A DNA stretch of 63,968 nt, counting the filler. It is 9 parts of 9 records of this genome, joined end to end, with 100 filler letters (N's around TTAATTAATTAA, not from the genome) between each part and the next. Parts side by side here need not be neighbours in the genome. Positions count along the whole stretch, not along the records: positions 14,381 to 22,193 come from SRR31156797_16355; 8 more parts are not named here. One strand, 5' to 3'. Under the pieces are notes generated by a model, which worked only from the letters and a program-made list of their open reading frames with translations, searched no databases and had not been told where the DNA came from. Of this stretch, positions 1-63,968 are shown piece by piece. The position numbers were made by a program, and so were the translations under genes. Each line of letters starts with the position of its first letter. Within the stretch, counting starts at the first letter, position 1.

Positions 1-904
1 CATTTACAGGAGATATCAAAACCGTCTTTTCTATTTTATCTTGTGCAGAGACAAGTTTTGACTCATATTTATTTATTTCTGTATTTAATTTTTGTAATTC
101 ATTAAAAACTTCTGCTTTAAAAGTTTTTATCTTCTCTTCTTTTCTATTTAAAAACTCTTGTACTGCATAGTTCAATCTTGGTATTGATAACTTTACACTT
201 AAGTATTCGCCTTCTAATTGGTTATACTCTTTTTTTATTTTTAATAATTCTACTTTTGATTTTGAACCTTTATCAACTAATCTCTTAATTGTATTCATCT
301 CTTCTTTTATTAATAGTAGTCTTTTTCTTAGTTGGTTTAATTGACTTCGTGATTCTACAAGCTCTTGCTTTTTTTGTTTATATTGATTATCTAAAATATT
401 TATAGTACTTTTTAATTCAGATACTCTTTTTTCAAAGAGAACCTCATCATTTACAGCAAAGCCATTTACTTTCTTTTTTAACTCTTCAGGGAAATCAAGT
501 TTGGGTATTTTTTTATTAATATCAATTTTTGATTCAGCTAATAATCTTATCTTTGTTACTAAAAGATGATTATAGATATTCTCACTTTCTTCTAAGCTTG
601 CTTGAAATCTAGTGGTATCTATTTTCATCAAAGCTTGCCCTCTTTTTATTGTATCACCTTCACTAACTAAAATATCAGAGATAATACCTCCGTCAAGACT
701 TTGGATAGTTTGTATTTTTTCTGAAGGTATTACCTTACCACTTCCCCTTGCTAGTTCATCTACCTCAGCAAAGAAAGCCCATGTAATAGCAGAGATAAAG
801 AATACAATAATTAAAAAGAATAGTAGAACCATTCTTTTTCCTACTTTTGCATTCTGTTGAGAATATAATGTATTAATAAAATTTACATCATCTTGATTTT
901 TCAT
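1..904 (-). CDS. HlyD/LapC-type T1SS membrane fusion protein (3'-truncated by window edge)
   Basis: Not in the ORF track. Manual translation from ATG 904 gives MKNQDDVNFINTLYSQQ...ITWAFFAEVDELARGSGKVIPSEKIQTIQSLDGGIISDILVSEGDTIKRGQALMKID, a typical HlyD N-terminus; it overlaps the ABC gene end. Confidence 0.92.
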   Translation of the reverse strand, partial: MKNQDDVNFINTLYSQQNAKVGKRMVLLFFLIIVFFISAITWAFFAEVDELARGSGKVIPSEKIQTIQSLDGGIISDILVSEGDTIKRGQALMKIDTTRFQASLEESENIYNHLLVTKIRLLAESKIDINKKIPKLDFPEELKKKVNGFAVNDEVLFEKRVSELKSTINILDNQYKQKKQELVESRSQLNQLRKRLLLIKEEMNTIKRLVDKGSKSKVELLKIKKEYNQLEGEYLSVKLSIPRLNYAVQEFLNRKEEKIKTFKAEVFNELQKLNTEINKYESKLVSAQDKIEKTVLISPVN

Positions 905-3089
905 CTTCTTTTAAAACTCTCTTTACTATTTTTTTTGAATTTCCAAAGGCAGATATTATTTGGGACTTTGGTCCATCTGCAATAACTTTTCCATCATCTA
1001 TAACAATTATTCTATCTACTAAAGATAACATTGAAGGTCTATGTGTTACAACTATTACTGTTTTATCTTCAATAATAGATGCTAATCTACTTTTAAAGTG
1101 TTCTTCACTTAAATCATCCATTGAATTAGTTGGTTCATCTAGTATCAAAATATTGGGATTAGAAACTATTGCTCTTGCTAAAGTTACTGCTTGTCTCTCT
1201 CCACCACTTAAACCATCACCTCTTTCTCCAACTATAAAGTCATATCCCGCTTGATGTTTACCTAAAAAGTCATGAACGCCTGCGATTTTTGAAGCCCTTA
1301 GTATTTGTTCATCACTTGCAAACTGATCTGAAATACTTATATTATCTTTTATTGTTCCCATAAATAAAAAAGGTTCTTGTGGAACATATCCTATATTTCT
1401 TCTTAAATCTACTGGGTCTATTTGCCTAATCTCTGTACTGTCAATTAAAATTGAGCCTTCTGAAGGTTCGTGCAGATTTAATAAAAGCTTGATAAGCGTT
1501 GACTTTCCTGAACCAATTTTTCCTATTATCCCTACTTTCTCACCTTTTTTTATCCGTATATTAATATCTCTTAATAATTGAAAGTTTTGTTTATAATAGG
1601 AAAAACTAACATTTTTAAATACTATGTCTCCATCAAGTGTTGGTCTACTTAAATAGTGTCCAGAAGAGTTTCTTTCAACTGGCATTTTCATTATCTCATC
1701 TATATTATTTAAAGATAGCATTGTTCTATCAAGTCTTATTATCATTCCAACTATTTGAGAAACTGGTGCAATAACTCTACTATTTAAAATCATTGCTGCA
1801 ATAATAGCCCCTAGTGTAATTCTTCCATCATTTGCTAAAAGAACTCCTCCTGCAACTATACCTATAGTTGATAGATGAGAAATAAATCCTACAAAATAGT
1901 TTACTACTTGAGATAAGTAGTGTGATTTGTTTCCATAATAAGATGTTTGAGATACTGAATTATTCCAGTGTGTTTGCATTCTATTTTGAGCTTTTACACT
2001 TTTTATAATCTCTAAACCTGTTACTGCTTCAGTTAAAACAGTTTGTTTAATCTGATCCTCTTTTGCTGCATTTAGAATAGTTTTCTTTAATGGTTTTTGC
2101 ATAATCCATGAAAAAAGAATGGCAACAAGCATAGTAACTAAAGACACATAACCTAAAGGACCACCTATATAAAAGATAATAGTTATAAATAAAACAACAA
2201 AAGGTAAATCTACAAATGCTGTAATTGTAGCAGTAGTAAAAAACTCTCTAACACTTTCAAAAGATTGTAATCTACTTACAAAAACTCCTGTTGAAGCAGG
2301 TTTAGCATTTAATTTTATATTTAGTAGCTGATTAAAAATAGCTGTTGACATTCTTATATCTGCACGTTTTCCTGCTTGTTCGATAAAATATGCACGCATT
2401 AGTTTTAATATAAAATCAAAAACAAGAACTAAAGCTATCCCAACTAATAGAACCATTAAGGTATCTACTGCTTTATTAGGAAGTACTCTATCATAGACAT
2501 TCATTGTAAATAAAGGAATAGCAAGGACAAAAGTGTTTATAAGAATAGCTGCTAATATCACTAGATAATAAATACCTAGGTTCTTCTTCATCGTATTCCA
2601 AAACCACTTTTTATTTTCTTCCACTAGAATATCTTCTTCTACTCTATTTTTAAAGTTGTATGCTGGTTTGATGATTAGCAAGTTTTTTGTATATTCACTT
2701 TTAAATTTATCTATGTCTACTCTTACTTCACCTAAACTAACATCTGGATAAATTAGACTTACTTTTTTTTCTTGCTCATCTATACTTAATATAATGCAAG
2801 CTTTATTTGTATTTAAAAGGGCAACCGCAGGAAGACTTAACTCAGAAATACTATCAAAATCTCGTATTGCTGATTTAACAATAAGCCCTATTCTTTTTGC
2901 TGATTCAATAAATAAATTAGGGGTCATTAATGACCCGTGAATTGCAAGACCAGAAACTAAAGATTCTCTTGATACTGCTCTTTTATGATATTTTGACAAA
3001 AACAGTAGGCACTCTACTAAAGTGTCTACCTTTCTATTTTCAAATAATTGTTCAAAGTCATAATTTAAGTTCTCTTCTTTAGTTTCCAA
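888..3089 (-). CDS. T1SS ABC transporter/permease with N-terminal C39-like domain (LapB/LssB type)
   Basis: PLFTMNVYDRV motif, Walker A GKIGSGKST, signature LSGGERQ, Walker B LILDEPT; TTG start. Confidence 0.95.
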   Translation of the reverse strand: METKEENLNYDFEQLFENRKVDTLVECLLFLSKYHKRAVSRESLVSGLAIHGSLMTPNLFIESAKRIGLIVKSAIRDFDSISELSLPAVALLNTNKACIILSIDEQEKKVSLIYPDVSLGEVRVDIDKFKSEYTKNLLIIKPAYNFKNRVEEDILVEENKKWFWNTMKKNLGIYYLVILAAILINTFVLAIPLFTMNVYDRVLPNKAVDTLMVLLVGIALVLVFDFILKLMRAYFIEQAGKRADIRMSTAIFNQLLNIKLNAKPASTGVFVSRLQSFESVREFFTTATITAFVDLPFVVLFITIIFYIGGPLGYVSLVTMLVAILFSWIMQKPLKKTILNAAKEDQIKQTVLTEAVTGLEIIKSVKAQNRMQTHWNNSVSQTSYYGNKSHYLSQVVNYFVGFISHLSTIGIVAGGVLLANDGRITLGAIIAAMILNSRVIAPVSQIVGMIIRLDRTMLSLNNIDEIMKMPVERNSSGHYLSRPTLDGDIVFKNVSFSYYKQNFQLLRDINIRIKKGEKVGIIGKIGSGKSTLIKLLLNLHEPSEGSILIDSTEIRQIDPVDLRRNIGYVPQEPFLFMGTIKDNISISDQFASDEQILRASKIAGVHDFLGKHQAGYDFIVGERGDGLSGGERQAVTLARAIVSNPNILILDEPTNSMDDLSEEHFKSRLASIIEDKTVIVVTHRPSMLSLVDRIIVIDDGKVIADGPKSQIISAFGNSKKIVKRVLKEDEKSR

Positions 3090-3101
3090 AGTTCATCCTA
3101 T

Positions 3102-4745
3102 CTATTTTGATACAGTTTTTCTGAAATATAAACCAGGAAATTTATTTGATAATCTATCTCTTAGTTTTACAATTTCATCTTTGTTATTTACATCATAAAC
3201 AATCACTGTATTAAATCCATTTGACTTAATAATTTTAGTTTTATACTCATCTCCAAGTTCAGAACTTGCCATTGCTAATTGACTATTAGCAGTTTGTTCA
3301 TTTTTAAATGATGCTAAAAATAATACATACTCATCATTTGATGATACTGTTTTTGTAGTAGTACCTTCATCTAATAAAGAAACTAACTCCTCATCAACAG
3401 ATGTATCTAAAGCTTTAACCTCTTTTTTCTCTACTTTTCTTTCACAGGTATTATTGTTTGCATATAAAACAGACTCTTTTAATTGAGACATACTATTAAA
3501 CATACTAAAATATGCTAAGTCTAAATCAAACTGCGCTGCTACTAAACTCTCTTTTGCACTATTTAAATCTCTTTCAATATTTAATACATCAATAAAAGTT
3601 CTTGTTCCACCTTCAAATTGATCTTTAAATATCGCTAGAACTTGTTCATTGTCTTTTATATATAGTTTTAACTCATCTATTTGTTTTTGAACTGAATTAA
3701 AAGTAGTGTATGCAGTTGTTGCTTCATCAATTACTTGTTTTGTTACAACATCTAACTCTTTTTGAACTTGTTCTAAAAATAGTCTTTCTCTTTGTTGTTT
3801 AGCTTTATCTATATTTCCATTATATAGATTATATTTTAATTCGATTCTCGCTGTATATAATTGAGTTCGTTCTTTATCTTCAATATTATCTCTATCATAA
3901 AGCCCTTGTGCTTTAAATTTTATTGTAGGATAAAAAGATGCATCTCTTTGACTTACTACAGCTCTTTGTTCCTTAATATTTACAACTTGTTCTAAAATCA
4001 AATTATTCTTTACAATAACTTGGTCAACATACTCTTTTAAAGTTTTAGGAACTAGGGAATAATCAATATAAGGTCGACAAACATCACCTTCTGGTTTAAC
4101 ACCTACAAATCTCTCATAAGAGCTTGAAGCAATTTTATAATTATTTGTTTGCTCATGCCATTTACTTTTTGTAAAGTGAATTTTTGCATTTACTTGTGAT
4201 TTTTGTAAAACTTCTCCACTAATTTCAGCAGTATCTTTTGCAGTTTTTAAATACTCTTCATAAATAAGCAAACTATCATTTGTCACATCTAAAGTATTTT
4301 GATATTTCACCATATTTAAATAAGCACTAATACTATCAAAGATTACGTTATCTACAATATTCTCATTTGCATAAGTATTGGATTTATCACGGAACCTTGC
4401 TTCATCCATTTCTGAAGTAGTTAAACCACCATCATAAAGTAGTTGCTCAAAATCTAGTTGAATATTCGGACCACCTGAGATATTTGAAGTTTTGTCTCCA
4501 TCATCGGGATTGATTTTTGTTTTTTTTGTTTGAATATATGTTGTTAAGTCTAATTTAGGATACCAACCACCTTTGGCTTCATCTAAATAGTACTTAAAAG
4601 CTTTGTTATTCTGTATAACAGAAAGGACTTTTGGATTTGTAGACATAGTAGTCTCGACGGTTTCTTTTAGTGTTACAGCATTCAAGCTTGCTGAGCCTAA
4701 TAGCATTACAAGAGGAATGCTAAGTTTTATTGCTAAATTTTTCAT
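3102..4745 (-). CDS. TolC/LapE-family outer membrane protein with C-terminal SPOR-like domain
   Basis: Signal peptide; TLKETVETTMSTNP, QLLYDGG, YNLYNG and QFEGGTRTFIDVLN motifs; C-terminal YVLFLASFKNEQTANSQ... extension. Confidence 0.9.
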   Translation of the reverse strand: MKNLAIKLSIPLVMLLGSASLNAVTLKETVETTMSTNPKVLSVIQNNKAFKYYLDEAKGGWYPKLDLTTYIQTKKTKINPDDGDKTSNISGGPNIQLDFEQLLYDGGLTTSEMDEARFRDKSNTYANENIVDNVIFDSISAYLNMVKYQNTLDVTNDSLLIYEEYLKTAKDTAEISGEVLQKSQVNAKIHFTKSKWHEQTNNYKIASSSYERFVGVKPEGDVCRPYIDYSLVPKTLKEYVDQVIVKNNLILEQVVNIKEQRAVVSQRDASFYPTIKFKAQGLYDRDNIEDKERTQLYTARIELKYNLYNGNIDKAKQQRERLFLEQVQKELDVVTKQVIDEATTAYTTFNSVQKQIDELKLYIKDNEQVLAIFKDQFEGGTRTFIDVLNIERDLNSAKESLVAAQFDLDLAYFSMFNSMSQLKESVLYANNNTCERKVEKKEVKALDTSVDEELVSLLDEGTTTKTVSSNDEYVLFLASFKNEQTANSQLAMASSELGDEYKTKIIKSNGFNTVIVYDVNNKDEIVKLRDRLSNKFPGLYFRKTVSK

Positions 4746-4829
4746 GATTTATCCTTTAAATTACAAATATCTCTCCTAAACCTTTAAGTTTTGTAAACTT
4801 TTTTATTACAATCAATGTAACACACATTC

Positions 4830-4853
4830 CTTTAAGATAACTTAAAGTATAAT
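4830..4853. promoter_or_regulatory. Palindrome CTTTAAG-N4-CTTAAAG abutting a TATAAT -10 box in the divergent tolC/regulator intergenic region
   Basis: Palindrome at 4830-4847 and TATAAT at 4848-4853 seen directly; function inferred. Confidence 0.45.
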
Positions 4854-4888
4854 TTTTAAGTGACATAATTTATTATAAATGAGCGATT

Positions 4889-5578
4889 ATGAATTACAAC
4901 TTGAAAGATATTTTAAAAAACTTGAAAATTGTTGTCGTAAGCAAAGAAGATAATATAGACAAGAAAGAGATTGATATTTTGAATCTTTTCTTTAAAGATA
5001 TTATTATAATAAATAGTGCAGAAAGAGCCCTTAAAAGATTTGTTTCATTAAGACCAGATGTTATTATCTGTGATATTGAACTTCCTCAAATGAATGGAAT
5101 TGAATTCTGTAAAATAATTAAAAAAATCAATAATAAGATTCCTATTATAATCTCATCTAAAAAAAGTAAGAAAAAATACCTTTATGAGATGATTAGACTC
5201 CAAATAGTAGATTTCATTAAAAAACCAATTAAAGCTGAAGAGTTTATTTTCACATTAAATGAAACAGCTAAATATATATTAAATGGGGGAGATATATCTA
5301 TTAAACTTAGTAATGGATATATTTATAGTTATAAAAGTAAAACAATTAAAAAAGATGATTCAAAAGAGATAAAACTTACAAAAAATGAATACCGCTTACT
5401 TGAATTATTATTAGGTAATAAAGAAAAAACACTTACAACAGAAGAGATATTTCAACATTTATGGGCAGATGAAGATATTACTTGTTCTGCATTTAAATCC
5501 TTAGTTTCTCGACTAAGAAATAAAATAGGTAAAGACTCCATAAAAAATAAGTTTGGTATTGGGTACCAACTAGACTAA
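4889..5578 (+). CDS. OmpR/PhoB-family response regulator (orphan)
   Basis: Receiver PDVIICDIELPQMNG...KP and wHTH LTKNEYRLLELL...LVSRLRNKIG...GIGYQL. Confidence 0.9.
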   Translation: MNYNLKDILKNLKIVVVSKEDNIDKKEIDILNLFFKDIIIINSAERALKRFVSLRPDVIICDIELPQMNGIEFCKIIKKINNKIPIIISSKKSKKKYLYEMIRLQIVDFIKKPIKAEEFIFTLNETAKYILNGGDISIKLSNGYIYSYKSKTIKKDDSKEIKLTKNEYRLLELLLGNKEKTLTTEEIFQHLWADEDITCSAFKSLVSRLRNKIGKDSIKNKFGIGYQLD

Positions 5579-5893
5579 AGATTCAACCTTAGTTTCATCT
5601 ACTAATATTTTAAGTTCACTGTCTATTGTAGATATATATGTTGCAAAGTTTTCATCATTATTTGAGGATACTTGTTTCCACTCCCCTTTTTCTAAAGAAG
5701 AATTACTCTTTGCTAAATCTAAGTTTAGGATATCATTATCTTGTGTATAGATTTTTAAAGTTTTATTATTATCAGCTAAAATTAATGCCTGAGCAGTATC
5801 TATTCCAGATAAAATATGCTCTGTTTTATAAAGACTAGTATCATTTTGTACTATTGCATTTTTAAGAATTTCTGCAATATTAATATCTTCCAT
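5570..5893 (-). CDS. Small protein homologous to the C-terminal (secretion-signal) domain of the upstream adhesin
   Basis: 16 of 35 identities, ungapped, with the adhesin C-terminus (HILS.I.....L...D...TLKI.....D..NLDL); RBS AAGGA/AGGT. Confidence 0.75.
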   Translation of the reverse strand: MEDINIAEILKNAIVQNDTSLYKTEHILSGIDTAQALILADNNKTLKIYTQDNDILNLDLAKSNSSLEKGEWKQVSSNNDENFATYISTIDSELKILVDETKVESLV

Positions 5894-5915
5894 ACCTAAT
5901 CCTTAATTTTTTAAT

Positions 5916-5924
5916 ATTATAACA
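5916..5924 (-). promoter_or_regulatory. Extended -10 promoter TGTTATAAT for the small ORF
   Basis: TGnTATAAT about 22 nt upstream of ATG 5893 and downstream of the adhesin terminator. Confidence 0.55.
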
Positions 5925-5935
5925 ATAATAAATAT

Positions 5936-5969
5936 AAAAAAAGCCTAACCAAAAAGGTCAGGCTTTTTT
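5936..5969 (-). terminator. Intrinsic terminator after the adhesin (bidirectional form)
   Basis: AAAAAAAGCCTAACC-AAAAA-GGTCAGGCTTTTTT. Confidence 0.8.
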
Positions 5970-5978
5970 ATTGTTCAG

Positions 5979-7484
5979 TTATATAACATTTACATCATTT
6001 TCAATTAATAAAGTTACGACATCTGAACCATTTGTTGAAACATAAGCTGTTTCACTCGCTGTACTTTGAGTTGAGTCTACATACCACTTTTCATTTATAG
6101 GAGTTCCATTATCATAGTCAGTTTGATTTCCTAAATCTAAATTTATACTATCACCATTATCTCCAACTATTTTTAATGTATTATCTTCATCTGTAATAGC
6201 AAGAATATCTTCTACATTAATATTTGAAAGTATGTGATCTCCACTATTCATATTGATTAAATCTAAAGAAGTAGGAACTGCATTAGAAGTTAAATCATTT
6301 GAAGCATCATCTAATAATCTAACAAAATCAATGTGATCACCATCAGTATCAACTTCGGCTAATGTTAATACTTGATCACTTGTATTAGGATAAGTAAGCG
6401 TATAAGAGGTAAAACTTATACCATTGTTATCACTTGCTATTGCTATTGAATCAATTGTTTGAGTTGATCCAGTATTATTTGTATAATCAAAACTAATAAA
6501 TAAATCTGAATCATCAGAAGCTCCTGTATGTGGAGCTGATTCATAGATTATATTTTGAGTATCATTTGAGTCAAATATTATTCCAATAACGGGATTGTTT
6601 ACTCCAGGGTCAGCATACTCTACAATAAAAGTATAAGTTTCCCCTGCTTCAATTGTTAATGGACTTATTAACGTTGTTGATTCAATATGTTGATAATCAT
6701 CATGTTTAATAACATCACTGCTTACATCAAAATTACTATCAGTTTCAATAACTGTACCACCACCAGTAACTTCTTCATCTATATCAAGGATATTAACAGT
6801 ATAGCTTTGAACATCTGTTAGCTCACCATCAGAAACTTGTATATCTAAAGTATATTCAGTAGTAGTTTCATAATCTAATTTATTTGATTCGTTACCTATG
6901 TAAGTTATATTACCACTATTATCAATAGCAAATTTATCTGTGTTGTTTAATAATGTGAATGTAAGAGAATCTCCATCTACATCTGTTGCATCAACTGTAC
7001 CTACATATGCACCAACAGCTGAGTCTTCAACTATATCAAAAGTATCAGCTTGTAACTCTGGTGGTTCATTATCACTTGTACCAGTAATTGTAATGGTAAC
7101 TGTCTCTGTATCAAAAGCTCCATGATCATCTACTGCTTTAACAGTATATTCAAGGATTAAAGTCTCACCCTCTTCTAAATAATCAAAGGCTTCATTTCCA
7201 GAATCAAAACTCCAAGATAAAGTATCCGTTGTTTCTGTATTATCTAAAATTGCAAGAGGAGAAAGAGATAACATCCCTATTACATCTTGGTTAGTTGGTT
7301 TAGACGTAGCTGTACCTCCTATTGAAACAGAATCAACAGAAGCCGAAACTAAATCTAAAATATCTACATCTGATACAGTAAGTTCTCCATCTGCAGTTAA
7401 TCCTAAATCTGTCTCTAATAAATCTGAAGTGTCAGGACCACCTGTAATAATTGGAGCATCATTTGTTCCTGTGATTGTCACTGT
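5979..7484 (-). CDS. C-terminal part of a large T1SS-secreted adhesin with VCBS repeat and cadherin domain (5'-truncated)
   Basis: VTITGTNDAP/VTITITGTSDNEPP repeats, FDYLEEGETL, cadherin motifs ATDVDGDSLTF and LDYET; Asp/Thr-rich; adjacent T1SS. Confidence 0.88.
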   Translation of the reverse strand, partial: TVTITGTNDAPIITGGPDTSDLLETDLGLTADGELTVSDVDILDLVSASVDSVSIGGTATSKPTNQDVIGMLSLSPLAILDNTETTDTLSWSFDSGNEAFDYLEEGETLILEYTVKAVDDHGAFDTETVTITITGTSDNEPPELQADTFDIVEDSAVGAYVGTVDATDVDGDSLTFTLLNNTDKFAIDNSGNITYIGNESNKLDYETTTEYTLDIQVSDGELTDVQSYTVNILDIDEEVTGGGTVIETDSNFDVSSDVIKHDDYQHIESTTLISPLTIEAGETYTFIVEYADPGVNNPVIGIIFDSNDTQNIIYESAPHTGASDDSDLFISFDYTNNTGSTQTIDSIAIASDNNGISFTSYTLTYPNTSDQVLTLAEVDTDGDHIDFVRLLDDASNDLTSNAVPTSLDLINMNSGDHILSNINVEDILAITDEDNTLKIVGDNGDSINLDLGNQTDYDNGTPINEKWYVDSTQSTASETAYVSTNGSDVVTLLIENDVNVI

Positions 7485-7486
7485 TA

Positions 7487-7586
7487 NNNNNNNNNNNNNN
7501 NNNNNNNNNNNNNNNNNNNNNNNNNNNNNNTTAATTAATTAANNNNNNNNNNNNNNNNNNNNNNNNNNNNNNNNNNNNNNNNNNNN
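7487..7586. other. Artificial contig spacer
   Basis: N-run + TTAATTAATTAA + N-run, 100 nt. Confidence 0.99.
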
Positions 7587-7588
7587 AC

Positions 7589-8317
7589 AATGGTTTCATT
7601 TTTCCCTCTTATGTGGAAGATGTCATGGGGCCGTTGCTGTTCGATTATGGATACGGACCGTTTCGATGGGTGTGTCTCAGCGGCAAACCGGGAGATTTGA
7701 AGAGAACAGATCGGGCCGCGATGGCCTGCATCGATCCCCATCGTCGTTTCCAGGACCGGGACAACTTCAATTGGATCCGTGACGCCCAGAAGAACAAGCT
7801 GGTTGTCGGCACCCAGGCACGCATTCTCTACCAGGACGCCGAGGGAAGGATGAAGATTGCCCTTGCTTTCAACAAAATGGTACGTCAAGGTGACATCGGT
7901 CCGGTGATGCTGGGCCGCGACCATCACGACACCGGCGGCACCGATTCCCCTTTTCGGGAAACGGCCAACATCAAGGACGGCAGCAATATCATGGCAGATA
8001 TGGCCGTACACTGCTTCGCCGGAAACGCTGCCAGGGGAATGAGCCTGGCAGCCCTGCACAATGGCGGTGGGGTCGGCGTCGGCAATGCGGTCAACGGAGG
8101 ATTCGGCCTGGTCTTGGATGGCAGCCGACGTGTGGATAAAATTATCCGCAACGCCATCTCCTGGGATGTGATGGTGGGGGTCGCCAGACGCGCCTGGGCG
8201 AGAAATCCCAATGCGGTGGAAACAGCGGATTCCTTCAATCGAAAAAACAAAACACGTGAACATGTCACGCTGCCCTATCCGGTCGATGAGGCGCTGATTG
8301 AAAAAGTTTGCCGGTGA
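7589..8317 (+). CDS. hutU: Urocanate hydratase, C-terminal part (long type; 5'-truncated)
   Basis: FPSYVEDVMGP, GYGPFRW, VVGTQARI, LGRDHHDTGGTDSPFRET, LHNGGGVG. Confidence 0.95.
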   Translation, partial: NGFIFPSYVEDVMGPLLFDYGYGPFRWVCLSGKPGDLKRTDRAAMACIDPHRRFQDRDNFNWIRDAQKNKLVVGTQARILYQDAEGRMKIALAFNKMVRQGDIGPVMLGRDHHDTGGTDSPFRETANIKDGSNIMADMAVHCFAGNAARGMSLAALHNGGGVGVGNAVNGGFGLVLDGSRRVDKIIRNAISWDVMVGVARRAWARNPNAVETADSFNRKNKTREHVTLPYPVDEALIEKVCR

Positions 8318-8371
8318 ATCCTATTTCTACCCGTGAGATCTAAACAACGAACCACAAACGACAAACAAGCC

Positions 8372-9625
8372 ATGTCAAACCTGATTCTAAAAAATGCCTC
8401 CCAACTCGTCACCAGCAGCGGGTTTTCCGCCAAACAGGGACAAGCCATGAGCGACCTGAAAATCATTGCAGATGGTGCGCTGGTCATCGAGAACGGGAAC
8501 ATTGCAAAGGTGGGGCGCACGAAAGAGGTTTTGAAAGGGCTCAACCTTTCACGCTACAGGGTCATCGATGCATCGGGAAAGGCTGTATTGCCAGGATTCG
8601 TGGATTCCCACACCCATTTCCCCTTTGCTGGGTATCGGCCCGAGGAATACAGCTGGCGCTTAAAAGGAACCCCATACATGGAGATCATGGAAAAAGGCGG
8701 GGGAATCTTCAATACCATGGCCGCCACCCGAAGAGCAGAACACCGGGAACTGCTGGAATCGGGGCGCAGGCGTTTGGATGCCATGCTGGCCATGGGGGTA
8801 ACCACCGTGGAAGGAAAAAGCGGGTACGGGCTGGACCTGGAAAACGAAATTAAACAGTTGGAGGTGATGGCCAGGTTGAACGCCGAACACCCCGTGGATA
8901 TCGTCTCCACGTTTTTAGGGGCCCATGCGGTGCCGCCGGAGTTCAACGGACGGGCCGGCGATTTTGTCGATTTCATGATCTCTATCGTACTGCCTGTCGT
9001 GGCCAAAAAAGGTCTGGCTCGTTGTTGCGACGTTTTTTGCGAAAAGGGCGTCTTTTCCGTTGAGCAGTCCCGCCGATTGCTGATGGCAGCGCAGGAAAAA
9101 GGGCTTGCGGCCAAGATCCACGCCGACGAAATCGTTTCCCTGGGCGGCGCGGAACTGGCTGCCGAATTGGGGGCGGTTTCCGCAGATCATCTGCTTCAGG
9201 CTTCGGATGAGGGGATAGACGCCATGGCAAGGGCCGGCGTCGTGGCTACCCTGCTTCCCGGTACCGCGTTCAGTTTGAAGGAACCCTACGCCAGGGGGCG
9301 TGAGATGATCGACCGGGGCTGTGCCGTAGCCCTGGCCACCGATTTCAATCCGGGAAGCTGTTTCACCTTCTCCATCCCCTTGATTGCGGCTCTGGCCGCG
9401 CTTCACATGAAACTGACCCCGGAGGAAATCGTTACCGCCCTGACCCTCAATGGCGCTGCCGCCGTGGGGCAGGCGCATAAAATCGGGAGTTTGGACGTGG
9501 GAAAGGCCGGGGACGTTGTCGTTTTGTCCTATCCTTCCTACCTGTTCATTCCCTACCATCTTGGCGTCAATATTGTGGAGACCGTTGTCAAGGGAGGCCA
9601 GGTGGTGGCCGGATCAGAAAAGTAA
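8372..9625 (+). CDS. hutI: Imidazolonepropionase
   Basis: PGFVDSHTH, EGKSGYGL, FLGAHA, DVFCEKG, HADE, ATDFNPG; ATG 8372 preferred to GTG 8333. Confidence 0.96.
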   Translation: MSNLILKNASQLVTSSGFSAKQGQAMSDLKIIADGALVIENGNIAKVGRTKEVLKGLNLSRYRVIDASGKAVLPGFVDSHTHFPFAGYRPEEYSWRLKGTPYMEIMEKGGGIFNTMAATRRAEHRELLESGRRRLDAMLAMGVTTVEGKSGYGLDLENEIKQLEVMARLNAEHPVDIVSTFLGAHAVPPEFNGRAGDFVDFMISIVLPVVAKKGLARCCDVFCEKGVFSVEQSRRLLMAAQEKGLAAKIHADEIVSLGGAELAAELGAVSADHLLQASDEGIDAMARAGVVATLLPGTAFSLKEPYARGREMIDRGCAVALATDFNPGSCFTFSIPLIAALAALHMKLTPEEIVTALTLNGAAAVGQAHKIGSLDVGKAGDVVVLSYPSYLFIPYHLGVNIVETVVKGGQVVAGSEK

Positions 9626-9649
9626 AGAAATGACGAGGGAAGAATAAAA

Positions 9650-10264
9650 ATGCTCAAGGATATGACACTGGAAGAATTCAGCCGTGCGTTGGCGGCTCGC
9701 AAAGCAGCTCCGGGAGGTGGCAGTGTAAGTGCGCTGGCCGGCGGTTTGGCGGCTGCCCTGTCGACCATGGTTGCGGAGTTTACGCTGGCCAAGGAGAAAT
9801 TTGCGGATCGAAGGCCGGAAATGGAGCGGCTTCGCGTTGACACCGAGCAATTACGGAATCAATTGATTACAGCCGTGGACCGGGATGCCCAAAGCTACCG
9901 TGGGGTGCTTGCCGCGTTCCGCCTTCCGAAAACAACGGACGAGGAGAAGCAAAGGCGAAGCGAAGCCGTTCAAAAGGCTTTTCGAAAGGCTACTGAGGTC
10001 CCTTTGGAGATCGCCCGGTATTGTTTGGATGTACTGACGTTAACCGAAGTTGCGGTCAAACAAGGGAACCCGGACATGATCACCGATGCCGGCGTGGGTG
10101 TTCTTCTGGCCCGTTCAGGCGCTCTGGGTGCCCTGATGAACGCGGAGTTCAACCTTGGCAGTTTGAAAGACGAATTTCTGGTTGCCGAGTTGAAAGAACA
10201 AATAAAAGAGGTCAAAGACGTTGTGATCCAGAAGGAAAGAGTACTCCTCGAATCGTTGGGGTAA
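9650..10264 (+). CDS. Formiminotetrahydrofolate cyclodeaminase family protein
   Basis: APGGGSVSALAG, AFRLPKTTDEEK, GNPDMITDAGVG; follows hutI. Confidence 0.9.
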   Translation: MLKDMTLEEFSRALAARKAAPGGGSVSALAGGLAAALSTMVAEFTLAKEKFADRRPEMERLRVDTEQLRNQLITAVDRDAQSYRGVLAAFRLPKTTDEEKQRRSEAVQKAFRKATEVPLEIARYCLDVLTLTEVAVKQGNPDMITDAGVGVLLARSGALGALMNAEFNLGSLKDEFLVAELKEQIKEVKDVVIQKERVLLESLG

Positions 10265-10418
10265 AGAAAAAAGCACACCCGGCCCGGGCGTTTCAAATCC
10301 CTTCGTACATAGGGTGGCATTTCTCACCTACACAGATACAATTTTGTTTTAAACTTTTTCGTTCGATTACAATTCTGAAAATCGATTGCTAAATCTTTTT
10401 AGACGATGGGTTTTTTTA

Positions 10419-10471
10419 TTGACAGCCCGCCGCTGATCTCGCTATGGTAAAGAAAAAACCGGTCGACCGGT
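10419..10471 (+). promoter_or_regulatory. Sigma70 promoter (TTGACA-N18-TATGGT) and 14-bp perfect palindrome ACCGGTCGACCGGT (putative TetR operator, 10458-10471)
   Basis: Seen directly upstream of tetR. Confidence 0.7.
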
Positions 10472-10522
10472 AGGATAAACATATATAAATAATTAAATTA
10501 AATATATAAAATGGCTTTTTAA

Positions 10523-11083
10523 ATGAAAAACAAAATTAAAAAATCAGCAATTAACCTCTTTTATAAAAAGGGCTACTTTGCCACCAGTCTAAGTGCCATC
10601 GCCAACGTTACAGGCATCCGGAAGTCAAGCATTTACCATCACTATCCAACAAAGGAAGACATTTTGCTGGATATTTTCAGAACGACGATGAATGACCTGC
10701 AAGACAGTTTGGAAAAGCGGTTGAACGATGCCACCGGTGCTGAAGAAAGAATCAAGGCGGTGATTTATTGCCATGTCCTTTTTCATATCAAGCAGCAGAA
10801 AGAGGCGATCATCGCCGACAGCGAACTGAGGGGGCTTACGGCAAAAAACTACAAGGAGATCATCCAGATGAGGGATGACTATGAAAAGGTCGTCTTGAAT
10901 GTTTTGGAGGAAGGCGTGGCAGAAGGCGTCTTTGCCGAAACGGACACAAAGGTTATCTCCTATGCCATCTTGTCTATGTGCACCTCGGTCTGTACCTGGT
11001 TCAAAAAATCTGGACGCTTGTCAAAGGAAGAGGTCGCAGATCTGTATGCCGGGTTCATACTGAAAGGACTGGCAAAAAACTGA
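10523..11083 (+). CDS. TetR/AcrR-family regulator (KstR2/PaaR-like C-terminus)
   Basis: HTH LFYKKGYFATSLSAIA...SIYHHYPTKEDIL; C-terminal WFKKSGRLS. Confidence 0.92.
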   Translation: MKNKIKKSAINLFYKKGYFATSLSAIANVTGIRKSSIYHHYPTKEDILLDIFRTTMNDLQDSLEKRLNDATGAEERIKAVIYCHVLFHIKQQKEAIIADSELRGLTAKNYKEIIQMRDDYEKVVLNVLEEGVAEGVFAETDTKVISYAILSMCTSVCTWFKKSGRLSKEEVADLYAGFILKGLAKN

Positions 11084-11182
11084 GATATCACTTTTCTAAG
11101 ATTAGCAAGCGGGAGGGGGTGAGAAAAGGAGGATGTTGAAATGAGATAGAAAATTTAACACCAAACACGCAAGGAGAGGAAA

Positions 11183-12220
11183 ATGGCTAAACGATTGGGA
11201 AGCAACATCACGATCTGCCTGGTATCGGTTTTTGTATGTTTGTTCGCTTTGTCCTTCATCGTAGACGATGCTCAATGCAAATCCTACAAATGGAAAATCA
11301 GCCAAGGAATTGCTGAAGATCATCCAGCCTCTGCCAGGTGCAAGCAGTTTGCGGAACTCGTTGGCGAAAAATCCGGCGGAAAGATCAATTTGACCTATTT
11401 CCCGTCGGGTGCTCTTGGCGACTGGATGGAGCAAATCGAAGCCAACCGAATGGGCACACTGGAGATCGGACTCAACGCAGGCTCCACCTCCTATGATCCA
11501 AGAACGAACCTGATGTTTATGCCCTACCTTTTCGCTACCTGGGATGAAGCCCGTGCCGCAATCGGGTCTAAAGGCTGGCTCACGCCAATATTTGATGACC
11601 TCTATTCACAGATCGGCCTCAAAGTCCTCGGTATCTATCTGAATGCATGGGACGGTATGGCTTATACGAAAAGGGTCCAAAAAGTTGCCAAAGTCCCGGT
11701 AGATTACGCGGGTATTAAAATGCGTGTGCCCCCCATACGAATTTTCGAAGTTTATGTGCCCTCGCTAGGGTTTATCTCTACGCCTATCGCCTATTCAGAG
11801 ACCTTTACAGCACTTCAAACAGGAATCGTCGACGCGAGATCCGCATGCCCGGCCGTTGAAGCCTACGTCATGCGCGATGCGCTCTCGTATTGGGTGGCGA
11901 CGCGCGATTGCTTTGAATATTGGTTTTTAACGATGAACAAAAAGCTTTGGGACTCTTTGTCTGAGGAAGACAAGGCGATTTTGAGCAGTGCCGCGGATAA
12001 AGTCATGGGTGACCAGGCGCTTGCCGCAGAAAAAGATGAAAATGAGTTCAAGCAGAAACTGATCGATGCCGGTGTCAAGGTCCATGAGGTGAACGACGAG
12101 GAGTGGAAAGCAGGGGCCAAGAGGGTACGTGAAAAAGCCTGGCCGGTGATTCAGGAAGAATTGCTAGGGTCCGTGCTGATGGAGAAAGTGAAAGCCCACG
12201 CAACCAAACTTCCCGAATAA
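11183..12220 (+). CDS. dctP: TRAP transporter substrate-binding protein DctP
   Basis: Signal peptide, FPSGALG, MPYLF, GIKMRVP, ETFTALQTGIVD. Confidence 0.92.
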   Translation: MAKRLGSNITICLVSVFVCLFALSFIVDDAQCKSYKWKISQGIAEDHPASARCKQFAELVGEKSGGKINLTYFPSGALGDWMEQIEANRMGTLEIGLNAGSTSYDPRTNLMFMPYLFATWDEARAAIGSKGWLTPIFDDLYSQIGLKVLGIYLNAWDGMAYTKRVQKVAKVPVDYAGIKMRVPPIRIFEVYVPSLGFISTPIAYSETFTALQTGIVDARSACPAVEAYVMRDALSYWVATRDCFEYWFLTMNKKLWDSLSEEDKAILSSAADKVMGDQALAAEKDENEFKQKLIDAGVKVHEVNDEEWKAGAKRVREKAWPVIQEELLGSVLMEKVKAHATKLPE

Positions 12221-12276
12221 TCCAATTTTTGTGTCCATAAGTCGGTCATTTGTCGTGCAACGATGGGGTTTATATC

Positions 12277-12304
12277 GTGAGGGCTGAAAGATATCGGCCC
12301 TCAC
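12277..12304 (+). terminator. Intergenic stem-loop after dctP
   Basis: GTGAGGGCTGA-AAGATA-TCGGCCCTCAC with no U-tail; more likely an mRNA-stabilising hairpin. Confidence 0.5.
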
Positions 12305-12319
12305 CTAAACAAAGGAAGA

Positions 12320-12868
12320 TTGGAACCCGCCATGTCATGGAACTCGATCGGTCAGGTTTTTAAAGTATCTGACCACTTTTTTGATAAAACCGCCAGTGTA
12401 CTGATCATCATCGGTGGCGTAAGCGTGACGCTGACAGTCGTATTGCAAGTCCTTTTGCGGTATATCTTCAAGGTTCCACTTTTTGGATTAGAAGAATTCT
12501 CAAGATTGATTGGCGTTTGGGTATACTTTATAGGTGCAATATTCGGGACCAAATATGACTCGCATGTGCAGGGTGACGTCGCGGGGAGAATTTTCTCCAC
12601 GGACCGATCAAGGTCTGTAATCAAGGCGATCGCCTGGACAATCAGTCTTTTCGTCTGTTTTCTCTTTCTCTACCACTCCGCGACATACAGCATCTGGCTC
12701 TACGGGACCGGTGAAAGAACCACGGGTTTATGGTGGCCGAGAATATACAGTGTCGGCAGTATGCTTTTCGGTGCCTTTTTCATGACCTTTTATAGCATCG
12801 CCAATGTGATCAAATATGCAGGGGCAGCGATAAGCAATACGAAATCTGCGACGGGGGGTGTAAAATGA
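12320..12868 (+). CDS. dctQ: TRAP transporter small permease DctQ
   Basis: Four TM segments, QVLLRY...GLEEFSR...HVQGD. Confidence 0.9.
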   Translation: MEPAMSWNSIGQVFKVSDHFFDKTASVLIIIGGVSVTLTVVLQVLLRYIFKVPLFGLEEFSRLIGVWVYFIGAIFGTKYDSHVQGDVAGRIFSTDRSRSVIKAIAWTISLFVCFLFLYHSATYSIWLYGTGERTTGLWWPRIYSVGSMLFGAFFMTFYSIANVIKYAGAAISNTKSATGGVK

Positions 12869-14166
12869 CGGTTGTCATCGTTGTAATGGCTCTGGTCGTC
12901 GTGATCATGTTGCTGGGGGTGCCGGTGGGATTTTCTTTTGGTTTGGGAGGATTTGCCATTCTGGCGATAACCGGACTTGACCCGCGGTTTGCCATACCGG
13001 CCGCATTCCGAAACCTGGAATCCTATACCCTGCTTGCCCTTCCTCTTTTTATCATGGCAGGCGGACTGATGCGCGACGCGGATATCTCCAGGCGCCTGAT
13101 CGCCTTTACAATGGCCTTTTTGGGCCGGATCAAAGGGGGGCTCGGGATGGTCTGTGTGGTCTCCTGCACCATCTTCGGCGCTATCTCCGGGTCCGCTTCC
13201 GCGGCCATTGCCGCCATCGGATCCGTAATGATACCGGAAATGGTCGATCAAGGATACTCAAGGGGATACTCCACGGGGCTGGTGGCAGCTTCGTCCATGT
13301 TGGCCCTGCTCATCCCCCCCAGCATTCCCATGATTGTTTTTGCCATGACGGCCCAGATATCCATTCTGGCTGCATTTCTAAGCACACTCATCCCGGGAAT
13401 TTTAATGATGACGGTATATTGCATTATCAACCTCATCATGAGCCGACGAATGAAGGCATTGAAGGTTGCCCCCAAAATGCCTCTCTCGCAGACAGTCGGA
13501 GAGGTCGGCCGTTCAACCAGACATGCGGGATTTGCCCTTTTCATGCCGGTGCTTGTCCTCGGAGGCATATACGGCGGCGTTTTTACACCGACCGAGGCTG
13601 CCGGGATGTCAGCGGTGTATGCCGTGTTTGTTGGGTTTGTCGTTTACAAAAAAATGACTTTGAAGGGGATGTGCAACAATATTAAAAATTCCATGGTGAC
13701 TTCGGGAGTCGTCATGATTCTGCTTTTTTTTATCCTCATGGTGAGCAGAATCATGGTGACCTACCAAGTTCCCCAACAATTGACAGAATTCATTTTCAGC
13801 TTTACGACCAACAAATGGCTCGTTTTGATGATGTTGAACGTCATCCTTCTTTTGATGGGCATGTTGGTGGACGATGTGTCCGGAAATATCCTTTCGGCAG
13901 CAATCCTGTTGCCGATTGCCAAATCCGTTGGCATTGATCCCATTCATTTCGCGGCTATTTCCGTTACCAATTTATCGTTGGGAAACATCACCCCTCCTTG
14001 TGCTCCCATGCTGTACCTGGCGGGTTTGATCGGTGGAAATTTGCCCCTCAACGAATATGTGAAACCGGCTTCATATTTCATGATTTTCGGTGCGCTCCCT
14101 GTTATTCTGGCCGTCACCTATATTCCTGAATTCGCATTGGTGCTGGTAAATCTTTTCTTAAAATAA
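12865..14166 (+). CDS. dctM: TRAP transporter large permease DctM
   Basis: LLALPLFIMAG, FGAISGSA, LIPPSIP, GVFTPTEA, GNITPP. Confidence 0.95.
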   Translation: MTVVIVVMALVVVIMLLGVPVGFSFGLGGFAILAITGLDPRFAIPAAFRNLESYTLLALPLFIMAGGLMRDADISRRLIAFTMAFLGRIKGGLGMVCVVSCTIFGAISGSASAAIAAIGSVMIPEMVDQGYSRGYSTGLVAASSMLALLIPPSIPMIVFAMTAQISILAAFLSTLIPGILMMTVYCIINLIMSRRMKALKVAPKMPLSQTVGEVGRSTRHAGFALFMPVLVLGGIYGGVFTPTEAAGMSAVYAVFVGFVVYKKMTLKGMCNNIKNSMVTSGVVMILLFFILMVSRIMVTYQVPQQLTEFIFSFTTNKWLVLMMLNVILLLMGMLVDDVSGNILSAAILLPIAKSVGIDPIHFAAISVTNLSLGNITPPCAPMLYLAGLIGGNLPLNEYVKPASYFMIFGALPVILAVTYIPEFALVLVNLFLK

Positions 14167-14169
14167 AAC

Positions 14170-14280
14170 AGTGCCCATTCAGAAATGAAGGCGTTTGGTC
14201 GAGAGCAAGGCTTGCGAAAATTTTTTTTGGAGGCATATGGATTGATAATCCGAGGATAAAATTTTGAGCGTAACGCAGAT
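14170..14280. repeat. Probable MITE-like dispersed palindromic repeat, cut by the contig end
   Basis: Non-coding, with internal symmetry (AAAATTTT twice around a GGATT-GAT-AATCC hairpin); the assembly breaks inside it; resembles from memory ~140-bp repeats of Desulfobacterales. Confidence 0.45.
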
Positions 14281-14380
14281 NNNNNNNNNNNNNNNNNNNN
14301 NNNNNNNNNNNNNNNNNNNNNNNNTTAATTAATTAANNNNNNNNNNNNNNNNNNNNNNNNNNNNNNNNNNNNNNNNNNNN
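14281..14380. other. Artificial contig spacer
   Basis: N-run + TTAATTAATTAA + N-run. Confidence 0.99.
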
Positions 14381-14766
14381 AAGATTGCTCTAACACTTGG
14401 TTTTTTTAGAGCAATTGTTCTATGGTCTAATTGCGTTTCTAATTTAGCGTTAATTTTTCTTTTATTTATGTCAAATGGTAATGTGTCATATTTTGCATCT
14501 CCAAGTATTTTGATTTCCTCTACTTGAACCTCTACGCCACCTGGTGCTTTTGGATTAGCTTCTCTTTTACCAACAGCCTCAACTGACATCTCTACTCTAA
14601 GTGTATCAGCCTGTTCTTTAGTACAAACTAACTGCATAACTCCTGTTTTATCTTTAAGAATAACAAAGTTAACCTGTCCAAGGCTGTTAATTTTATGTAC
14701 CCATCCACATACCTTTAATGTTTCCTCTTCTGATTTAAATACGTCTTTTACAAATGTTCTTTGCAT
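14381..14766 (-). CDS. aspS: Non-discriminating (archaeal/clostridial-type) aspartate--tRNA(Asn) ligase, N-terminal part
   Basis: OB-fold GWVHKINSLGQVNFVILKDKTG, NPKAPGGVEV, LDHRTIALKKPSVRAI; RBS GGAGGG; Asn specifier upstream. Confidence 0.82.
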
Positions 14767-14781
14767 GATCTTTCCCTCCTG

Positions 14782-14837
14782 AAGTGTTTTTCTAAAGTTG
14801 GAATGTTTTAATCCAACTTTGGTTTAGAAAAATACTT
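14782..14837 (-). repeat. Long inverted repeat directly 5' of the aspS RBS
   Basis: AAGTGTTTTTCTAAA-GTTGGA...TCCAAC-TTTGG-TTTAGAAAAATACTT (plus strand). Confidence 0.8.
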
Positions 14838-14975
14838 AATAATCTTTTAATATTAATTTTTTATCATCCTTTATAAAATATAAGGATAGTATTTTTACAA
14901 TTAAGAATAAACTGTAACTAGTCAGTTTATATCGGGGGTATCTGCAATTATTTATTTAATTTAAAAAATTACAAT

Positions 14976-15022
14976 AAAAAAATGCTCCCCACAATATCCA
15001 TTACAATATACGTGAAGAGCAT
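14976..15022 (-). terminator. Leader terminator of the aspS T-box
   Basis: Minus strand ATGCTCTTCAC...GTGGGGAGCAT followed by a U-tract. Confidence 0.8.
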
Positions 15023-15272
15023 AGTATTTTTAATTTTAATTAATATACTACTTAATAAGTTTGCTCGCTTCACTAAGTACGGAGTTTTACTCGATACTCG
15101 CCAACTGTAACGTATTGGTAACGTCTAAATCTACTAACTCTCAACTTGCCAGGTTGATAGCTTTTGGTTAGAAGCTCGGAAGGTGTTCTTCAATATAAGC
15201 GTCGTTGTCGGACTTTCACCATAACCGACTCGCTCTAAACTACTTCTTATATCTACTCTCCTCGTCATTGCC
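14976..15272 (-). ncRNA. T-box riboswitch leader with Asn (AAC) specifier; no canonical UGGNACC antiterminator bulge
   Basis: Stem I (about 15174-15272) has a GA/K-turn, AGUA/GAA S-turn, AG bulge, GGUGAAA loop and specifier loop GAAGAACA; Stem II has AGUA; IIA/B pseudoknot CGT-taCCAAt-ACG-ttacag-TTGG. Confidence 0.85.
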
Positions 15273-15360
15273 TTTTAAGCTACTAGAATTATATAATTCC
15301 AGTATTATATTCAATTGTTTTTAAGAGGTTTTATCTTTCTCGTCCTCTTTAGATAGGAAA

Positions 15361-15389
15361 AGTATACTATTTTTCTGGACAAGTGTCAA
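15361..15389 (-). promoter_or_regulatory. Sigma70 promoter for the T-box/aspS transcript
   Basis: TTGACA-N17-TATACT on the minus strand. Confidence 0.85.
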
Positions 15390-15627
15390 GAAATTTTTCC
15401 CCGTATATTTTCAATAAAATTTAATAATTTATTAAAGAAAACATATCAAATATAACTTGAGAATTAGTATTAAACAAATAACTCACTAATATTTAACATT
15501 AGTTTGCTAAAATAATTAAAAATAACACTTTAGCTTAGTATTAGATATACTATTTATTAATTATCTCATGTTGACTTTTTAATTAATAATGTTGTAAATT
15601 ATATATATAAAGGCAGTTGAAAGTAAG

Positions 15628-16416
15628 GTGACTCAAATGAAATTTATACATAGACTATTAATTTTTTTTCTGGTACTAATCTCAAGTGTAAAAGTAACTT
15701 TTTCAACAGAAACAATTAGTGCAATAGGTCACCATGACTATGCACCGTGGAATTGGGAACATAATGGAAAGTATATCGGTGCAGCAGTAGAAGTATCAGA
15801 AGTTTTATTTAAAAGACTTGGCATCGAAGTTGATGCAACTTTTATCGGTCCATGGAAAAGAGGACAAGAGTATATAAGAAGAGGTCATGCCGATCTGGTT
15901 GTTTGCGGTTTCATAAACGAAGACAGAAAAAGCTATTCCGAATTTATTATGACTCCTATGGGATTTATTGAGCAAGCTATCTTTGTAAAAAAAGGAAAAG
16001 AGTTTGAATTCAATTCATGGAAAGATTTGAGAAGTAAAAAAATTGGACTTGCTCTCGGAGTTAGTATCGGGCAAGAATTTGATACATTTCTTAAGAAAAA
16101 TACCATTGTAGAAAGAAGAAGAAATTATGAAATTCTTTTTAATATGTTAAATCACGAGAGAATCGACGCAGTTGCAATCGGTAGATATTCTGGAAGAGCT
16201 ATTCTTGAAACACTCAACTTACAGAACGATATTGTTGATTTAAATAAACCAATTTTAACTGGAAATCTATACATATTCATGTCAAAAAAATCTAAGTATC
16301 TACACACTCTCCCTAAAATAGAAAAATTCATTCAAGAAGATGGATATTATGAATGGGTTGAGGAATTATTAAATAAATACACTAAAATTTATGCGGAAAC
16401 TTCTGCTAAAAAATAA
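15628..16416 (+). CDS. Family-3-type extracellular solute-binding protein (orphan)
   Basis: Signal peptide, DYAPW, GPWKRG...GHADL, SWKDLRSKKIG, RIDAV. Confidence 0.8.
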   Translation: MTQMKFIHRLLIFFLVLISSVKVTFSTETISAIGHHDYAPWNWEHNGKYIGAAVEVSEVLFKRLGIEVDATFIGPWKRGQEYIRRGHADLVVCGFINEDRKSYSEFIMTPMGFIEQAIFVKKGKEFEFNSWKDLRSKKIGLALGVSIGQEFDTFLKKNTIVERRRNYEILFNMLNHERIDAVAIGRYSGRAILETLNLQNDIVDLNKPILTGNLYIFMSKKSKYLHTLPKIEKFIQEDGYYEWVEELLNKYTKIYAETSAKK

Positions 16417-16431
16417 TATTAAGGAGATTTT

Positions 16432-17520
16432 ATGAAAAAACTTAGTATTCTTTCACTTATACTTATCTACTCGGTATTTTCATACTCGCAAACAAAAATT
16501 ACATTTATTAATCCGGGAAAAAGCAGTGAGGAGTTTTGGATAAATGTATCAAATTTTATGCGTGCTGCTGCTGAAGATTTGGATCTAAACTTAGAAATAA
16601 TTTATGCTGAGCGAAGTAGTGAAAATGTTGAAATAATAACAGATAGTTTAATTAGAAGAAAAATCAAACCTGATTATCTTATAATTGTTAATGAAAATTT
16701 AGAGGCTCCGGAAATTATTGAGATAAGTGATCTGAATAAAATCAATACTTTTTTGATCTACAATGATTTAAATAGTGAACAAAAAGAAGAGTTACTTGAG
16801 CCAAGAGTAATATACGATACGTGGCTGGGAACTTTAACCCCGGATAACTTCGAAGCTGGTTATTTACTCGCCGATTATTTAATAAAAAATACTGTTAAAG
16901 AAAAAGAAAAGCTAAATATGATTGCAATTTCTGCTAATCAAATTACTCCCTCTTCCATCGAGAGACTTGAAGGCTTGAAACTGGCAGTCTTTGAGAATAA
17001 TAATATAGAACTTTTAGAAACTATTTATGCAAATTGGGATGAAAAACAAGCATATGAACTAACTAAAAATATGCTTGATAAATACAATGACATTGACATT
17101 ATTTGGTCTGTCAACGATCCTGCTGCACAAGGAGCTATTAGAGCTATAAAAGAATACGGTTTAGAACCGGGAAAAGATATAATTATCGGTGGAATTAACT
17201 GGGATTTCTCAACACTTGATAGAATTAAAAATGACGAAATGTTATGCTCTGTTGGTGGTCATTTTATGATAGGAGCTTGGACTCTTGTTATGTTAAAAGA
17301 TCTTTCTGAAGGGATTGACTTTGTTGATGAAACTAAAATAACTGAACTAAAAATAAATATTTTTGAAACAATAGACAGAGAAAACGTTGAAACATATTTA
17401 TCTTATTTCCCTAATTCTAATTGGAATAAAATTAATTTTAGAAACTTCTCAAAATTCTACAATACAAATATTGAAAACTATAACTTTAACTATGATAAAA
17501 TCGTAGAAAATATAGAATAA
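16432..17520 (+). CDS. Periplasmic binding protein type 1 (sugar-binding-like; orphan)
   Basis: FINPGKSSEEFW...FMRAAAEDL, PDNFEAGY, IIWSVND, GGINW, SVGGHF. Confidence 0.82.
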   Translation: MKKLSILSLILIYSVFSYSQTKITFINPGKSSEEFWINVSNFMRAAAEDLDLNLEIIYAERSSENVEIITDSLIRRKIKPDYLIIVNENLEAPEIIEISDLNKINTFLIYNDLNSEQKEELLEPRVIYDTWLGTLTPDNFEAGYLLADYLIKNTVKEKEKLNMIAISANQITPSSIERLEGLKLAVFENNNIELLETIYANWDEKQAYELTKNMLDKYNDIDIIWSVNDPAAQGAIRAIKEYGLEPGKDIIIGGINWDFSTLDRIKNDEMLCSVGGHFMIGAWTLVMLKDLSEGIDFVDETKITELKINIFETIDRENVETYLSYFPNSNWNKINFRNFSKFYNTNIENYNFNYDKIVENIE

Positions 17521-17542
17521 ACAGTATTTTTAAAGTAATCAT

Positions 17543-17586
17543 AAAAAACTCCATTATCAAAATTTAAATGATAATGGAGTTTTTTT
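17543..17586. terminator. Bidirectional terminator between convergent genes
   Basis: AAAAAACTCCATTATCA...TGATAATGGAGTTTTTTT. Confidence 0.85.
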
Positions 17587-17587
17587 A

Positions 17588-18235
17588 TTACTCTATTTTT
17601 TCTTTAAGTAAATAATTATAAATTCCAGCTGCTCCTAAAGCTCCAAGTATAGGTGCAGCTATATATAACCACAAATGTTGAAAGTTCATCATTGCTACTG
17701 CAGGCCCTATTGATCTGGCAGGGTTCATTGAAGCTCCTGTTACCAGATCTCCAAACATAGCTTCAACAGCAATTGTAAATCCTATCGCTATTCCCGCTAA
17801 TATTCCCTTCTCTTTTGACCCAGTTGATACTCCTAAAATTACTAACATAAGAAACAGTGTTAAAAGAAATTCAAATACAAAAGCCTGTGAAACTCCAAAT
17901 GAAGGTCCTGTCATACCAAGTCCTTTACTTGCAGGAAATAAAAATTTAACTGTAAAGCTTCCTGTAATCGCTCCCGTTATTTGAGCAATTATATAGGGAA
18001 AAATTTCTTTTTTATTAAGTTTACCTAAAGATGCAAATGCTAGGGTCACCGCCGGATTAAAGTGGGCTCCGCTTATATCTCCAAATGCATAAATCAAAGC
18101 TGTTATTACAAAGCCAAATGTTAAAGCTATTTCAACTGTTCCGAATTTTCCCGTTAGTTCCCTTACAACAATTACTCCTGTTCCCATTAATACTAAAAAA
18201 AACGCACCTAAAAATTCACTTATATATTTTCTCAT
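17588..18235 (-). CDS. MIP-family aquaporin (NIP-like)
   Basis: SGAHFNPAVT and GASMNPARS NPA motifs; RBS AGGAGG before ATG 18235. Confidence 0.93.
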   Translation of the reverse strand: MRKYISEFLGAFFLVLMGTGVIVVRELTGKFGTVEIALTFGFVITALIYAFGDISGAHFNPAVTLAFASLGKLNKKEIFPYIIAQITGAITGSFTVKFLFPASKGLGMTGPSFGVSQAFVFEFLLTLFLMLVILGVSTGSKEKGILAGIAIGFTIAVEAMFGDLVTGASMNPARSIGPAVAMMNFQHLWLYIAAPILGALGAAGIYNYLLKEKIE

Positions 18236-18487
18236 ATTACTCCTCCTAATTTTATTTTCATAAATATCATGCAAAATTTGCAAAAAAATTATGAATCTAA
18301 ACTTAAATATTTATTATATTTTAATTATACTAATATTATTTGTGTGATACTTGTAGTATTCTGATAATACTTGTAAATTTTTATTGACTTTTACATTTAT
18401 TTATATGATAATATAGTTTGATTTTCAAAGTACAGAGGTTTTATTCTAAATAACTTAAAATAAAGAGAAAAATAAATGAGGTGTGTT

Positions 18488-19060
18488 ATGGAACTAAATA
18501 AAATTGACTTTCATGAGTTCATAGAAAGTTTAACGGAAATATTGGACGTAAAAGATACATATACAAGAGGTCACTCTACCAGAGTGGCAGATTTTGCTTC
18601 GGAAATAGGAAAAGAGATGAAATTAATTCCAGAAGAGCTAGAAGAGTTACATATAACCGGACATCTTCATGATCTGGGAAAAGTTGGAATTTCGGATTTA
18701 ATTCTTCAAAAGGAAGGAAAACTTACTAATGAAGAGTATGAAAGAATAAAAGAGCATAGTGTTTTGGGGTATAATATATTAGTCAAGGTTACTCATCTTA
18801 AAAAGCTGGCTAAATACGTAAGACACCATCATGAAAGATGGGATGGAAAAGGTTATCCTGATAAATTAAAAGGAAAGGAAATTCCATTTCAATCAAGAAT
18901 AATTAGTGTAGCGGATGCGTATGATGCTATGACATCCAAAAGATCATATAGAAATAGTATGTCAAAAGAATATGCTATAAGTGAGTTAATAAAAAATAAG
19001 TGGACACAGTTTGACGGTGATGTTGTTGATGTATTTATTAAAATATTAAATTCTGATTAA
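18488..19060 (+). CDS. Stand-alone HD-GYP domain protein (cyclic dinucleotide phosphodiesterase)
   Basis: YTRGHSTRV, LHDLGK, HHHERWDGKGYP, VADAYDAMTSKRSYR. Confidence 0.93.
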   Translation: MELNKIDFHEFIESLTEILDVKDTYTRGHSTRVADFASEIGKEMKLIPEELEELHITGHLHDLGKVGISDLILQKEGKLTNEEYERIKEHSVLGYNILVKVTHLKKLAKYVRHHHERWDGKGYPDKLKGKEIPFQSRIISVADAYDAMTSKRSYRNSMSKEYAISELIKNKWTQFDGDVVDVFIKILNSD

Positions 19061-19083
19061 TTTTATAATTTAAGGAGGATGAT

Positions 19084-20487
19084 ATGAAAAAGATAATGAT
19101 TTCAATATTCCTAATCGTTTCAGTAATCACTTCAGCCAAATTTGCGAGAGAAACAGGTTATGGATATGATGAAAAAGAAGCAAAGAAGGAAGCACTTTCA
19201 TTTCTAACCCAAAGTATCGCAGTTGATGTAAAAAGTAGTTTTCAGAAAAAAATTACCCAATCTGAAAAAGAGACAGATATTGAAAAAGAAAATATAATTA
19301 ATGTTAAATCTAATCTTCCTATGTTAGGTGTAATCTTTACTTCGTTTAAAATAGACAATGAATTTATGATTGACGCTGAACTAAACGAAGGATCTATTCC
19401 ACTATATGAAGCTGAAATGAATAGAATAAGCAAAGAGATAGAAGGGTTAGAAAAAGTAGCATTTTCTGATGCTGAAAAACATGAAAGAATAAGATCACTT
19501 GAATTATTACTTACAAGAGCAGAGGAGTATAATAAATATTATTTAGTTTTATCATTTCTAAAGGATGATAAAACTATTGAGTATATTTTCTATAACAGTA
19601 GTAAATACGAGCTTGACCTACGTAAACTAAAAAAAATATACGACTCTATTGATTTAGCTGTTGCGGATAATTTTACTGATTTGGAAGAAGAAGATATATA
19701 TGTTTATCCCATAACAGAGGAAAATTCAAGTGAAATCACTGAATTTGCAGGAGTACTGAAGGGAAAAGTTGAAGCTGAAATTTACTCCAGCTCATCGCCG
19801 GAGTATGCTAACTATATAATGAGAGGTCAGTATACAGTTCTGGATCAAGGAATTGCAGTTAATTATAAAATATATAATTTGTCAGGGAAGACAATAAAAT
19901 CATTTTTTATTATGTTGGAACCTGAAGCATATAGTGGACTTAAATACAAGTCAACAACAGCTGATTTTGATAAACTGTTAAAAAGCGGTGTTGTTGTTTC
20001 AAGTGATTTTAAAGTTGATATAAACAGTTCAAGAGGAAAAATCGATCTGTTATTTGAAGAGGGAGAATTATTTAATATTGTAGTTAAAGTTAATAAACCT
20101 TCATATTTTTATATCATTGGACATACTTTAAAAGATGATGAGAAGTACTCATATTTAATTGATTTTAACGAAGCTTATGGTGATAGAAAATTTGTTACAT
20201 TTATTAGCGCTGATGATACTAATAAATGGATTGATCTTGGTGAATTCGAAGCAATCGCTCCTTTCGGAGTTGAAACTCTACAGGTTTTTGCTTCAACTAA
20301 AGATTTAGTGGACTCAGTTCCCAGAAATTACTATGATAATTACACCGGTTTATATAAACTAGGTAATGCTCCAAAGGAGAATCTAAAAATGGCGAGAGCT
20401 ATTATTCGAAAACGTAAAAAAACAAAAGAGATTACAGAATCATTTTTAATTTTTACAACTATGGAAAAAATCGATTCTGAAAATTAA
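19084..20487 (+). CDS. Exported protein with LPP20-like N-terminus and DUF4384-like C-terminus
   Basis: Signal peptide; EAKKEALSFLTQSIAVDVKS; VKVNKPSYFY...APFGVETLQVFAS. Confidence 0.55.
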   Translation: MKKIMISIFLIVSVITSAKFARETGYGYDEKEAKKEALSFLTQSIAVDVKSSFQKKITQSEKETDIEKENIINVKSNLPMLGVIFTSFKIDNEFMIDAELNEGSIPLYEAEMNRISKEIEGLEKVAFSDAEKHERIRSLELLLTRAEEYNKYYLVLSFLKDDKTIEYIFYNSSKYELDLRKLKKIYDSIDLAVADNFTDLEEEDIYVYPITEENSSEITEFAGVLKGKVEAEIYSSSSPEYANYIMRGQYTVLDQGIAVNYKIYNLSGKTIKSFFIMLEPEAYSGLKYKSTTADFDKLLKSGVVVSSDFKVDINSSRGKIDLLFEEGELFNIVVKVNKPSYFYIIGHTLKDDEKYSYLIDFNEAYGDRKFVTFISADDTNKWIDLGEFEAIAPFGVETLQVFASTKDLVDSVPRNYYDNYTGLYKLGNAPKENLKMARAIIRKRKKTKEITESFLIFTTMEKIDSEN

Positions 20488-20669
20488 AATTATATTAGAA
20501 GATTCTAAGAAATACTCTTTAATTTAAGCTTTTCTTTAATTTATTTTTAAGTCAAGAGAGGTATACTTATCTTGTAAATGAAAATACTTAATTAAGTTTG
20601 AGACCTTTTCATTTTTCATCATAAACCTCCTTTTTAAAGTAATTTAAAAAGTAAACTATCATCCTAACG

Positions 20670-20699
20670 AAAAAAGAGCGAATGAACCCGCTCTTTTTT
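20670..20699. terminator. Bidirectional terminator downstream of queH
   Basis: AAAAAAGAGCG-AATGAACC-CGCTCTTTTTT. Confidence 0.8.
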
Positions 20700-20721
20700 A
20701 CTTTATTTTTTGATTTTAATT

Positions 20722-21378
20722 TTACTTCATTTCTGCTTTTCTTCTATCCGATTCAGCTTTTGAAAATGAGCAACCACAATAATCTTGTCTGTATAAACCA
20801 TGTTCAATACTTAATTCCACTGATTTTTTATAGCCGTTTTTCTTTTTAAAATCACTTCTAAGCCATTTAATACCATATTTTTCTTCCAACTCAAAACCGA
20901 TTTCATTAAGTTTGTTAGAATTTTTAAGCGGACTAATCGTTAAACTAGTTGTAAAATATTCAAATCCTCGTTCTTTAGCTAGCTGAGCACTTTTTTCAAG
21001 TCTTAGGTAATAACACTCAAAACATCTCTCTCCACCTTCAGAGGCAGTTTCTAAGCCTCTTATTTTATCTAAGAAATCACTTGTATTAAATTCACCTTCT
21101 ATAAACTTTATTTCTGTTCCACTCTCAAGCTGATCTATTAGTTTTAGCTGTTCCTCTTTCCTAATCTCATACTCTCCCGGAATATTAATATTAGGATTAT
21201 AAAAATAAACTGTTATCTCAAAATAATTACTCAAATACTCTAATACATAACTGCTACACGGAGCACAGCAGCTGTGAAGTAGTAGCTTCGGTTTTTCACC
21301 TTTAAATGATTTAATTTCTTGCTCCATCTCTGCCTGATAATTTTTTTTCACCTGATTTTTATTACTCATTTTATTCAT
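20722..21378 (-). CDS. queH: Epoxyqueuosine reductase QueH
   Basis: LLLHSCCAPCS, FYNPNI, RCFECY, YRQDYCGCSFS. Confidence 0.92.
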   Translation of the reverse strand: MNKMSNKNQVKKNYQAEMEQEIKSFKGEKPKLLLHSCCAPCSSYVLEYLSNYFEITVYFYNPNINIPGEYEIRKEEQLKLIDQLESGTEIKFIEGEFNTSDFLDKIRGLETASEGGERCFECYYLRLEKSAQLAKERGFEYFTTSLTISPLKNSNKLNEIGFELEEKYGIKWLRSDFKKKNGYKKSVELSIEHGLYRQDYCGCSFSKAESDRRKAEMK

Positions 21379-21474
21379 CCTTTATAAATTATAATTTTTT
21401 TATTTTTTACTAATTTTAAAATAACAACGGCAAATTGAAAGCTATTTTCAAGCTTATCAATCTGCCGTATAATT

Positions 21475-22062
21475 TTAAAATCCGTTTTCACTTAAAGTTT
21501 TATTCCATTCAATAACTTTATCTTCATATTCCGCTAAAAGCCAAGAAACATCTCCGTTTATTTCGATATATTCAATAATATCTCCCTCTTCAATATCCTC
21601 TACTACTTTTGCATCATCTTTACTAACTATCTCTCCAAATACTGTATGTTTTTTATTTAAATTTTCAGCTGGATTCATTGTTATAAAGAACTGACTTCCA
21701 TTTGTTCCGGGTCCTGAATTTGCCATTGCTAACATACCGCTTTGGAAGAAATCTAACCAATCCGAATATTCATCCTTGAAACTATACCCCGGTCCTCCTG
21801 TTCCGTCTCCTTTTGGATCTCCACCTTGAATAACAAAATCTTCAACAACTCTATGGAAACTTAAGTTATTATAAAATCCTCTTTGTGCTAAATTAACAAA
21901 GTTAGCAACTGTTAGTGGTGCTCCGTCAGGATAAAGGAAAACATTTATTTCACCTTTATTAGTTTTTATAGACGCTCTTATATCATTTTTATTCGCTTTC
22001 TTGCTCGTATTCGAACAACCCATCATAACTATTAGCAACAACAGTAATAGTATTTTTTTCAT
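21475..22062 (-). CDS. Cyclophilin-type peptidyl-prolyl isomerase, lipoprotein
   Basis: Lipobox [36 protein letters not shown]. Confidence 0.95.
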
Positions 22063-22193
22063 ATTTGTATATCCTCCTGTTAAATTATTACTTGCATTTT
22101 TACGAAGTTCATTACAATTATACTATAAACAGAAGAAAAATTGAAGTTTGCTTTTAAATATTGTTTAGTATATAATGAATATGGCGATAATTA

Positions 22194-22293
22194 NNNNNNN
22201 NNNNNNNNNNNNNNNNNNNNNNNNNNNNNNNNNNNNNTTAATTAATTAANNNNNNNNNNNNNNNNNNNNNNNNNNNNNNNNNNNNNNNNNNNN
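22194..22293. other. Artificial contig spacer
   Basis: N-run + TTAATTAATTAA + N-run. Confidence 0.99.
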
Positions 22294-22404
22294 TTCTACG
22301 AAACCGGGAAAGAAAAGCAACATCCTTATAATCCCAAAGATCAGATGTCTGAATCCCTTTTCGATATTGAATTTAAACTTCTTAAGCACTTTCTTCATTT
22401 GCAT
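22294..22404 (-). CDS. 5' fragment of the next gene in the glycan operon (unknown product)
   Basis: ATG 3 nt after the licD stop, open to the contig end: MQMKKVLKKFKFNIEKGFRHLIFGIIRMLLFFPGFVE. Confidence 0.5.
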
Positions 22405-22407
22405 TTC

Positions 22408-23085
22408 CTATATATTTTTGACAATCGATTTATCGTCTGAGATATTGCTATACTCTTTTTGAGTGGTTCTCCAGTCCCCGTAACGGTAGCTTAGATAGCC
22501 GTCGTAATCCTCTGGAATCGAAAGAGACATCCCTTCAAAATCAACCCTGGTTAAATGGTCCGTATACTTTGCAGGAGTCGATTTTAAAACCTTGTTGCTT
22601 ACAGTCCAGTACATGGCGTCTTCATGCCTCGGTTTGACAAAAAGATCTACCTGCACAAAGCCGGGCAGGATGAACAGGCGCCGGCTTTGTACTTTTATCA
22701 AGCGGATTGCCCCCTTTTTTAAAGGGAATATATCTTCATTGTTTCTTACGAACTCGAGTCTGTAGCCGTATCTGTAACGGAACTTCCTTATCTTCTTCGC
22801 TATTTTCTCAAGGTCTTCCGCTTTCATCGTGAGGTCGACATCATGATCCCAGGGGAGCAGGCGGTTTTCCCTCATGACTCCCAGGAGGGTCCCCCCCTCC
22901 AGCCAGTATTCTGCCCCGTTCTCATCTAGGAATTCCGTTATCATCCCCGTCAGCTTCAGGGTTCTTTTCAGGAGTTTCCCTTCCAGCGGTTTCCGGGTTA
23001 ACCTGAGCCAGGCAGCCGCCAGCTTATGGGGGAAACTGACGGTTCTGTCATCTTTCAGGGCCTCTTTCCATATCTTCCCAATCAT
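22408..23085 (-). CDS. LicD-family phosphotransferase
   Basis: YWLEGGTLLGVMRE...PWDHDVD, QVDLF, YLSYRYGDW. Confidence 0.9.
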   Translation of the reverse strand: MIGKIWKEALKDDRTVSFPHKLAAAWLRLTRKPLEGKLLKRTLKLTGMITEFLDENGAEYWLEGGTLLGVMRENRLLPWDHDVDLTMKAEDLEKIAKKIRKFRYRYGYRLEFVRNNEDIFPLKKGAIRLIKVQSRRLFILPGFVQVDLFVKPRHEDAMYWTVSNKVLKSTPAKYTDHLTRVDFEGMSLSIPEDYDGYLSYRYGDWRTTQKEYSNISDDKSIVKNI

Positions 23086-24293
23086 CAGATTTTCCCCTTT
23101 TCCTGAAGCAAGGAAATTATCTTTTCCGCATTCAAGCGGCAGTTGTCCCTGTTGATAGGATTGAAGTACTGATTCATCTTTACCCGCTCTTCCTTGTAGT
23201 AATTGTCTTCAAACAGCAGTTTGCCCATCTCCTGGATAAAGTCAGACTGACTGTAGATCTTAGGCCCGGGTGTATGCTCTTCAAAGGAGACGGAGAAGCC
23301 TACGCGCCTCTCGTACTCTTCAAGGTCATAGGGAATAAAGGCCATCGGCCTTTCCGTAATGAGCCAGTCGATAAACATGCTGGAATAGTCGGTGATCAGC
23401 AGATCGAAAACCGTCAGGGCTTCCATGATCTCGGGAATCTTGGCCGCATCCAGCATTCTGATCCTCTTGATTTTCTGAATCTCGGGAGGAAGAAGTCCCA
23501 GGTAGGAGGGGTGGGGACGGAGGAATATGACGATCTTATTCACTTCAAGAAAGGCTTCCAGAGCGGCGGGATCCATATCCTCAAAGGGGAAGAAGGTCGT
23601 TTCCGCATAGGCCCTCCAAGTGGGAGCGTAGAGGATACTCTTGTCACACTCGGGCAGTTCGGGATCGACGGCCCTGATCAGATCGATAGATTTATCGATG
23701 TGCATCAAATCGTTTCTAGGCAGCCCGTTCACAACGATCTTTGACTCAGGGACATCGATGTATCCCGCCATGACGGGGATGAAGTCTTCGTTGTTGGAAA
23801 GCAGGTAGGAAAAATTGGTTTTTATCAGCTGGATGTAGATCTTCTTCACAAGGCTCATCTCGTTTTCGTTGTTTCCGAAATGCTTGAAAGGAACCCCGTG
23901 ACCCACATGATAGACCATCCTTCTGAAAGAGAGGAACAGGCCCGAGACGGGTGTTTCCAGAGAAGAGGGAACCCAAACACCCGCCTTCAGGGCATGGAAC
24001 TTGCCCTTCAGCGTATTCGTTTCTGTGAAGTGGGGACCGTATTCATCGATGAGCTCTTTTCTGGCGTCATCGTCGTTGATGACGAACTCGACCTTCCAGT
24101 CTTTATGATTTTCCAGGAAGTAGAGAAACAGGTAGCGGGAATTGAACTGGAATTTCGTTGTATAGGAGGAACAGAATACGATGTGTTTGTAATCCCTTTT
24201 CGTAAACAGTGTCAGAAAAGAGGGGATCAGTCCTCTCAGGATCAGCAGGAACCTGAAGAAATTGTATTTTTTCTGCTTTGAGTTTTCAGCCAT
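23085..24293 (-). CDS. CDP-glycerol glycerophosphotransferase family protein (TagF/TagB-like)
   Basis: HVGHGVPFK, GLPRND, ILYAPTWR, RPHP, LLITDYSS. Confidence 0.92.
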   Translation of the reverse strand: MAENSKQKKYNFFRFLLILRGLIPSFLTLFTKRDYKHIVFCSSYTTKFQFNSRYLFLYFLENHKDWKVEFVINDDDARKELIDEYGPHFTETNTLKGKFHALKAGVWVPSSLETPVSGLFLSFRRMVYHVGHGVPFKHFGNNENEMSLVKKIYIQLIKTNFSYLLSNNEDFIPVMAGYIDVPESKIVVNGLPRNDLMHIDKSIDLIRAVDPELPECDKSILYAPTWRAYAETTFFPFEDMDPAALEAFLEVNKIVIFLRPHPSYLGLLPPEIQKIKRIRMLDAAKIPEIMEALTVFDLLITDYSSMFIDWLITERPMAFIPYDLEEYERRVGFSVSFEEHTPGPKIYSQSDFIQEMGKLLFEDNYYKEERVKMNQYFNPINRDNCRLNAEKIISLLQEKGKI

Positions 24294-24363
24294 TGATATG
24301 CCTTATGTAAGTATGGGATGAGTCAACGCCATGGATTTCGTGTTGACCGTTGTGTGAGCACTG

Positions 24364-24750
24364 CTAATCTTTGAGGTCATTCTTTATCTGGGTAGTGGAA
24401 ATTCCATCTGTCCTTGGAAGGTAAACCACTTCGCAGTGTTCCTTCAGGAAGTCGAATTCCCCCTTCCAATCGTCTCCGATAACAAAGGTATCCACCTGAT
24501 ACTCTTTGATATCATCCACTTTCTGTTCCCAGGAAGATTCGGGAATCACAAGGTCAACGTAGCGGATGGACTCGAGGACCAGTTTCCTCTCTTCATAGCT
24601 GTGATAGGATTCCTTATGCTTGATCCTGTTGAAATTGTCATCAGACAGGGCGACAATGAGGTAATCTCCCATCTCTTTCGCCCTCTTGAGCAGATTTACA
24701 TGGCCCCAGTGGAGAAGGTCATAGGTACCGTAGGTAATTACTCTTTTCAT
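24364..24750 (-). CDS. tagD: Glycerol-3-phosphate cytidylyltransferase
   Basis: VITYGTYDLLHWGH, GDDWKGEFDFL, RTDGISTT; closely matches the B. subtilis TagD pattern. Confidence 0.93.
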   Translation of the reverse strand: MKRVITYGTYDLLHWGHVNLLKRAKEMGDYLIVALSDDNFNRIKHKESYHSYEERKLVLESIRYVDLVIPESSWEQKVDDIKEYQVDTFVIGDDWKGEFDFLKEHCEVVYLPRTDGISTTQIKNDLKD

Positions 24751-25175
24751 TTTACGTCGTTGTACATCTTATCGAGAATTGTTCTGAGTTTGGTGCTGGA
24801 CGTCTGCTTCGTATAGGGGAAATAATGGATCTTCACCCCTTTCTCTGCAAATTCGGCTTCAAGCTTGTTCCATTTCTCTGTACCTTTCCAGTCATCTCCC
24901 ACAAACATAATGTTGAACTTGAGATTATTCCAGGCTTCCATCTTGTCGTAGGATGTCTGGGGGACGACCATATCCACGTACTCTATGCTTTCCACAATAG
25001 CCATTCTTTCCTGAAAAGGGATGACAGGTGTTTTACCTTTTTCGTTCTGGGAAAGGGTATCTGTCGTCACGCCTACAATAAGGTAATCGCATTCCAGTTT
25101 CGCATTTCGGAGGATATTCAAATGTCCGATATGAAAAAGATCATATACTCCGGTTGTATAACCGATTTTAACCAC
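24747..25175 (-). CDS. Second TagD-like cytidylyltransferase
   Basis: GYTTGVYDLFHIGH, FVGDDWKG, FPYTKQTSST; GTG start. Confidence 0.88.
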   Translation of the reverse strand: MVKIGYTTGVYDLFHIGHLNILRNAKLECDYLIVGVTTDTLSQNEKGKTPVIPFQERMAIVESIEYVDMVVPQTSYDKMEAWNNLKFNIMFVGDDWKGTEKWNKLEAEFAEKGVKIHYFPYTKQTSSTKLRTILDKMYNDVK

Positions 25176-25350
25176 AGTTATCTCCCTCTGTTATTTTTCC
25201 CAGTATTATATCCCCTTCAAGATTTGAAATCAATTCTAATGCGGTCGGAGAAGAGCGATTCCTTTTTCGTCTTTCGGTTTGCCGATTTCCCGGGTATAGT
25301 GAGGAAGGCCCTGCGGTCATTGAATCTGGTTTTAGGTAAAGGAGCGTTCT

Positions 25351-26010
25351 TTGGATATCCGGATCAATCTAGTGGAAGATGAGGATTCGCTGAGGAATAT
25401 CCTCCGTTCCTATCTGGAGAGGGAGGGGTATCTTGTGGAGGCATTCTCAGACGGGGAGGCCGCCCTGCCAGCCCTGGGGAAGGGCTGTGACCTGTGGATA
25501 CTGGATATCAATCTGCCCGGGATGGACGGCTTTGAGCTTTTCAGTCGGATCAGGGACGGGGAAGGGGAGGTCCCTGTCATCTATATCTCCGCCAGAGACC
25601 GGGATGTCGATCGTGTCGTCGGTCTGGAGCTGGGCGCTGAGGACTATCTGGCCAAGCCCTTTCTGCCCCGGGAGCTTATGCTCCGGGTGGACCGGATTCT
25701 AAAGCGTTCCCATGCCAGGGCGAAGCCCCGGCCTCTGGAATTGGCAGGTTACAGCCTTTCGGCGGAAAACAGAACGGTTTTCAGGGAACGGGAGAGGGTC
25801 GAACTGAGTTCTAAGGAATTCGATATCCTTCTTCTTCTTTGCCAAAACAGGGGAAGGGCATTCGAGCGGCAGGAGCTAATAGACAGGGTGTGGGGCGAAG
25901 GCTATGCCGCTTCTCCCCGCGTCGTGGACGATCTGATCCGCCGGCTGAGAAGCAAGATGAAGGAACTCCCCCTTGAATCGATCTACGGCTTCGGCTACAG
26001 GATGAACTGA
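25351..26010 (+). CDS. OmpR-family response regulator, CssR-like
   Basis: LVEDE, LWILDI, ISARD...DRVVGLELG, KPFLPREL, RVVDDLIRRLRSKM, IYGFGYRM. Confidence 0.9.
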   Translation: MDIRINLVEDEDSLRNILRSYLEREGYLVEAFSDGEAALPALGKGCDLWILDINLPGMDGFELFSRIRDGEGEVPVIYISARDRDVDRVVGLELGAEDYLAKPFLPRELMLRVDRILKRSHARAKPRPLELAGYSLSAENRTVFRERERVELSSKEFDILLLLCQNRGRAFERQELIDRVWGEGYAASPRVVDDLIRRLRSKMKELPLESIYGFGYRMN

Positions 26011-26012
26011 TA

Positions 26013-27326
26013 ATGAGATTTCCCCGTTTTACCCTGCGAATCTGGGTATTCTTTTCTGCCGCTCTGGTCCTTTATTCCCTGATTCAGGCGGCCGTCTTTC
26101 TCTACCAGTTCGGTTCGGAGCCAGACAGGGAGCTGATCAGGGAGTACGCCATGAGCCAGGGAGTGCTGGTCTGGAGCCGGGCGCAGGAGGATGAGATCCG
26201 CCATCAGTTGGGAGAGCTTTATTTTCCGGATGGGTTGATACAAGAGATCTTCGTGAATCTGGAAGACCTGGAGGCGCAGAGCGCTTCGGGAGGCTCGGAG
26301 CGTTCCTACAGCTGGAGCGATGAACTGGAGCGTGTGGACTATGTGTTGGAGATCCGGGGCGGAAGGACCGGCCTGGCGACCCTGTCCTATCTCTGGGGAG
26401 CCTCCTATCAGCTGAAGTATATCCTCGTCGATTCGCTGACATCCTCCCTTCTGGCGCTGTTGATTATGCTGATTCCCGCCTTTCTTGTGGCCCGGGGCAT
26501 AGCGGCACCTCTGCTGACGCTGGAGGATCACGCCCTGAGGATCGCCGGCCGGGATCTGTCTGTCCCGATCGTTTTGAAGAGGAGGGATGAGATTGGAGAT
26601 CTGGGTCGTTCCCTTGAGAGGATGCGGCTGCAGCTTCGAGAAAATGATGATGCCCAGCAGCGTTTCTTTCAGTCGATCAGTCATGAGATGAAAACCCCCG
26701 TCATGGTGATCCGCTCCCATGTCCAGGCCATAGAGGACGGTATCGGCGATGCGGAAGAGAACCTGGGGATTATCGATGGGGAGGCGCTGAAGCTGGGAAA
26801 GAGGGTTGCCAAGCTGGTTTCATTGTCTAAGATCGGCTACCTGGCCTCCCATGGGGAGAAAGAGGCTCTGGACCTCGTCTTTCTGATCCGGGAGACGGGA
26901 CGGAGGCTTCTGCCGGCCGCAGAGGCTTCGATTGCGCATCCCCGCGGCGAGGCGATCCCTGGTAAAGAGATTCACTGGGAGATCCGCGGTGAGGCTCCGG
27001 AGCTGGTATTGAACCGGGATCTCTTTGTTATCTTACTTGAGAATCTGCTGGATAATCAGATTCGTTACGCCAGAAGCCTGATCTTTGTAGACCTGATGCG
27101 TGAGGGCGATACGCTGGAGATCGGGATCGGCAACGACGGTCCTCCCTTCAGGGAGGGAGAGGAAGAGAAGGTATTCAAACTCTTCTATAAGGGGGAGAGG
27201 GGGTGTTCCGGTCTCGGCCTGACCATTGCACGGGATATCTGTGTCTCCTGGGGCGGAACGGCTCGGGCGGAAAACAGCTCCCGTGGCCCCCGTTTTCTGA
27301 TATCTCTTCCTATTGCGGAATGCTAG
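26013..27326 (+). CDS. HAMP sensor histidine kinase, CssS-like
   Basis: Two TM segments, RRDEIGDL, SISHEMKTPVMVI, ENLLDNQIRYA, GLGL. Confidence 0.92.
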   Translation: MRFPRFTLRIWVFFSAALVLYSLIQAAVFLYQFGSEPDRELIREYAMSQGVLVWSRAQEDEIRHQLGELYFPDGLIQEIFVNLEDLEAQSASGGSERSYSWSDELERVDYVLEIRGGRTGLATLSYLWGASYQLKYILVDSLTSSLLALLIMLIPAFLVARGIAAPLLTLEDHALRIAGRDLSVPIVLKRRDEIGDLGRSLERMRLQLRENDDAQQRFFQSISHEMKTPVMVIRSHVQAIEDGIGDAEENLGIIDGEALKLGKRVAKLVSLSKIGYLASHGEKEALDLVFLIRETGRRLLPAAEASIAHPRGEAIPGKEIHWEIRGEAPELVLNRDLFVILLENLLDNQIRYARSLIFVDLMREGDTLEIGIGNDGPPFREGEEEKVFKLFYKGERGCSGLGLTIARDICVSWGGTARAENSSRGPRFLISLPIAEC

Positions 27327-27422
27327 AGCCAATCCCATAATTTCACACAGTCTGACGGGAATTGTTCCGTATTCCTCTCCTAGTATCTGAAAAAAAGATA
27401 TCAGGAGTATGTCAATGAAAGC

Positions 27423-27522
27423 NNNNNNNNNNNNNNNNNNNNNNNNNNNNNNNNNNNNNNNNNNNNTTAATTAATTAANNNNNNNNNNNNNNNNNNNNNN
27501 NNNNNNNNNNNNNNNNNNNNNN
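27423..27522. other. Artificial contig spacer
   Basis: N-run + TTAATTAATTAA + N-run. Confidence 0.99.
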
Positions 27523-27523
27523 T

Positions 27524-27673
27524 CCCAAGGTCTCCATCAACGAGGCAATCGATGTGGGAAAACGATTCGGCACGGAAGAATCAGGGGCTTTTATCAACGG
27601 GATTCTAGATAGTATCCGCCTGGCAATGGAGCGCAACCAAGTGGACATCGTTGCCAAAACCAACGATGGATAA
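27524..27673 (+). CDS. nusB: Transcription antitermination factor NusB, C-terminal fragment
   Basis: Manual translation [31 protein letters not shown]. Confidence 0.9.
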
Positions 27674-27688
27674 AAAAGGAGAGCAGTT

Positions 27689-28339
27689 GTGATTATCAAA
27701 AAATTGGCCGTTGGCCCCATTCAGGCGAATTGCTTCATTTTGGGATGCGAGGAGACGCGTCAAGCGGCGGTCATCGATCCCGGGGACGAGGCGGATCGAA
27801 TCTTGACCCTTCTGGCGGAAGATCAGTTGACTGTCTCCACCATCATCAACACCCACGGCCACTTCGATCATGTGGGAGCAAACAGACGACTCAAGGAAGT
27901 GACCGGTGCCGAACTTCTCATCCACACCATTGACGCCCCCATGCTCAATCAGTTGTCAGACATGGCGGGAGCATTCGGAATGAGAGTTGAAAATTCACCC
28001 TCGGCGGATCGATTGCTGGAAGACGGAGATACCGTGACCTTCGGAAATCATACCCTGAAGGTCCTTCATACACCCGGTCATACACCTGGAGGCATCTGTC
28101 TTTATTGCGAGTACCGGAAAGACGGTGCCGTAAAAAAAGCGGTCTTTGCAGGAGACACCCTTTTTGCCGGATCCATCGGCAGAACCGATTTCCCGGGCGG
28201 TGATTTCGATACCCTCATAAACGGTATTCGAACCAAACTTTTCTCCTTGGATGACGACGTCAACGTCTATCCGGGCCACATGAACGATACGACCATCGGT
28301 GTTGAAAAACGAACCAATCCATTTTGCGGGATGAGATAA
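27689..28339 (+). CDS. MBL-fold metallohydrolase (glyoxalase II/YcbL-like)
   Basis: THGHFDHVG, HTPGHTPG, GDTLFAGSIGRTD, YPGH. Confidence 0.92.
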   Translation: MIIKKLAVGPIQANCFILGCEETRQAAVIDPGDEADRILTLLAEDQLTVSTIINTHGHFDHVGANRRLKEVTGAELLIHTIDAPMLNQLSDMAGAFGMRVENSPSADRLLEDGDTVTFGNHTLKVLHTPGHTPGGICLYCEYRKDGAVKKAVFAGDTLFAGSIGRTDFPGGDFDTLINGIRTKLFSLDDDVNVYPGHMNDTTIGVEKRTNPFCGMR

Positions 28340-28368
28340 CGCCGCTTCCAACAAAAAAACAGACGAAA

Positions 28369-28433
28369 CCAATGCCAAATGAAGGACGAAACCATTGATC
28401 TGAATGGGACGTTCGTATCATTTGGCATTTTGG
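28369..28433. repeat. Intergenic inverted repeat
   Basis: AATGCCAAATGA (28371-28382) and TCATTTGGCATT (28418-28429), with inner ACGAA/TTCGT pairing. Confidence 0.7.
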
Positions 28434-28529
28434 TCCTGGCCGTTCCGCCAATTATTTTTCGTGCAACTCCCATAAAAAATTGATATTGATTTTATTCTGG
28501 CAAGTTTCAACGACCATCGGACAATCCCA

Positions 28530-29642
28530 ATGTCGCTATCCATACAACGAAAAAGCACCCGAAAAATTTCAGTGGGCGGTGTCCCTGTCGGCGGTTGTGC
28601 GCCCATTACCGTCCAATCCATGACCAACACGAAAACCGATGATATCAGTGCAACGGTTCACCAGATTCATCAACTGGAAAAAGCCGGTTGTGAAATTGTT
28701 CGCGTGGCCGTACCGGACAAATCGGCTTCGGATGCCATTCCCCTCATAAAAAAACAGATCGCCATCCCTTTAATTGCAGATATTCATTTCGACTACCGCC
28801 TTGCCATTGCTTCGGCCAAAGGAGGTGCGGACGGATTACGGTTCAACCCCGGCAACATCGGCAGCAAAAAAAAGATCGGCGCTCTGGTGGCGTGTGCCAA
28901 AGACTACGGGGTTCCCATTCGCATCGGTGTCAACGCCGGTTCCCTTGAAAAAGACATTCTAGAAAAATATCAGGGGGCCACGCCCGAAGGGATGGTTGAA
29001 AGTGCCCTTCGCCATGCGGCATTGCTTCGAAACCTGGATTTTCATGAAATCAAGATTTCCATCAAAGCCTCCGACGTCCCGCGAACGCTGGCCGCTTACA
29101 GGTTGTTGTCCCGGGAGACGGATCTTCCCCTTCATGTCGGGGTAACGGAAGCCGGAGGTCTGTATTCGGGCATTGTCAAATCGGCCCTTGGTATCGGCAC
29201 CCTCCTTTCAGAAGGAATCGGGGACACGTTGCGTGTTTCACTGACACGGGATCCGTTGGAAGAAATTCGGGTCGGATACGAAATCCTGCGGGCACTGCAC
29301 ATCCGTCATCGAGGACCGGAAATCATCTCCTGCCCCACCTGCGGACGATGCGACATCCCCCTTTTCGATATCGTGGACAAGGTGGAGAAGGCCTTGATGA
29401 CACGAACCACACGCGTTAAATTGGCTATCATGGGCTGTGTGGTCAACGGTCCCGGAGAGGCCCGCGAAGCGGATATCGGTGTGGCCGGTGGGAATGGGGT
29501 CGGAATCTTATTCAAAAAAGGAAAAGTGATAAAAAAATTCCCTGAAAGACGCCTCGTTGAGGTCGTTTTGGAAGCCGTGGATGATTTTGAACGGGAATCC
29601 CAACCGGATTCATCAACAGTGAAGGAACGAAAGAATGGGTAA
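28530..29642 (+). CDS. ispG: HMBPP synthase IspG
   Basis: VQSMTNT, ADIHFDY, RIGVNAGSL, SCPTCGR, MGCVVNGPGE. Confidence 0.97.
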   Translation: MSLSIQRKSTRKISVGGVPVGGCAPITVQSMTNTKTDDISATVHQIHQLEKAGCEIVRVAVPDKSASDAIPLIKKQIAIPLIADIHFDYRLAIASAKGGADGLRFNPGNIGSKKKIGALVACAKDYGVPIRIGVNAGSLEKDILEKYQGATPEGMVESALRHAALLRNLDFHEIKISIKASDVPRTLAAYRLLSRETDLPLHVGVTEAGGLYSGIVKSALGIGTLLSEGIGDTLRVSLTRDPLEEIRVGYEILRALHIRHRGPEIISCPTCGRCDIPLFDIVDKVEKALMTRTTRVKLAIMGCVVNGPGEAREADIGVAGGNGVGILFKKGKVIKKFPERRLVEVVLEAVDDFERESQPDSSTVKERKNG

Positions 29643-31155
29643 ACAGCAGAAAAATGCAATTTCTCCTGCTCGTACGGAGGATTATCCGGAATGGTACCAG
29701 CAGGTCATTAAAGCATCGGATATGGCCGAACAATCCCCTGTACGCGGGTGCATGGTCATCAAGCCTTGGGGGTATGCCCTTTGGGAAAATATCGTCGCCC
29801 GGATGGACCGGATGTTCAAACAGACCGGTGTAAAAAACGCCTATTTTCCACTTTTCATCCCATTGAACTTTTTAGAAAAAGAAGCGGAGCACGTCGAGGG
29901 CTTTGCAAAAGAGTGTGCCGTGGTTACCCACCACCGGCTGGAACAGGGGGGGGACGGGGGACTGGTTCCCGGAGGAAAGCTCACAGAGCCCCTGGTGGTC
30001 CGCCCCACCTCGGAGACGATCATCGGCGACTCCTTCTCCAAATGGGTGAAAAGCTACCGAGATCTGCCGCTGCTCATCAATCAGTGGGCCAACGTTGTGC
30101 GCTGGGAGATGCGCACCCGGATTTTTTTGCGGACCAGTGAATTCTTGTGGCAGGAGGGCCATACCGCCCATGCAACGGATCTCGAAGCCATCGAACGAAC
30201 GGAACTGATGCTCGACGTTTACGCTCGCATGGTGGAAGAGAATCTGGCGATGCCTGTTATCAAGGGGCGTAAAACGGCTGCGGAACGATTCCCCGGTGCC
30301 GTGGACACCCTTTGTATCGAGGCAATGATGCAGGACCGCAAAGCCCTGCAAGCCGGGACCTCTCACTTTTTAGGACAAAATTTTGCCAAAGCCTCCGAAA
30401 TCCGTTTCCAGACGGAAAATGAAGCCGAGGAATTCGCATGGACCACCTCCTGGGGGTCTTCGACACGCATGATCGGTGGGCTGATCATGACCCACGGCGA
30501 CGATGATGGCATCATCATGCCTCCCCGCGTCGCTCCTGCCCACGTTGTTCTGCTGCCCATCTACCGAAAACCCGAAGAACGGCAAAAGATCATGGCTTAT
30601 GTAAACGACCTTGCAACAGAATTACGCAAAACCCAATATGCCGGGCGGGATCTGATTGTTGAAGTGGACGATCGTGAAATTGGTGGGGCCCGCGGCTGGG
30701 AATGGATAAAAAAGGGAATCCCTGTCCGTGCGGAGATTGGACCGAGGGACATGGCGGAAGACTCCGTCTTCATGGCTAGGCGAGATCGTCCGCACAGGGA
30801 AAAAAGCGGCGTCAAAAGGGAAGCGTTCATTTCACAGCTTCCCGAAATCCTTGAAGAGATTCAACAAGAGCTCTTTCAGCGTGCCTGTCGCTTCCGAGAC
30901 GAAAACACACGAAAGGTGGATGAACAAAAGGATTTTTATGACTGGTTTACACCTAAAAACGCCCAAAAGCCTGAGCTTCACGGTGGCTTCGCCCTCTCCC
31001 ACTGGTGCGGAGACGGCGCCTGCGAAAAGAAAATCAAAGAGGACCTCAACGTAACGATCCGCTGTGTTCCGTTGGATGCTGAAGAAGAAAAGGGAGCGTG
31101 CATCTGCTGCGGTAAACCCAGCGACAAACGCGCGGTCTTTGCCAAGGCGTATTAA
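29635..31155 (+). CDS. proS: Proline--tRNA ligase, archaeal/eukaryotic type
   Basis: VRPTSET, NQWANVVRWE, EFLWQEGHT, ALQAGTSHFLGQNF, C-terminal Zn domain ending FAKAY. Confidence 0.96.
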   Translation: MGKQQKNAISPARTEDYPEWYQQVIKASDMAEQSPVRGCMVIKPWGYALWENIVARMDRMFKQTGVKNAYFPLFIPLNFLEKEAEHVEGFAKECAVVTHHRLEQGGDGGLVPGGKLTEPLVVRPTSETIIGDSFSKWVKSYRDLPLLINQWANVVRWEMRTRIFLRTSEFLWQEGHTAHATDLEAIERTELMLDVYARMVEENLAMPVIKGRKTAAERFPGAVDTLCIEAMMQDRKALQAGTSHFLGQNFAKASEIRFQTENEAEEFAWTTSWGSSTRMIGGLIMTHGDDDGIIMPPRVAPAHVVLLPIYRKPEERQKIMAYVNDLATELRKTQYAGRDLIVEVDDREIGGARGWEWIKKGIPVRAEIGPRDMAEDSVFMARRDRPHREKSGVKREAFISQLPEILEEIQQELFQRACRFRDENTRKVDEQKDFYDWFTPKNAQKPELHGGFALSHWCGDGACEKKIKEDLNVTIRCVPLDAEEEKGACICCGKPSDKRAVFAKAY

Positions 31156-32624
31156 TGATCCGAATCACCGATATCCTCGATAAAGTAACGGAAAATCATC
31201 CGGATGCAGATGTGGACATCATTGATCGGGCGTACATTTTTTCCGCCCGTGTTCACGACGGCCAGATGCGTCTTTCCGGAGAGCCGTACCTCTCTCACCC
31301 GTTGGAGGTTGCCGGGATCCTGGCGGATATGAAGCTGGATTCGGTCAGTATTGCGGCCGGCCTCCTGCACGATGTCATTGAGGACACCCATGCGTCGGAA
31401 GACGAAATTGGGGACATCTTCGGCTCCGACGTCCTACACATTGTCTCGGGCGTGACCAAGCTGAGCAAACTTCCTTTCAACAGCGCCCAGGCCAGGGAGG
31501 CGGAGAGTATCCGAAAAATGCTTCTCGCCATGGCGGATGACATCCGGGTGATTCTCATCAAATTATCCGACCGGCTCCACAACATGCGAACGCTCCAATT
31601 TCACAAAAGCGAATCGAAAAAGAAAAAAATCGCGAAGGAGACGCTGGACATCTACGCCCCGATCGCCGCGCGATTAGGCATTTACTGGATTAAAAACGAA
31701 CTGGAGAACAGATCTTTTCACTTTTTGAATCCGGATGCGTACGAAGAGATTCGTATGCGCGTGGACAAGGACAAAGCGGACCGGGAAAAATACGTAGAAA
31801 GCGTCAAGAACATTATCCAGAAAAAATTGGTTGATAACGATTTGCAAGCCGATGTGATGGGCCGGCACAAGCATTTTTTCAGCATCCATCAAAAGATGCT
31901 GAGCCAAAACCTCCCTTTTGAAGAGATCTACGATATTATCGCTTTTCGTATCATTCTCCACACCATTCCCCAGTGCTACGAAGCACTGGGACTTATGCAC
32001 AGTCTCTGGCGCCCTATTGCAAAAAAATTTAAAGACTATATCGGTATGCCCAAACCGAACATGTACCAAAGTCTGCATACGACAGTCATCGGCCCATACG
32101 GAGAACGAATCGAAATCCAGATCCGTACGCATGAGATGGATCGGGTCGCCAAATCAGGTATTGCCGCCCATTGGAGCTACAAAGAAGGCAAAGTGATCGA
32201 TGAAGATGCGTCGAAAACATTCGCCTGGGTCCAGAATCTGGTCGAAAATCAGGAGGCGTTCAGGGACCCGAATGAATTTCTTGAAAATGTGCGCATCGAC
32301 CTCTTTCCCGATGAGATCTATGTGTTCACCCCCCAAGGCCAAATTAAATCGTTGCCCAAAGGGGCGACTCCGATTGATTTTGCCTACTTGATCCACTCGG
32401 AAGTCGGAGCGCAATGTGTCGGCGCCAAAGTAAACGGCCGGATGGTTCCCTTGAAATACCAGCTTCAAACGGGCCAAATCGTTGAAGTCATCACAAACAA
32501 GGGCCACCACCCCTCAAAAGACTGGCTCAATTTCGTAAAAACCGTTAAAGCGCGCTCCAGAATCCGTCAATGGATCAAAATCCAGGAAAAAGAGCGGAGT
32601 CTCTCGCTGGGGCGTGAGATGTGC
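31155..32624 (+). CDS. relA: Bifunctional (p)ppGpp synthetase/hydrolase Rel/SpoT (3'-truncated)
   Basis: HD domain LLHDVIED, DRLHNMRTL, KFKDYI, YQSLHT, EIQIRT, TGS domain. Confidence 0.95.
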
Positions 32625-32724
32625 NNNNNNNNNNNNNNNNNNNNNNNNNNNNNNNNNNNNNNNNNNNNTTAATTAATTAANNNNNNNNNNNNNNNNNNNN
32701 NNNNNNNNNNNNNNNNNNNNNNNN
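32625..32724. other. Artificial contig spacer
   Basis: N-run + TTAATTAATTAA + N-run. Confidence 0.99.
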
Positions 32725-36561
<3,837 letters not shown>

Positions 36562-36801
36562 CGTATCCTCAATCAAGTGAGAAGGTTAGGGTTGGAATGA
36601 AGCAATTTGACGAACATCAACCAATAAATAGTCAGTTACAAGTCAAAAAGTGCAAGATAAACGTAGGCGGCAGAACAACATGCCTGAAAAGAAATTTTTA
36701 TAGGGTTTATTTTGATCGCGCTAAAAGATCCGGCTGCGCCTTTTCCGAATCCTATCAAAATAATTGATCAGGCAATTTTGTCAATCTTTTTAACAGCGAG
36801 A

Positions 36802-36837
36802 AGAGCGCAACCCCGTTTTACAGGGGTTTGCGCTCCT
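36802..36837 (-). terminator. Stem-loop between rplL and rpoB (attenuator-like)
   Basis: GAGCGCAACCCC...GGGGTTTGCGCTC. Confidence 0.55.
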
Positions 36838-36864
36838 CTTGCATTAGCGATAAATTCGCTTGAA

Positions 36865-37251
36865 TTACTTCATTTCGGCTTCAGCACCGGCTTCTTCAAG
36901 CTGCTTAAGAGCTTCTTCTGCTTCTGCTTTTTCTACGCCTTCTTTGATAGCTGCGGGAGCTTCATCAACTTTAGCCTTGGCTTCTTTGAGGCCGAGACCA
37001 GTCAGAGCGCGAACTGCTTTAATTACAGCAATTTTGTTGCCGCCTGCGCCTTTGAGGATAACGTCGAATTCAGTTTTTTCTTCAGCTGCTGCTTCGCCGC
37101 CTGCTGCGCCGGGCATTGCTGCTACTGCTGCAACGGGAGCTGCAGCGGAAACGCCGAATTTGTCTTCCAGTTCGGTGATGAACTCGGAGAGTTCGAGAAC
37201 GGTCATGTTGGAAATGAACTCAACTACCTGATCTTTGGTGATATCTGCCAT
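36865..37251 (-). CDS. rplL: 50S ribosomal protein L7/L12
   Basis: [30 protein letters not shown]. Confidence 0.98.
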
Positions 37252-37298
37252 GGAAATTTCCTCCTGGGAATATACTTTGATTTGCCTTGACTAGGCTG

Positions 37299-37820
37299 TT
37301 ATGCAGCTTCTTTCTGATCTTTCAATGCAGTCAGAACGTTGAGGAAGCCACGAGGTACGTTTGCGAGCAAGCTCACAAAGTTGGTGGGTACTGCATTCAT
37401 TGTACCCAGAGTTTTGCCGAGGAGCTCTTCCTTGCTCGGGAGCTTGGAAAGCGCCTGCACGCCATCTTCGTCAAGAAATTTGCCCTCAAGGGATGCGTAA
37501 CGCATTTCGAAAGTCTTGCTTTCTTTAGCGAAATCAGCAACTGCTTTTGCTGCTGCAACAGGATCATCATATCCAGTTACGATAGCGCAGTTTTCCTTGA
37601 ATTTGTCAGCCAGTACTTCATGATCAGTACCAGTGAAAGCCAACCGGGCCAGAGTGTTCTTGACTACTTGGCAATCGACACCGACGTTACGCAGGTTAGC
37701 GCGGAGCTGAGTAAACTCTTCCACACCAAGGCCTTTGAAGTCGGTAACGATGGCAATACTCGCCCTCTCAGCTTTTTCTTTAAGCTGCTCGATAATCTGG
37801 GCTTTTTCTTGCCTGTTCAC
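37299..37820 (-). CDS. rplJ: 50S ribosomal protein L10
   Basis: [24 protein letters not shown] 37820 with GGAG RBS. Confidence 0.96.
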
Positions 37821-37844
37821 CTTAACACTCCTAATGATTTGACC

Positions 37845-37920
37845 CGGAAAGCAAGTCAAAGTGTTGTCTAAGCAGGTTATTAAGGGACCATCCCCCCTGC
37901 CGTCTTCGACTAAACTTCCC
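37845..37920 (-). ncRNA. Ribosomal protein L10 leader (autoregulatory RNA)
   Basis: Minus strand GTCGAAGACGGCAGG...TTAATAACCTGCTTAGAC, upstream of rplJ. Confidence 0.75.
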
Positions 37921-37939
37921 GTGTATTAATACATCAACA

Positions 37940-37957
37940 GCCGCCCTTTCGGGCGGC
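37940..37957 (-). terminator. GC-rich hairpin after rplA
   Basis: GCCGCCC-GAAA-GGGCGGC on the minus strand. Confidence 0.55.
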
Positions 37958-37968
37958 CTATGATGTTT

Positions 37969-38673
37969 TTAGGACTCTGAGTATTTTCTCGCTGCCAGAG
38001 GATCAATCTTGAAACCGGGCCCCATAGTAGTAGCTACGGCAACAGCCTTCATGTAGGTACCTTTAGAGGAAGAGGGTTTCAGTTTGCTCACTGTTTCCAG
38101 CAGGGTTTTCAGGTTCTCAAGAAGCTTTTCAGCTCCGAAAGAAACCTTTCCGATGGGCGCATGCAGAACACCGGCCTTGTCGACCTTGAATTCTACGCGT
38201 CCAGCTTTTACTTCTTTAACGGCTGAAGCCACGTCAAAAGTAACGGTGCCGGTCTTAGCGTTAGGCATCAGACCACGAGGTCCGAGCACACGGCCAATCT
38301 GACCGACTTTAGCCATCATGTCAGGAGTTGCGATAGCTTTATCGAAACCAAGCCATCCGTCCTTAACTTTGGCAACCAGGTCATCGCCACCGACAAAGTC
38401 AGCGCCGGCTTCCTTGGCTTCCGCTTCTTTTTCCCCGCTCACGAAGCAAGCTACGCGAATTTCCTTACCAAGACCGTTGGGCAGAGTTACTGCGCCACGA
38501 ATCATCTGGTCGGAGTATTTGGGGTCTACGCCGAGGTTGATGGCAACATCAACAGTCTCGTCGAATTTGGCATATGCCTTATCTACAGCAGAAGCTACCG
38601 CTTGTTCAACGGTCAGACCGAGCTGTTCGGTACCTTCTGTTGCTTTTCTATATTTTTTTCCGTGCTTAGGCAT
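37969..38673 (-). CDS. rplA: 50S ribosomal protein L1
   Basis: [23 protein letters not shown]. Confidence 0.98.
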
Positions 38674-38689
38674 GATCTATTCCCCTTAC

Positions 38690-39115
38690 CTAGTCTGTGA
38701 CTTCAATGCCCATACTGCGGGCTGTTCCCATGATGGATTTCATGGCAGCTTCAGTATCGGCAGCGGTCAGGTCGGGAGCTTTAAGCTCAGCAATTTCTTT
38801 AACCTGAGCTTTGGTAACTTTACCGACCTTGTTCTTGTTAGGCTCGCCGGAACCTTTCTGCAGCTTTGCAGCCTTGAGCAGGAGGGTGGATGCCGGCGGA
38901 GTCTTGGTAATGAAGGAAAAGGACCTGTCTTGGTAGACAGTGATGATCACCGGAATGATCATGCCCTTCTGATCCTGCGTTTTGGCGTTGAACGCCTTGC
39001 AGAATTCCATTATATTTACACCGTGCTGACCGAGTGCAGGACCGACCGGAGGGGACGGATTTGCAGAGCCAGCAGGTATCTGAAGCTTGATTTTGCCTAT
39101 TTCTTTCTTGGCCAT
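38690..39115 (-). CDS. rplK: 50S ribosomal protein L11
   Basis: [27 protein letters not shown]. Confidence 0.98.
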
Positions 39116-39189
39116 CGCTTTATGTCCTATATTAAATTCCAGTGAGGATACTCACTGTCGGAAATGAATATGCAGCAGTGCGGTCAGGA

Positions 39190-39750
39190 CTACCCTTTGG
39201 TTACCTGAACGAAGTCAAGTTCCACCGGGGTCTGGCGGCCGAAAATGGAGACTGACACCCGAAGCTTGCCTTTGTCGTAGTTTACATCTTCTACAACGCC
39301 GTTGAAACCGCTGAAAGGTCCATCAATGACCCTGACTTCATCGCCACGATCAAAGTTGAACTTGGGTCTCGGCTGTTCCTGACGGTCTTCCATCAGGCTC
39401 AGGATTTTGGCTGCTTCGCTGTCGCGCATTGGAGTCGGGCGGTTTTTGCCACCGATAAATCCGGTAACACGAGGAATAGACTGGATGAGATGCCATGATT
39501 CATCCTCCATGATCATTTTGATCATGACATAACCCGGATAAAATTTCCGAGTAGATGTTCTTTTTTCCCCTTTAACCAACTCAACAACTTTTTCCGTAGG
39601 AACGACGACTTCTTCGATCAGTTCTTTGTCCTGACCGGTTCTCATCATCTCACGGACAGTCTGCTCAACCCGCTGTTCAAAACCTGAATAGGTATGAACT
39701 ATGTACCAGCGGGCCTTCCTTCCCTGAGGTTTTTCAGCGTCTGCGTTCAT
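39190..39750 (-). CDS. nusG: Transcription termination/antitermination factor NusG
   Basis: WYIVHTYSGFE, FYPGYV, KOW motif VIDGPF, IFGRQTPVELDF. Confidence 0.98.
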   Translation of the reverse strand: MNADAEKPQGRKARWYIVHTYSGFEQRVEQTVREMMRTGQDKELIEEVVVPTEKVVELVKGEKRTSTRKFYPGYVMIKMIMEDESWHLIQSIPRVTGFIGGKNRPTPMRDSEAAKILSLMEDRQEQPRPKFNFDRGDEVRVIDGPFSGFNGVVEDVNYDKGKLRVSVSIFGRQTPVELDFVQVTKG

Positions 39751-39777
39751 GGAGCTCTTTCCTTTTTGTGGGTTGAT

Positions 39778-40029
39778 TTAAGACAGGATTGTCTCAACAA
39801 GTTTGCTGAGACCCATGTCAACAACACCCAGAAAAAGCGACATGACTACGACAAGGACCAAGACGGCGGTACAGGTCTGTATAGTCTCTTTCTGAGTAGG
39901 CCATACGACCTTCTTAATTTCGACCTTAGACTGCTCCAGGAATTCGGTGAACTGTTTAATCTTGCCACCTGCGCCCTGAGTTTCAGCCTTAGCCTGAACT
40001 CCCGCACCTTTATTTTTTTTCTTGGCCAT
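39778..40029 (-). CDS. secE: Preprotein translocase SecE
   Basis: EIKKVVWPT plus a single TM segment, upstream of nusG. Confidence 0.95.
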   Translation of the reverse strand: MAKKKNKGAGVQAKAETQGAGGKIKQFTEFLEQSKVEIKKVVWPTQKETIQTCTAVLVLVVVMSLFLGVVDMGLSKLVETILS

Positions 40030-40050
40030 ATTGATTTCCCATAAATGAAG

Positions 40051-40077
40051 TGGCAGGCCAGGAGGGATTCGAACCCC
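40051..40077 (-). tRNA. 3' end of a tRNA (T-arm, acceptor stem, CCA); probably tRNA-Trp by position
   Basis: GGGGTTCGAATCCCTCCTGGCCTGCCA; the anticodon is lost in the spacer. Confidence 0.8.
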
Positions 40078-40177
40078 NNNNNNNNNNNNNNNNNNNNNNN
40101 NNNNNNNNNNNNNNNNNNNNNTTAATTAATTAANNNNNNNNNNNNNNNNNNNNNNNNNNNNNNNNNNNNNNNNNNNN
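40078..40177. other. Artificial contig spacer
   Basis: N-run + TTAATTAATTAA + N-run. Confidence 0.99.
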
Positions 40178-40418
40178 TCCACAATTTTTTACATGCGATA
40201 ACCCTGTACCCCAAAACCAAATTCACCGCCTATCTTTTGGAACACCTCATCAGTACAAATTTGAGTAATTTAACGAACCACGATCTTATCCGACTGTTGA
40301 ACAGGAGGCCCGTGGATCAGAGAAATAGGCTGGGCGAAGGCCCTTCCTGGCGGGCTTAAATCATTTTTCAGGTTGTAAAACCCCACTTGCATTGAATCGA
40401 TAACCGAAGGCTGATAGG

Positions 40419-40782
40419 ATTTTAAGCTGGCAGTCCTTCAATGGCTTACCCGGTGGTTCATTTATATAGACTGCCGTCCATATCATATGACCAGGCTGAA
40501 GTATTCCGGATTCGGATTTCCTATCGCAAATACTTCCTTGGCTTTCTCAACGATAATATCAGACTCAAACGGGGAACAGTTGGTTCCCTCAGTAATGACA
40601 TTAGCAAAAAGTCTTTCTAAGGTCTTGATATCAATTCTGGTTTCATGTAATTCTTTTTGATGGCGTATGTTTGGATCATAGGCAAATAGTCCTTTCAATT
40701 TAATCAGTTGTTCTTTTCTTCTATCGGATTGCTCAATGGGTGAGCAACCAAAAAGAGAATTTGGATTAAACCTTCCGGACAT
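40419..40782 (-). pseudogene. Frameshifted, truncated DUF1670-like gene
   Basis: First frame ...ITEGTNCSPFESDIIVEKAKEVFAIG; after a shift near 40507 it reads GILQPGHMIWTAVYINEPPGKPLKDCQLK; family recognised from memory. Confidence 0.55.
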
Positions 40783-40828
40783 ACGTCCTAATCGGAAATT
40801 ATAAGGGATGGTTTTTGAAAGGTCGCGT

Positions 40829-43800
40829 ATGAAAATATTTCACCCAATACAGCTTATAAAATGGTCTTTTTTTATATTTTTCTTTTGTTGGCTAAATATA
40901 AATCCTACTTTGGCCGCCAAAACGTTTGAGACGACTGACTATATAAGTAGTGGCTTTAACACGACTGGGAGATCCGCTAACTTTGACCAAAATTCAATCA
41001 GAGAAGGCTCTTTCTTTTGGTTTATTAAAAAATTATTCGAGCTGAGCCGTACAGTGTATAATCATCCCCCGGAGAGAAAGGCACGTATAGAATTTCAAAA
41101 TGGCTTTAGCCCCAATCAAACATATGATGGTGCATTTGCTAATACGATTGGCGGGCCGGGCGGAGCTTCAAAATTTGTTTATCAAAAGCTTTTTACCGGA
41201 AATCGGTACAAAGAGACTGATTACCGTGCATTAATCAAGTTTGATTTGTCAGATATTCCCAGCGGTGTGTTGATTGAAAATGCTTATCTTGAGCTGTTTT
41301 CGGATCACAGCCTGGATAGTAGGGAGTTGAATGTAGGGCTGTACAAAATTTTATCTGATTGGAGCCCAACACCGCCACATAATGCCTATGGTGATATAAT
41401 TGCCACTGAAGGCCTGGTAGTTTGGGAGTGGGCGAGCAAGGACATTTCGTCCTGGTATACACCTGGTGGAGATTTTAACCCTGAGCCTGTATCTACAGCT
41501 CTAATCAAAGCACCGAATACTTGGTACAATTGGGAAATCAGCTCTCTGGTCCAGGACTGGGTTGATTATCCAGATGAAAATTATGGTGCAATTCTCAAAG
41601 ATTCTGACGATAGTGGCATTGAAAACTGGAAACGCTTCCGGGGCGCCCGAGTAAATTACCAAACACAGACCCGCCCCAAGCTCATCATTGAATACAGTCC
41701 TTCCATTATCCCTAATCAGGAGTGGAACAGCAGTGTATCACTCGATGACGTTTTTGACCTGGATCACTATTTTCAAGACCCGGATAACGATATTTTAACC
41801 TACACAGCATCAGTGATCGATAATCCCCAAATTGATGTCCGCATAGATAGTTCAAACAAAGTAACTTTCAGCTCTCCACCCGATTGGTACGGTACCGAAA
41901 CCGTAACCTTTTTTGTTGACGATGGATATGGTGGAAAAAATCATAGCAACACAGTCCAATTAACTGTTTGGCGGGCAGTAGAAATACCGAATCAACGATG
42001 GCAGAAGAATATAGTTTTAAGAAATGCATTTAATTTAGACGATTATTTTTCTGAAGCTGAAAATTTCACGGTCTCAACAGAAGATAACCCGAATATTAAT
42101 GTCATAGTGCATAATGACCATAATGTATCTTTCGTACCCATTAATAACTTTAGCGGTAGTGAAACCGTTGTTTTTACAACAGAAAATAGCCAGGGACTTC
42201 AAAAAAGCTACCCGGTTTATCTAACCGTTGAATCCCCGGAAAATGAAACGATTTTAACTGAACATCCAAGAATTTTTATAAATTCAGATAATAAACCATT
42301 TCTGATGGATAAAATTTGGGGGCCGCTATCTAATGCTTTTAATGTATTAAAAACCTCTGAACATGAAAAGATACAAAAAGGGCGTGTTGAATATATAAAA
42401 GACTATGTTTACAAACAAGCGTATTTGTACCAAATGACAGGGGAGGAACGTTTTGCATCCAACACCATCGCTGCCATGGAAAAGGTGCCGACCTGGGTAG
42501 CTGCTTATGCGCGATCTGAAACAGGCGAACATTCTACGGCAATGGAGACCCTGGCCATTGGTTTTGACTGGGTTTATGACCAGCTCTCAAAGGAGCAGAA
42601 AGAGTATTTCATTTCGCTGATTAATTCATATTATGAAAAAACAGTTGAAGATTTATCCGTTTTGCCTGACTTTCATAATTATGGCGCTACTGCATGGATT
42701 GGTCTACTCATATCAGGCCTGGCCACCTACGGTGAGAATGATAAAGCCCTGGAATATATGAGTTTTGCTCGAGATATCGTGGAGTACGGTAAAGAAATGC
42801 CCAAAGCTTTTTATCATTTAAAAAGCTCTATCGATGCTACCGGCGGTGCAATGAACTGGGAAGGGCCAACCTACAGCAGGCGTACGATGTTCAATATTTT
42901 TAAGTATGCTGAGGCATTGAGGACTGCCCATGGTGATAAAGTTAATCCCTGGACATCTCTACTTGAACAGGCCGAAGAGGCCGGGTACTATATTCTTTAT
43001 ATGACCCGCCCAGATCACAAATTCCAGTATTCATCAGATTCCAACTATCCTGGGGTTTCCTACTTTGAAATAACCAACCTCTGTATATTGGCCAACCAAT
43101 TTAAGAACGGGCATTTCAAACAATATATAGATCAATATTATCATTTGGAAAACAATACATTTGTTACCGATATTTGGCCGGGAAAATATATGCAGCCCCT
43201 TACCTATTATCTATTATGGTATGACCCTTCATTAGGGGCAGAATCCCTTGATACGCTTCCTTCCAGCGGCAAATTTGGCGATACCGTTGTAATACGGAAC
43301 GGTTTTGGGCAGGATGATACAATGATTACAATAAAAGCCGGACCCCATTGGGGTTTTCATTCACAGATGGATCATGGCACTTTTACCATATTTAAAAAAC
43401 AGCCATTGGCCATAGACTCTGGGTACTATGACAGCTGGTCGCGTGGAAAATCACACAACTGGAATTATTGGAAAAGAACCATCGCCCACAACACCTTGCT
43501 CATAAAAAATGATGAAGAAGTTTGGCCGGATTGGCCTAAGGGAACAACACCCAAAAATGATGGGGGGCAGCGCTGGGCTTTTACGACATTTAACCCGCCA
43601 AACGACGGTAACAGACATAGCCACAACCGTCCTTTTAGTGGCTATGATATGGATGTACGCTATGATGAATTTGGCATGGGCAAAATTGAGCGGTTTGAAA
43701 CTAATGAAAATATATATGATTATGTAAAAGTGGATCTCACAAACGCCTATAACAATATATACGCCGGCCATGGGAATAATCAACCAGAAAAGGTCCATTT

Positions 43801-44563
43801 GGTTCAAAGAGAATTTGTTTATTTGTATGACAAATATTTAATCGTATTTGATAAAATTAATGCGGTTAAAGATGAATTTAAAAAATCATGGCTGCTGCAC
43901 AGCGGCAGCTACTATGATAAATCAGGAGAACCGTTTCTTAACGGTACAGAGACCCTGGTTCAAGGCGATTTAACGGCAGGTATTTTTGAGTCTGCGAATA
44001 CGGACTTGGTTACCATTGAAAGAGAAGAAAGCAAACTTTTCTGTAAAACATTGTTACCTGAATCCCACCTGACAAGAAAAATAGGTGGCAGTGGATTTGA
44101 ATTCTGGGTGGATGGAAGTAATGAACCGTTATCCGTTACCAACATTCCTGAAGACCGTCTATCTGACGATCCAGGGGCATGGCGGTTTGAGGTTCAGCCA
44201 CTTATAGGACAGAAAAATGATCTGTTTTTACATATCCTTCAACCAGAGTTCTTGCATGCTCAATCCATGGTCGATTCAAATCTTATCTCTTCATCAAATA
44301 TGTCCGGTGCCTTTATCGCGGATACAACAAATCCATCTATTGTACTCTTTTCAAAAACAGATTCACCTGTTCATTCCACAACCTATAGAACAATTATGTC
44401 ACAAAATAGTCTTAGCAAACATTTTTTCTTTGGTTTAGCACCCGGAATCTATTCATTCCAGGTGGATGGAAGACAGATAAAAAATAACCTTCAAGTGTCT
44501 GCTAATGGGAGCTTGCTGATTGAACATATTGGAGGAGAGGTCTTTGCGCTTATAAAACAATAA
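40829..44563 (+). CDS. Large secreted protein: DNRLRE-like domain, two Ig-like (Big_9/tandem-95) repeats, heparinase II/III-like polysaccharide lyase
   Basis: RALIKFDLSDIPSG...AYLEL; two IPNQ.W...F.LD.YF repeats; FHNY, HSQMDHGTFTIF, AIDSGYY, NYWKRTIAHNTLLI, NDGGQR. Confidence 0.78.
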   Translation: MKIFHPIQLIKWSFFIFFFCWLNINPTLAAKTFETTDYISSGFNTTGRSANFDQNSIREGSFFWFIKKLFELSRTVYNHPPERKARIEFQNGFSPNQTYDGAFANTIGGPGGASKFVYQKLFTGNRYKETDYRALIKFDLSDIPSGVLIENAYLELFSDHSLDSRELNVGLYKILSDWSPTPPHNAYGDIIATEGLVVWEWASKDISSWYTPGGDFNPEPVSTALIKAPNTWYNWEISSLVQDWVDYPDENYGAILKDSDDSGIENWKRFRGARVNYQTQTRPKLIIEYSPSIIPNQEWNSSVSLDDVFDLDHYFQDPDNDILTYTASVIDNPQIDVRIDSSNKVTFSSPPDWYGTETVTFFVDDGYGGKNHSNTVQLTVWRAVEIPNQRWQKNIVLRNAFNLDDYFSEAENFTVSTEDNPNINVIVHNDHNVSFVPINNFSGSETVVFTTENSQGLQKSYPVYLTVESPENETILTEHPRIFINSDNKPFLMDKIWGPLSNAFNVLKTSEHEKIQKGRVEYIKDYVYKQAYLYQMTGEERFASNTIAAMEKVPTWVAAYARSETGEHSTAMETLAIGFDWVYDQLSKEQKEYFISLINSYYEKTVEDLSVLPDFHNYGATAWIGLLISGLATYGENDKALEYMSFARDIVEYGKEMPKAFYHLKSSIDATGGAMNWEGPTYSRRTMFNIFKYAEALRTAHGDKVNPWTSLLEQAEEAGYYILYMTRPDHKFQYSSDSNYPGVSYFEITNLCILANQFKNGHFKQYIDQYYHLENNTFVTDIWPGKYMQPLTYYLLWYDPSLGAESLDTLPSSGKFGDTVVIRNGFGQDDTMITIKAGPHWGFHSQMDHGTFTIFKKQPLAIDSGYYDSWSRGKSHNWNYWKRTIAHNTLLIKNDEEVWPDWPKGTTPKNDGGQRWAFTTFNPPNDGNRHSHNRPFSGYDMDVRYDEFGMGKIERFETNENIYDYVKVDLTNAYNNIYAGHGNNQPEKVHLVQREFVYLYDKYLIVFDKINAVKDEFKKSWLLHSGSYYDKSGEPFLNGTETLVQGDLTAGIFESANTDLVTIEREESKLFCKTLLPESHLTRKIGGSGFEFWVDGSNEPLSVTNIPEDRLSDDPGAWRFEVQPLIGQKNDLFLHILQPEFLHAQSMVDSNLISSSNMSGAFIADTTNPSIVLFSKTDSPVHSTTYRTIMSQNSLSKHFFFGLAPGIYSFQVDGRQIKNNLQVSANGSLLIEHIGGEVFALIKQ

Positions 44564-44595
44564 GATATATTGTTTTTCTTTGTAAAAATTATGAT

Positions 44596-44628
44596 GAATG
44601 AGACTCTTCATGCGGAGGAGTCTCATTC
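44596..44628. terminator. Hairpin between the convergent lyase and PEP-CTERM genes
   Basis: GAATGAGACTC...GAGTCTCATTC. Confidence 0.7.
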
Positions 44629-44650
44629 TATCCAAAGAAGGTGTTGTATA

Positions 44651-45577
44651 TTAATTTTTTCTTTGACGCCTACGTCCAATTGCTCCTGCGCCTAATAGCC
44701 CCATACCGAAAAGAATCATGGTGGAAGGTTCAGGAATTTCTGAGGTATAAGCAAAATCTGATCTGACAGCCAGAAAATCATTTCCGCACGATGGTTGCCA
44801 GAACATGGCTACAGAATCATTATTAGTATCAAAAGTTGAAAAAAGAGTGCTTAATTCACCTGATAATTCATTTAAATCAATAGCCATCTCTAGTGTGTAC
44901 CGACCATTGTAATAGTTGCGACCTTCTTTCTCATTCCATTCACTACCACTATTAACAGTGCTAAATGCATATTCTTTTAAAAGATCAGGATTAGTAACAG
45001 ATGTAGCTATATGATCTGCTGTCGCTGTAGCTTGGTTTATTTCCCAGTCAGTATAGAAATTGTTTTCATAAGAACCAACACCTGTCCCCGAAAGTGTTCC
45101 AGCTAAAAGTGTGATATCTAAATTGTCATTAGCATCAAATGTTAAATCAATAGCAAAATCATAAACACCGGATTGGGTTGCACTCGCTGTATTATAATCA
45201 TTAAAACTACTATCACTGTTGCTTCCCAACATAAAAATAAAATCACCTGGATCTATATTTCTGGTAGCAGGGTCAGAAGAAATATCATACTGAGTTTGTA
45301 TTCCTATATAAAGAATATTTTCATTTATATATAAACCCAATTCTTCTACGTCATATTCGTCTCCATTTGTATTTCCCTCTTCAACAATTACATTTTTTAG
45401 TGCAGATCCGGCATTAAAATTTCCGGATATAATGGAAATATTATCATTGCCCAAACTTCCCCAATCACTTGGGTCGTCATATTCCATAACACCATTAATT
45501 GTAGGCGCCGCATTTAAAGCAGGTACAAAGAAAGCCATAATTAATATAACAAGGATTAAGTTTAATTTTTTTTTCAT
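44651..45577 (-). CDS. PEP-CTERM sorting-domain surface protein
   Basis: Signal peptide MKKKLNLIL...; C-terminal IPEPSTMILFGMGLLGAGAIGRRRQRKN; W.PSCGND motif. Confidence 0.93.
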   Translation of the reverse strand: MKKKLNLILVILIMAFFVPALNAAPTINGVMEYDDPSDWGSLGNDNISIISGNFNAGSALKNVIVEEGNTNGDEYDVEELGLYINENILYIGIQTQYDISSDPATRNIDPGDFIFMLGSNSDSSFNDYNTASATQSGVYDFAIDLTFDANDNLDITLLAGTLSGTGVGSYENNFYTDWEINQATATADHIATSVTNPDLLKEYAFSTVNSGSEWNEKEGRNYYNGRYTLEMAIDLNELSGELSTLFSTFDTNNDSVAMFWQPSCGNDFLAVRSDFAYTSEIPEPSTMILFGMGLLGAGAIGRRRQRKN

Positions 45578-45630
45578 AGTCTTTGCCTTTTTAATTTTGT
45601 TATTACATTGCAAGTTTTAAATTTATAATA

Positions 45631-45646
45631 TGCAATAACAATACCA
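45631..45646 (-). promoter_or_regulatory. Sigma54 -24/-12 promoter of the PEP-CTERM gene
   Basis: TGGTAT-TGTTA-TTGCA versus consensus TGGCAC-N5-TTGC; TTTACA box upstream at 45775-45780. Confidence 0.7.
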
Positions 45647-45801
45647 TTAGGTGTCGCAATGCTATTTTAAACAAGAAATGCTTACTTTACAATGGTTTAA
45701 CGTTTATATTCAGTACAATCCCGGAAAAGTTTTTTTAAAACTTCTTAATTTTAGGTACTTTTATACATATTAAATGTAAAAAAATTCATATTCTTAATTG
45801 A

Positions 45802-48144
45802 TTAATTTAACATCCTTCTTGCCATTTCAGCATCTTTAAATCCTGGATCTATATCAAGGGCTTTTTTAAAATACAGTCTTGCTTTTTCAAATTCCTGGTT
45901 CTGGTACAAAGCCATTCCATAATGAAAACAAGTTAAGGCGCTATCCGGATTTATTTTAAGGCTCTCTTCAAATTCGGAAAGCGCATTCAGATAATTTGCT
46001 TTATGATATAAAACCCACCCCATAGTATCTAATACATTTGGGTCTTTAGGTGCTTTTTCCCTGGCAATGGATGCGTACTTAAAAGCTTCGTCAGTTGCAC
46101 CTTTACGCTCAGAAAGAATAAAGGCCAGGTTATTTGCGGCATCAGTGTGTTGGGGTATAAATTCTAAAACTTTCCTGTAATATAATTCCGCATTATCAAT
46201 ATCTTTAAATGTATCGTAAATCATCCCAATGGAAATAAGGGCAGGAATATGGTCAGATTTAATGGCTTCAATTTCTTTATATTGTTCAAGCGCTTTTTTG
46301 GTGTTTCCCTGTCGAGCCAGCAATCTTGCTATATACATCCGGGGTAAAATAAAACGGATTTCTTTGTCTGCTGCTTTTTTAAATAATTTAAACGCCTGAT
46401 CAATTTCCCTGTCAGCCAAATAAATCTCTCCTTTTAAATTATTGAAAAATGCCTCCTTATCCGGAGAGGATTGAACAGCATAGGTTTCAACCAGTTCAAG
46501 TGCCTGTTTATATTTTTTCTGGTCAATATAGATATCGGCCATCATTTTTATAAGAATGATATGATCAGGTTCCATGTCAAATGCTTTTTGAAAATGAGCC
46601 ATAGCCAGATCCGGTTTACTCATTGAATTATAAAGCGTCCCAAGACGGATATACGCAGGGAAATAAGCTGGCCTGTTTTGAATAATATTTGTTAGAATTT
46701 TTTCGGCCCCTTTAAAATCTTTTTCAAGAAGATGGATTCCGGATAAAAGCGTCATGGTCCGGATATCAGGTGATGTCAGTTTAAAGACCTCTTTCATCTG
46801 CTCTTTTGCTTTTGCTATATTTTTTTCAAGAATATAAACTTCTAAAAGCTTGAGCCTGGCATCTAAAAAATCACTATCTATAGTGATTGCGGCCTGAAGA
46901 TTAATTTTAATCTGATTTTTTTCAAATTCTTCGGGTTTATCAAGCATACCCGCTGCCGCCCTGAATATTTTTTGCTCGGGCCGTTCGGAAGCTCCCCGCT
47001 GTTCGATACATAATGCCCTTAAATAATATGCTTTCGCATTTACTTGATTCATATCAATCACCTGATCAAACAGATCCAAAGCATCTTTAAAATTTTCTTG
47101 GGCCATAAATATACGGCCCTGCTGAAAAAGAGCATCCACAGAATTCTTTTTGATAGATAGAGCTTTTTTTACTGTATTCTCCGCTTCATCCAGCCGGTTA
47201 AACTGAAGATAAACCTGTGCCATACTGGTAAGAATTAAAATATTATCGGGATGATTCTCTAAAGCTTTTTCTATAGTAGTAACCGCCTTCTCCTCTTCGT
47301 TCATCCGGGTATAATGCTCTGATAGATTAATTAACGGCTCAATTCGATCCGGCGCTTCTTTAATCGCTTCAAGAAAATATTCTTCAGCTAATTCAAATTT
47401 TTTTAGGCCCTGATAAAATTTTGCCAGGTCTGTAAGTTTATTAAGCCTTATACCTGGTGTTTCTAACATATCTTTGAGTAATTGTTCCGCTTTACCCCAC
47501 TTTTGTTGTGATCCATAAAGTTGAACAAGTCCCATATACGCTTCCCTTAAAGATGAATCATAATTGATAGCTTTTATATAAGCCTGTTCAGCCCTATCCG
47601 GATTTTTATTTTCTAAATATAATCGTGCAAGGGATACATAGGTTTTAGTATTCTTCTCATCAATAGAAAGTGCCTTGTTCAAAGTTGCAATAGCTGATTT
47701 TATGTCCCTTTCCTTTATCTGGACACCGGCCATTAAATGATAGGCTTCTAACGAAGTCGGGTTAATTTCCATCACTTTATTCACATGATCCCTGGCATCC
47801 AGAAGTTGACCTGTCTGCATAAAAACCTGTGCAAGCCTGAGCAGGGGTAACGTAGTTTCCGGATTTGCTTTTGCGGCTAAATTATAATACCGGATGGCAC
47901 TATTAACCTGACCGTTTAACACATAAGCCTCAGCCAGTTCAAATAGTACTATATCATTATCAGGATCTATATTGATGGCATTTCGATATTCTATAATCGC
48001 AGTTTGAGTTTTCTTTTGTGCCATAAACTGCCTGGCATTCTCTATATATTCATTCAATTTTGCTTTATTTTCATCAGCGCAACCAACCACCATTATAAAA
48101 AGGATAAATATTACTGATAAAAAAATGCGGTGTATTAAAGGCAT
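45802..48144 (-). CDS. PEP-CTERM system TPR-repeat lipoprotein (PrsT-like)
   Basis: Lipobox VVGC, AIIEYRNAINIDP, many TPRs, AANNLAFIL...VLDTMGWVLY. Confidence 0.85.
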   Translation of the reverse strand: MPLIHRIFLSVIFILFIMVVGCADENKAKLNEYIENARQFMAQKKTQTAIIEYRNAINIDPDNDIVLFELAEAYVLNGQVNSAIRYYNLAAKANPETTLPLLRLAQVFMQTGQLLDARDHVNKVMEINPTSLEAYHLMAGVQIKERDIKSAIATLNKALSIDEKNTKTYVSLARLYLENKNPDRAEQAYIKAINYDSSLREAYMGLVQLYGSQQKWGKAEQLLKDMLETPGIRLNKLTDLAKFYQGLKKFELAEEYFLEAIKEAPDRIEPLINLSEHYTRMNEEEKAVTTIEKALENHPDNILILTSMAQVYLQFNRLDEAENTVKKALSIKKNSVDALFQQGRIFMAQENFKDALDLFDQVIDMNQVNAKAYYLRALCIEQRGASERPEQKIFRAAAGMLDKPEEFEKNQIKINLQAAITIDSDFLDARLKLLEVYILEKNIAKAKEQMKEVFKLTSPDIRTMTLLSGIHLLEKDFKGAEKILTNIIQNRPAYFPAYIRLGTLYNSMSKPDLAMAHFQKAFDMEPDHIILIKMMADIYIDQKKYKQALELVETYAVQSSPDKEAFFNNLKGEIYLADREIDQAFKLFKKAADKEIRFILPRMYIARLLARQGNTKKALEQYKEIEAIKSDHIPALISIGMIYDTFKDIDNAELYYRKVLEFIPQHTDAANNLAFILSERKGATDEAFKYASIAREKAPKDPNVLDTMGWVLYHKANYLNALSEFEESLKINPDSALTCFHYGMALYQNQEFEKARLYFKKALDIDPGFKDAEMARRMLN

Positions 48145-48155
48145 AATATATTTCC

Positions 48156-49366
48156 CTAATTTTTATGATTAAACCGGTATAGAGGATCTGCTATAAAAAC
48201 CATTTTCCAGGAAAGATATGGTAAACTTATCAGATAGCATTCGGCAATAGTTAAATAACCTTGTATAAGGTATTTATAAAAAATTTCAGGCATGGGAAAA
48301 GACTGAACATAAGGTTCTCCCACCGGACCTACTGTGGCAGCAATACCATAATCCAACATTTTTTTACACCAAACCTGGCTGTTTTTTTGTTTTAATGTCG
48401 TACATTCTGAACTGGCGATGTGAAATCCCACCGACCCTTTTTGCCAGGTAAACGCATCCACATATTTTGCAAGGCTGTACCAGCCGCAATAAATTGCTGC
48501 ATTGGGGCTTTCGCCTTTTTGGAATAATTTTGGGGTGTCATCCAGCACCACTTTCATAGATGTATTTTCGGAAAGTATCTGAGCGCTTCGATGAATGGAA
48601 CGATCGTATAGGCCATAACCGGTCACTTTTTTATCTTTGGGGTTTTTCCAACGGGCATCAAAATAGGCGGTACCGTTGAGCCCTTTTTTTTCGGCTTCTA
48701 TGCTGTCGTTAATGATTCGTTTGACGGTTTTACTGTCTGCCCCGTCAAGACGGCTGACCATGAGGACTTGGGATTTGTCGATGGGCACTTTATTATTTTC
48801 CCAGCCTAAAAAGAATGGATTGGGCAGCCAGAAATTCAGGTCATATTGCTCTTTTTTGACCAGCATGAGTTCTGAATCCAGGGACGCTACCTTATCTCTT
48901 CCCTGTTTGAACCTTTTAATCTCACGGTTGATCAAATTTAATTTTTTTTTTTAAATTTTTCTGATTTTTTATCGTTTTTCAGCTGGACGTCTATTATAAA
49001 TTTTTTTTGGGTCAAACTTTCTAACTTTTTTTGTTCTTCGGGAGATAAACCTGGGGAAGCGATTCTTAAAGGAACCCCGTAAATGGTAACCAATGCCCGG
49101 ATATCAGGGTTTTTTATTACGGCTCTTCGGACAGGCGGTATGATCTTTTTTTCATAGACCTCCCTTGAGCAGGTTTCTTTATCGGTTACGAATAATAAAA
49201 CCAGATTATCTTTTGGAATATTTCTTTTTTTCATGTAATAGGCTGCCAGACCTTTGCCGTCGGCTGTGTTCATATTGGCAACAACCAAAACTTCATGGGG
49301 GGCAAGGGCATGGGCTGATGAAGCGAACAGCAATAGACATAGACAACCATAAATCAACCGCTTCAT
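48156..49366 (-). pseudogene. TIGR03790-family protein split by a frameshift in an A11 run (48942-48952)
   Basis: N-part ALAPHEVLVVAN...LAAYYMKKRNIP; C-part ASLDSEL, MVSRLDG, YCGWYS, VGEPY; A12 or A9 would restore one ORF. Confidence 0.8.
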
Positions 49367-49367
49367 A

Positions 49368-49652
49368 TTACCACAACTCCCAGTGCCCGAAGTAATAGAC
49401 ATAAAGGGCCAACCCGATATTGGTTACCCCGTGGGCGACAATGCAGGAAATCAGATCTTTTCTCAATATCCACAAAAGGGTCATGAGTAGGCCGTAAGCA
49501 ATGGATGCGGGCCATTCACCTACCACATGGCCCGCAGCAAAAATAATAGTTGAAATTACAATGGCATAAACAGTCCACTGTCCGGGTGCGACATCAACAA
49601 TGCTGGCCTCATCCAGGGCTGCAGAAAAGGCTTTTGGCGTTTTTTGCCTGCG
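49368..49652 (-). CDS. CAAX-protease-related (Abi/CPBP) membrane protein, C-terminal fragment
   Basis: Not in the ORF track. Manual translation ...STIIFAAGHVVGEWPASIAYG...DLISCIVAHGVTNIGLALYVYYFGHWELW. Confidence 0.82.
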   Translation of the reverse strand, partial: RRQKTPKAFSAALDEASIVDVAPGQWTVYAIVISTIIFAAGHVVGEWPASIAYGLLMTLLWILRKDLISCIVAHGVTNIGLALYVYYFGHWELW

Positions 49653-49752
49653 NNNNNNNNNNNNNNNNNNNNNNNNNNNNNNNNNNNNNNNNNNNNTTAA
49701 TTAATTAANNNNNNNNNNNNNNNNNNNNNNNNNNNNNNNNNNNNNNNNNNNN
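49653..49752. other. Artificial contig spacer
   Basis: N-run + TTAATTAATTAA + N-run. Confidence 0.99.
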
Positions 49753-49754
49753 TG

Positions 49755-50627
49755 GATAATTGGGTCAAAGCCGCGGAATCCCAGGTCAAAGCCAATAAAA
49801 TACTCCAGGAATTCGCAAAGTGGGAGTATGGCATCAATAAAAAACTCCGAAAATCTTCCGCCGTGAGCGAAAAACAGGAACGCGAATCCAGGCGCAGTTA
49901 CCTTAATTCCAATGTAAAGATCGAAGAAAGTCAGGCCATGTTTCGTGCGGCCGAGGCCTTCCAGTCCATAATGAATCTGTTGCCCACATATGTTAACCGC
50001 AACCTGGAACGGACGCGGGTAATAAGCCCGGTGCAAGGAACGGTGTTAAAGCGTTATGTCTGGAATGAAAAGGTAATGACCCCGGGTGAGCCGCTGCTGG
50101 ATATAGGAGACATGAACGAACTGGAGATTACCGCCGATATCCTGACCGAGGAGGCCGTGCGCATGCAGCCTGGCGACCGGGTTGATATCTTCGGTGAATC
50201 CATCGGCTACAAGCATGTTCAAGGCGTTATAAGACTTGTGGAGCCGGAAGCCTTTAAGAAAATATCATCATTGGGAGTCGAGGAACAGCGGGTTTCGGTG
50301 AAAATATCCTTTGCCCGGGGAACCCTGGACGCATTGAAAAAGTCGGGCCGGACCCTGGGGCTTAACTACCGGGTTCGCGTAAGAGTGATCACGGATGAAA
50401 AAGAACAGGCCTTGATTGTTCCCCGCACCGCTCTTTTCCGGGGAATTGACGGAAGCTGGAAGCTTTATCGTGTTGAACAGGATCGGGCGAGCCTGACCAG
50501 TATTGAAGTGGGGCTGATGAACGACCACCAGGCGGAGATTGTTTCCGGCGTACAAGCAGGAGATACGGTTATCGTGGCTCCGGAATCTTCCATAAACGAC
50601 GGCGTGCGGGTGGCGCCAATGGAATAA
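49755..50627 (+). CDS. Efflux periplasmic adaptor (MFP) subunit, 5'-truncated
   Basis: ISPVQGTVL, VEPEAFKKISSLGVEEQRV, LIVPRTALFR; frame open to the contig start. Confidence 0.88.
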   Translation, partial: DNWVKAAESQVKANKILQEFAKWEYGINKKLRKSSAVSEKQERESRRSYLNSNVKIEESQAMFRAAEAFQSIMNLLPTYVNRNLERTRVISPVQGTVLKRYVWNEKVMTPGEPLLDIGDMNELEITADILTEEAVRMQPGDRVDIFGESIGYKHVQGVIRLVEPEAFKKISSLGVEEQRVSVKISFARGTLDALKKSGRTLGLNYRVRVRVITDEKEQALIVPRTALFRGIDGSWKLYRVEQDRASLTSIEVGLMNDHQAEIVSGVQAGDTVIVAPESSINDGVRVAPME

Positions 50628-50652
50628 GGGGCTGTATGGAATAATCAGATAT

Positions 50653-50680
50653 AAACCGGGAGATAATTCCCGGTTTTTTT
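50653..50680 (+). terminator. Intrinsic terminator
   Basis: AAACCGGGA-GATAAT-TCCCGGTTTTTTT. Confidence 0.8.
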
Positions 50681-50751
50681 ACTTATTCTGTTTATGTATC
50701 CTTTTTTCCGATACGGGCGCCTTTCAATTCAATCCCCGCATTTCATGCACT

Positions 50752-51396
50752 TTAGACGACTTTCAGCAAAGACAGGTATTTAATCCAGTCGTCGCCGTAT
50801 CGGTCTTCGGCCACTATACGCACGGGGCGCCCGTGTTTTTCCGGTAGGGTTTGTCCGTTGACTCCGTAGGCCAGGAATATTTTCTCCGCGTCTATTTCCT
50901 CCATGGTAAAGATCTCCTCCTTGGCTGTGGTCCGGCGCAATGGTCCGTAAGCTTTTACTTTTGTTGCGCCCGGCTTCAAACCGCATTCCTTGAGAAGCTG
51001 TTTCAATGGAAACCCTTTCCATGTAGCGACATAGGAAAATACGCCCGGGCAGATGAGTAGAACCTTTTTTTCCATGACCGGCATATTAAGAATATCCTGG
51101 TACGAAAGTGAAAGGGGCTGGTCTATTTCCCCCTGGACATCAAGCCGCCATGTTTCGAGATCGACGTCGTATTTCGTGCGGCCCATTGTTCCAAATTCTT
51201 CAATAGGCGTGTTGTCGAGCAATTTTGGATCAAGGTCTGCCGGATCTCTATTGATTAGCTCCGATGGCTTCGTATGCCCGGGCAGGACGTATTTTTTAGC
51301 CGCGGCCCAGAGCAATCCGGCGCGACCGATCACAACCAGGCCCGCGGCGGTTATTCCCGCTCCGATAATTTTCAGCAATGTTCTTCGGTTGTGCAT
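50752..51396 (-). CDS. Tat-exported molybdopterin-dependent oxidoreductase (sulfite oxidase/MsrP-like Mo domain)
   Basis: NRRTLLK Tat motif; WRLDVQG, LLICP, WKG, LAYGVNGQTLPEKHGRPVR, WIKYL. Confidence 0.82.
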   Translation of the reverse strand: MHNRRTLLKIIGAGITAAGLVVIGRAGLLWAAAKKYVLPGHTKPSELINRDPADLDPKLLDNTPIEEFGTMGRTKYDVDLETWRLDVQGEIDQPLSLSYQDILNMPVMEKKVLLICPGVFSYVATWKGFPLKQLLKECGLKPGATKVKAYGPLRRTTAKEEIFTMEEIDAEKIFLAYGVNGQTLPEKHGRPVRIVAEDRYGDDWIKYLSLLKVV

Positions 51397-51480
51397 GATC
51401 AAAACCTTCCGGGCGCGATAGCCTTAAACAACACTTCCATGCTGTGAGGCTAGCTTTTTGCACTTGGCCGTCACGACGGC

Positions 51481-51921
51481 TTATGACGAGAATAGCTCTT
51501 GCGCTCTCCTCTCTATTTCTTCGGTTGAGAGTTCCTCTATCATTTGGCCGAATGCCCACCGGTAGCCAAACGGATCTTTAACGATTGCCGATCGCGTTCC
51601 CGAGAATTGGTCGGCAGGTTCGCTTAAAGGTTGTGCTCCGGCTTTAACGGCCCGATCAAAGGACTGATCACAGTTGTCGGTAAGAATTGAGAAAAGGCAC
51701 GAAGCCATGGCGCCGTCCGGCATGGCAAAGGCATGCCATTCCGGAGATTCGCCGGATAAGTAAATATGAGTATTGCCGATTTTGAATTCTGAGTGAGCAA
51801 TCGATCCATCCGGGGCGGTCATTCGGTATAGTTCTTCAGCGCCAAAGGCTTTTACGTAAAAATCCAGGGCCGCGGCGCCGTCTTTTACTGTTAAAGAAAA
51901 GTTGACTGTGGGTTGTTCCAT
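51481..51921 (-). CDS. VOC/glyoxalase-family (PhnB-like) protein
   Basis: ALDFYVKAFGAEE, IAHSEFKIG, KDPFGYRW. Confidence 0.88.
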   Translation of the reverse strand: MEQPTVNFSLTVKDGAAALDFYVKAFGAEELYRMTAPDGSIAHSEFKIGNTHIYLSGESPEWHAFAMPDGAMASCLFSILTDNCDQSFDRAVKAGAQPLSEPADQFSGTRSAIVKDPFGYRWAFGQMIEELSTEEIERRAQELFSS

Positions 51922-52098
51922 ACTATTTTGCCCCCTTGAATGCGCTTTTACGCACGCAGGTCATGAATCTTCCTGCTTTTCAAATTGATCGTAATTTCAG
52001 CCTTATTGTATTTTAGACCCAAGCAGTGCATTTTGCGAATTCCGATATACGATTGCGCCGCAATATTTGTAAAAATAAATGTTGATATATTTATATAA

Positions 52099-52112
52099 AG
52101 TGTATATGCACA
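52099..52112. promoter_or_regulatory. Putative MarR operator 1
   Basis: AGTGTATATGCACA, a near-palindrome just upstream of the marR RBS. Confidence 0.75.
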
Positions 52113-52129
52113 TAGTAGGAGGCGCGTAA

Positions 52130-52573
52130 ATGGATTTGAACGATAAAGAGTTCAGAGCATACATGGGCAGGAATTGCGCCTGCTTTAACCTCAGAAAAGC
52201 CGCCAGGCTGGTAAGCCAAAAATACGATCATGCTCTAAAGCAAACCGGACTTAACGCGAACCAGTTCTCCATACTTGTCGCAGCCTTTGACAGGGATGGG
52301 ATTGTTTTGTCAAAACTGGCCAAAGGCCTGGGCATGGAACGAACTACGTTGACTCGAAACCTGTCGATTCTTGAACGTATGGGTTTTGTCGAGATAACGC
52401 CGGGTCAGGATAAGCGGGAAAGGTTGGTGTCTGTTTCTGAATCGGGCAAGGAAGCATTGCAGGGGTCGATTCCGCTCTGGCAAAAGGCCCAGATGGAAAT
52501 GGTCGACCTTGTCGGGGAGGAAAACTGGGAAAGCCTATTGACGGGCCTTCAGGAAGTTTCAAGAAAGATGTAA
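52130..52573 (+). CDS. MarR-family regulator
   Basis: CACFNLRKAAR...YD, QFSIL, MERTTLTRNL, DKRER. Confidence 0.93.
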   Translation: MDLNDKEFRAYMGRNCACFNLRKAARLVSQKYDHALKQTGLNANQFSILVAAFDRDGIVLSKLAKGLGMERTTLTRNLSILERMGFVEITPGQDKRERLVSVSESGKEALQGSIPLWQKAQMEMVDLVGEENWESLLTGLQEVSRKM

Positions 52574-52589
52574 TTTTTTTGTTCAGTTG

Positions 52590-52603
52590 TGTGCATATAC
52601 ACT
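52590..52603. promoter_or_regulatory. Putative MarR operator 2
   Basis: TGTGCATATACACT, the exact reverse complement of operator 1, upstream of the Fe-S gene RBS. Confidence 0.75.
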
Positions 52604-52624
52604 AAATAGTGGAGGAATAAAACC

Positions 52625-53689
52625 ATGAGCGACGATGTTTATCAAAAACTGGCTGAACACCTGGATACTCTGCCGCAGAGATATCCCGTCAACACCGGCA
52701 CAGGGTTGGAACTGAAAGTGCTCCGGCATATCTTTACGCCAGAAGAGGCTGAAATGGCCGCCCAACTCAAACCGGCCCCCGAAACAGCGACGGATATTGC
52801 CGCGCGGTTAGGAAAGGATCCCGAGGAGACTGAAGCCTTTCTCATGGAAATGTCCAAGAAGGGACAGATCATGCGTACAGGCAAACCCGGCGCCCACAAG
52901 TTCATGGCCATGGCGTTCATGGTCGGCGTCATGGAATTTCAGCTCAACCGCTTCACCAAGGAAATGGTCGAGGATATTGAAGCTTTTGAACAAATTCTTA
53001 TGGAACAGACCTGGATGAAGGGCAAAACCCGGGAACTCAGGACTATTCCGATTGAGAAAACAGTTGAAAATAATACCGAAGTCATGCCGTACGAAAGCGC
53101 TGAATCAATTATCAAATCCAGTAAATACATATCCGTGGCCGACTGCATGTGTCGCAAAATGAGTGAAGTAAAAGGCGAACCCTGCGACCGCCCCATGGAA
53201 GTATGCATGCAATTCGGAGGCGGTACTCATTTTTATGTTGATAACGGACTGGGGCGCCGTATCGACCAGGAAGAAGCTCTGGCCATTTTGAAAAAAGCCA
53301 TTGACTCGGCCCTGGTCATACAGGCCGGCTCGCCCCAGAACCCCGGCGGAATGTGCATGTGCTGCGGCTGCTGTTGCAAGCCGTTGAAAACATATCGCAA
53401 AATGGACAAGCCCGCCCAATACGCCAATAGTAATTACTATGCCGTAGTCGATGAAGACGCCTGCACCGCCTGCGGGATCTGTGAAGAGCGCTGCCAGATG
53501 GACGCCATTACCGTGGATGATTTTTCACAGGTAAACCTGGATCGATGTATCGGATGCGGTCTCTGCGTGGTCACTTGCGAATTCGACGCCATCCGGCTCA
53601 AGAAAAAAGACGAGGAACACCAGTGGGTTCCCCAGCCGGATTATATGACCGCGGTCATGGATATTTACAAGGAACGGCGAGAAGAGTAG
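52625..53689 (+). CDS. Cys-rich 4Fe-4S protein (wHTH-like N-terminus, CMCCGCCC cluster, 2x[4Fe-4S] ferredoxin C-terminus)
   Basis: CTACGICEERC and CIGCGLCVVTC motifs. Confidence 0.88.
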   Translation: MSDDVYQKLAEHLDTLPQRYPVNTGTGLELKVLRHIFTPEEAEMAAQLKPAPETATDIAARLGKDPEETEAFLMEMSKKGQIMRTGKPGAHKFMAMAFMVGVMEFQLNRFTKEMVEDIEAFEQILMEQTWMKGKTRELRTIPIEKTVENNTEVMPYESAESIIKSSKYISVADCMCRKMSEVKGEPCDRPMEVCMQFGGGTHFYVDNGLGRRIDQEEALAILKKAIDSALVIQAGSPQNPGGMCMCCGCCCKPLKTYRKMDKPAQYANSNYYAVVDEDACTACGICEERCQMDAITVDDFSQVNLDRCIGCGLCVVTCEFDAIRLKKKDEEHQWVPQPDYMTAVMDIYKERREE

Positions 53690-53738
53690 TCGCCGCCGTG
53701 GGCCCGGATAGCTGTTCTCCGGAGTAATGCGACCTATA

Positions 53739-53779
53739 CTCTCGCTCCCGGGCAAATCCCGGGGACGAGGTTTGTTGTT
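53739..53779 (+). terminator. Probable terminator after the Fe-S gene
   Basis: CTCGCTCCCGGG-CAAAT-CCCGGGGACGAG followed by GTTTGTTGTT. Confidence 0.55.
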
Positions 53780-53978
53780 AATTTAATTGATAAAATCTCG
53801 TTACAAGGCTCTGCCTCGTAACGCCTTGTCCTGGCGGCTTCGCCGCCTCTTTATATTTCTGATGTTCAAATGCGTTTGCCTCGGCGCGCCCGACAAATTC
53901 CATTGACAACCTTTATGGCCTGTGAAATATAATTGGCGATTTTGAAATTTGTATTGGAAATGGAACTTTCTAAACGAC

Positions 53979-54881
53979 ATGAGCAATATTCTGGAAGATG
54001 CGGTTCAACCTGAAGCCTGGTATAAAAAGCTTCCCCGCCCAATGTATTCCAAGCTGGAAAAAATTGACATCGGCCAACCCTGGTTTGAAGTATATCGGCT
54101 CCCCAGGGATGTGTTCGCTCTATACGAGCCGGGCCATTTTCAGGAAGTTATTTCCTACCTGGTCATCGGTGAAAAAAAGGCCCTTCTCTGGGACACGGGC
54201 ATGGGAATCGATAACATTCGAACGGCCGCTGAAAAACTGACCGACAAGCCTCTTATCGTGGTTAACAGCCACACTCATTTCGATCACATCGGCGACAATC
54301 ACCGGTTCGACATGGTGTATGTTTTTGACTATCCCGCAGCCATAAAGAGACTCTCGGCCGGCATGTCCGTTGACGAGCTAAAGGTGCACTTGCGCGGCGA
54401 TTCCATCCGGCCGCCGGCGCCGCCTGAATTCGATCGGGACGACTATCACATTCCGCCCTGCCGTTTCACACCCATACATGACGGTCATGTTTTCGATCTG
54501 GGAGGACGCGGCCTGGAAGCCATTCACACTCCGGGACATTCGCCCGACAGCATCATGTTGCTTGACCGGGAAAATCGGCTCTTGTTCACGGGCGACACCT
54601 TTTATCCGGCAACCTTGTACGCTCACCTGGACGGATCTGAATTCAAAACCTACCGGCTAACCATGGAAAGGCTCGCCGCCATGGCCGGAGAGGTGGATCA
54701 TATACTCACTTCGCACAATGAGCCGCTTCGATCAATGGATGATATCGTTCGGACGGCCGAAGCTTTTCAGGCCATTCTGGACGGTCAAGCCGATTACACC
54801 CTGGATCGTCAGGGGCTGCGCCTTTATGAGTTCCAGGGCTTTGCCATTGTCACGCCCGACGACGACAAAAATCTTGTCTGA
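53979..54881 (+). CDS. MBL-fold metallohydrolase
   Basis: DTGMG, NSHTHFDHIG, HTPGHSPD, FTGD. Confidence 0.9.
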   Translation: MSNILEDAVQPEAWYKKLPRPMYSKLEKIDIGQPWFEVYRLPRDVFALYEPGHFQEVISYLVIGEKKALLWDTGMGIDNIRTAAEKLTDKPLIVVNSHTHFDHIGDNHRFDMVYVFDYPAAIKRLSAGMSVDELKVHLRGDSIRPPAPPEFDRDDYHIPPCRFTPIHDGHVFDLGGRGLEAIHTPGHSPDSIMLLDRENRLLFTGDTFYPATLYAHLDGSEFKTYRLTMERLAAMAGEVDHILTSHNEPLRSMDDIVRTAEAFQAILDGQADYTLDRQGLRLYEFQGFAIVTPDDDKNLV

Positions 54882-54953
54882 TCGAAAAGTTTGAATAAAC
54901 GATCCCGGCGTCTTGAAGGCGGAGGGATACGTATATAATCAGGAGGAACTATA

Positions 54954-55718
54954 ATGAAACATTTTCGTATCTTAACCATTTTGACTGCATTGGTCTTCAC
55001 TCTGGCTCTCATGGCCGCCCCGGCCCTGGCCGCCGAAAAGGGCGGTTTGGCCGCCGTCAAGGCCGCCGGCGTGATCAAGGTCGGCAACAGCCCGGACTAT
55101 CCGCCTTTCGAAACCATTGACGACAACGGTAAACGCGTCGGCTTCGACATCGACCTGATGAACGCCATCGCCAAAATCATAGGCGTCAAGGTGAAATGGG
55201 TCACCCTGGACTTTGGCGCCATCGTAACTGCGGTCCAGAGCGGCCAGGTGGATATCGGCATGTCCGGGTTTTCCATCACCGAAGAACGTAAGCAGCAGGT
55301 TAATTTCACCGATCCGTATTTCATCAGCGGGCAGGTCGTGATCAGCACGCCCGACAGCAAGGTCAAAACCCAGGCCGATCTCAACGGCGCCAGCATCGCT
55401 GTTGGTCTGGGCACCACGGGACAAAAAGCGGCGGAAAAGATCGAAGGGGCCAAACTGGTCTTCCCCGACGATTACAATGTGGCTTTTGTCATGCTCAAGA
55501 ACCAGGGTGTGGACGCCGTGGTGGCCGATATTGCAGTGGCCGAGCAATACATTAAACAGGGTGGTTTTGTCCAGATAGGCAAACCCCTGACCTACGAAGA
55601 AACAGCCATTATCGTAGAGAAAGTCGATAACGACATCGTCAAGGCGCTCAACGAAGCCTTGAAAAAAATCAAGGCAAGCGGTGAATACGACAAACTCGTC
55701 GCCAAGTGGAAACTGTAA
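54954..55718 (+). CDS. Polar amino-acid ABC transporter substrate-binding protein
   Basis: DYPPFE, GFDIDL, ITEERKQQVNFTDPY, KASGEYDKLVAKW. Confidence 0.93.
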   Translation: MKHFRILTILTALVFTLALMAAPALAAEKGGLAAVKAAGVIKVGNSPDYPPFETIDDNGKRVGFDIDLMNAIAKIIGVKVKWVTLDFGAIVTAVQSGQVDIGMSGFSITEERKQQVNFTDPYFISGQVVISTPDSKVKTQADLNGASIAVGLGTTGQKAAEKIEGAKLVFPDDYNVAFVMLKNQGVDAVVADIAVAEQYIKQGGFVQIGKPLTYEETAIIVEKVDNDIVKALNEALKKIKASGEYDKLVAKWKL

Positions 55719-55832
55719 TAATAATTTTTTAATCACATGGGGAGGCCGGGCCGTAAAGCCGGCCTCTTAAAAAAAATGTTCCAAACCGCCCGCTGTCAAC
55801 CCGCGGGCGTTTACGGTTGCAGGGGAAAGGTT

Positions 55833-56504
55833 TTGGATTTCCTACTTGTTTTCAAACATAAATGGCTCATGGCCAAGGGCGCGCTGGTCAGTCTGGAAGT
55901 AGCCGCCGGGGCCATCAGCATAGGCCTGGTTCTGGGCATTATCTTTGGCGTGGCCACATTATCTTCAAACCGGCTCGTACGTATGGCCGCCGGCGTCTAC
56001 ATTACGGTCATTCGCGGCACGCCCCTGCTACTGCAAATTTTCTTTCTTTTCCTGGGCGGCCCCCAGCTTTTCAGGCTGATCACCGGCCACAGCATATCTC
56101 CGGATCCGCTTGTGACCGGCATCCTGGCCCTGGGCCTGAACAGCGGCGCGTACACGGCCGAGATAATCAGGGCCGGCATCCAGTCCATAGACCCGGGCCA
56201 GACCGAAGGCGCCTTGTCCCTTGGGCTGAAAAAAATGCAGGTTATGCGTTATGTCATCCTGCCCCAGGCTCTCCGCCGCATGGTGCCTCCTCTGGGCAAC
56301 GAATTGATCGTTATGCTCAAGGATTCCTCGCTCATTTCCGCTATCGGCGTGTACGACCTGATGTTCACGGCCAAGCTGCTGGGCGCCAAATACTACACTT
56401 ATGTGCCTTTCCTGATGGGGGCGGCAGTTATATACCTGATAATGACGATGATGATTCAGAGGGCAATGAAATACCTGGAAAGGAGATGGCCGGTCCGGGT
56501 CTAG
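55833..56504 (+). CDS. Polar amino-acid ABC transporter permease
   Basis: RGTPLLLQ, AYTAEIIRAGI, ILPQALRR, LKDSSL; TTG 55833 with purine-rich RBS. Confidence 0.93.
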   Translation: MDFLLVFKHKWLMAKGALVSLEVAAGAISIGLVLGIIFGVATLSSNRLVRMAAGVYITVIRGTPLLLQIFFLFLGGPQLFRLITGHSISPDPLVTGILALGLNSGAYTAEIIRAGIQSIDPGQTEGALSLGLKKMQVMRYVILPQALRRMVPPLGNELIVMLKDSSLISAIGVYDLMFTAKLLGAKYYTYVPFLMGAAVIYLIMTMMIQRAMKYLERRWPVRV

Positions 56505-56604
56505 CCTTTCCCTGCGCCAAAACGGGCTTCCCTTGGAACGAGAAGCCCGATAAACCCAATACCCTGCAAACAAGAATATTTCGGCGCCCCGACGGGCGCC
56601 GTTT

Positions 56605-57096
56605 TTAATCCAGATTAAGCTCCGCCTTGCATTTATTGCATCTAACGACGCCGCGAAAGACCTTGTTCCCGCATTCAGGGCAGATATAGCGGGCCTCTTC
56701 ATCCTGAATCCATTTTTCCGTTCCAACCTCACGCCAGTAAGGAATAGCCCTTAATACCACCTTTTTGCCGACAGCCATGGGAAAATCGTCTATAAATTTG
56801 CATGGAAAATCATCGCACTCATGGCACCCCGCATAGCCTTTTTCCTTTATGCAGTCGCGTATGTCGCACTGTCGGCAATGCATAAAAAGATCATCCGACA
56901 GGCATCCGCCGCACCGGATATCGTCCGTCGTAAGGTTTTCACAGTTGGGCAGGATTCCCTTGCCTTCAATGTTGCCTTTATACAGATTAACCAGGCGTTC
57001 CTTGAATTTTTGATTGTTGTCTCTGTAAGCGATATGTATTGCGCAAACCCCGCAATACAATCCGCACGGGGCGACAAAGTTCGGATTTATCTCCAT
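56605..57096 (-). CDS. DUF3795-family Cys-rich protein with C-terminal zinc ribbon
   Basis: APCGLYCGVC, CGGC, CHECDDFPC, CPECG...CNKC. Confidence 0.82.
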   Translation of the reverse strand: MEINPNFVAPCGLYCGVCAIHIAYRDNNQKFKERLVNLYKGNIEGKGILPNCENLTTDDIRCGGCLSDDLFMHCRQCDIRDCIKEKGYAGCHECDDFPCKFIDDFPMAVGKKVVLRAIPYWREVGTEKWIQDEEARYICPECGNKVFRGVVRCNKCKAELNLD

Positions 57097-57119
57097 TAAC
57101 TAAATCCTCCAACTATCTC

Positions 57120-58202
57120 TCATTTCCTCATCCTTATGGGCGTCAAATCCTTTTCCCTCATTCCCGCGATTTCCATCAGCATGTGCAGTCCCGTTTCCGG
57201 GGGAACATTCAGTTTTTCGCCTGTTTTAACCTGCAAACCAATAGCTTCGGTCGGGCAGGTCGTGACGCACAGGCCGCAGCCGATACATCGGTCCAGGTCG
57301 ATCTCGGCCGCTTCCTCCACTTTTATTGCTTCCATCTGGCAACGTTCCACACAAACTTCGCAGGCAGTGCATTCATCTATATTTACAACCGCATAATAAT
57401 TGGATGTTACCATATCCACTGGTTTCGGATACTTTTTAATAGCCCGCAAAGCGGCGCAGCAATCACCGCAGCAATTGCACATGCCGCCCGGGTTTTGAGC
57501 TCCGGCGGGCTGAACCACAAGCCCGGCTTCGTGGCTCAATTTTAAAATTTCCATGGCTTCATCCAGGTCAACTTCCCGCCCCATGTTATTGTCAATGTAA
57601 TACTGCCCGGCCGCGCCGAAAACAAAGCAAACCTCTTTAGGCTTCCCGCAGTGTTGGTCGATCAGGTCTTGTTGAACCTGGCAAATGCAATCGGCGGCCA
57701 CAATCCTTTTTTGCTTGCGAAGTATTTCAACCGCATCGTCATAGGTGGCAATGGCGGAATCAGTTTCGATGGAAAGATTTATCGGGACAGGCCTTAACAG
57801 GGGAGTATACCCGGCGACCGACTTATAGTATTCTTCATGCAGATAATCTTCAAAATACCGGGCGAACTCCTTGTCCATTCCGCCCACCTGGTATTCGTAG
57901 ATGCCCAGCACAAAAGGAGCGGCGCCGTACCTGGCCAGGCTTTCCTTGCGATGCCTGAACAGCAGGCCCTTGGAAGCCATTTGCTCCAGTAGTAACGCGG
58001 TTGATCCTGCATCTTTTCCTGTTCTTTCGGCCACGGTTTCCGCTGTTTCAAGTGAAAGACTCAGATTCAGGAACAGTTCCGCCTCCTCCTCGGTAAACAG
58101 TTTTTCCAGCATTTTCAATTCCACGCCCGAGGATGTTTTGGGATAACCCACCGACCATTGGTCCAATTGTTCCTGCAACTGCCTGTAAATGCCTGATGAC
58201 AT
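57120..58202 (-). CDS. Cys-rich 4Fe-4S protein, paralog of 52625-53689
   Basis: QNPGGMCNCCGDCC, CTACEVCVERC, CIGCGLCVTTC. Confidence 0.88.
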   Translation of the reverse strand: MSSGIYRQLQEQLDQWSVGYPKTSSGVELKMLEKLFTEEEAELFLNLSLSLETAETVAERTGKDAGSTALLLEQMASKGLLFRHRKESLARYGAAPFVLGIYEYQVGGMDKEFARYFEDYLHEEYYKSVAGYTPLLRPVPINLSIETDSAIATYDDAVEILRKQKRIVAADCICQVQQDLIDQHCGKPKEVCFVFGAAGQYYIDNNMGREVDLDEAMEILKLSHEAGLVVQPAGAQNPGGMCNCCGDCCAALRAIKKYPKPVDMVTSNYYAVVNIDECTACEVCVERCQMEAIKVEEAAEIDLDRCIGCGLCVTTCPTEAIGLQVKTGEKLNVPPETGLHMLMEIAGMREKDLTPIRMRK

Positions 58203-58218
58203 GCTGCCTCCTTATTTC

Positions 58219-58811
58219 TTACTTGATTTGGGGATCGGATATTATCCGGTATTCGCCGTTATGCTTGAGGTTTCTTAAAAACTCAATGAAATCAAAATCG
58301 GCTTCCGGCAAAGATTTGTAGATGGCGGAGATGCGCCCCAATTCGTCCAGTTCTTTTAAATAGTGCTTCAATGTTGTCGGGGATTCGACGCCGTCCTCCC
58401 GAGAAACGAATATAGGCCTGTTTGGATCAACCCAGCCTTCTTTCAAATGAGCCGCCAATATACTGTTGCAGCGGCAACGGTTGGAATCATGAAAAAGACC
58501 ACAGTGTTTTTCCATAAAAGCCAGAATGCGGGACCTGGCTCTTGATAAACGCTTCCGGTATGCCGCCGGCTTGATTTCAAGTATTTCAGCCCCCTCCCTG
58601 CTGGAAACCTCCATGACCACGCCTAAAATAAAAGCCATGCGGTGCGCCCGGTCCAGGGACAAAAGCATGGCGTGAGTGCAAACGGATCTCATTTCAACTT
58701 CAAGATAAGGCTCCGGCGCTTCCAGAGGCTTGGAAAACCAGCCTCTGGATTCAACCCGATCCATTATTTCATCCAGGTTTTCCACGGCGGATATTTTCTT
58801 TTCTGCATATG
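58219..58811 (-). CDS. ECF sigma factor with Cys-containing C-terminal extension (5'-truncated)
   Basis: Sigma4 HRMAFILG...EGAEILEIKPAAYRKRLSRAR followed by HCGL...RCRC. Confidence 0.78.
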
Positions 58812-58911
58812 NNNNNNNNNNNNNNNNNNNNNNNNNNNNNNNNNNNNNNNNNNNNTTAATTAATTAANNNNNNNNNNNNNNNNNNNNNNNNNNNNNNNNN
58901 NNNNNNNNNNN
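58812..58911. other. Artificial contig spacer
   Basis: N-run + TTAATTAATTAA + N-run. Confidence 0.99.
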
Positions 58912-59007
58912 ATGGAAAGACAATAATACTCATATAGGGCCTATAAATCAATTTTATAGGTTTTTGTACATATTTATAAAAAAAAGAGCATAAAAAAATT
59001 GCCTATT

Positions 59008-59052
59008 GTGTTCGTTTGTGGTAAAAAGTGGAGTAACTTGTATATAAAGTGG
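59008..59052 (+). promoter_or_regulatory. MraZ-binding direct repeats
   Basis: GTGT/GTGG/GTGG/TTGT/GTGG at 59008, 59018, 59028, 59038 and 59049 (about 10-bp period). Confidence 0.8.
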
Positions 59053-59058
59053 TAAAAG

Positions 59059-59544
59059 ATGTTAAAAGAAATCCTCTTTCATGGCAGAAAAGATTACAAG
59101 CTGGACGCAAAGGGAAGAATGCCGTTTCCATCTATCTGGTATTCTTCACTTGGGCTTGATAGTTCCAGCAGTGTTGTTATTGCAAGAGGTATGTCTCCAA
59201 ATGAAAAGTATCTTGAAATCTTTTCAAATGATTCATGGCATAAGAAGATGAAGTTGATCGAAAGCTTTCCGGAAGGGGAAGTGAAAAATAAATTTATAAG
59301 GTGGTATGTAGCTACAGCTGAGACTGTTGAACTGGATAATCACAACAGGATCAGACTTCCCAAAACTTTGATCGAACATTGTGAGATAATAAAGGAAGTC
59401 GCTCTTGTCGGAAGTATTGAGACCATTCAGATATGGCCGAAAGAGATACTGGATGCTACTGAAGGAGTCGATAAAGGCGAATTCGATATGGTCTTTGATT
59501 TCATGAACAAAGCAAGAGTCAACAGGGAGGGTAGCAGCGAATGA
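59059..59544 (+). CDS. mraZ: Division/cell-wall cluster repressor MraZ
   Basis: LDAKGRMPFP and LDNHNRIRLP (DxxxR) motifs; first gene of the dcw cluster. Confidence 0.9.
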   Translation: MLKEILFHGRKDYKLDAKGRMPFPSIWYSSLGLDSSSSVVIARGMSPNEKYLEIFSNDSWHKKMKLIESFPEGEVKNKFIRWYVATAETVELDNHNRIRLPKTLIEHCEIIKEVALVGSIETIQIWPKEILDATEGVDKGEFDMVFDFMNKARVNREGSSE

Positions 59545-60458
59545 CATTTTCACATGAACCAGTAATGTTAAATGAGGTTCTTGAGAACGTTTTTTGCCAA
59601 AGCCCTAATCTTTATCTTGATCTTACCTCCGGTGGTGGTGGTCATGCTCAAGCATTCATAAATAAGTATTCAGATGTTAAAGCTGTCCTTCTTGACCGTG
59701 ACGGTGATGCCATTACACATCTTAAAGAAAAGTTCGCCGATAAGGACAGGGTGGATGTAGTTAGGTCAAAATTTAGCGATCTTGATAAAGCTCTTTTTCT
59801 TCTTCAGTCTGAAACTCCTGACATTATCTTTGCAGATCTGGGAGTAAGCAGTCATCAGCTTGATGCAGGAGAGAGAGGCTTTTCAATAATGAATGATGGT
59901 CCTTTCGATATGAGAATGGATCGTAGACAGGAAAGTTCGGCACTTGATTTTGTTAAAAATACACCTGCTGCTGAAATACAGAGAATATTAAGTGTATATG
60001 CGCAGGAAAGAGAAGCCGGCAAGATCTCAAGAGTGCTTAAAAGTTGTATCGAAGAAGGGCTTGACACTACTTCACAGATCGCAAGCAGGATCAGATCTGC
60101 AAAAAGATATGGAAAGAAAGGCCTGGATCCGGCTACTTTGGTCTTTATGGCAATTAGAATGGCTGTAAATGATGAGATCGGGGAAATTGAAAAGATGCTT
60201 AGGAAAGCTTTTGTAGCTCTTTCTGATAAAGGAGTTCTTGGAATTATTACTTTTCATTCAACTGAAGACAGGGTTGTTAAGAATTTCTTTCGTGACAGAA
60301 AACAGGGAGTCCCTTTTTATAGTGATGCAGATGAAATGGCACCGTTTAAGTATGGAAAAGTGGAAACCAGCAAGGTTATTCTGCCATCAAAAGAGGAGAT
60401 CTCATTAAATCCTAGAGCCAGAAGCGCTAAACTTAGAGTTTTGAGGAAGATTATTTAA
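59541..60458 (+). CDS. rsmH: 16S rRNA m4C1402 methyltransferase
   Basis: HEPVMLNEV, GGGH, DLGVSSHQLD, DMRMD, ITFHSTEDR, NPRARSAKLR. Confidence 0.96.
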   Translation: MTFSHEPVMLNEVLENVFCQSPNLYLDLTSGGGGHAQAFINKYSDVKAVLLDRDGDAITHLKEKFADKDRVDVVRSKFSDLDKALFLLQSETPDIIFADLGVSSHQLDAGERGFSIMNDGPFDMRMDRRQESSALDFVKNTPAAEIQRILSVYAQEREAGKISRVLKSCIEEGLDTTSQIASRIRSAKRYGKKGLDPATLVFMAIRMAVNDEIGEIEKMLRKAFVALSDKGVLGIITFHSTEDRVVKNFFRDRKQGVPFYSDADEMAPFKYGKVETSKVILPSKEEISLNPRARSAKLRVLRKII

Positions 60459-60475
60459 TATATAGAGGTGTTATC

Positions 60476-60832
60476 ATGACAGGTTATGTTCACGTAAACG
60501 GCGAAAGAGGCGAAAAGGTTAAAAAAGCTATTTTCAGCGTAAGAAAAACAAAAACAAAGATGTTACTGTTTACAAAAGACACAATTGTTTTTATTATGTT
60601 GGTGCTTTTTGCCGGATCATTGATGCTTGTTGATAGTTACCTCAAAGCATATAGGAATACTCAGAATGTTGAGGTCATCAGAAAGCTTGATGCTAAAAAA
60701 GAACTTGGTTTCAGACAGAATGAGATCAAAGCTACATATAATGAGCTTATCTCTTCAAAGGAACTAATGAAAAGAGCTGGTGAGCTTGGCCTTACGGTTG
60801 CTACATCTGATAGAGTTATCAGGCTCAAATAA
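60476..60832 (+). CDS. ftsL: Cell division protein FtsL-like
   Basis: Single TM plus coiled coil between rsmH and ftsI. Confidence 0.72.
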   Translation: MTGYVHVNGERGEKVKKAIFSVRKTKTKMLLFTKDTIVFIMLVLFAGSLMLVDSYLKAYRNTQNVEVIRKLDAKKELGFRQNEIKATYNELISSKELMKRAGELGLTVATSDRVIRLK

Positions 60833-60847
60833 AATGGAGAGAGTTGA

Positions 60848-62911
60848 ATGTCCAGAGAGCGGGTGCTTTACCTATTCGTTTCTATATTAATAGCGCTTGC
60901 TTTTATCCTTCTAATATACAGAGCTTATGTCATACAGATCGTAAGACACGAAAAACTCCAGAAATACTCAACATACGACGAAGTTATTAAAGTTGTAAAA
61001 GGAAAAAGGGGAGCAATTTACGACAAAAACGGAGAGAAGCTTGCCTATAGTGAGGCAAAGATAGACATTGCTGTTGATCCAAAAGGTATTGTTCGCAAAG
61101 ATGACATGGCCGTTATCATTTCTGAGATAATGGGCTTGGATGTAAAAAGGATCTACAAGATCTTAAATAGAAAAGGTCGTTTCTATTACCTTAAAAAAGA
61201 TGCAAGTTTTGAAACGGTAAGAAGACTTAAAGCATATAAGAGTAAACTTAGGAAAGAAATTCGAGAATTAAAAAAAGATAGAGATATAAATAAGGACGAA
61301 ATAGCTAAACTGACTGATATTGTTAGAGGGTTTAATTTTGTGATCTTTTATGAGGGTTATAAAAGAGTCTATCCTCAGGGAATGTTGCTAGCTAATGTTC
61401 TTGGTTTCGTTCAGAGGAATGAAGACAAGGGATTAGAAGGAATTGAGATGAGCTATGACAAGTTCATGGTCGGAAAAGAACGTAAGATCAAGCGTCTTAC
61501 CATTCCAAGCACTGGTCAAAGCACTTTAGAGATAGAAAATGAAATAAAAGAAAACCCAAGTTCTGATGTTCATCTTACTATAGATGGGAGAATGCAGTTT
61601 ATTGCAGAAGAAGAATTAGCAGCAATGATGAACAAATCCAAAGCAAAATGGGGTGGAGTGGTAATTATGGACCCTTCATCAGGTAAAATTCTTGCAATGG
61701 CAAACAATCCGACATTTGATCCTTCAAAATATTATAAGTACTCGGCAAAAAATAGAAGAAACTTTGCGGTTGCTAACCTTTTCGAGCCTGGTTCAACTTT
61801 CAAAGTCTTTTCAATTTTAGGCGTTATTAATGAGAACCTTGTTAAACCCGGTGAGCTGATCTTTGGAGAGAATGGACGGTTTATGTTTGGAAGAAGATGG
61901 GTTAGAGATTCACATGAACACCAGTGGATGACTGTTAAGGATATCGTTGTAAACTCTAGTAATATTGGAACTATAAAGCTCGCAGATAGACTTAAAAGTA
62001 AGCAGCTTTACGAATATTTCACAAACTTTGGATTTGGTTTTAAAACAAAAATTAATTTACCTGGAGAAAGTTCAAGATCCGTTAGGCATTACAAAAAATG
62101 GTATCCAATTGACAAGGGGAACATCTCTTTTGGTCAGGGTATCTCTGTAAATATGGTTCAGTTAGTTAGAGCTTACGCTTCTATCTATAATGGAGGAATA
62201 CTCTGGCAGCCGACAATTGTTGATAAGATCGTAAACCCGGAAACTGGTAAGATCGTTTTTCAGACAGTGCCTGAGCCAAAAAGAGTTAAGTTTAACTACA
62301 ACTCTAATCGCAGAATGATAAAGATGCTCGAGGGTGTTGTTGAGGAAGGAACTGCAAAAAGTGCTAGACTGAAAGGAATTAAGGTTGGCGGAAAGACAGG
62401 AACTTCTCAGATGTTCGATTTCAAAAAGAAAAAATATTCATGGAATAGAGTTGTATGCTCGTTTGTCGGAGCGGTGCCTTCTAATGACCCTGAGTTCATA
62501 ATAATGGTCGTGATCGAAGAACCTGAAGGCAGAGAGTTCGGTGGAACAGTTGCTGCCCCCGTTTTTAGAAATATTGCAAAAAGAATACTTCCAATGAAAG
62601 GCGTTCTTGTTGAAGCTGAAAAAGATGATATTTCAGTTATTCCTGAAATGCATAAGGAAGATGTTACCGGCTCTGTTGTTGAGGTTAAAGAGGGTGGGGT
62701 TAAAAGCCCTCTTGATCATGTTAAAGTTCCTGATCTTGTTAAGATGAAGGTTCGTAAAGCAGTGCATTTAGCAAATAAATCCGGTTTGGATATAATGATA
62801 TCAGGAGAATCAAAAGGTAAGATATCAAGTCAATATCCGTTAGCTGGAGAACACGTTCCATTTGGAACTGTTGTAACAATTGAGATAGAAGAGACAGTTG
62901 ATGAAGAATAA
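60848..62911 (+). CDS. ftsI: Class B penicillin-binding protein FtsI with C-terminal PASTA domain
   Basis: RGAIYDKNG, EPGSTFK, SSN, GKTGT; VPDLVKM...SQYPLAG. Confidence 0.94.
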   Translation: MSRERVLYLFVSILIALAFILLIYRAYVIQIVRHEKLQKYSTYDEVIKVVKGKRGAIYDKNGEKLAYSEAKIDIAVDPKGIVRKDDMAVIISEIMGLDVKRIYKILNRKGRFYYLKKDASFETVRRLKAYKSKLRKEIRELKKDRDINKDEIAKLTDIVRGFNFVIFYEGYKRVYPQGMLLANVLGFVQRNEDKGLEGIEMSYDKFMVGKERKIKRLTIPSTGQSTLEIENEIKENPSSDVHLTIDGRMQFIAEEELAAMMNKSKAKWGGVVIMDPSSGKILAMANNPTFDPSKYYKYSAKNRRNFAVANLFEPGSTFKVFSILGVINENLVKPGELIFGENGRFMFGRRWVRDSHEHQWMTVKDIVVNSSNIGTIKLADRLKSKQLYEYFTNFGFGFKTKINLPGESSRSVRHYKKWYPIDKGNISFGQGISVNMVQLVRAYASIYNGGILWQPTIVDKIVNPETGKIVFQTVPEPKRVKFNYNSNRRMIKMLEGVVEEGTAKSARLKGIKVGGKTGTSQMFDFKKKKYSWNRVVCSFVGAVPSNDPEFIIMVVIEEPEGREFGGTVAAPVFRNIAKRILPMKGVLVEAEKDDISVIPEMHKEDVTGSVVEVKEGGVKSPLDHVKVPDLVKMKVRKAVHLANKSGLDIMISGESKGKISSQYPLAGEHVPFGTVVTIEIEETVDEE

Positions 62912-63968
62912 TGAGTTTATATCAAAGATCAAACCCTATATATTAAATAATAGAAACTCTCTAGAAGATGTTGAACTTATTGGGATAACAGCTGATTCCA
63001 GAGATGTTGTTCCAGGTATGGTCTTTTTCTGTGTGAAAGGTATTAATGTTGATGGACATGAATATATTGAGAAGGCTATAAATAGCGGTGCAAAAGTTGT
63101 AGTGGGAGAAAAGGACATTGAAAATGATCGATATATTAAAGTTTCATCCGTTAAAAAAGTTTTAGAATTCATTCTTCCACAGTTCTATAGTTTTCCTGAT
63201 AGATCTATGAAAATGATCGCAATAACAGGAACTAATGGAAAAACATCAGTTTCGATGATGCTTGAAGGCATGCTCAAAGATGATTTTGAATGCGGAGTTA
63301 CCGGTACTCTAGGTTACTGTTTTGGTGGAAAGATTATTAATGCGGCAAATACAACTCCGGTAAATTGGAAATGGTACAGTCTTTTAAATGAAATGCATAA
63401 AGTCGGTGTTGAGCTTCTTATCTCTGAGGTAAGCAGCCATGCTTTAAGTGAGAATAGAATAGAGAGCACTTGTTTCGATGTTGCTATATTTACGAATCTT
63501 TCTAGAGATCATCTTGATTTTCATAACGATATTGAAGATTATTACCTCGCAAAAAAGAAGCTCTTTGTTGATCATCTAAAAGAAAATGCGTTGGCAGTAA
63601 TAAACGTGGATGATCCTTTTGGAAAAAGACTTTATAAGGAAATATGCGGATCAGTTAAAGTGTGTCGAATAAGTGAAAATTGTAATGACGCTGAAATTAA
63701 ATTTAAAATACTAAAAAGTGATCATAATGGTTCAAGGGTTCATATTGAGAACCTTGATATTGAGATCTTTGTTCCGTTAGTGGGTAAGTTCAATGTTTAC
63801 AATATGTTATGCTCTCTTACAGCTTCATGGGAATTTGTTGATAAAAATAAAATAGCGAACAAGTTATTAAGCGATCTATCAATTCCAGGGAGACTTGAAA
63901 AGGTTAAAGGCTCAAACGTTTTTGTTGATTATGCACATACCCCTGATGCTCTTGAAAATGTGCTGATA
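62901..63968 (+). CDS. murE: UDP-MurNAc-tripeptide synthetase MurE (3'-truncated)
   Basis: Not in the ORF track. Manual translation gives ITADSRDV, ITGTNGKTS, NTTP, EVSSH, FTNLSRDHLDFH, PGRLE, VDYAHTPDAL. Confidence 0.95.
   Translation, partial: MKNNEFISKIKPYILNNRNSLEDVELIGITADSRDVVPGMVFFCVKGINVDGHEYIEKAINSGAKVVVGEKDIENDRYIKVSSVKKVLEFILPQFYSFPDRSMKMIAITGTNGKTSVSMMLEGMLKDDFECGVTGTLGYCFGGKIINAANTTPVNWKWYSLLNEMHKVGVELLISEVSSHALSENRIESTCFDVAIFTNLSRDHLDFHNDIEDYYLAKKKLFVDHLKENALAVINVDDPFGKRLYKEICGSVKVCRISENCNDAEIKFKILKSDHNGSRVHIENLDIEIFVPLVGKFNVYNMLCSLTASWEFVDKNKIANKLLSDLSIPGRLEKVKGSNVFVDYAHTPDALENVLI

Follow-up and report, generated by a model that had tools for sequence, protein, structure and literature searches.

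Type I secretion of giant adhesins has been studied with engineered C-terminal fragments. In the available part of the report on LapA (bioRxiv 10.1101/198937), the C-terminal 235 residues of this adhesin were on their own secreted in a LapEBC-dependent manner, and secretion of the C-terminal fragment was nearly abolished when LapA was locked in the channel. Transporters with a C39-like domain carry large RTX cargo of >50 kDa according to the accessible portion of a review (PMC8277102), and an RTX review, in the part available, treats frpC-like genes as size variants and not as signal-only genes. No natural, separately transcribed gene that is kept by selection and encodes only the signal domain was found within a giant-adhesin locus in the literature searched, and these papers did not describe any gene in which a type I secretion domain stands on its own. 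The first-pass annotation had stated that no such component was described; this holds for the literature searched, although an engineered counterpart, the LapA fragment HA-C235, and an analogue from type IX secretion, PorA, are in print as far as the available parts of these papers go.

The locus considered here lies in a window, i.e. the whole stretch of DNA that was analyzed (63,968 nucleotides), which consists of nine contigs joined by N linkers. On the minus strand at 5570..5893, a frame of 107 aa with an ATG start encodes a stand-alone paralog of the C-terminal module of a giant adhesin. The 3' part of the adhesin gene itself, with cadherin-like and VCBS repeats, occupies 5979..7486 (minus; reading frame 5979..7481) and is cut by the contig end at 7486, the adhesin N-terminus being outside the window. 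The same strand encodes a TolC-family outer-membrane channel with a C-terminal SPOR domain (3102..4745), an ABC transporter for type I secretion (888..3089) that belongs to the LssB (LapB-type) family, carries a C39-like domain at its N-terminus and scores 846 bits against TIGR03375 at a cut-off of 693, and the N-terminal part of an HlyD-family adaptor, which is cut by the window start (2..904) and has a full ortholog of 447 aa in genome G090 that matches TIGR01843. The C39-like domain of HlyB is described as contacting its substrate at a site other than the signal. An OmpR-type response regulator (4889..5578, plus) is convergent with the small gene, the two 3' ends overlapping by 9 nt. The secretion genes around the small gene are ordered in the same way in 8 of the 9 loci having sufficient flanking sequence, and adjacent lapG-lapD pairs, encoding a LapG-like protease and a LapD-like receptor with PF06035 and PF16448 above their cut-offs, occur in all five genomes that carry the small gene (5/5), which are relatives of the genome of the window. 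The adhesin of G090 carries SAAGG at residue 112, a candidate dialanine cleavage site, and its N-terminus gave no match to a family model, including the retention-module model.

The first-pass annotation had aligned the 107-aa frame with the end of the adhesin and had counted 16 identities over 35 residues without gaps. Our recount from both sequences gave the same figure, and the similarity extends to full-length homology with a module of ~105 aa. In BLASTP the small protein shared 26 of 83 residues (31%) with the adhesin fragment at E 1e-6, the match covering residues 415-497 of 500, and BLASTP and alignment together locate the homologous adhesin module of ~110 aa at 5982..6311 (minus). In the species genome G095, whose small protein and adhesin C-terminus are both 99% identical to those of the window, the profile of the small-protein family matched the neighboring adhesin C-terminus at E 4.9e-6 per genome, and the last 105 residues of a 5932-aa protein matched residues 3-106 of the small protein with 45% identity (E 1e-22). 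This C-terminal module of Arcobacteraceae giant adhesins is unnamed and is defined here by an alignment of 27 copies (A3), in which H26, I27, L28, S29, L46, I48, W72 and L97 are invariant or nearly so and all 27 rows align through to the last residues, so that module and protein end together. L024, with a match that is not at the C-terminus, was excluded from the tree and from A3, L019, with a very long branch in the tree, from A3, and the frameshifted P0011 from the profile alignment A2, while L022 was excluded after failing the screen for frames ending in a stop. The last ~25 residues of the small protein, with the near-invariant L97 and a K-I/L-L-V/I-D-E stretch, are kept as in the adhesins. 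In contrast, two acidic/glycine motifs that the adhesin copies keep, S-x-D-E-I-D-L-x-x-G-D and G-D-x-G-D, have been lost from the stand-alone clade, whose members may as a result have ceased to act as the adhesin module does.

The small protein (12.0 kDa, pI 4.3, no Cys among its 107 aa) shows no Sec-type N-terminus and consists of the folded C-terminal module only, repeats, RTX motifs and an N-terminal retention module being absent. In a simple pattern search, RTX nonapeptides were found neither in the small protein (0 motifs) nor in the 500-aa adhesin fragment (0 motifs), and the 5932-aa relative contained 28, the final one directly before the module. A double-glycine leader peptide, as used by C39 transporters and recognizable by an N-terminal leader that ends in GG or GA, is a disfavored identity, with only 2 of 107 residues being glycine, none of them paired, and with the conserved part being the C-terminal domain. 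Pfam and NCBIfam yielded no meaningful match, and thus no curated model of a secretion domain, whether they were searched with the small protein, with the C-terminal module of the adhesin or with the 27 copies. TIGR03661 is the type I secretion C-terminal target domain of the VC_A0849 subclass. It resembles the present module in being a conserved module of ~100 residues at the very end of giant repeat proteins whose genes lie close to those for type I secretion, but it differs in that the model was matched at E <= 1 neither by the small protein nor by the adhesin fragment nor by any of the 27 module copies. A protein atlas search with the small protein gave no usable match, and a sequence search of solved structures returned a single chance-level row at E 0.34. 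In the AF2 model of the small protein (pLDDT 81.8, pTM 0.67) a helix at residues 6-15 is followed by an alpha/beta domain at 24-107, and the protein is thus predicted with confidence to fold as a small alpha/beta domain without a solved relative. Foldseek found nothing in the PDB at E <= 0.001 (best 0.67), with serralysins present only as rows at E ~0.8-1.8, and a wide VIA fold search reached a best Z of 3.5, with none >= 5. Since the C-terminal parts of type I cargo in the fold search (Z 2.2-2.7; lipase 2qua, CyaA 6sus and alginate epimerase 8ja4) and the serralysins scored no better than unrelated rows, nothing was drawn from them.

The first-pass annotation had also proposed that a terminator separates the two genes and that the small frame has its own TGnTATAAT box and ribosome-binding site, and scanning, folding and direct reading of the sequence agree with this. 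An intrinsic terminator hairpin 3' of the adhesin gene, with 14 pairs followed by a T run, lies at 5937..5969 (minus) and was the one site returned by the terminator scan (5969..5937, minus; 0.3 expected; fold z -3.7). The hairpin also folds on the plus strand with a U run (-17 kcal/mol, z -5.6) and may therefore end the response-regulator transcript as well, no terminator having been detected by the scan between the small gene and the regulator. Directly read from the sequence were an extended -10 box of the TGnTATAAT type, TGTTATAAT, without a -35 element (5916..5924, minus), which lies 22 nt ahead of the start codon, and, 6 nt ahead of it, the ribosome-binding site AAGGA (5900..5904, minus). 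This promoter is missing from the output of the sigma-70 scan, which depends on a -35 hexamer. By eye, the TGTTATAAT box recurs in G001, G095 and G089, while G090 has TGGTATAAT and G098 a weaker box, and a purine-rich stretch resembling a ribosome-binding site is found at the same position in G001, G095, G089 and G098 but is absent in G090.

In the family Arcobacteraceae, 22 of 184 species genomes matched the profile, five of them with short stand-alone frames (5/184). Of the 17 matching genomes without a stand-alone gene, 14 have the match as the last part of a long frame, which measures 403-4128 aa in 13 cases and, truncated by a contig end, 210 aa in the fourteenth; the remaining three matches are weak (E 0.0025-0.008), their place at the frame end being unconfirmed. 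Within the genus, 13 of 25 species genomes matched, five with a stand-alone gene (5/25) and eight with a long-frame match only, and 12 gave no match. A profile search of 1.84 billion representative proteins yielded only seven matches at E <= 1e-3, four of them stand-alone proteins (96-104 aa) and three the C-termini of proteins of 599, 909 and 5932 aa. In these searches the stand-alone form was found in one genus only, and not across Campylobacterota or Lap-type systems in general. Among sequencing runs, three contig-only ones share 0.20-0.43 of the words of the stretch, and no RNA run containing it was found. In all nine loci examined (9/9) the adhesin gene, the small gene and the convergent regulator follow one another in this order with intact small-gene copies, and the regulator gene, arranged tail to tail with the small gene, stops level with the 3' end of the latter or slightly within it. 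In seven loci that lack the small gene the stop codons of adhesin and regulator are 35-54 nt apart. The absence of the gene from 20 of the 25 species of the genus, seven of which keep the adhesin-regulator locus, indicates that the secretion system does not require it. The small gene, present in 5/25 species of a single genus whose related loci work without it, is thus an accessory refinement and no general component.

The nine stand-alone rows of a 33-row tree form one clade with a support of 100/100 and a stem of 0.78, within which sequences have diverged to 45% identity. The gene most likely has a single origin within Halarcobacter (Arcobacteraceae), in which the last ~105 codons of a giant adhesin gene were copied into the gap of ~35-54 nt that separated the adhesin gene from the regulator gene convergent with it, the copy now having its own start codon, ribosome-binding site and -10 box behind the adhesin terminator. 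The small gene showed pN/pS ratios of 0.25-0.34 (one-sided Fisher p 5e-6 to 8e-8), compared with 0.29-0.60 for adhesin C-termini and 0.08-0.23 for the regulator, and NG86 dN/dS was 0.21-0.23 in three unsaturated pairs. Moreover, the frame remains open in diverged relatives, including lineages with saturated synonymous sites, and the chance of 107 open codons at 28.6% GC is ~1e-4. Among 16 distinct stand-alone sequences, a single one, P0011 from a contig of 2.3 kb, carries a frameshift beyond residue ~70. The 107-aa frame is almost certainly a real gene under selection. The earlier argument that an intact and yet well diverged copy speaks for selection was supported by the intact copies and by the pN/pS values; disrupted or missing homologs and a dN/dS near 1, which had been named as outcomes that would speak against it, were both looked for and neither was seen.

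These results are in our view best explained if the small protein is a small cargo, devoid of a retention module, of the adjacent type I secretion system, a reading to which we assign a probability of roughly 60%. The module is a putative secretion signal because of where it sits, closing giant proteins whose genes lie next to type I secretion genes, and because of the work on LapA; family models gave no such indication. As a copy of the putative export module of the adhesin encoded beside the pump, the small protein is probably a mini-cargo of this same pump, and its export by the adjacent system appears more probable than its retention in the cell. It would be made in the cytoplasm, where the LapB/LssB-type ABC transporter, together with the HlyD adaptor and the TolC-like channel, would recognize its adhesin-like C-terminal features, and its export would be complete in a single step. 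With the same recognition and a one-step export, the small protein would share channels with the adhesin; its export should consequently fall when surface-retained adhesin plugs the channels, and its overproduction should compete with adhesin export. That it mainly competes for, or reports on, channel availability is a tentative proposal, which we consider possible but doubtful. Given the cargo size of >50 kDa named in the accessible portion of the review on such transporters (PMC8277102), a 12-kDa cargo without RTX motifs would be atypical. A more specific and unlikely variant is a channel-occupancy sensor, a retention-free proxy cargo whose export would stop at TolC-like pores plugged by surface-locked adhesin and whose resulting cytoplasmic build-up would feed back on the locus, either through binding to a regulator or the transporter or through the convergent transcripts of the small gene and its neighbor, which would overlap fully. 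A complex prediction for the small protein and the response regulator, made without controls and without supplied alignments, scored 0.00 against a mark of 0.34 and carries no weight for binding in either direction.

Homology and selection are equally expected if the small protein is itself not exported and acts as a cytoplasmic regulator, the free module binding inner-membrane secretion parts or another partner and thereby, in the manner of a decoy or brake, gating adhesin export. A change of function after duplication would fit with the disappearance of the adhesin motifs from this clade only and with its long stem branch of 0.78. However, the adhesin-like state of the final ~25 residues, with L97 and the K-I/L-L-V/I-D-E stretch among them, and the finding that the engineered C-terminal fragment of LapA was exported and not retained, as given in the available part of the report (bioRxiv 10.1101/198937), make this regulator rather unlikely. 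Alternatively, the exported protein might act outside the cell, for example by binding the distal tip of the adhesin or the matrix, and have no part in the secretion process. Its homology to the outermost module of the adhesin and an AF2 model that shows a confidently folded domain and no disordered tag would agree with an extracellular role, but family and fold searches revealed no recognizable ligand-binding family in the module, and we judge this role to be improbable. It is also conceivable, if quite improbable, that the locus works primarily as an RNA-level unit in which the transcripts of the small gene and the regulator fully overlap and interfere with each other, the peptide being secondary. 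The two genes share 9 nt at their 3' ends without a terminator-like site to separate them, and they stand tail to tail in every one of the nine loci. Since the sole hairpin that could end it on the plus strand, with its U run, is that at 5937-5969, the regulator transcript would cross the entire small gene in antisense. Purifying selection on the protein sequence, with domain-like conservation down to 45% identity, argues against such a unit, as do the seven related loci that work without the small gene.

The same selection (pN/pS 0.25-0.34, p <= 5e-6) largely refutes the notion of a functionless relic left by a partial duplication or by a deleted second adhesin, even though an origin of this kind is required in any case, most of the genus lacks the gene and one copy is frameshifted. 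A frame kept open in an AT-rich genome (~1e-4 by chance) with its own start, ribosome-binding site and -10 box, together with the monophyly and deep divergence of the stand-alone copies, renders a relic very unlikely. Its position directly downstream of the gene whose end the small protein resembles could also suggest a silent cassette that, like orphan CdiA-CT or Rhs tips, would exchange the C-terminal end of the adhesin through recombination, and a swappable cassette had indeed been among the roles first suggested. Such orphan cassettes have no start of their own and carry homology for recombination, whereas the small gene has an ATG, a ribosome-binding site and a promoter with a -10 box and offers no usable homologous DNA, the two proteins being only 31% identical and the best DNA repeat being 23 nt at 83% and out of register. 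Moreover, the stand-alone copies group apart from the adhesin copies in the tree and nothing points to exchange between the two groups, so that a cassette is extremely unlikely. We therefore retain a small cargo of the adhesin's own secretion system as the preferred reading.

The locus resembles the LapA-like (BTLCP-linked) systems in its LssB-family ABC transporter, HlyD adaptor, TolC-like channel and giant repeat adhesin and, in relatives, in the lapG-lapD genes of the genomes with the small gene and, tentatively, in the alanine-alanine-glycine motif near residue 112 of one adhesin. It differs from them in the small protein, which lacks the repeats and the retention module that define an adhesin; for LapA-like systems, no small paralog of the C-terminal module is described in the literature searched. 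Similar to the HA-C235 construct of Pseudomonas fluorescens, the small protein comprises only the putative C-terminal secretion region of an adhesin and no retention module; however, HA-C235 is, as described in the available part of that report, a laboratory construct of 235 residues identical to the end of LapA (bioRxiv 10.1101/198937), whereas the small protein is a natural, putatively separately transcribed and diverged paralog of ~105 residues that is kept by selection. If the small protein is exported, ~105 residues without RTX repeats would suffice for a LapB-type system, and the gene would provide a natural minimal tag as well as a protein that naturally competes for, or reports on, available channels. 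Should it act as a regulator, it would be the first such feedback element for type I secretion. A channel-occupancy sensor would in its logic be the type I secretion counterpart of FlgM or of PorA. In the type IX system of Porphyromonas gingivalis, the C-terminal domain of PorA binds the sensor kinase PorY and activates the expression of secretion genes, as far as the available parts of these papers state (PMC7712824, PMC12152298). Within these same limits, PorA resembles the small protein as a small cargo in which a secretion domain has a second, regulatory role, and a two-component gene is also found at the present locus. In contrast, PorA belongs to another secretion system, has an unrelated domain and possesses an N-terminal domain and a Sec signal according to the accessible text.

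The stand-alone copy of the adhesin's C-terminal module, a 107-aa ORF at 5570-5893 (minus), is a real feature that the first-pass annotation had correctly identified. It is borne on the first contig (1-7486, GC 0.286), next to the 3' part of a gene for a giant cadherin/VCBS-repeat protein, the adhesin (5979-7481, minus, truncated at the contig end). On the minus strand of the same contig lie genes for an HlyD-type adaptor (2-904, truncated at the window start), for an ABC transporter that has a C39-like domain (888-3089) and for a TolC-family channel that bears a SPOR domain (3102-4745); on the plus strand lies the gene for a response regulator of OmpR type (4889-5578). The transporter belongs to the LssB family of type I secretion ATPases (TIGR03375, 846 bits vs a cut-off of 693). 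The C-terminal SPOR (peptidoglycan-binding) domain of the channel covers residues 472-536 (Pfam E 1.3e-4), and the 565-aa TolC-type ortholog of genome G090 yielded an OEP match alone at E <= 0.001. In the regulator the likely phospho-acceptor aspartate is kept within V-I-I-C-D-I-E-L-P, S-K-E-D takes the position of the D-D pair usually seen at the N-terminus, and the Pfam match to a receiver domain begins only at residue 42; no kinase gene was seen in the locus, and the regulator may be atypical or orphan. The nine contigs of the 63,968-base window are linked by N44-TTAATTAATTAA-N44 (7487-7586, 14281-14380, 22194-22293, 27423-27522, 32625-32724, 40078-40177, 49653-49752 and 58812-58911) and span a GC content of 0.29-0.52 (three at ~0.29-0.30, two at 0.37-0.39, four at ~0.49-0.52). 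The window has the look of a bin of mixed organisms or of a metagenome record, and genes on different contigs are therefore not to be taken as neighbors.

BLASTP pairs residues 25-103 of the small protein with positions 415-497 of the adhesin fragment, which is 500 residues long (31% identity, E 1e-6). This bears out the homology to the adhesin end proposed in the first-pass annotation, and a recount of both sequences reproduced its stretch of 16 identities in 35 positions. A word-indexed search returned ten proteins of 96-107 aa that were 64-98% identical, two of them named Halarcobacter hypothetical proteins, and when 1.84 billion representatives were searched exhaustively with a profile, no more than seven proteins reached E <= 1e-3, of which four were stand-alone (96-104 aa) and three represented the C-terminal ends of 5932-, 909- and 599-aa proteins. 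The last 105 residues of the 5932-aa relative, in which RTX-like glycine repeats stop just ahead of the module, match residues 3-106 of the small protein (45% identity, E 1e-22), so that the latter corresponds to exactly one whole terminal module, N-terminal helix included. One of the ten proteins of the word-indexed search, P0011, is encoded on a 2283-nt metagenome contig; it shares 96% identity with the window copy up to residue ~70 and is then frameshifted to a 96-aa product. The frameshift is either an error of sequencing or the mark of a disrupted allele.

The small protein (12.0 kDa, pI 4.3) contains two glycines and no cysteine, and neither an RTX motif nor a Sec-like N-terminus was found in it. 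AlphaFold2 with a 27-row alignment (pLDDT 81.8, pTM 0.67) predicted with confidence an alpha/beta domain spanning residues 24-107, preceded by a less confident helix at 6-15. Searches by sequence and by fold turned up no solved relative, and none of the 27 module copies has a match in Pfam or NCBIfam. The stand-alone proteins share with the adhesin copies the H-I-L-S motif, L46, I48, W72 and the terminal K-I/L-L-V/I-D-E stretch, and have lost their S-x-D-E-I-D-L-x-x-G-D and G-D-x-G-D motifs.

The nine stand-alone sequences grouped as one clade (support 100/100, stem 0.78) in a tree built from 33 module sequences, distinct from the clade of the neighboring adhesins' own modules. Judged from these sequences, a single duplication was followed by descent along with the locus; divergence ran in parallel, the regulator showing 55-58% identity where the small protein showed 45-47%. 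The small gene is narrowly distributed. The first-pass annotation had suggested a search for stand-alone homologs in relatives, and with species genomes entered via the Halarcobacter ebronensis locus L001 these were found in five species genomes of one genus, that of G001. Profile matches occurred in 22 of 184 family genomes, five of which hold a short stand-alone frame (G001, G095, G089, G098, G090). The match lay at the end of a long frame in 14 of the remaining 17 (13 of 403-4128 aa and one of 210 aa, contig-cut), and three matches were weak (E 0.0025-0.008) and not placed at the end of any frame. Within the genus, 13 of 25 genomes matched, eight of them inside a long frame only.

All nine loci, drawn from the window, five species genomes and three contigs of metagenomes, share one arrangement: adhesin, terminator, small gene and then the convergent regulator. 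In seven species that have the adhesin together with the same regulator, the small gene is missing; there the two stop codons are just 35-54 nt apart, indicating that small gene and promoter constitute an insertion of ~400 nt, and a six-frame search found no small-gene remnant there. In two complete-chromosome records, L001 (G001, 1-12500) and L029 (G089, 12633-18600), the adhesin is broken into several frames; the TolC gene of L001 is split too, and ~6 kb without long ORFs lie upstream of the adhesin in L029. These split frames may be long-read assembly frameshifts or real decay. Directly downstream of the HlyD gene in L028 of G090, a gene of >696 aa in the same orientation (2-2089, minus) had no match in Pfam or NCBIfam.

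The terminator and the separate -10 box and ribosome-binding site described in the first-pass annotation are present in the sequence. The terminator (5969..5937, minus; 14 pairs followed by a T run, fold z -3.7) is the sole terminator-like site in 4700-6300, vs 0.3 expected, and the start signals of the small gene read TGTTATAAT at 5924..5916, AAGGA at 5904..5900 and ATG at 5893. A generic sigma-70 scan requiring a -35 hexamer did not list this promoter; Campylobacterota promoters commonly lack that hexamer. In each of the five species, visual inspection of the intergenic sequence shows a hairpin, followed by a T run and a TATAAT-like box. In G090 (L007 intergenic region, also by eye) the box TGGTATAAT ends 7 nt ahead of the ATG with no ribosome-binding site, and the gene may be translated from a leaderless mRNA. 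The regulator gene and the small gene share 9 nt at their 3' ends (5570-5578). Since no terminator separates the two genes and the hairpin at 5937-5969 folds on the plus strand too, before a U run, the regulator transcript would cross the whole small gene in antisense. The small-gene transcript would likewise continue into the regulator gene, the two transcripts probably overlap fully, and mutual interference between them is possible.

The earlier view that the small gene is under selection rather than debris agrees with an NG86 dN/dS of 0.21-0.23 (three pairs with unsaturated synonymous sites) and a pN/pS of 0.25-0.34 (one-sided Fisher p 5e-6 to 8e-8), the corresponding pN/pS being 0.08-0.23 in the regulator and 0.29-0.60 in the ends of the adjacent adhesins. 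Because, in addition, a 107-codon open frame would arise at this composition with a chance of ~1e-4, it is very unlikely that the gene is a mere relic, whether of a partial duplication or of a deleted second adhesin. A swappable C-terminal cassette, as also proposed in the first-pass annotation, is unlikely given the gene's own start signals and the absence of an in-register DNA repeat, the sole repeat shared with the adhesin end being 23 nt at 83% and out of register.

The neighboring adhesin looks Lap-type, as judged by the LssB-family transporter, the adjacent lapG-lapD pairs in all five holder genomes and an SAAGG motif at residue 112 of the complete 3290-aa G090 adhesin; no model, however, matches an N-terminal retention module in the latter. 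The C-terminal 235 residues of LapA from Pseudomonas fluorescens were reported to be exported on their own in a LapEBC-dependent manner, and their export to be almost abolished with LapA locked in the channel (bioRxiv 10.1101/198937). By analogy, the stand-alone module would be a small cargo that the adjacent type I system releases in full, and it would use the same channels as the adhesin and be sensitive to their occupancy. A review's statement that transporters with C39-like domains carry large RTX cargo (PMC8277102) weighs somewhat against this reading. As candidate benefits to the cell, the protein may compete with the adhesin for export, report how far the channels are occupied or act outside the cell.

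In summary, the small protein may be read, by this analogy, as a type I secretion cargo pared down to the adhesin's terminal module. A secretion domain with a second, regulatory role has been described for PorA of the type IX system, whose C-terminal domain is reported to bind the sensor kinase PorY (PMC7712824, PMC12152298).

What the first reader, a model, noticed from the sequence alone, without database searches (positions are those of the whole stretch)
14976..15272. Asn T-box riboswitch with no T-box: the UGGN bulge is absent and an alternative helix competes with the terminator
Seen: a strong TTGACA-N17-TATACT promoter, a canonical Stem I (K-turn, S-turn, AG and GGUG T-loops, AAC specifier), Stem II and the IIA/B pseudoknot. 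There is no TGGNACC between the pseudoknot and the aspS start. Instead GTGAAG-CG-AGCA (15073-15062) can pair with TGCT-CTTCAC (15021-15012), the 5' arm of the terminator, extended by TAGTAT/ATACTA. This gives a terminator-competing structure with a 2-nt bulge. Established: canonical T-boxes read aminoacylation only through UGGN pairing with the tRNA NCCA end. Inference: this may be a variant switch that senses tRNA(Asn) abundance or another 3'-end state, such as Asp-tRNA(Asn), the product of the regulated enzyme. It could also be a leader locked by bulge loss while the tRNA-binding half stays intact.
Basis: partly seen in the sequence, partly recalled or inferred. Interest (0 to 1): 0.8.

Follow-up and report, generated by a model that had tools for sequence, protein, structure and literature searches.

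The report
T-box leader without a T-box
This is a tRNA-sensing leader RNA in front of an asparagine-pathway gene that keeps its tRNA-binding half but lacks the short motif thought essential for reading whether the tRNA is charged, and about thirty relatives in one bacterial phylum share that loss.

Summary
On the minus strand (15277-14976), Rfam T-box matches at 65.7 bits (cut-off 93). The match covers only Stem I, Stem II, the IIA/B pseudoknot and a linker hairpin. No TGGNACC lies anywhere between the promoter and the ND-aspS start. GTGAAG-CG-AGCA pairs with the terminator's 5' arm.

It is neither an assembly error nor a lone decaying copy. An independent assembly matches it, and a co-occurring strain differs only by small changes there.

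Four Fusobacteriota genomes carry ND-aspS leaders with the same build. All 28 sub-threshold T-box hits in 151 Fusobacteriota genomes are Asn-specifier (GAAGAAC) leaders without a T-box sequence. They sit before asnB, DUF896-asnS or ND-aspS.

Twenty-six of these leaders form one branch (99/94) nested among canonical Bacillota leaders. Their tRNA-binding half covaries strongly.

Best reading: a working, T-box-derived tRNA(Asn)-binding attenuator. Its antiterminator no longer pairs with the tRNA NCCA end. How tRNA binding, or charging, reaches the terminator is unknown.

This is a new variant of a known kind, and only in vitro read-through assays can settle the mechanism.

The parts
15361..15389 (-). 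sigma-70-like promoter, TTGACA-N17-TATACT
   Evidence: Scores 11 of 12. Relatives L163-L166 have TTGACA-N17-TACAAT or TATAAT before their leaders.
15173..15272 (-). Stem I: K-turn, specifier loop, AG bulge and GGUG distal loop
   Evidence: Rfam alignment. Pairs covary across 26 leaders.
15185..15188 (-). specifier GAAC: AAC (Asn) overlapping GAA (Glu), followed by A
   Evidence: Read. GAAGAACAC is invariant in 26 of 26 aligned leaders.
15125..15171 (-). Stem II with AGUA S-turn and a lineage-specific apical extension (loop CUGGCAA)
   Evidence: The co-occurring strain shows C-G to U-A and G-U to A-U changes in the extension.
15101..15124 (-). Stem IIA hairpin, CGUUA (F-box) and IIB pseudoknot strand GUUGG (15105-15101) pairing with loop CCAAU
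   Evidence: Pseudoknot partners change together across groups: CCAAU/GUUGG, UCGGG/UCCGA, UUGAC/GUCAA, UUGCU/AGCAA.
15077..15097 (-). linker hairpin GUAUCGAG...CUCCGUAC. Rfam treats it as an insertion.
   Evidence: Fold. Its base is nearly invariant in 26 of 26 leaders. It is also present in Bacillota relatives.
15062..15073 (-). 5' strand of the bulge-less antiterminator, GUGAAG-CG-AGCA
15022..15050 (-). inner hairpin UAGUAU...AUACUA within the antiterminator loop
   Evidence: An inner hairpin of different sequence sits at this place in 5 of 5 ND-aspS leaders.
15012..15021 (-). shared strand UGCU-CUUCAC: 3' strand of the antiterminator and 5' arm of the terminator
14976..15022 (-). intrinsic terminator: 17-bp hairpin with one bulge, then U7 (14982-14976)
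   Evidence: Folds at -17.3 to -18.9 kcal/mol. The simple scanner does not list it.
14767..14975 (-). 209-nt AT-rich spacer with three hairpins and the RBS AGGAGGG
   Evidence: Much of it (the 14777-14856 stretch and probably 14884-14971) is skipped or replaced in the co-occurring strain.
14381..14766 (-). 5' part (128 codons) of aspartate--tRNA(Asn) ligase (ND-aspS), cut by the contig end
   Evidence: The best NCBIfam match is NF003483. The 94%-identical full-length P0001 scores 571 bits against a cut-off of 353.

Best explanation
The element is a T-box-derived transcription attenuator for the non-discriminating aspartyl-tRNA synthetase gene. In relatives that gene sits next to gatB and probably heads a transamidation operon.

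It belongs to a Fusobacteriota-specific clade of Asn-specifier leaders. The clade descends from Bacillota GAAGAAC-type T-boxes and has lost the UGGNACC bulge and the original Stem III.

Shown:
- The tRNA-binding half is intact and under structural selection. This half comprises Stem I with the GAAC specifier, Stem II, the IIA/B pseudoknot and the linker hairpin.
- A strong intrinsic terminator follows it.
- A helix that starts 3 nt after the linker hairpin uses the terminator's 5' arm.
- The same layout recurs in all five ND-aspS leaders.

Inferred:
- RNA polymerase starts at the sigma-70-like promoter.
- The 5' half captures tRNA(Asn) by anticodon pairing with AAC and by stacking on the tRNA elbow.
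- The bulge-less antiterminator forms first, because it is transcribed first.
- It survives invasion by the terminator's 3' arm only when the tRNA-bound 5' half holds it, through helical stacking on the linker hairpin. In the asnB group the stacking would be on the pseudoknot.

The NCCA end is not read by Watson-Crick pairing. Any preference for uncharged tRNA must therefore come from something else. Candidates are an unrecognised contact, or the sequestering of charged tRNA by EF-Tu in the cell.
For: 5' half and missing T-box:
- The Rfam match stops before the antiterminator.
- There is no TGGNACC.

Not an artefact:
- Independent contigs of run X1 are identical over 14383-15001 and 15006-15119.
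- A second strain differs over 15006-15085 only by six substitutions and four 1-nt indels. Every listed difference lies at 15040-15060, outside both arms.
- That strain differs at 41 of 394 coding positions. Over 15099-15245 it has only 10 substitutions and one 1-nt deletion.
- Several of those changes keep pairs (C-G to U-A, G-U to A-U, A-U to G-U) (read).

Same build elsewhere:
- Leaders L163-L166 score 77-80 bits with the 3' model part skipped.
- In 5 of 5 ND-aspS leaders the transcript cut after the terminator's 5' arm folds so that 7-10 nt of that arm pair with the strand 2-3 nt after the linker hairpin.
- One pair changes on both sides: AGC/GCU in the window against AGU/ACU in L164-L166.
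- The terminator's 3' arm varies A/G opposite the invariant CUCUUC.

Clade:
- 28 of 28 sub-threshold RF00230 hits in 151 Fusobacteriota genomes are GAAGAAC leaders before asnB, DUF896-asnS or ND-aspS.
- 24 of 30 leaders have no UGG at all between the linker hairpin and the terminator.
- 17 of 40 predicted pairs of the 5' half show compensatory changes. The pseudoknot partners change together across groups.
- 26 leaders form one side of a branch (99/94) among 23 canonical Bacillota leaders.
- Complete leaders stand in tandem before asnB in three genomes.
- In the asnB group the terminator's 5' arm best pairs with GCGGGUA beside the pseudoknot. Between 1 and 32 of 500 shuffles reach that duplex, in 6 of 6 leaders tested.
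Against: - No experiment or RNA data bears on read-through.
- Outside the window the antiterminator helix is statistically weak. Shuffles reach it in 23, 39, 50 and 150 of 1000, and in 50-79 of 500 with longer arms.
- Its covariation rests on one double change among four distinct sequences.
- No common antiterminator was found across the clade. None was found for the six DUF896 leaders of group C (0 of 8-10 arm bases paired). Groups D and E are unclear. Because a different partner was sought in each group, over-fitting is possible.
- In the canonical mechanism the NCCA-bulge helix and the stacking of A76 are what stabilise the antiterminator (review PMC7583486, passages). No known way of coupling survives its loss.
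- At four positions the window copy departs from the clade consensus where the co-occurring strain keeps it: 15201, 15180, 15165 and 15129.
- Two of the six substitutions of the strain's contig over 15006-15085 are not listed in the output. Their places are unknown.
Confidence: 0.55

Rival explanations
1. The RNA still reads the tRNA 3' end and its charge. It would do so through a site that is not a UGGN bulge: a non-Watson-Crick pocket built from the purine run 5' of the linker hairpin, the linker hairpin with its conserved C/C mismatch, and the bulge-less helix.
For: All regulated genes serve asparagine supply: asnB, asnS and ND-aspS. Only charge sensing would report that supply. The base of the linker hairpin and the purine run before it are nearly invariant in 26 of 26 leaders. 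In group C the stretch UAGGG-UUUGUAU-...-UUCU is identical in 6 of 6 leaders, apart from a one-base difference in the length of the preceding U-run, while the terminator loop varies. It looks like a T-box whose 7-nt bulge was rewritten.
Against: No sequence complementary to GCCA is conserved. Twenty-four of 30 leaders lack any UGG in the region, and only one of the rest has UGGU. tRNA(Asn) of G103 has an ordinary G73-CCA end. The linker hairpin also occurs in canonical Bacillota leaders that keep their T-box, so it is not a replacement for it.
Confidence: 0.2
2. The element is a relic. The switch is dead and acts as a constitutive, leaky terminator, and the 5' half has not yet decayed.
For: The defining sensor is gone. 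The terminator is about 6 kcal/mol more stable than the competing helix. The window copy has four departures from the clade consensus. The gatB next to ND-aspS in G103 carries an in-frame TGA, which hints at decay of that operon in one genome.
Against: The loss is shared by 30 leaders in at least 22 genomes. The specifier is invariant, with 17 covarying pairs and a pseudoknot whose partner sets change together. The leader type stands before three different asparagine operons. It also stands as tandem copies, and two constitutive terminators in tandem would shut a gene off. The leader differs less between strains than the coding region does.
Confidence: 0.15
3. An assembly or binning artefact removed the T-box sequence.
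For: The window is a chain of short contigs joined by N spacers, with very different G+C contents.
Against: Logan contigs of run X1 match the window exactly across the region. A second strain has only 1-nt indels there. Four genomes assembled independently show the same build.
Confidence: 0.01

Closest known systems
T-box leader / T-box riboswitch (Rfam RF00230), transcriptional class
   Same: Stem I with K-turn, specifier loop and distal T-loops. Stem II with S-turn. IIA/B pseudoknot and F-box. An intrinsic terminator whose 5' arm can pair with an upstream strand. It sits before an aminoacyl-tRNA synthetase gene.
   Different: There is no 7-nt UGGNACC bulge, no Stem III directly before it and no G-U sieve pair. 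The score is 65.7 bits against a gathering score of 93. The competing helix is continuous, or has a non-conserved 2-nt bulge.
Two-codon T-box of the Clostridium acetobutylicum transamidation operon (Saad et al. 2013). Known here only through a passage in PMC4052509. The original paper is not held.
   Same: Overlapping GAA/AAC codons in the specifier loop. In that system the leader controls the operon of the tRNA-dependent transamidation pathway. Here gatB lies 1.7-1.8 kb downstream of ND-aspS in G096, G102, G103 and G104. The canonical Bacillota ND-aspS leaders nearest in the tree share GAAGAAC and the linker hairpin.
   Different: Those Bacillota leaders keep GGGUGG(U/C)ACC. The window's clade does not. 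Binding of two tRNAs was not tested here.
The 48 TBDB entries with a predicted specifier but no canonical UGGN (PMC7778990, passage)
   Same: T-box-like leaders in which the bulge motif cannot be found.
   Different: The paper gives only the count. No organisms or sequences were visible in the text or in the one short supplementary file held. It is unknown whether these are the same leaders.
Staphylococcal glyS T-boxes with the stem Sa insertion (PMC9177973, abstract in a search listing)
   Same: A lineage-specific hairpin inserted inside the antiterminator/terminator domain. The inner hairpin at 15050-15022 is comparable.
   Different: By that abstract they are working T-boxes for tRNA(Gly). 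I recall, from no call here, that they keep the T-box bulge.

Membership tests
T-box leader (RF00230) | Stem I with GA/K-turn motif, specifier loop (S-turn, codon followed by a purine), AG bulge and distal loop | tested here: met
   Rfam alignment. Stem I pairs covary in 26 leaders.
T-box leader (RF00230) | Stem II, IIA/B pseudoknot and F-box. These are optional in the family but typical. | tested here: met
   At least four different complementary pseudoknot pair sets across the clade.
T-box leader (RF00230) | T-box sequence: a 7-nt bulge whose UGGN pairs with the tRNA NCCA end | tested here: not met
   No TGGNACC and no unpaired UGG between the pseudoknot and the terminator.
T-box leader (RF00230) | Mutually exclusive antiterminator and terminator that share one strand | tested here: met
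   Folds. Shuffle tests. This is met in form only; function is untested.
T-box leader (RF00230) | Discriminator: purine string RRRxG - Stem III - AA flanking the antiterminator (PMC7583486) | tested here: inconclusive
   A purine run (GGCGAG) precedes the linker hairpin, but UUA follows it, not AA. The hairpin that fills this role in Bacillota relatives (GAGUG-hairpin-AA-UUAGGG) is absent.
T-box leader (RF00230) | Rfam gathering score | tested here: not met
   65.7 bits against 93. Relatives score 52-80 bits.
T-box leader (RF00230) | Read-through induced by uncharged cognate tRNA | not testable with these tools
   Needs transcription assays.
Two-codon (Asn/Glu) T-box of transamidation operons | Overlapping GAA and AAC in the specifier loop | tested here: met
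   GAAGAACACC at 15191-15182. Invariant in the clade.
Two-codon (Asn/Glu) T-box of transamidation operons | Controls ND-aspS with gatCAB | tested here: inconclusive
   The window's contig ends inside ND-aspS. In four relatives gatB lies just downstream.

The most novel reading that the evidence does not exclude
A whole clade of natural T-box riboswitches works without the T-box. In Fusobacteriota an asparagine regulon (ND-aspS-gatCAB, asnB, asnS) would be switched by tRNA(Asn) through leaders that no longer pair with the NCCA end. The charge state would then be read by a new RNA pocket, or indirectly, for example because EF-Tu hides charged tRNA. That would show the UGGN-NCCA helix is dispensable for tRNA-controlled antitermination.
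Probability: 0.35. Interest if true: 0.85.

Novelty: new variant of a known kind. Interest (0 to 1): 0.75.

Why it matters
The pairing of the T-box bulge with the tRNA NCCA end, and the stacking of A76 on helix A1, are described as the core of charge sensing and switching in every studied T-box (PMC7583486 and PMC7778990, passages).

A conserved clade that keeps the tRNA-binding platform but has dropped that core would mean one of two things. Either there is a second way for an mRNA to couple tRNA binding to termination, or there is a natural series of intermediates showing how a riboswitch is rewired after transfer into a new phylum.

There is also a practical point. These leaders fall below Rfam's threshold, so standard annotation misses an asparagine regulon in Fusobacteriota.

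Tried and rejected
Acceptor-site ideas rejected:
- UGGC at 15103-15100 as a displaced acceptor site. It is the pseudoknot's 3' strand and changes with its partner: L163 has CCGA and other groups GUCAA or AGCAA.
- The Stem II apical loop CUGGCAA (15152-15146) as an acceptor site. The extension and the loop are absent or different in relatives.
- UGG in the terminator loop (AAUGGAUA). It lies downstream of the shared strand and is absent from L164-L166.
- Pairing of the last 4-12 nt of G103 tRNA(Asn) with the 3' domain of L166. It finds only the pseudoknot strand.

Searches for closer relatives:
- The 128-aa fragment found only one 34% hit in genome contigs and one in metagenome contigs.
- The 94% relative P0001 exists only in a collection whose contigs could not be fetched.

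Runs and contigs:
- Runs X3 and X4 gave only short, unlike pieces and are not used.
- X2 covers 15068-15325 with two differences and stops short of the antiterminator.

Other dead ends:
- A first tree with two outgroups did not resolve the clade. It was repeated with 23.
- Two tRNA(Asn) motif patterns found nothing. The tRNA was found through RF00005 and ARAGORN.

Literature: seven full-text searches found no description of Fusobacteriota T-boxes or of T-boxes lacking the bulge, beyond the TBDB count. An early survey lists 0 T-boxes in 2 Fusobacteria/Thermotogae genomes (PMC2494555, table passage).

Full report
**What the window is.** The 63,968-base window is a chain of contigs joined by pairs of 44-N spacers. 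G+C ranges from 27% to 56%. The finding lies on the contig 14381-22193 (about 30% G+C). No whole genome is held for it.

**The leader.** All elements are on the minus strand.
- A sigma-70-like promoter, TTGACA-N17-TATACT, lies at 15389-15361 and scores 11 of 12.
- Rfam finds nothing in the window at gathering thresholds.
- With E-value thresholds RF00230 (T-box) matches 15277-15074 at 65.7 bits (E 8e-14, gathering score 93).
- The alignment covers the K-turn, the specifier loop, the AG bulge and GGUG distal loop, Stem II with AGUA, and the IIA hairpin with CGUUA. It skips the model's Stem III, T-box and antiterminator.
- The specifier loop reads GAAGAACACC: AAC at 15187-15185, overlapping GAA.
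- No TGGNACC lies between 15400 and 14760.
- A hairpin GUAUCGAG...CUCCGUAC follows the pseudoknot at 15097-15077. Rfam treats it as an insertion, and I call it the linker hairpin.
- Three bases later comes GUGAAG-CG-AGCA (15073-15062), which pairs with UGCU-CUUCAC (15021-15012).
- That strand is also the 5' arm of a 17-bp terminator hairpin followed by U7 (15022-14976).
- The transcript cut before the terminator's 3' arm folds into the competing helix at -12.8 kcal/mol. The terminator alone folds at -18.9.

**The competing helix against chance.** The duplex of -11.9 kcal/mol is reached by 18 of 2000 shuffles and by 3 of 1000. With longer strands, 18 of 500 shuffles reach it.

**The gene.** The gene starts at 14766 and is cut by the contig end after 128 codons. 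Its best family is aspartate--tRNA(Asn) ligase. P0001, which is 94% identical and full length, passes that family's cut-off.

**Not an artefact.**
- Contigs assembled independently from run X1 are identical to the window over 14383-15001 and 15006-15119.
- A second, less abundant strain in the same run differs at 41 of 394 coding positions. Over 15099-15245 it has 10 substitutions and one 1-nt deletion.
- Over 15006-15085 it has six substitutions and four 1-nt indels. Every listed one lies at 15040-15060, in the loop and bulge and not in the arms. Two substitutions are not listed in the output.
- Read against the sequence, several changes in the 5' half keep pairs: C-G to U-A and G-U to A-U in the Stem II extension, A-U to G-U in Stem I, and a deletion that turns a G-U into a G-C.
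- Much of the 209-nt spacer after the terminator is skipped or replaced in that strain.

**Orthologues in Bacillota are canonical.**
- Of 18 ND-aspS loci scanned, 17 have a T-box hit, 14 of them above the gathering score.
- Of 160 loci, 139 have TGGNACC upstream. Most of the rest are from other phyla and show no convincing Stem I.
- The nearest leaders by sequence share GAAGAAC and the linker hairpin. They then have GAGUG, a small hairpin, AA, and UUAGGGUGG(U/C)ACC.
- By position and likeness, the window's GUGAAG strand matches that purine run rather than the T-box itself. This is my reading.

**Orthologues in Fusobacteriota are like the window.**
- Six of 190 genomes of the phylum of G001 encode a relative of P0001. 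The record title of G001 names a Fusobacteriaceae MAG.
- Four of them (L163-L166, 72-73% identical proteins) have leaders of 77-80 bits with the 3' model part skipped.
- In each, the leader is the only T-box hit in the genome.
- The protein of L163 is identical to one that NCBI names Hypnocyclicus thermotrophus.
- All four have the linker hairpin, then 2-3 bases, then a purine strand: GUGAAAAGG in L163 and GAAGAGU in L164-L166.
- That strand is complementary to the terminator's 5' arm (CUCUUCAC or ACUCUUC). An inner hairpin sits in between.
- The CG bulge is not conserved.
- One pair differs on both sides (AGC/GCU against AGU/ACU).
- The terminator's 3' arm varies between A and G opposite the invariant CUCUUC. 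That is what one expects of a strand that must pair two ways.
- Taken singly, these helices are weak against shuffles: 23, 39, 50 and 150 of 1000.

**A clade.**
- A scan of 151 Fusobacteriota genomes gives 24 with a T-box hit. Three are above the cut-off: a serS-like and two trpE-like leaders with GGGUGGCAAC or GGGUGGCAUA.
- The other 21 genomes give 28 hits of 52-80 bits.
- I read all 28. Every one has the GAAGAAC specifier and the linker hairpin and lacks a T-box sequence.
- They precede asnB, a small DUF896 gene followed by asnS, or ND-aspS.
- With L164 and the window that makes 30 leaders. Twenty-four have no UGG at all between the linker hairpin and the terminator. The other six have UGGA, UGGG, or in one case UGGU.
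- tRNA(Asn) of G103 is ordinary: GUU anticodon, G73, CCA encoded.
- In an alignment of 26 leaders, 17 of 40 predicted pairs show compensatory changes and GAAGAACAC is invariant.
- The pseudoknot appears in at least four complementary versions.
- In a tree with 23 canonical Bacillota leaders, the 26 form one side of a branch with 99/94 support. They are nested among the canonical ones, and the window and L163 branch at the base. The root is midpoint only, over 195 columns.
- This fits one transfer with ND-aspS, one loss of the bulge, and later recruitment of copies to asnB and asnS.
- Complete leaders stand in tandem before asnB in three genomes.
- The ND-aspS genomes also have asnS, and a second gatB 1.7-1.8 kb downstream of ND-aspS.

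**What competes with the terminator elsewhere.**
- In the asnB group with GC-rich terminators, the 5' arm (UACCCGC) best pairs with GCGGGUA. That strand is the purine run beside the pseudoknot. Between 1 and 32 of 500 shuffles reach the duplex, in 6 of 6 leaders tested; two further members of this group, L177 and L181, did not match the script's search pattern and were not tested.
- For the six DUF896 leaders of group C nothing was found. UAGGG-UUUGUAU-...-UUCU there looks like a T-box with a rewritten bulge.
- Groups D and E are unclear.
- Because I looked for a partner group by group, these pairings need independent testing.

**Mechanism.** Two things are shown: an intact, selected tRNA-binding platform, and a terminator with a competing helix. 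The rest is inferred, namely that tRNA(Asn) binding holds the competing helix through stacking on the linker hairpin or the pseudoknot. Reviews describe the NCCA-bulge helix, the stacking of A76 on helix A1 and a G-U sieve as the sensor and the switch (PMC7583486 and PMC7778990, passages). None of these can exist here. The element therefore either reads charge in a new way, reads only occupancy, or is inert. The conservation, the regulon and the tandem copies argue against inert.

**Prior knowledge.** TBDB reports 48 sequences with a specifier but no canonical UGGN, without detail. A 2008 survey lists no T-box in Fusobacteria/Thermotogae. Seven searches found no description of this clade. The two-codon Asn/Glu T-box of C. 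acetobutylicum is known to me here only through a review passage. Supplements that I could not see, or the TBDB website, may already list some of these leaders.

Noticed in passing
window 7487-7586, 14281-14380, 22194-22293 and five more sites: The window is a chain of contigs joined by two 44-N runs with 12 letters between them. G+C jumps between about 27-30% and 50-56%, so it mixes at least two organisms or is a poorly binned assembly.
   Followed up: partly
window 14767-14975 (-): The 209-nt spacer between the terminator and the RBS holds three AT-rich hairpins, for example AAAGUUGGA...UCCAACUUU at about 14795-14826. In the co-occurring strain 80 bases here are replaced by 18 others and 88 more are skipped.
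   Followed up: partly
L002, L003, L026, L037, L049, L090: Bacillota ND-aspS leaders carry a second T-box sequence plus terminator downstream of the first, without a second full Stem I. These are tandem expression platforms.
   Followed up: no
L191, L192, L193 (G098, G101, G100): Two complete bulge-less Asn leaders stand in tandem before asnB. A third stands before DUF896-asnS within 2.3 kb.
   Followed up: partly
L174, L175, L176: The three Fusobacteriota T-box hits above Rfam's cut-off (serS-like and trpE-like genes) have GGGUGGCAAC or GGGUGGCAUA, not UGGNACC. UGGN is kept but the ACC part is not.
   Followed up: no
L193 2848-3060 and relatives L178-L185, L189: A 65-70-aa DUF896-like ORF lies between the leader and asnS. 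Its role is unknown.
   Followed up: no
G103:C6:3083-3935: The gatB copy next to ND-aspS in G103 is read with one in-frame TGA and appears as two pieces. It may be broken.
   Followed up: no
window 15146-15152 (-): The apical loop of the extended Stem II is CUGGCAA, which contains UGGC complementary to GCCA. Relatives lack the extension, so I take it as chance.
   Followed up: yes
window 14994-15001 (-); L163; L195; L196: An AUGGAUA(U) motif at the tip of a small AU hairpin recurs. It sits in the terminator loop in the window and L163, and just before the terminator in two asnB leaders.
   Followed up: no
window 19084-20487 (+): A 467-aa protein of no assigned family has full-length relatives (42-43% identity) in only 2 of 190 Fusobacteriota genomes, each read with one internal stop.
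   Followed up: no
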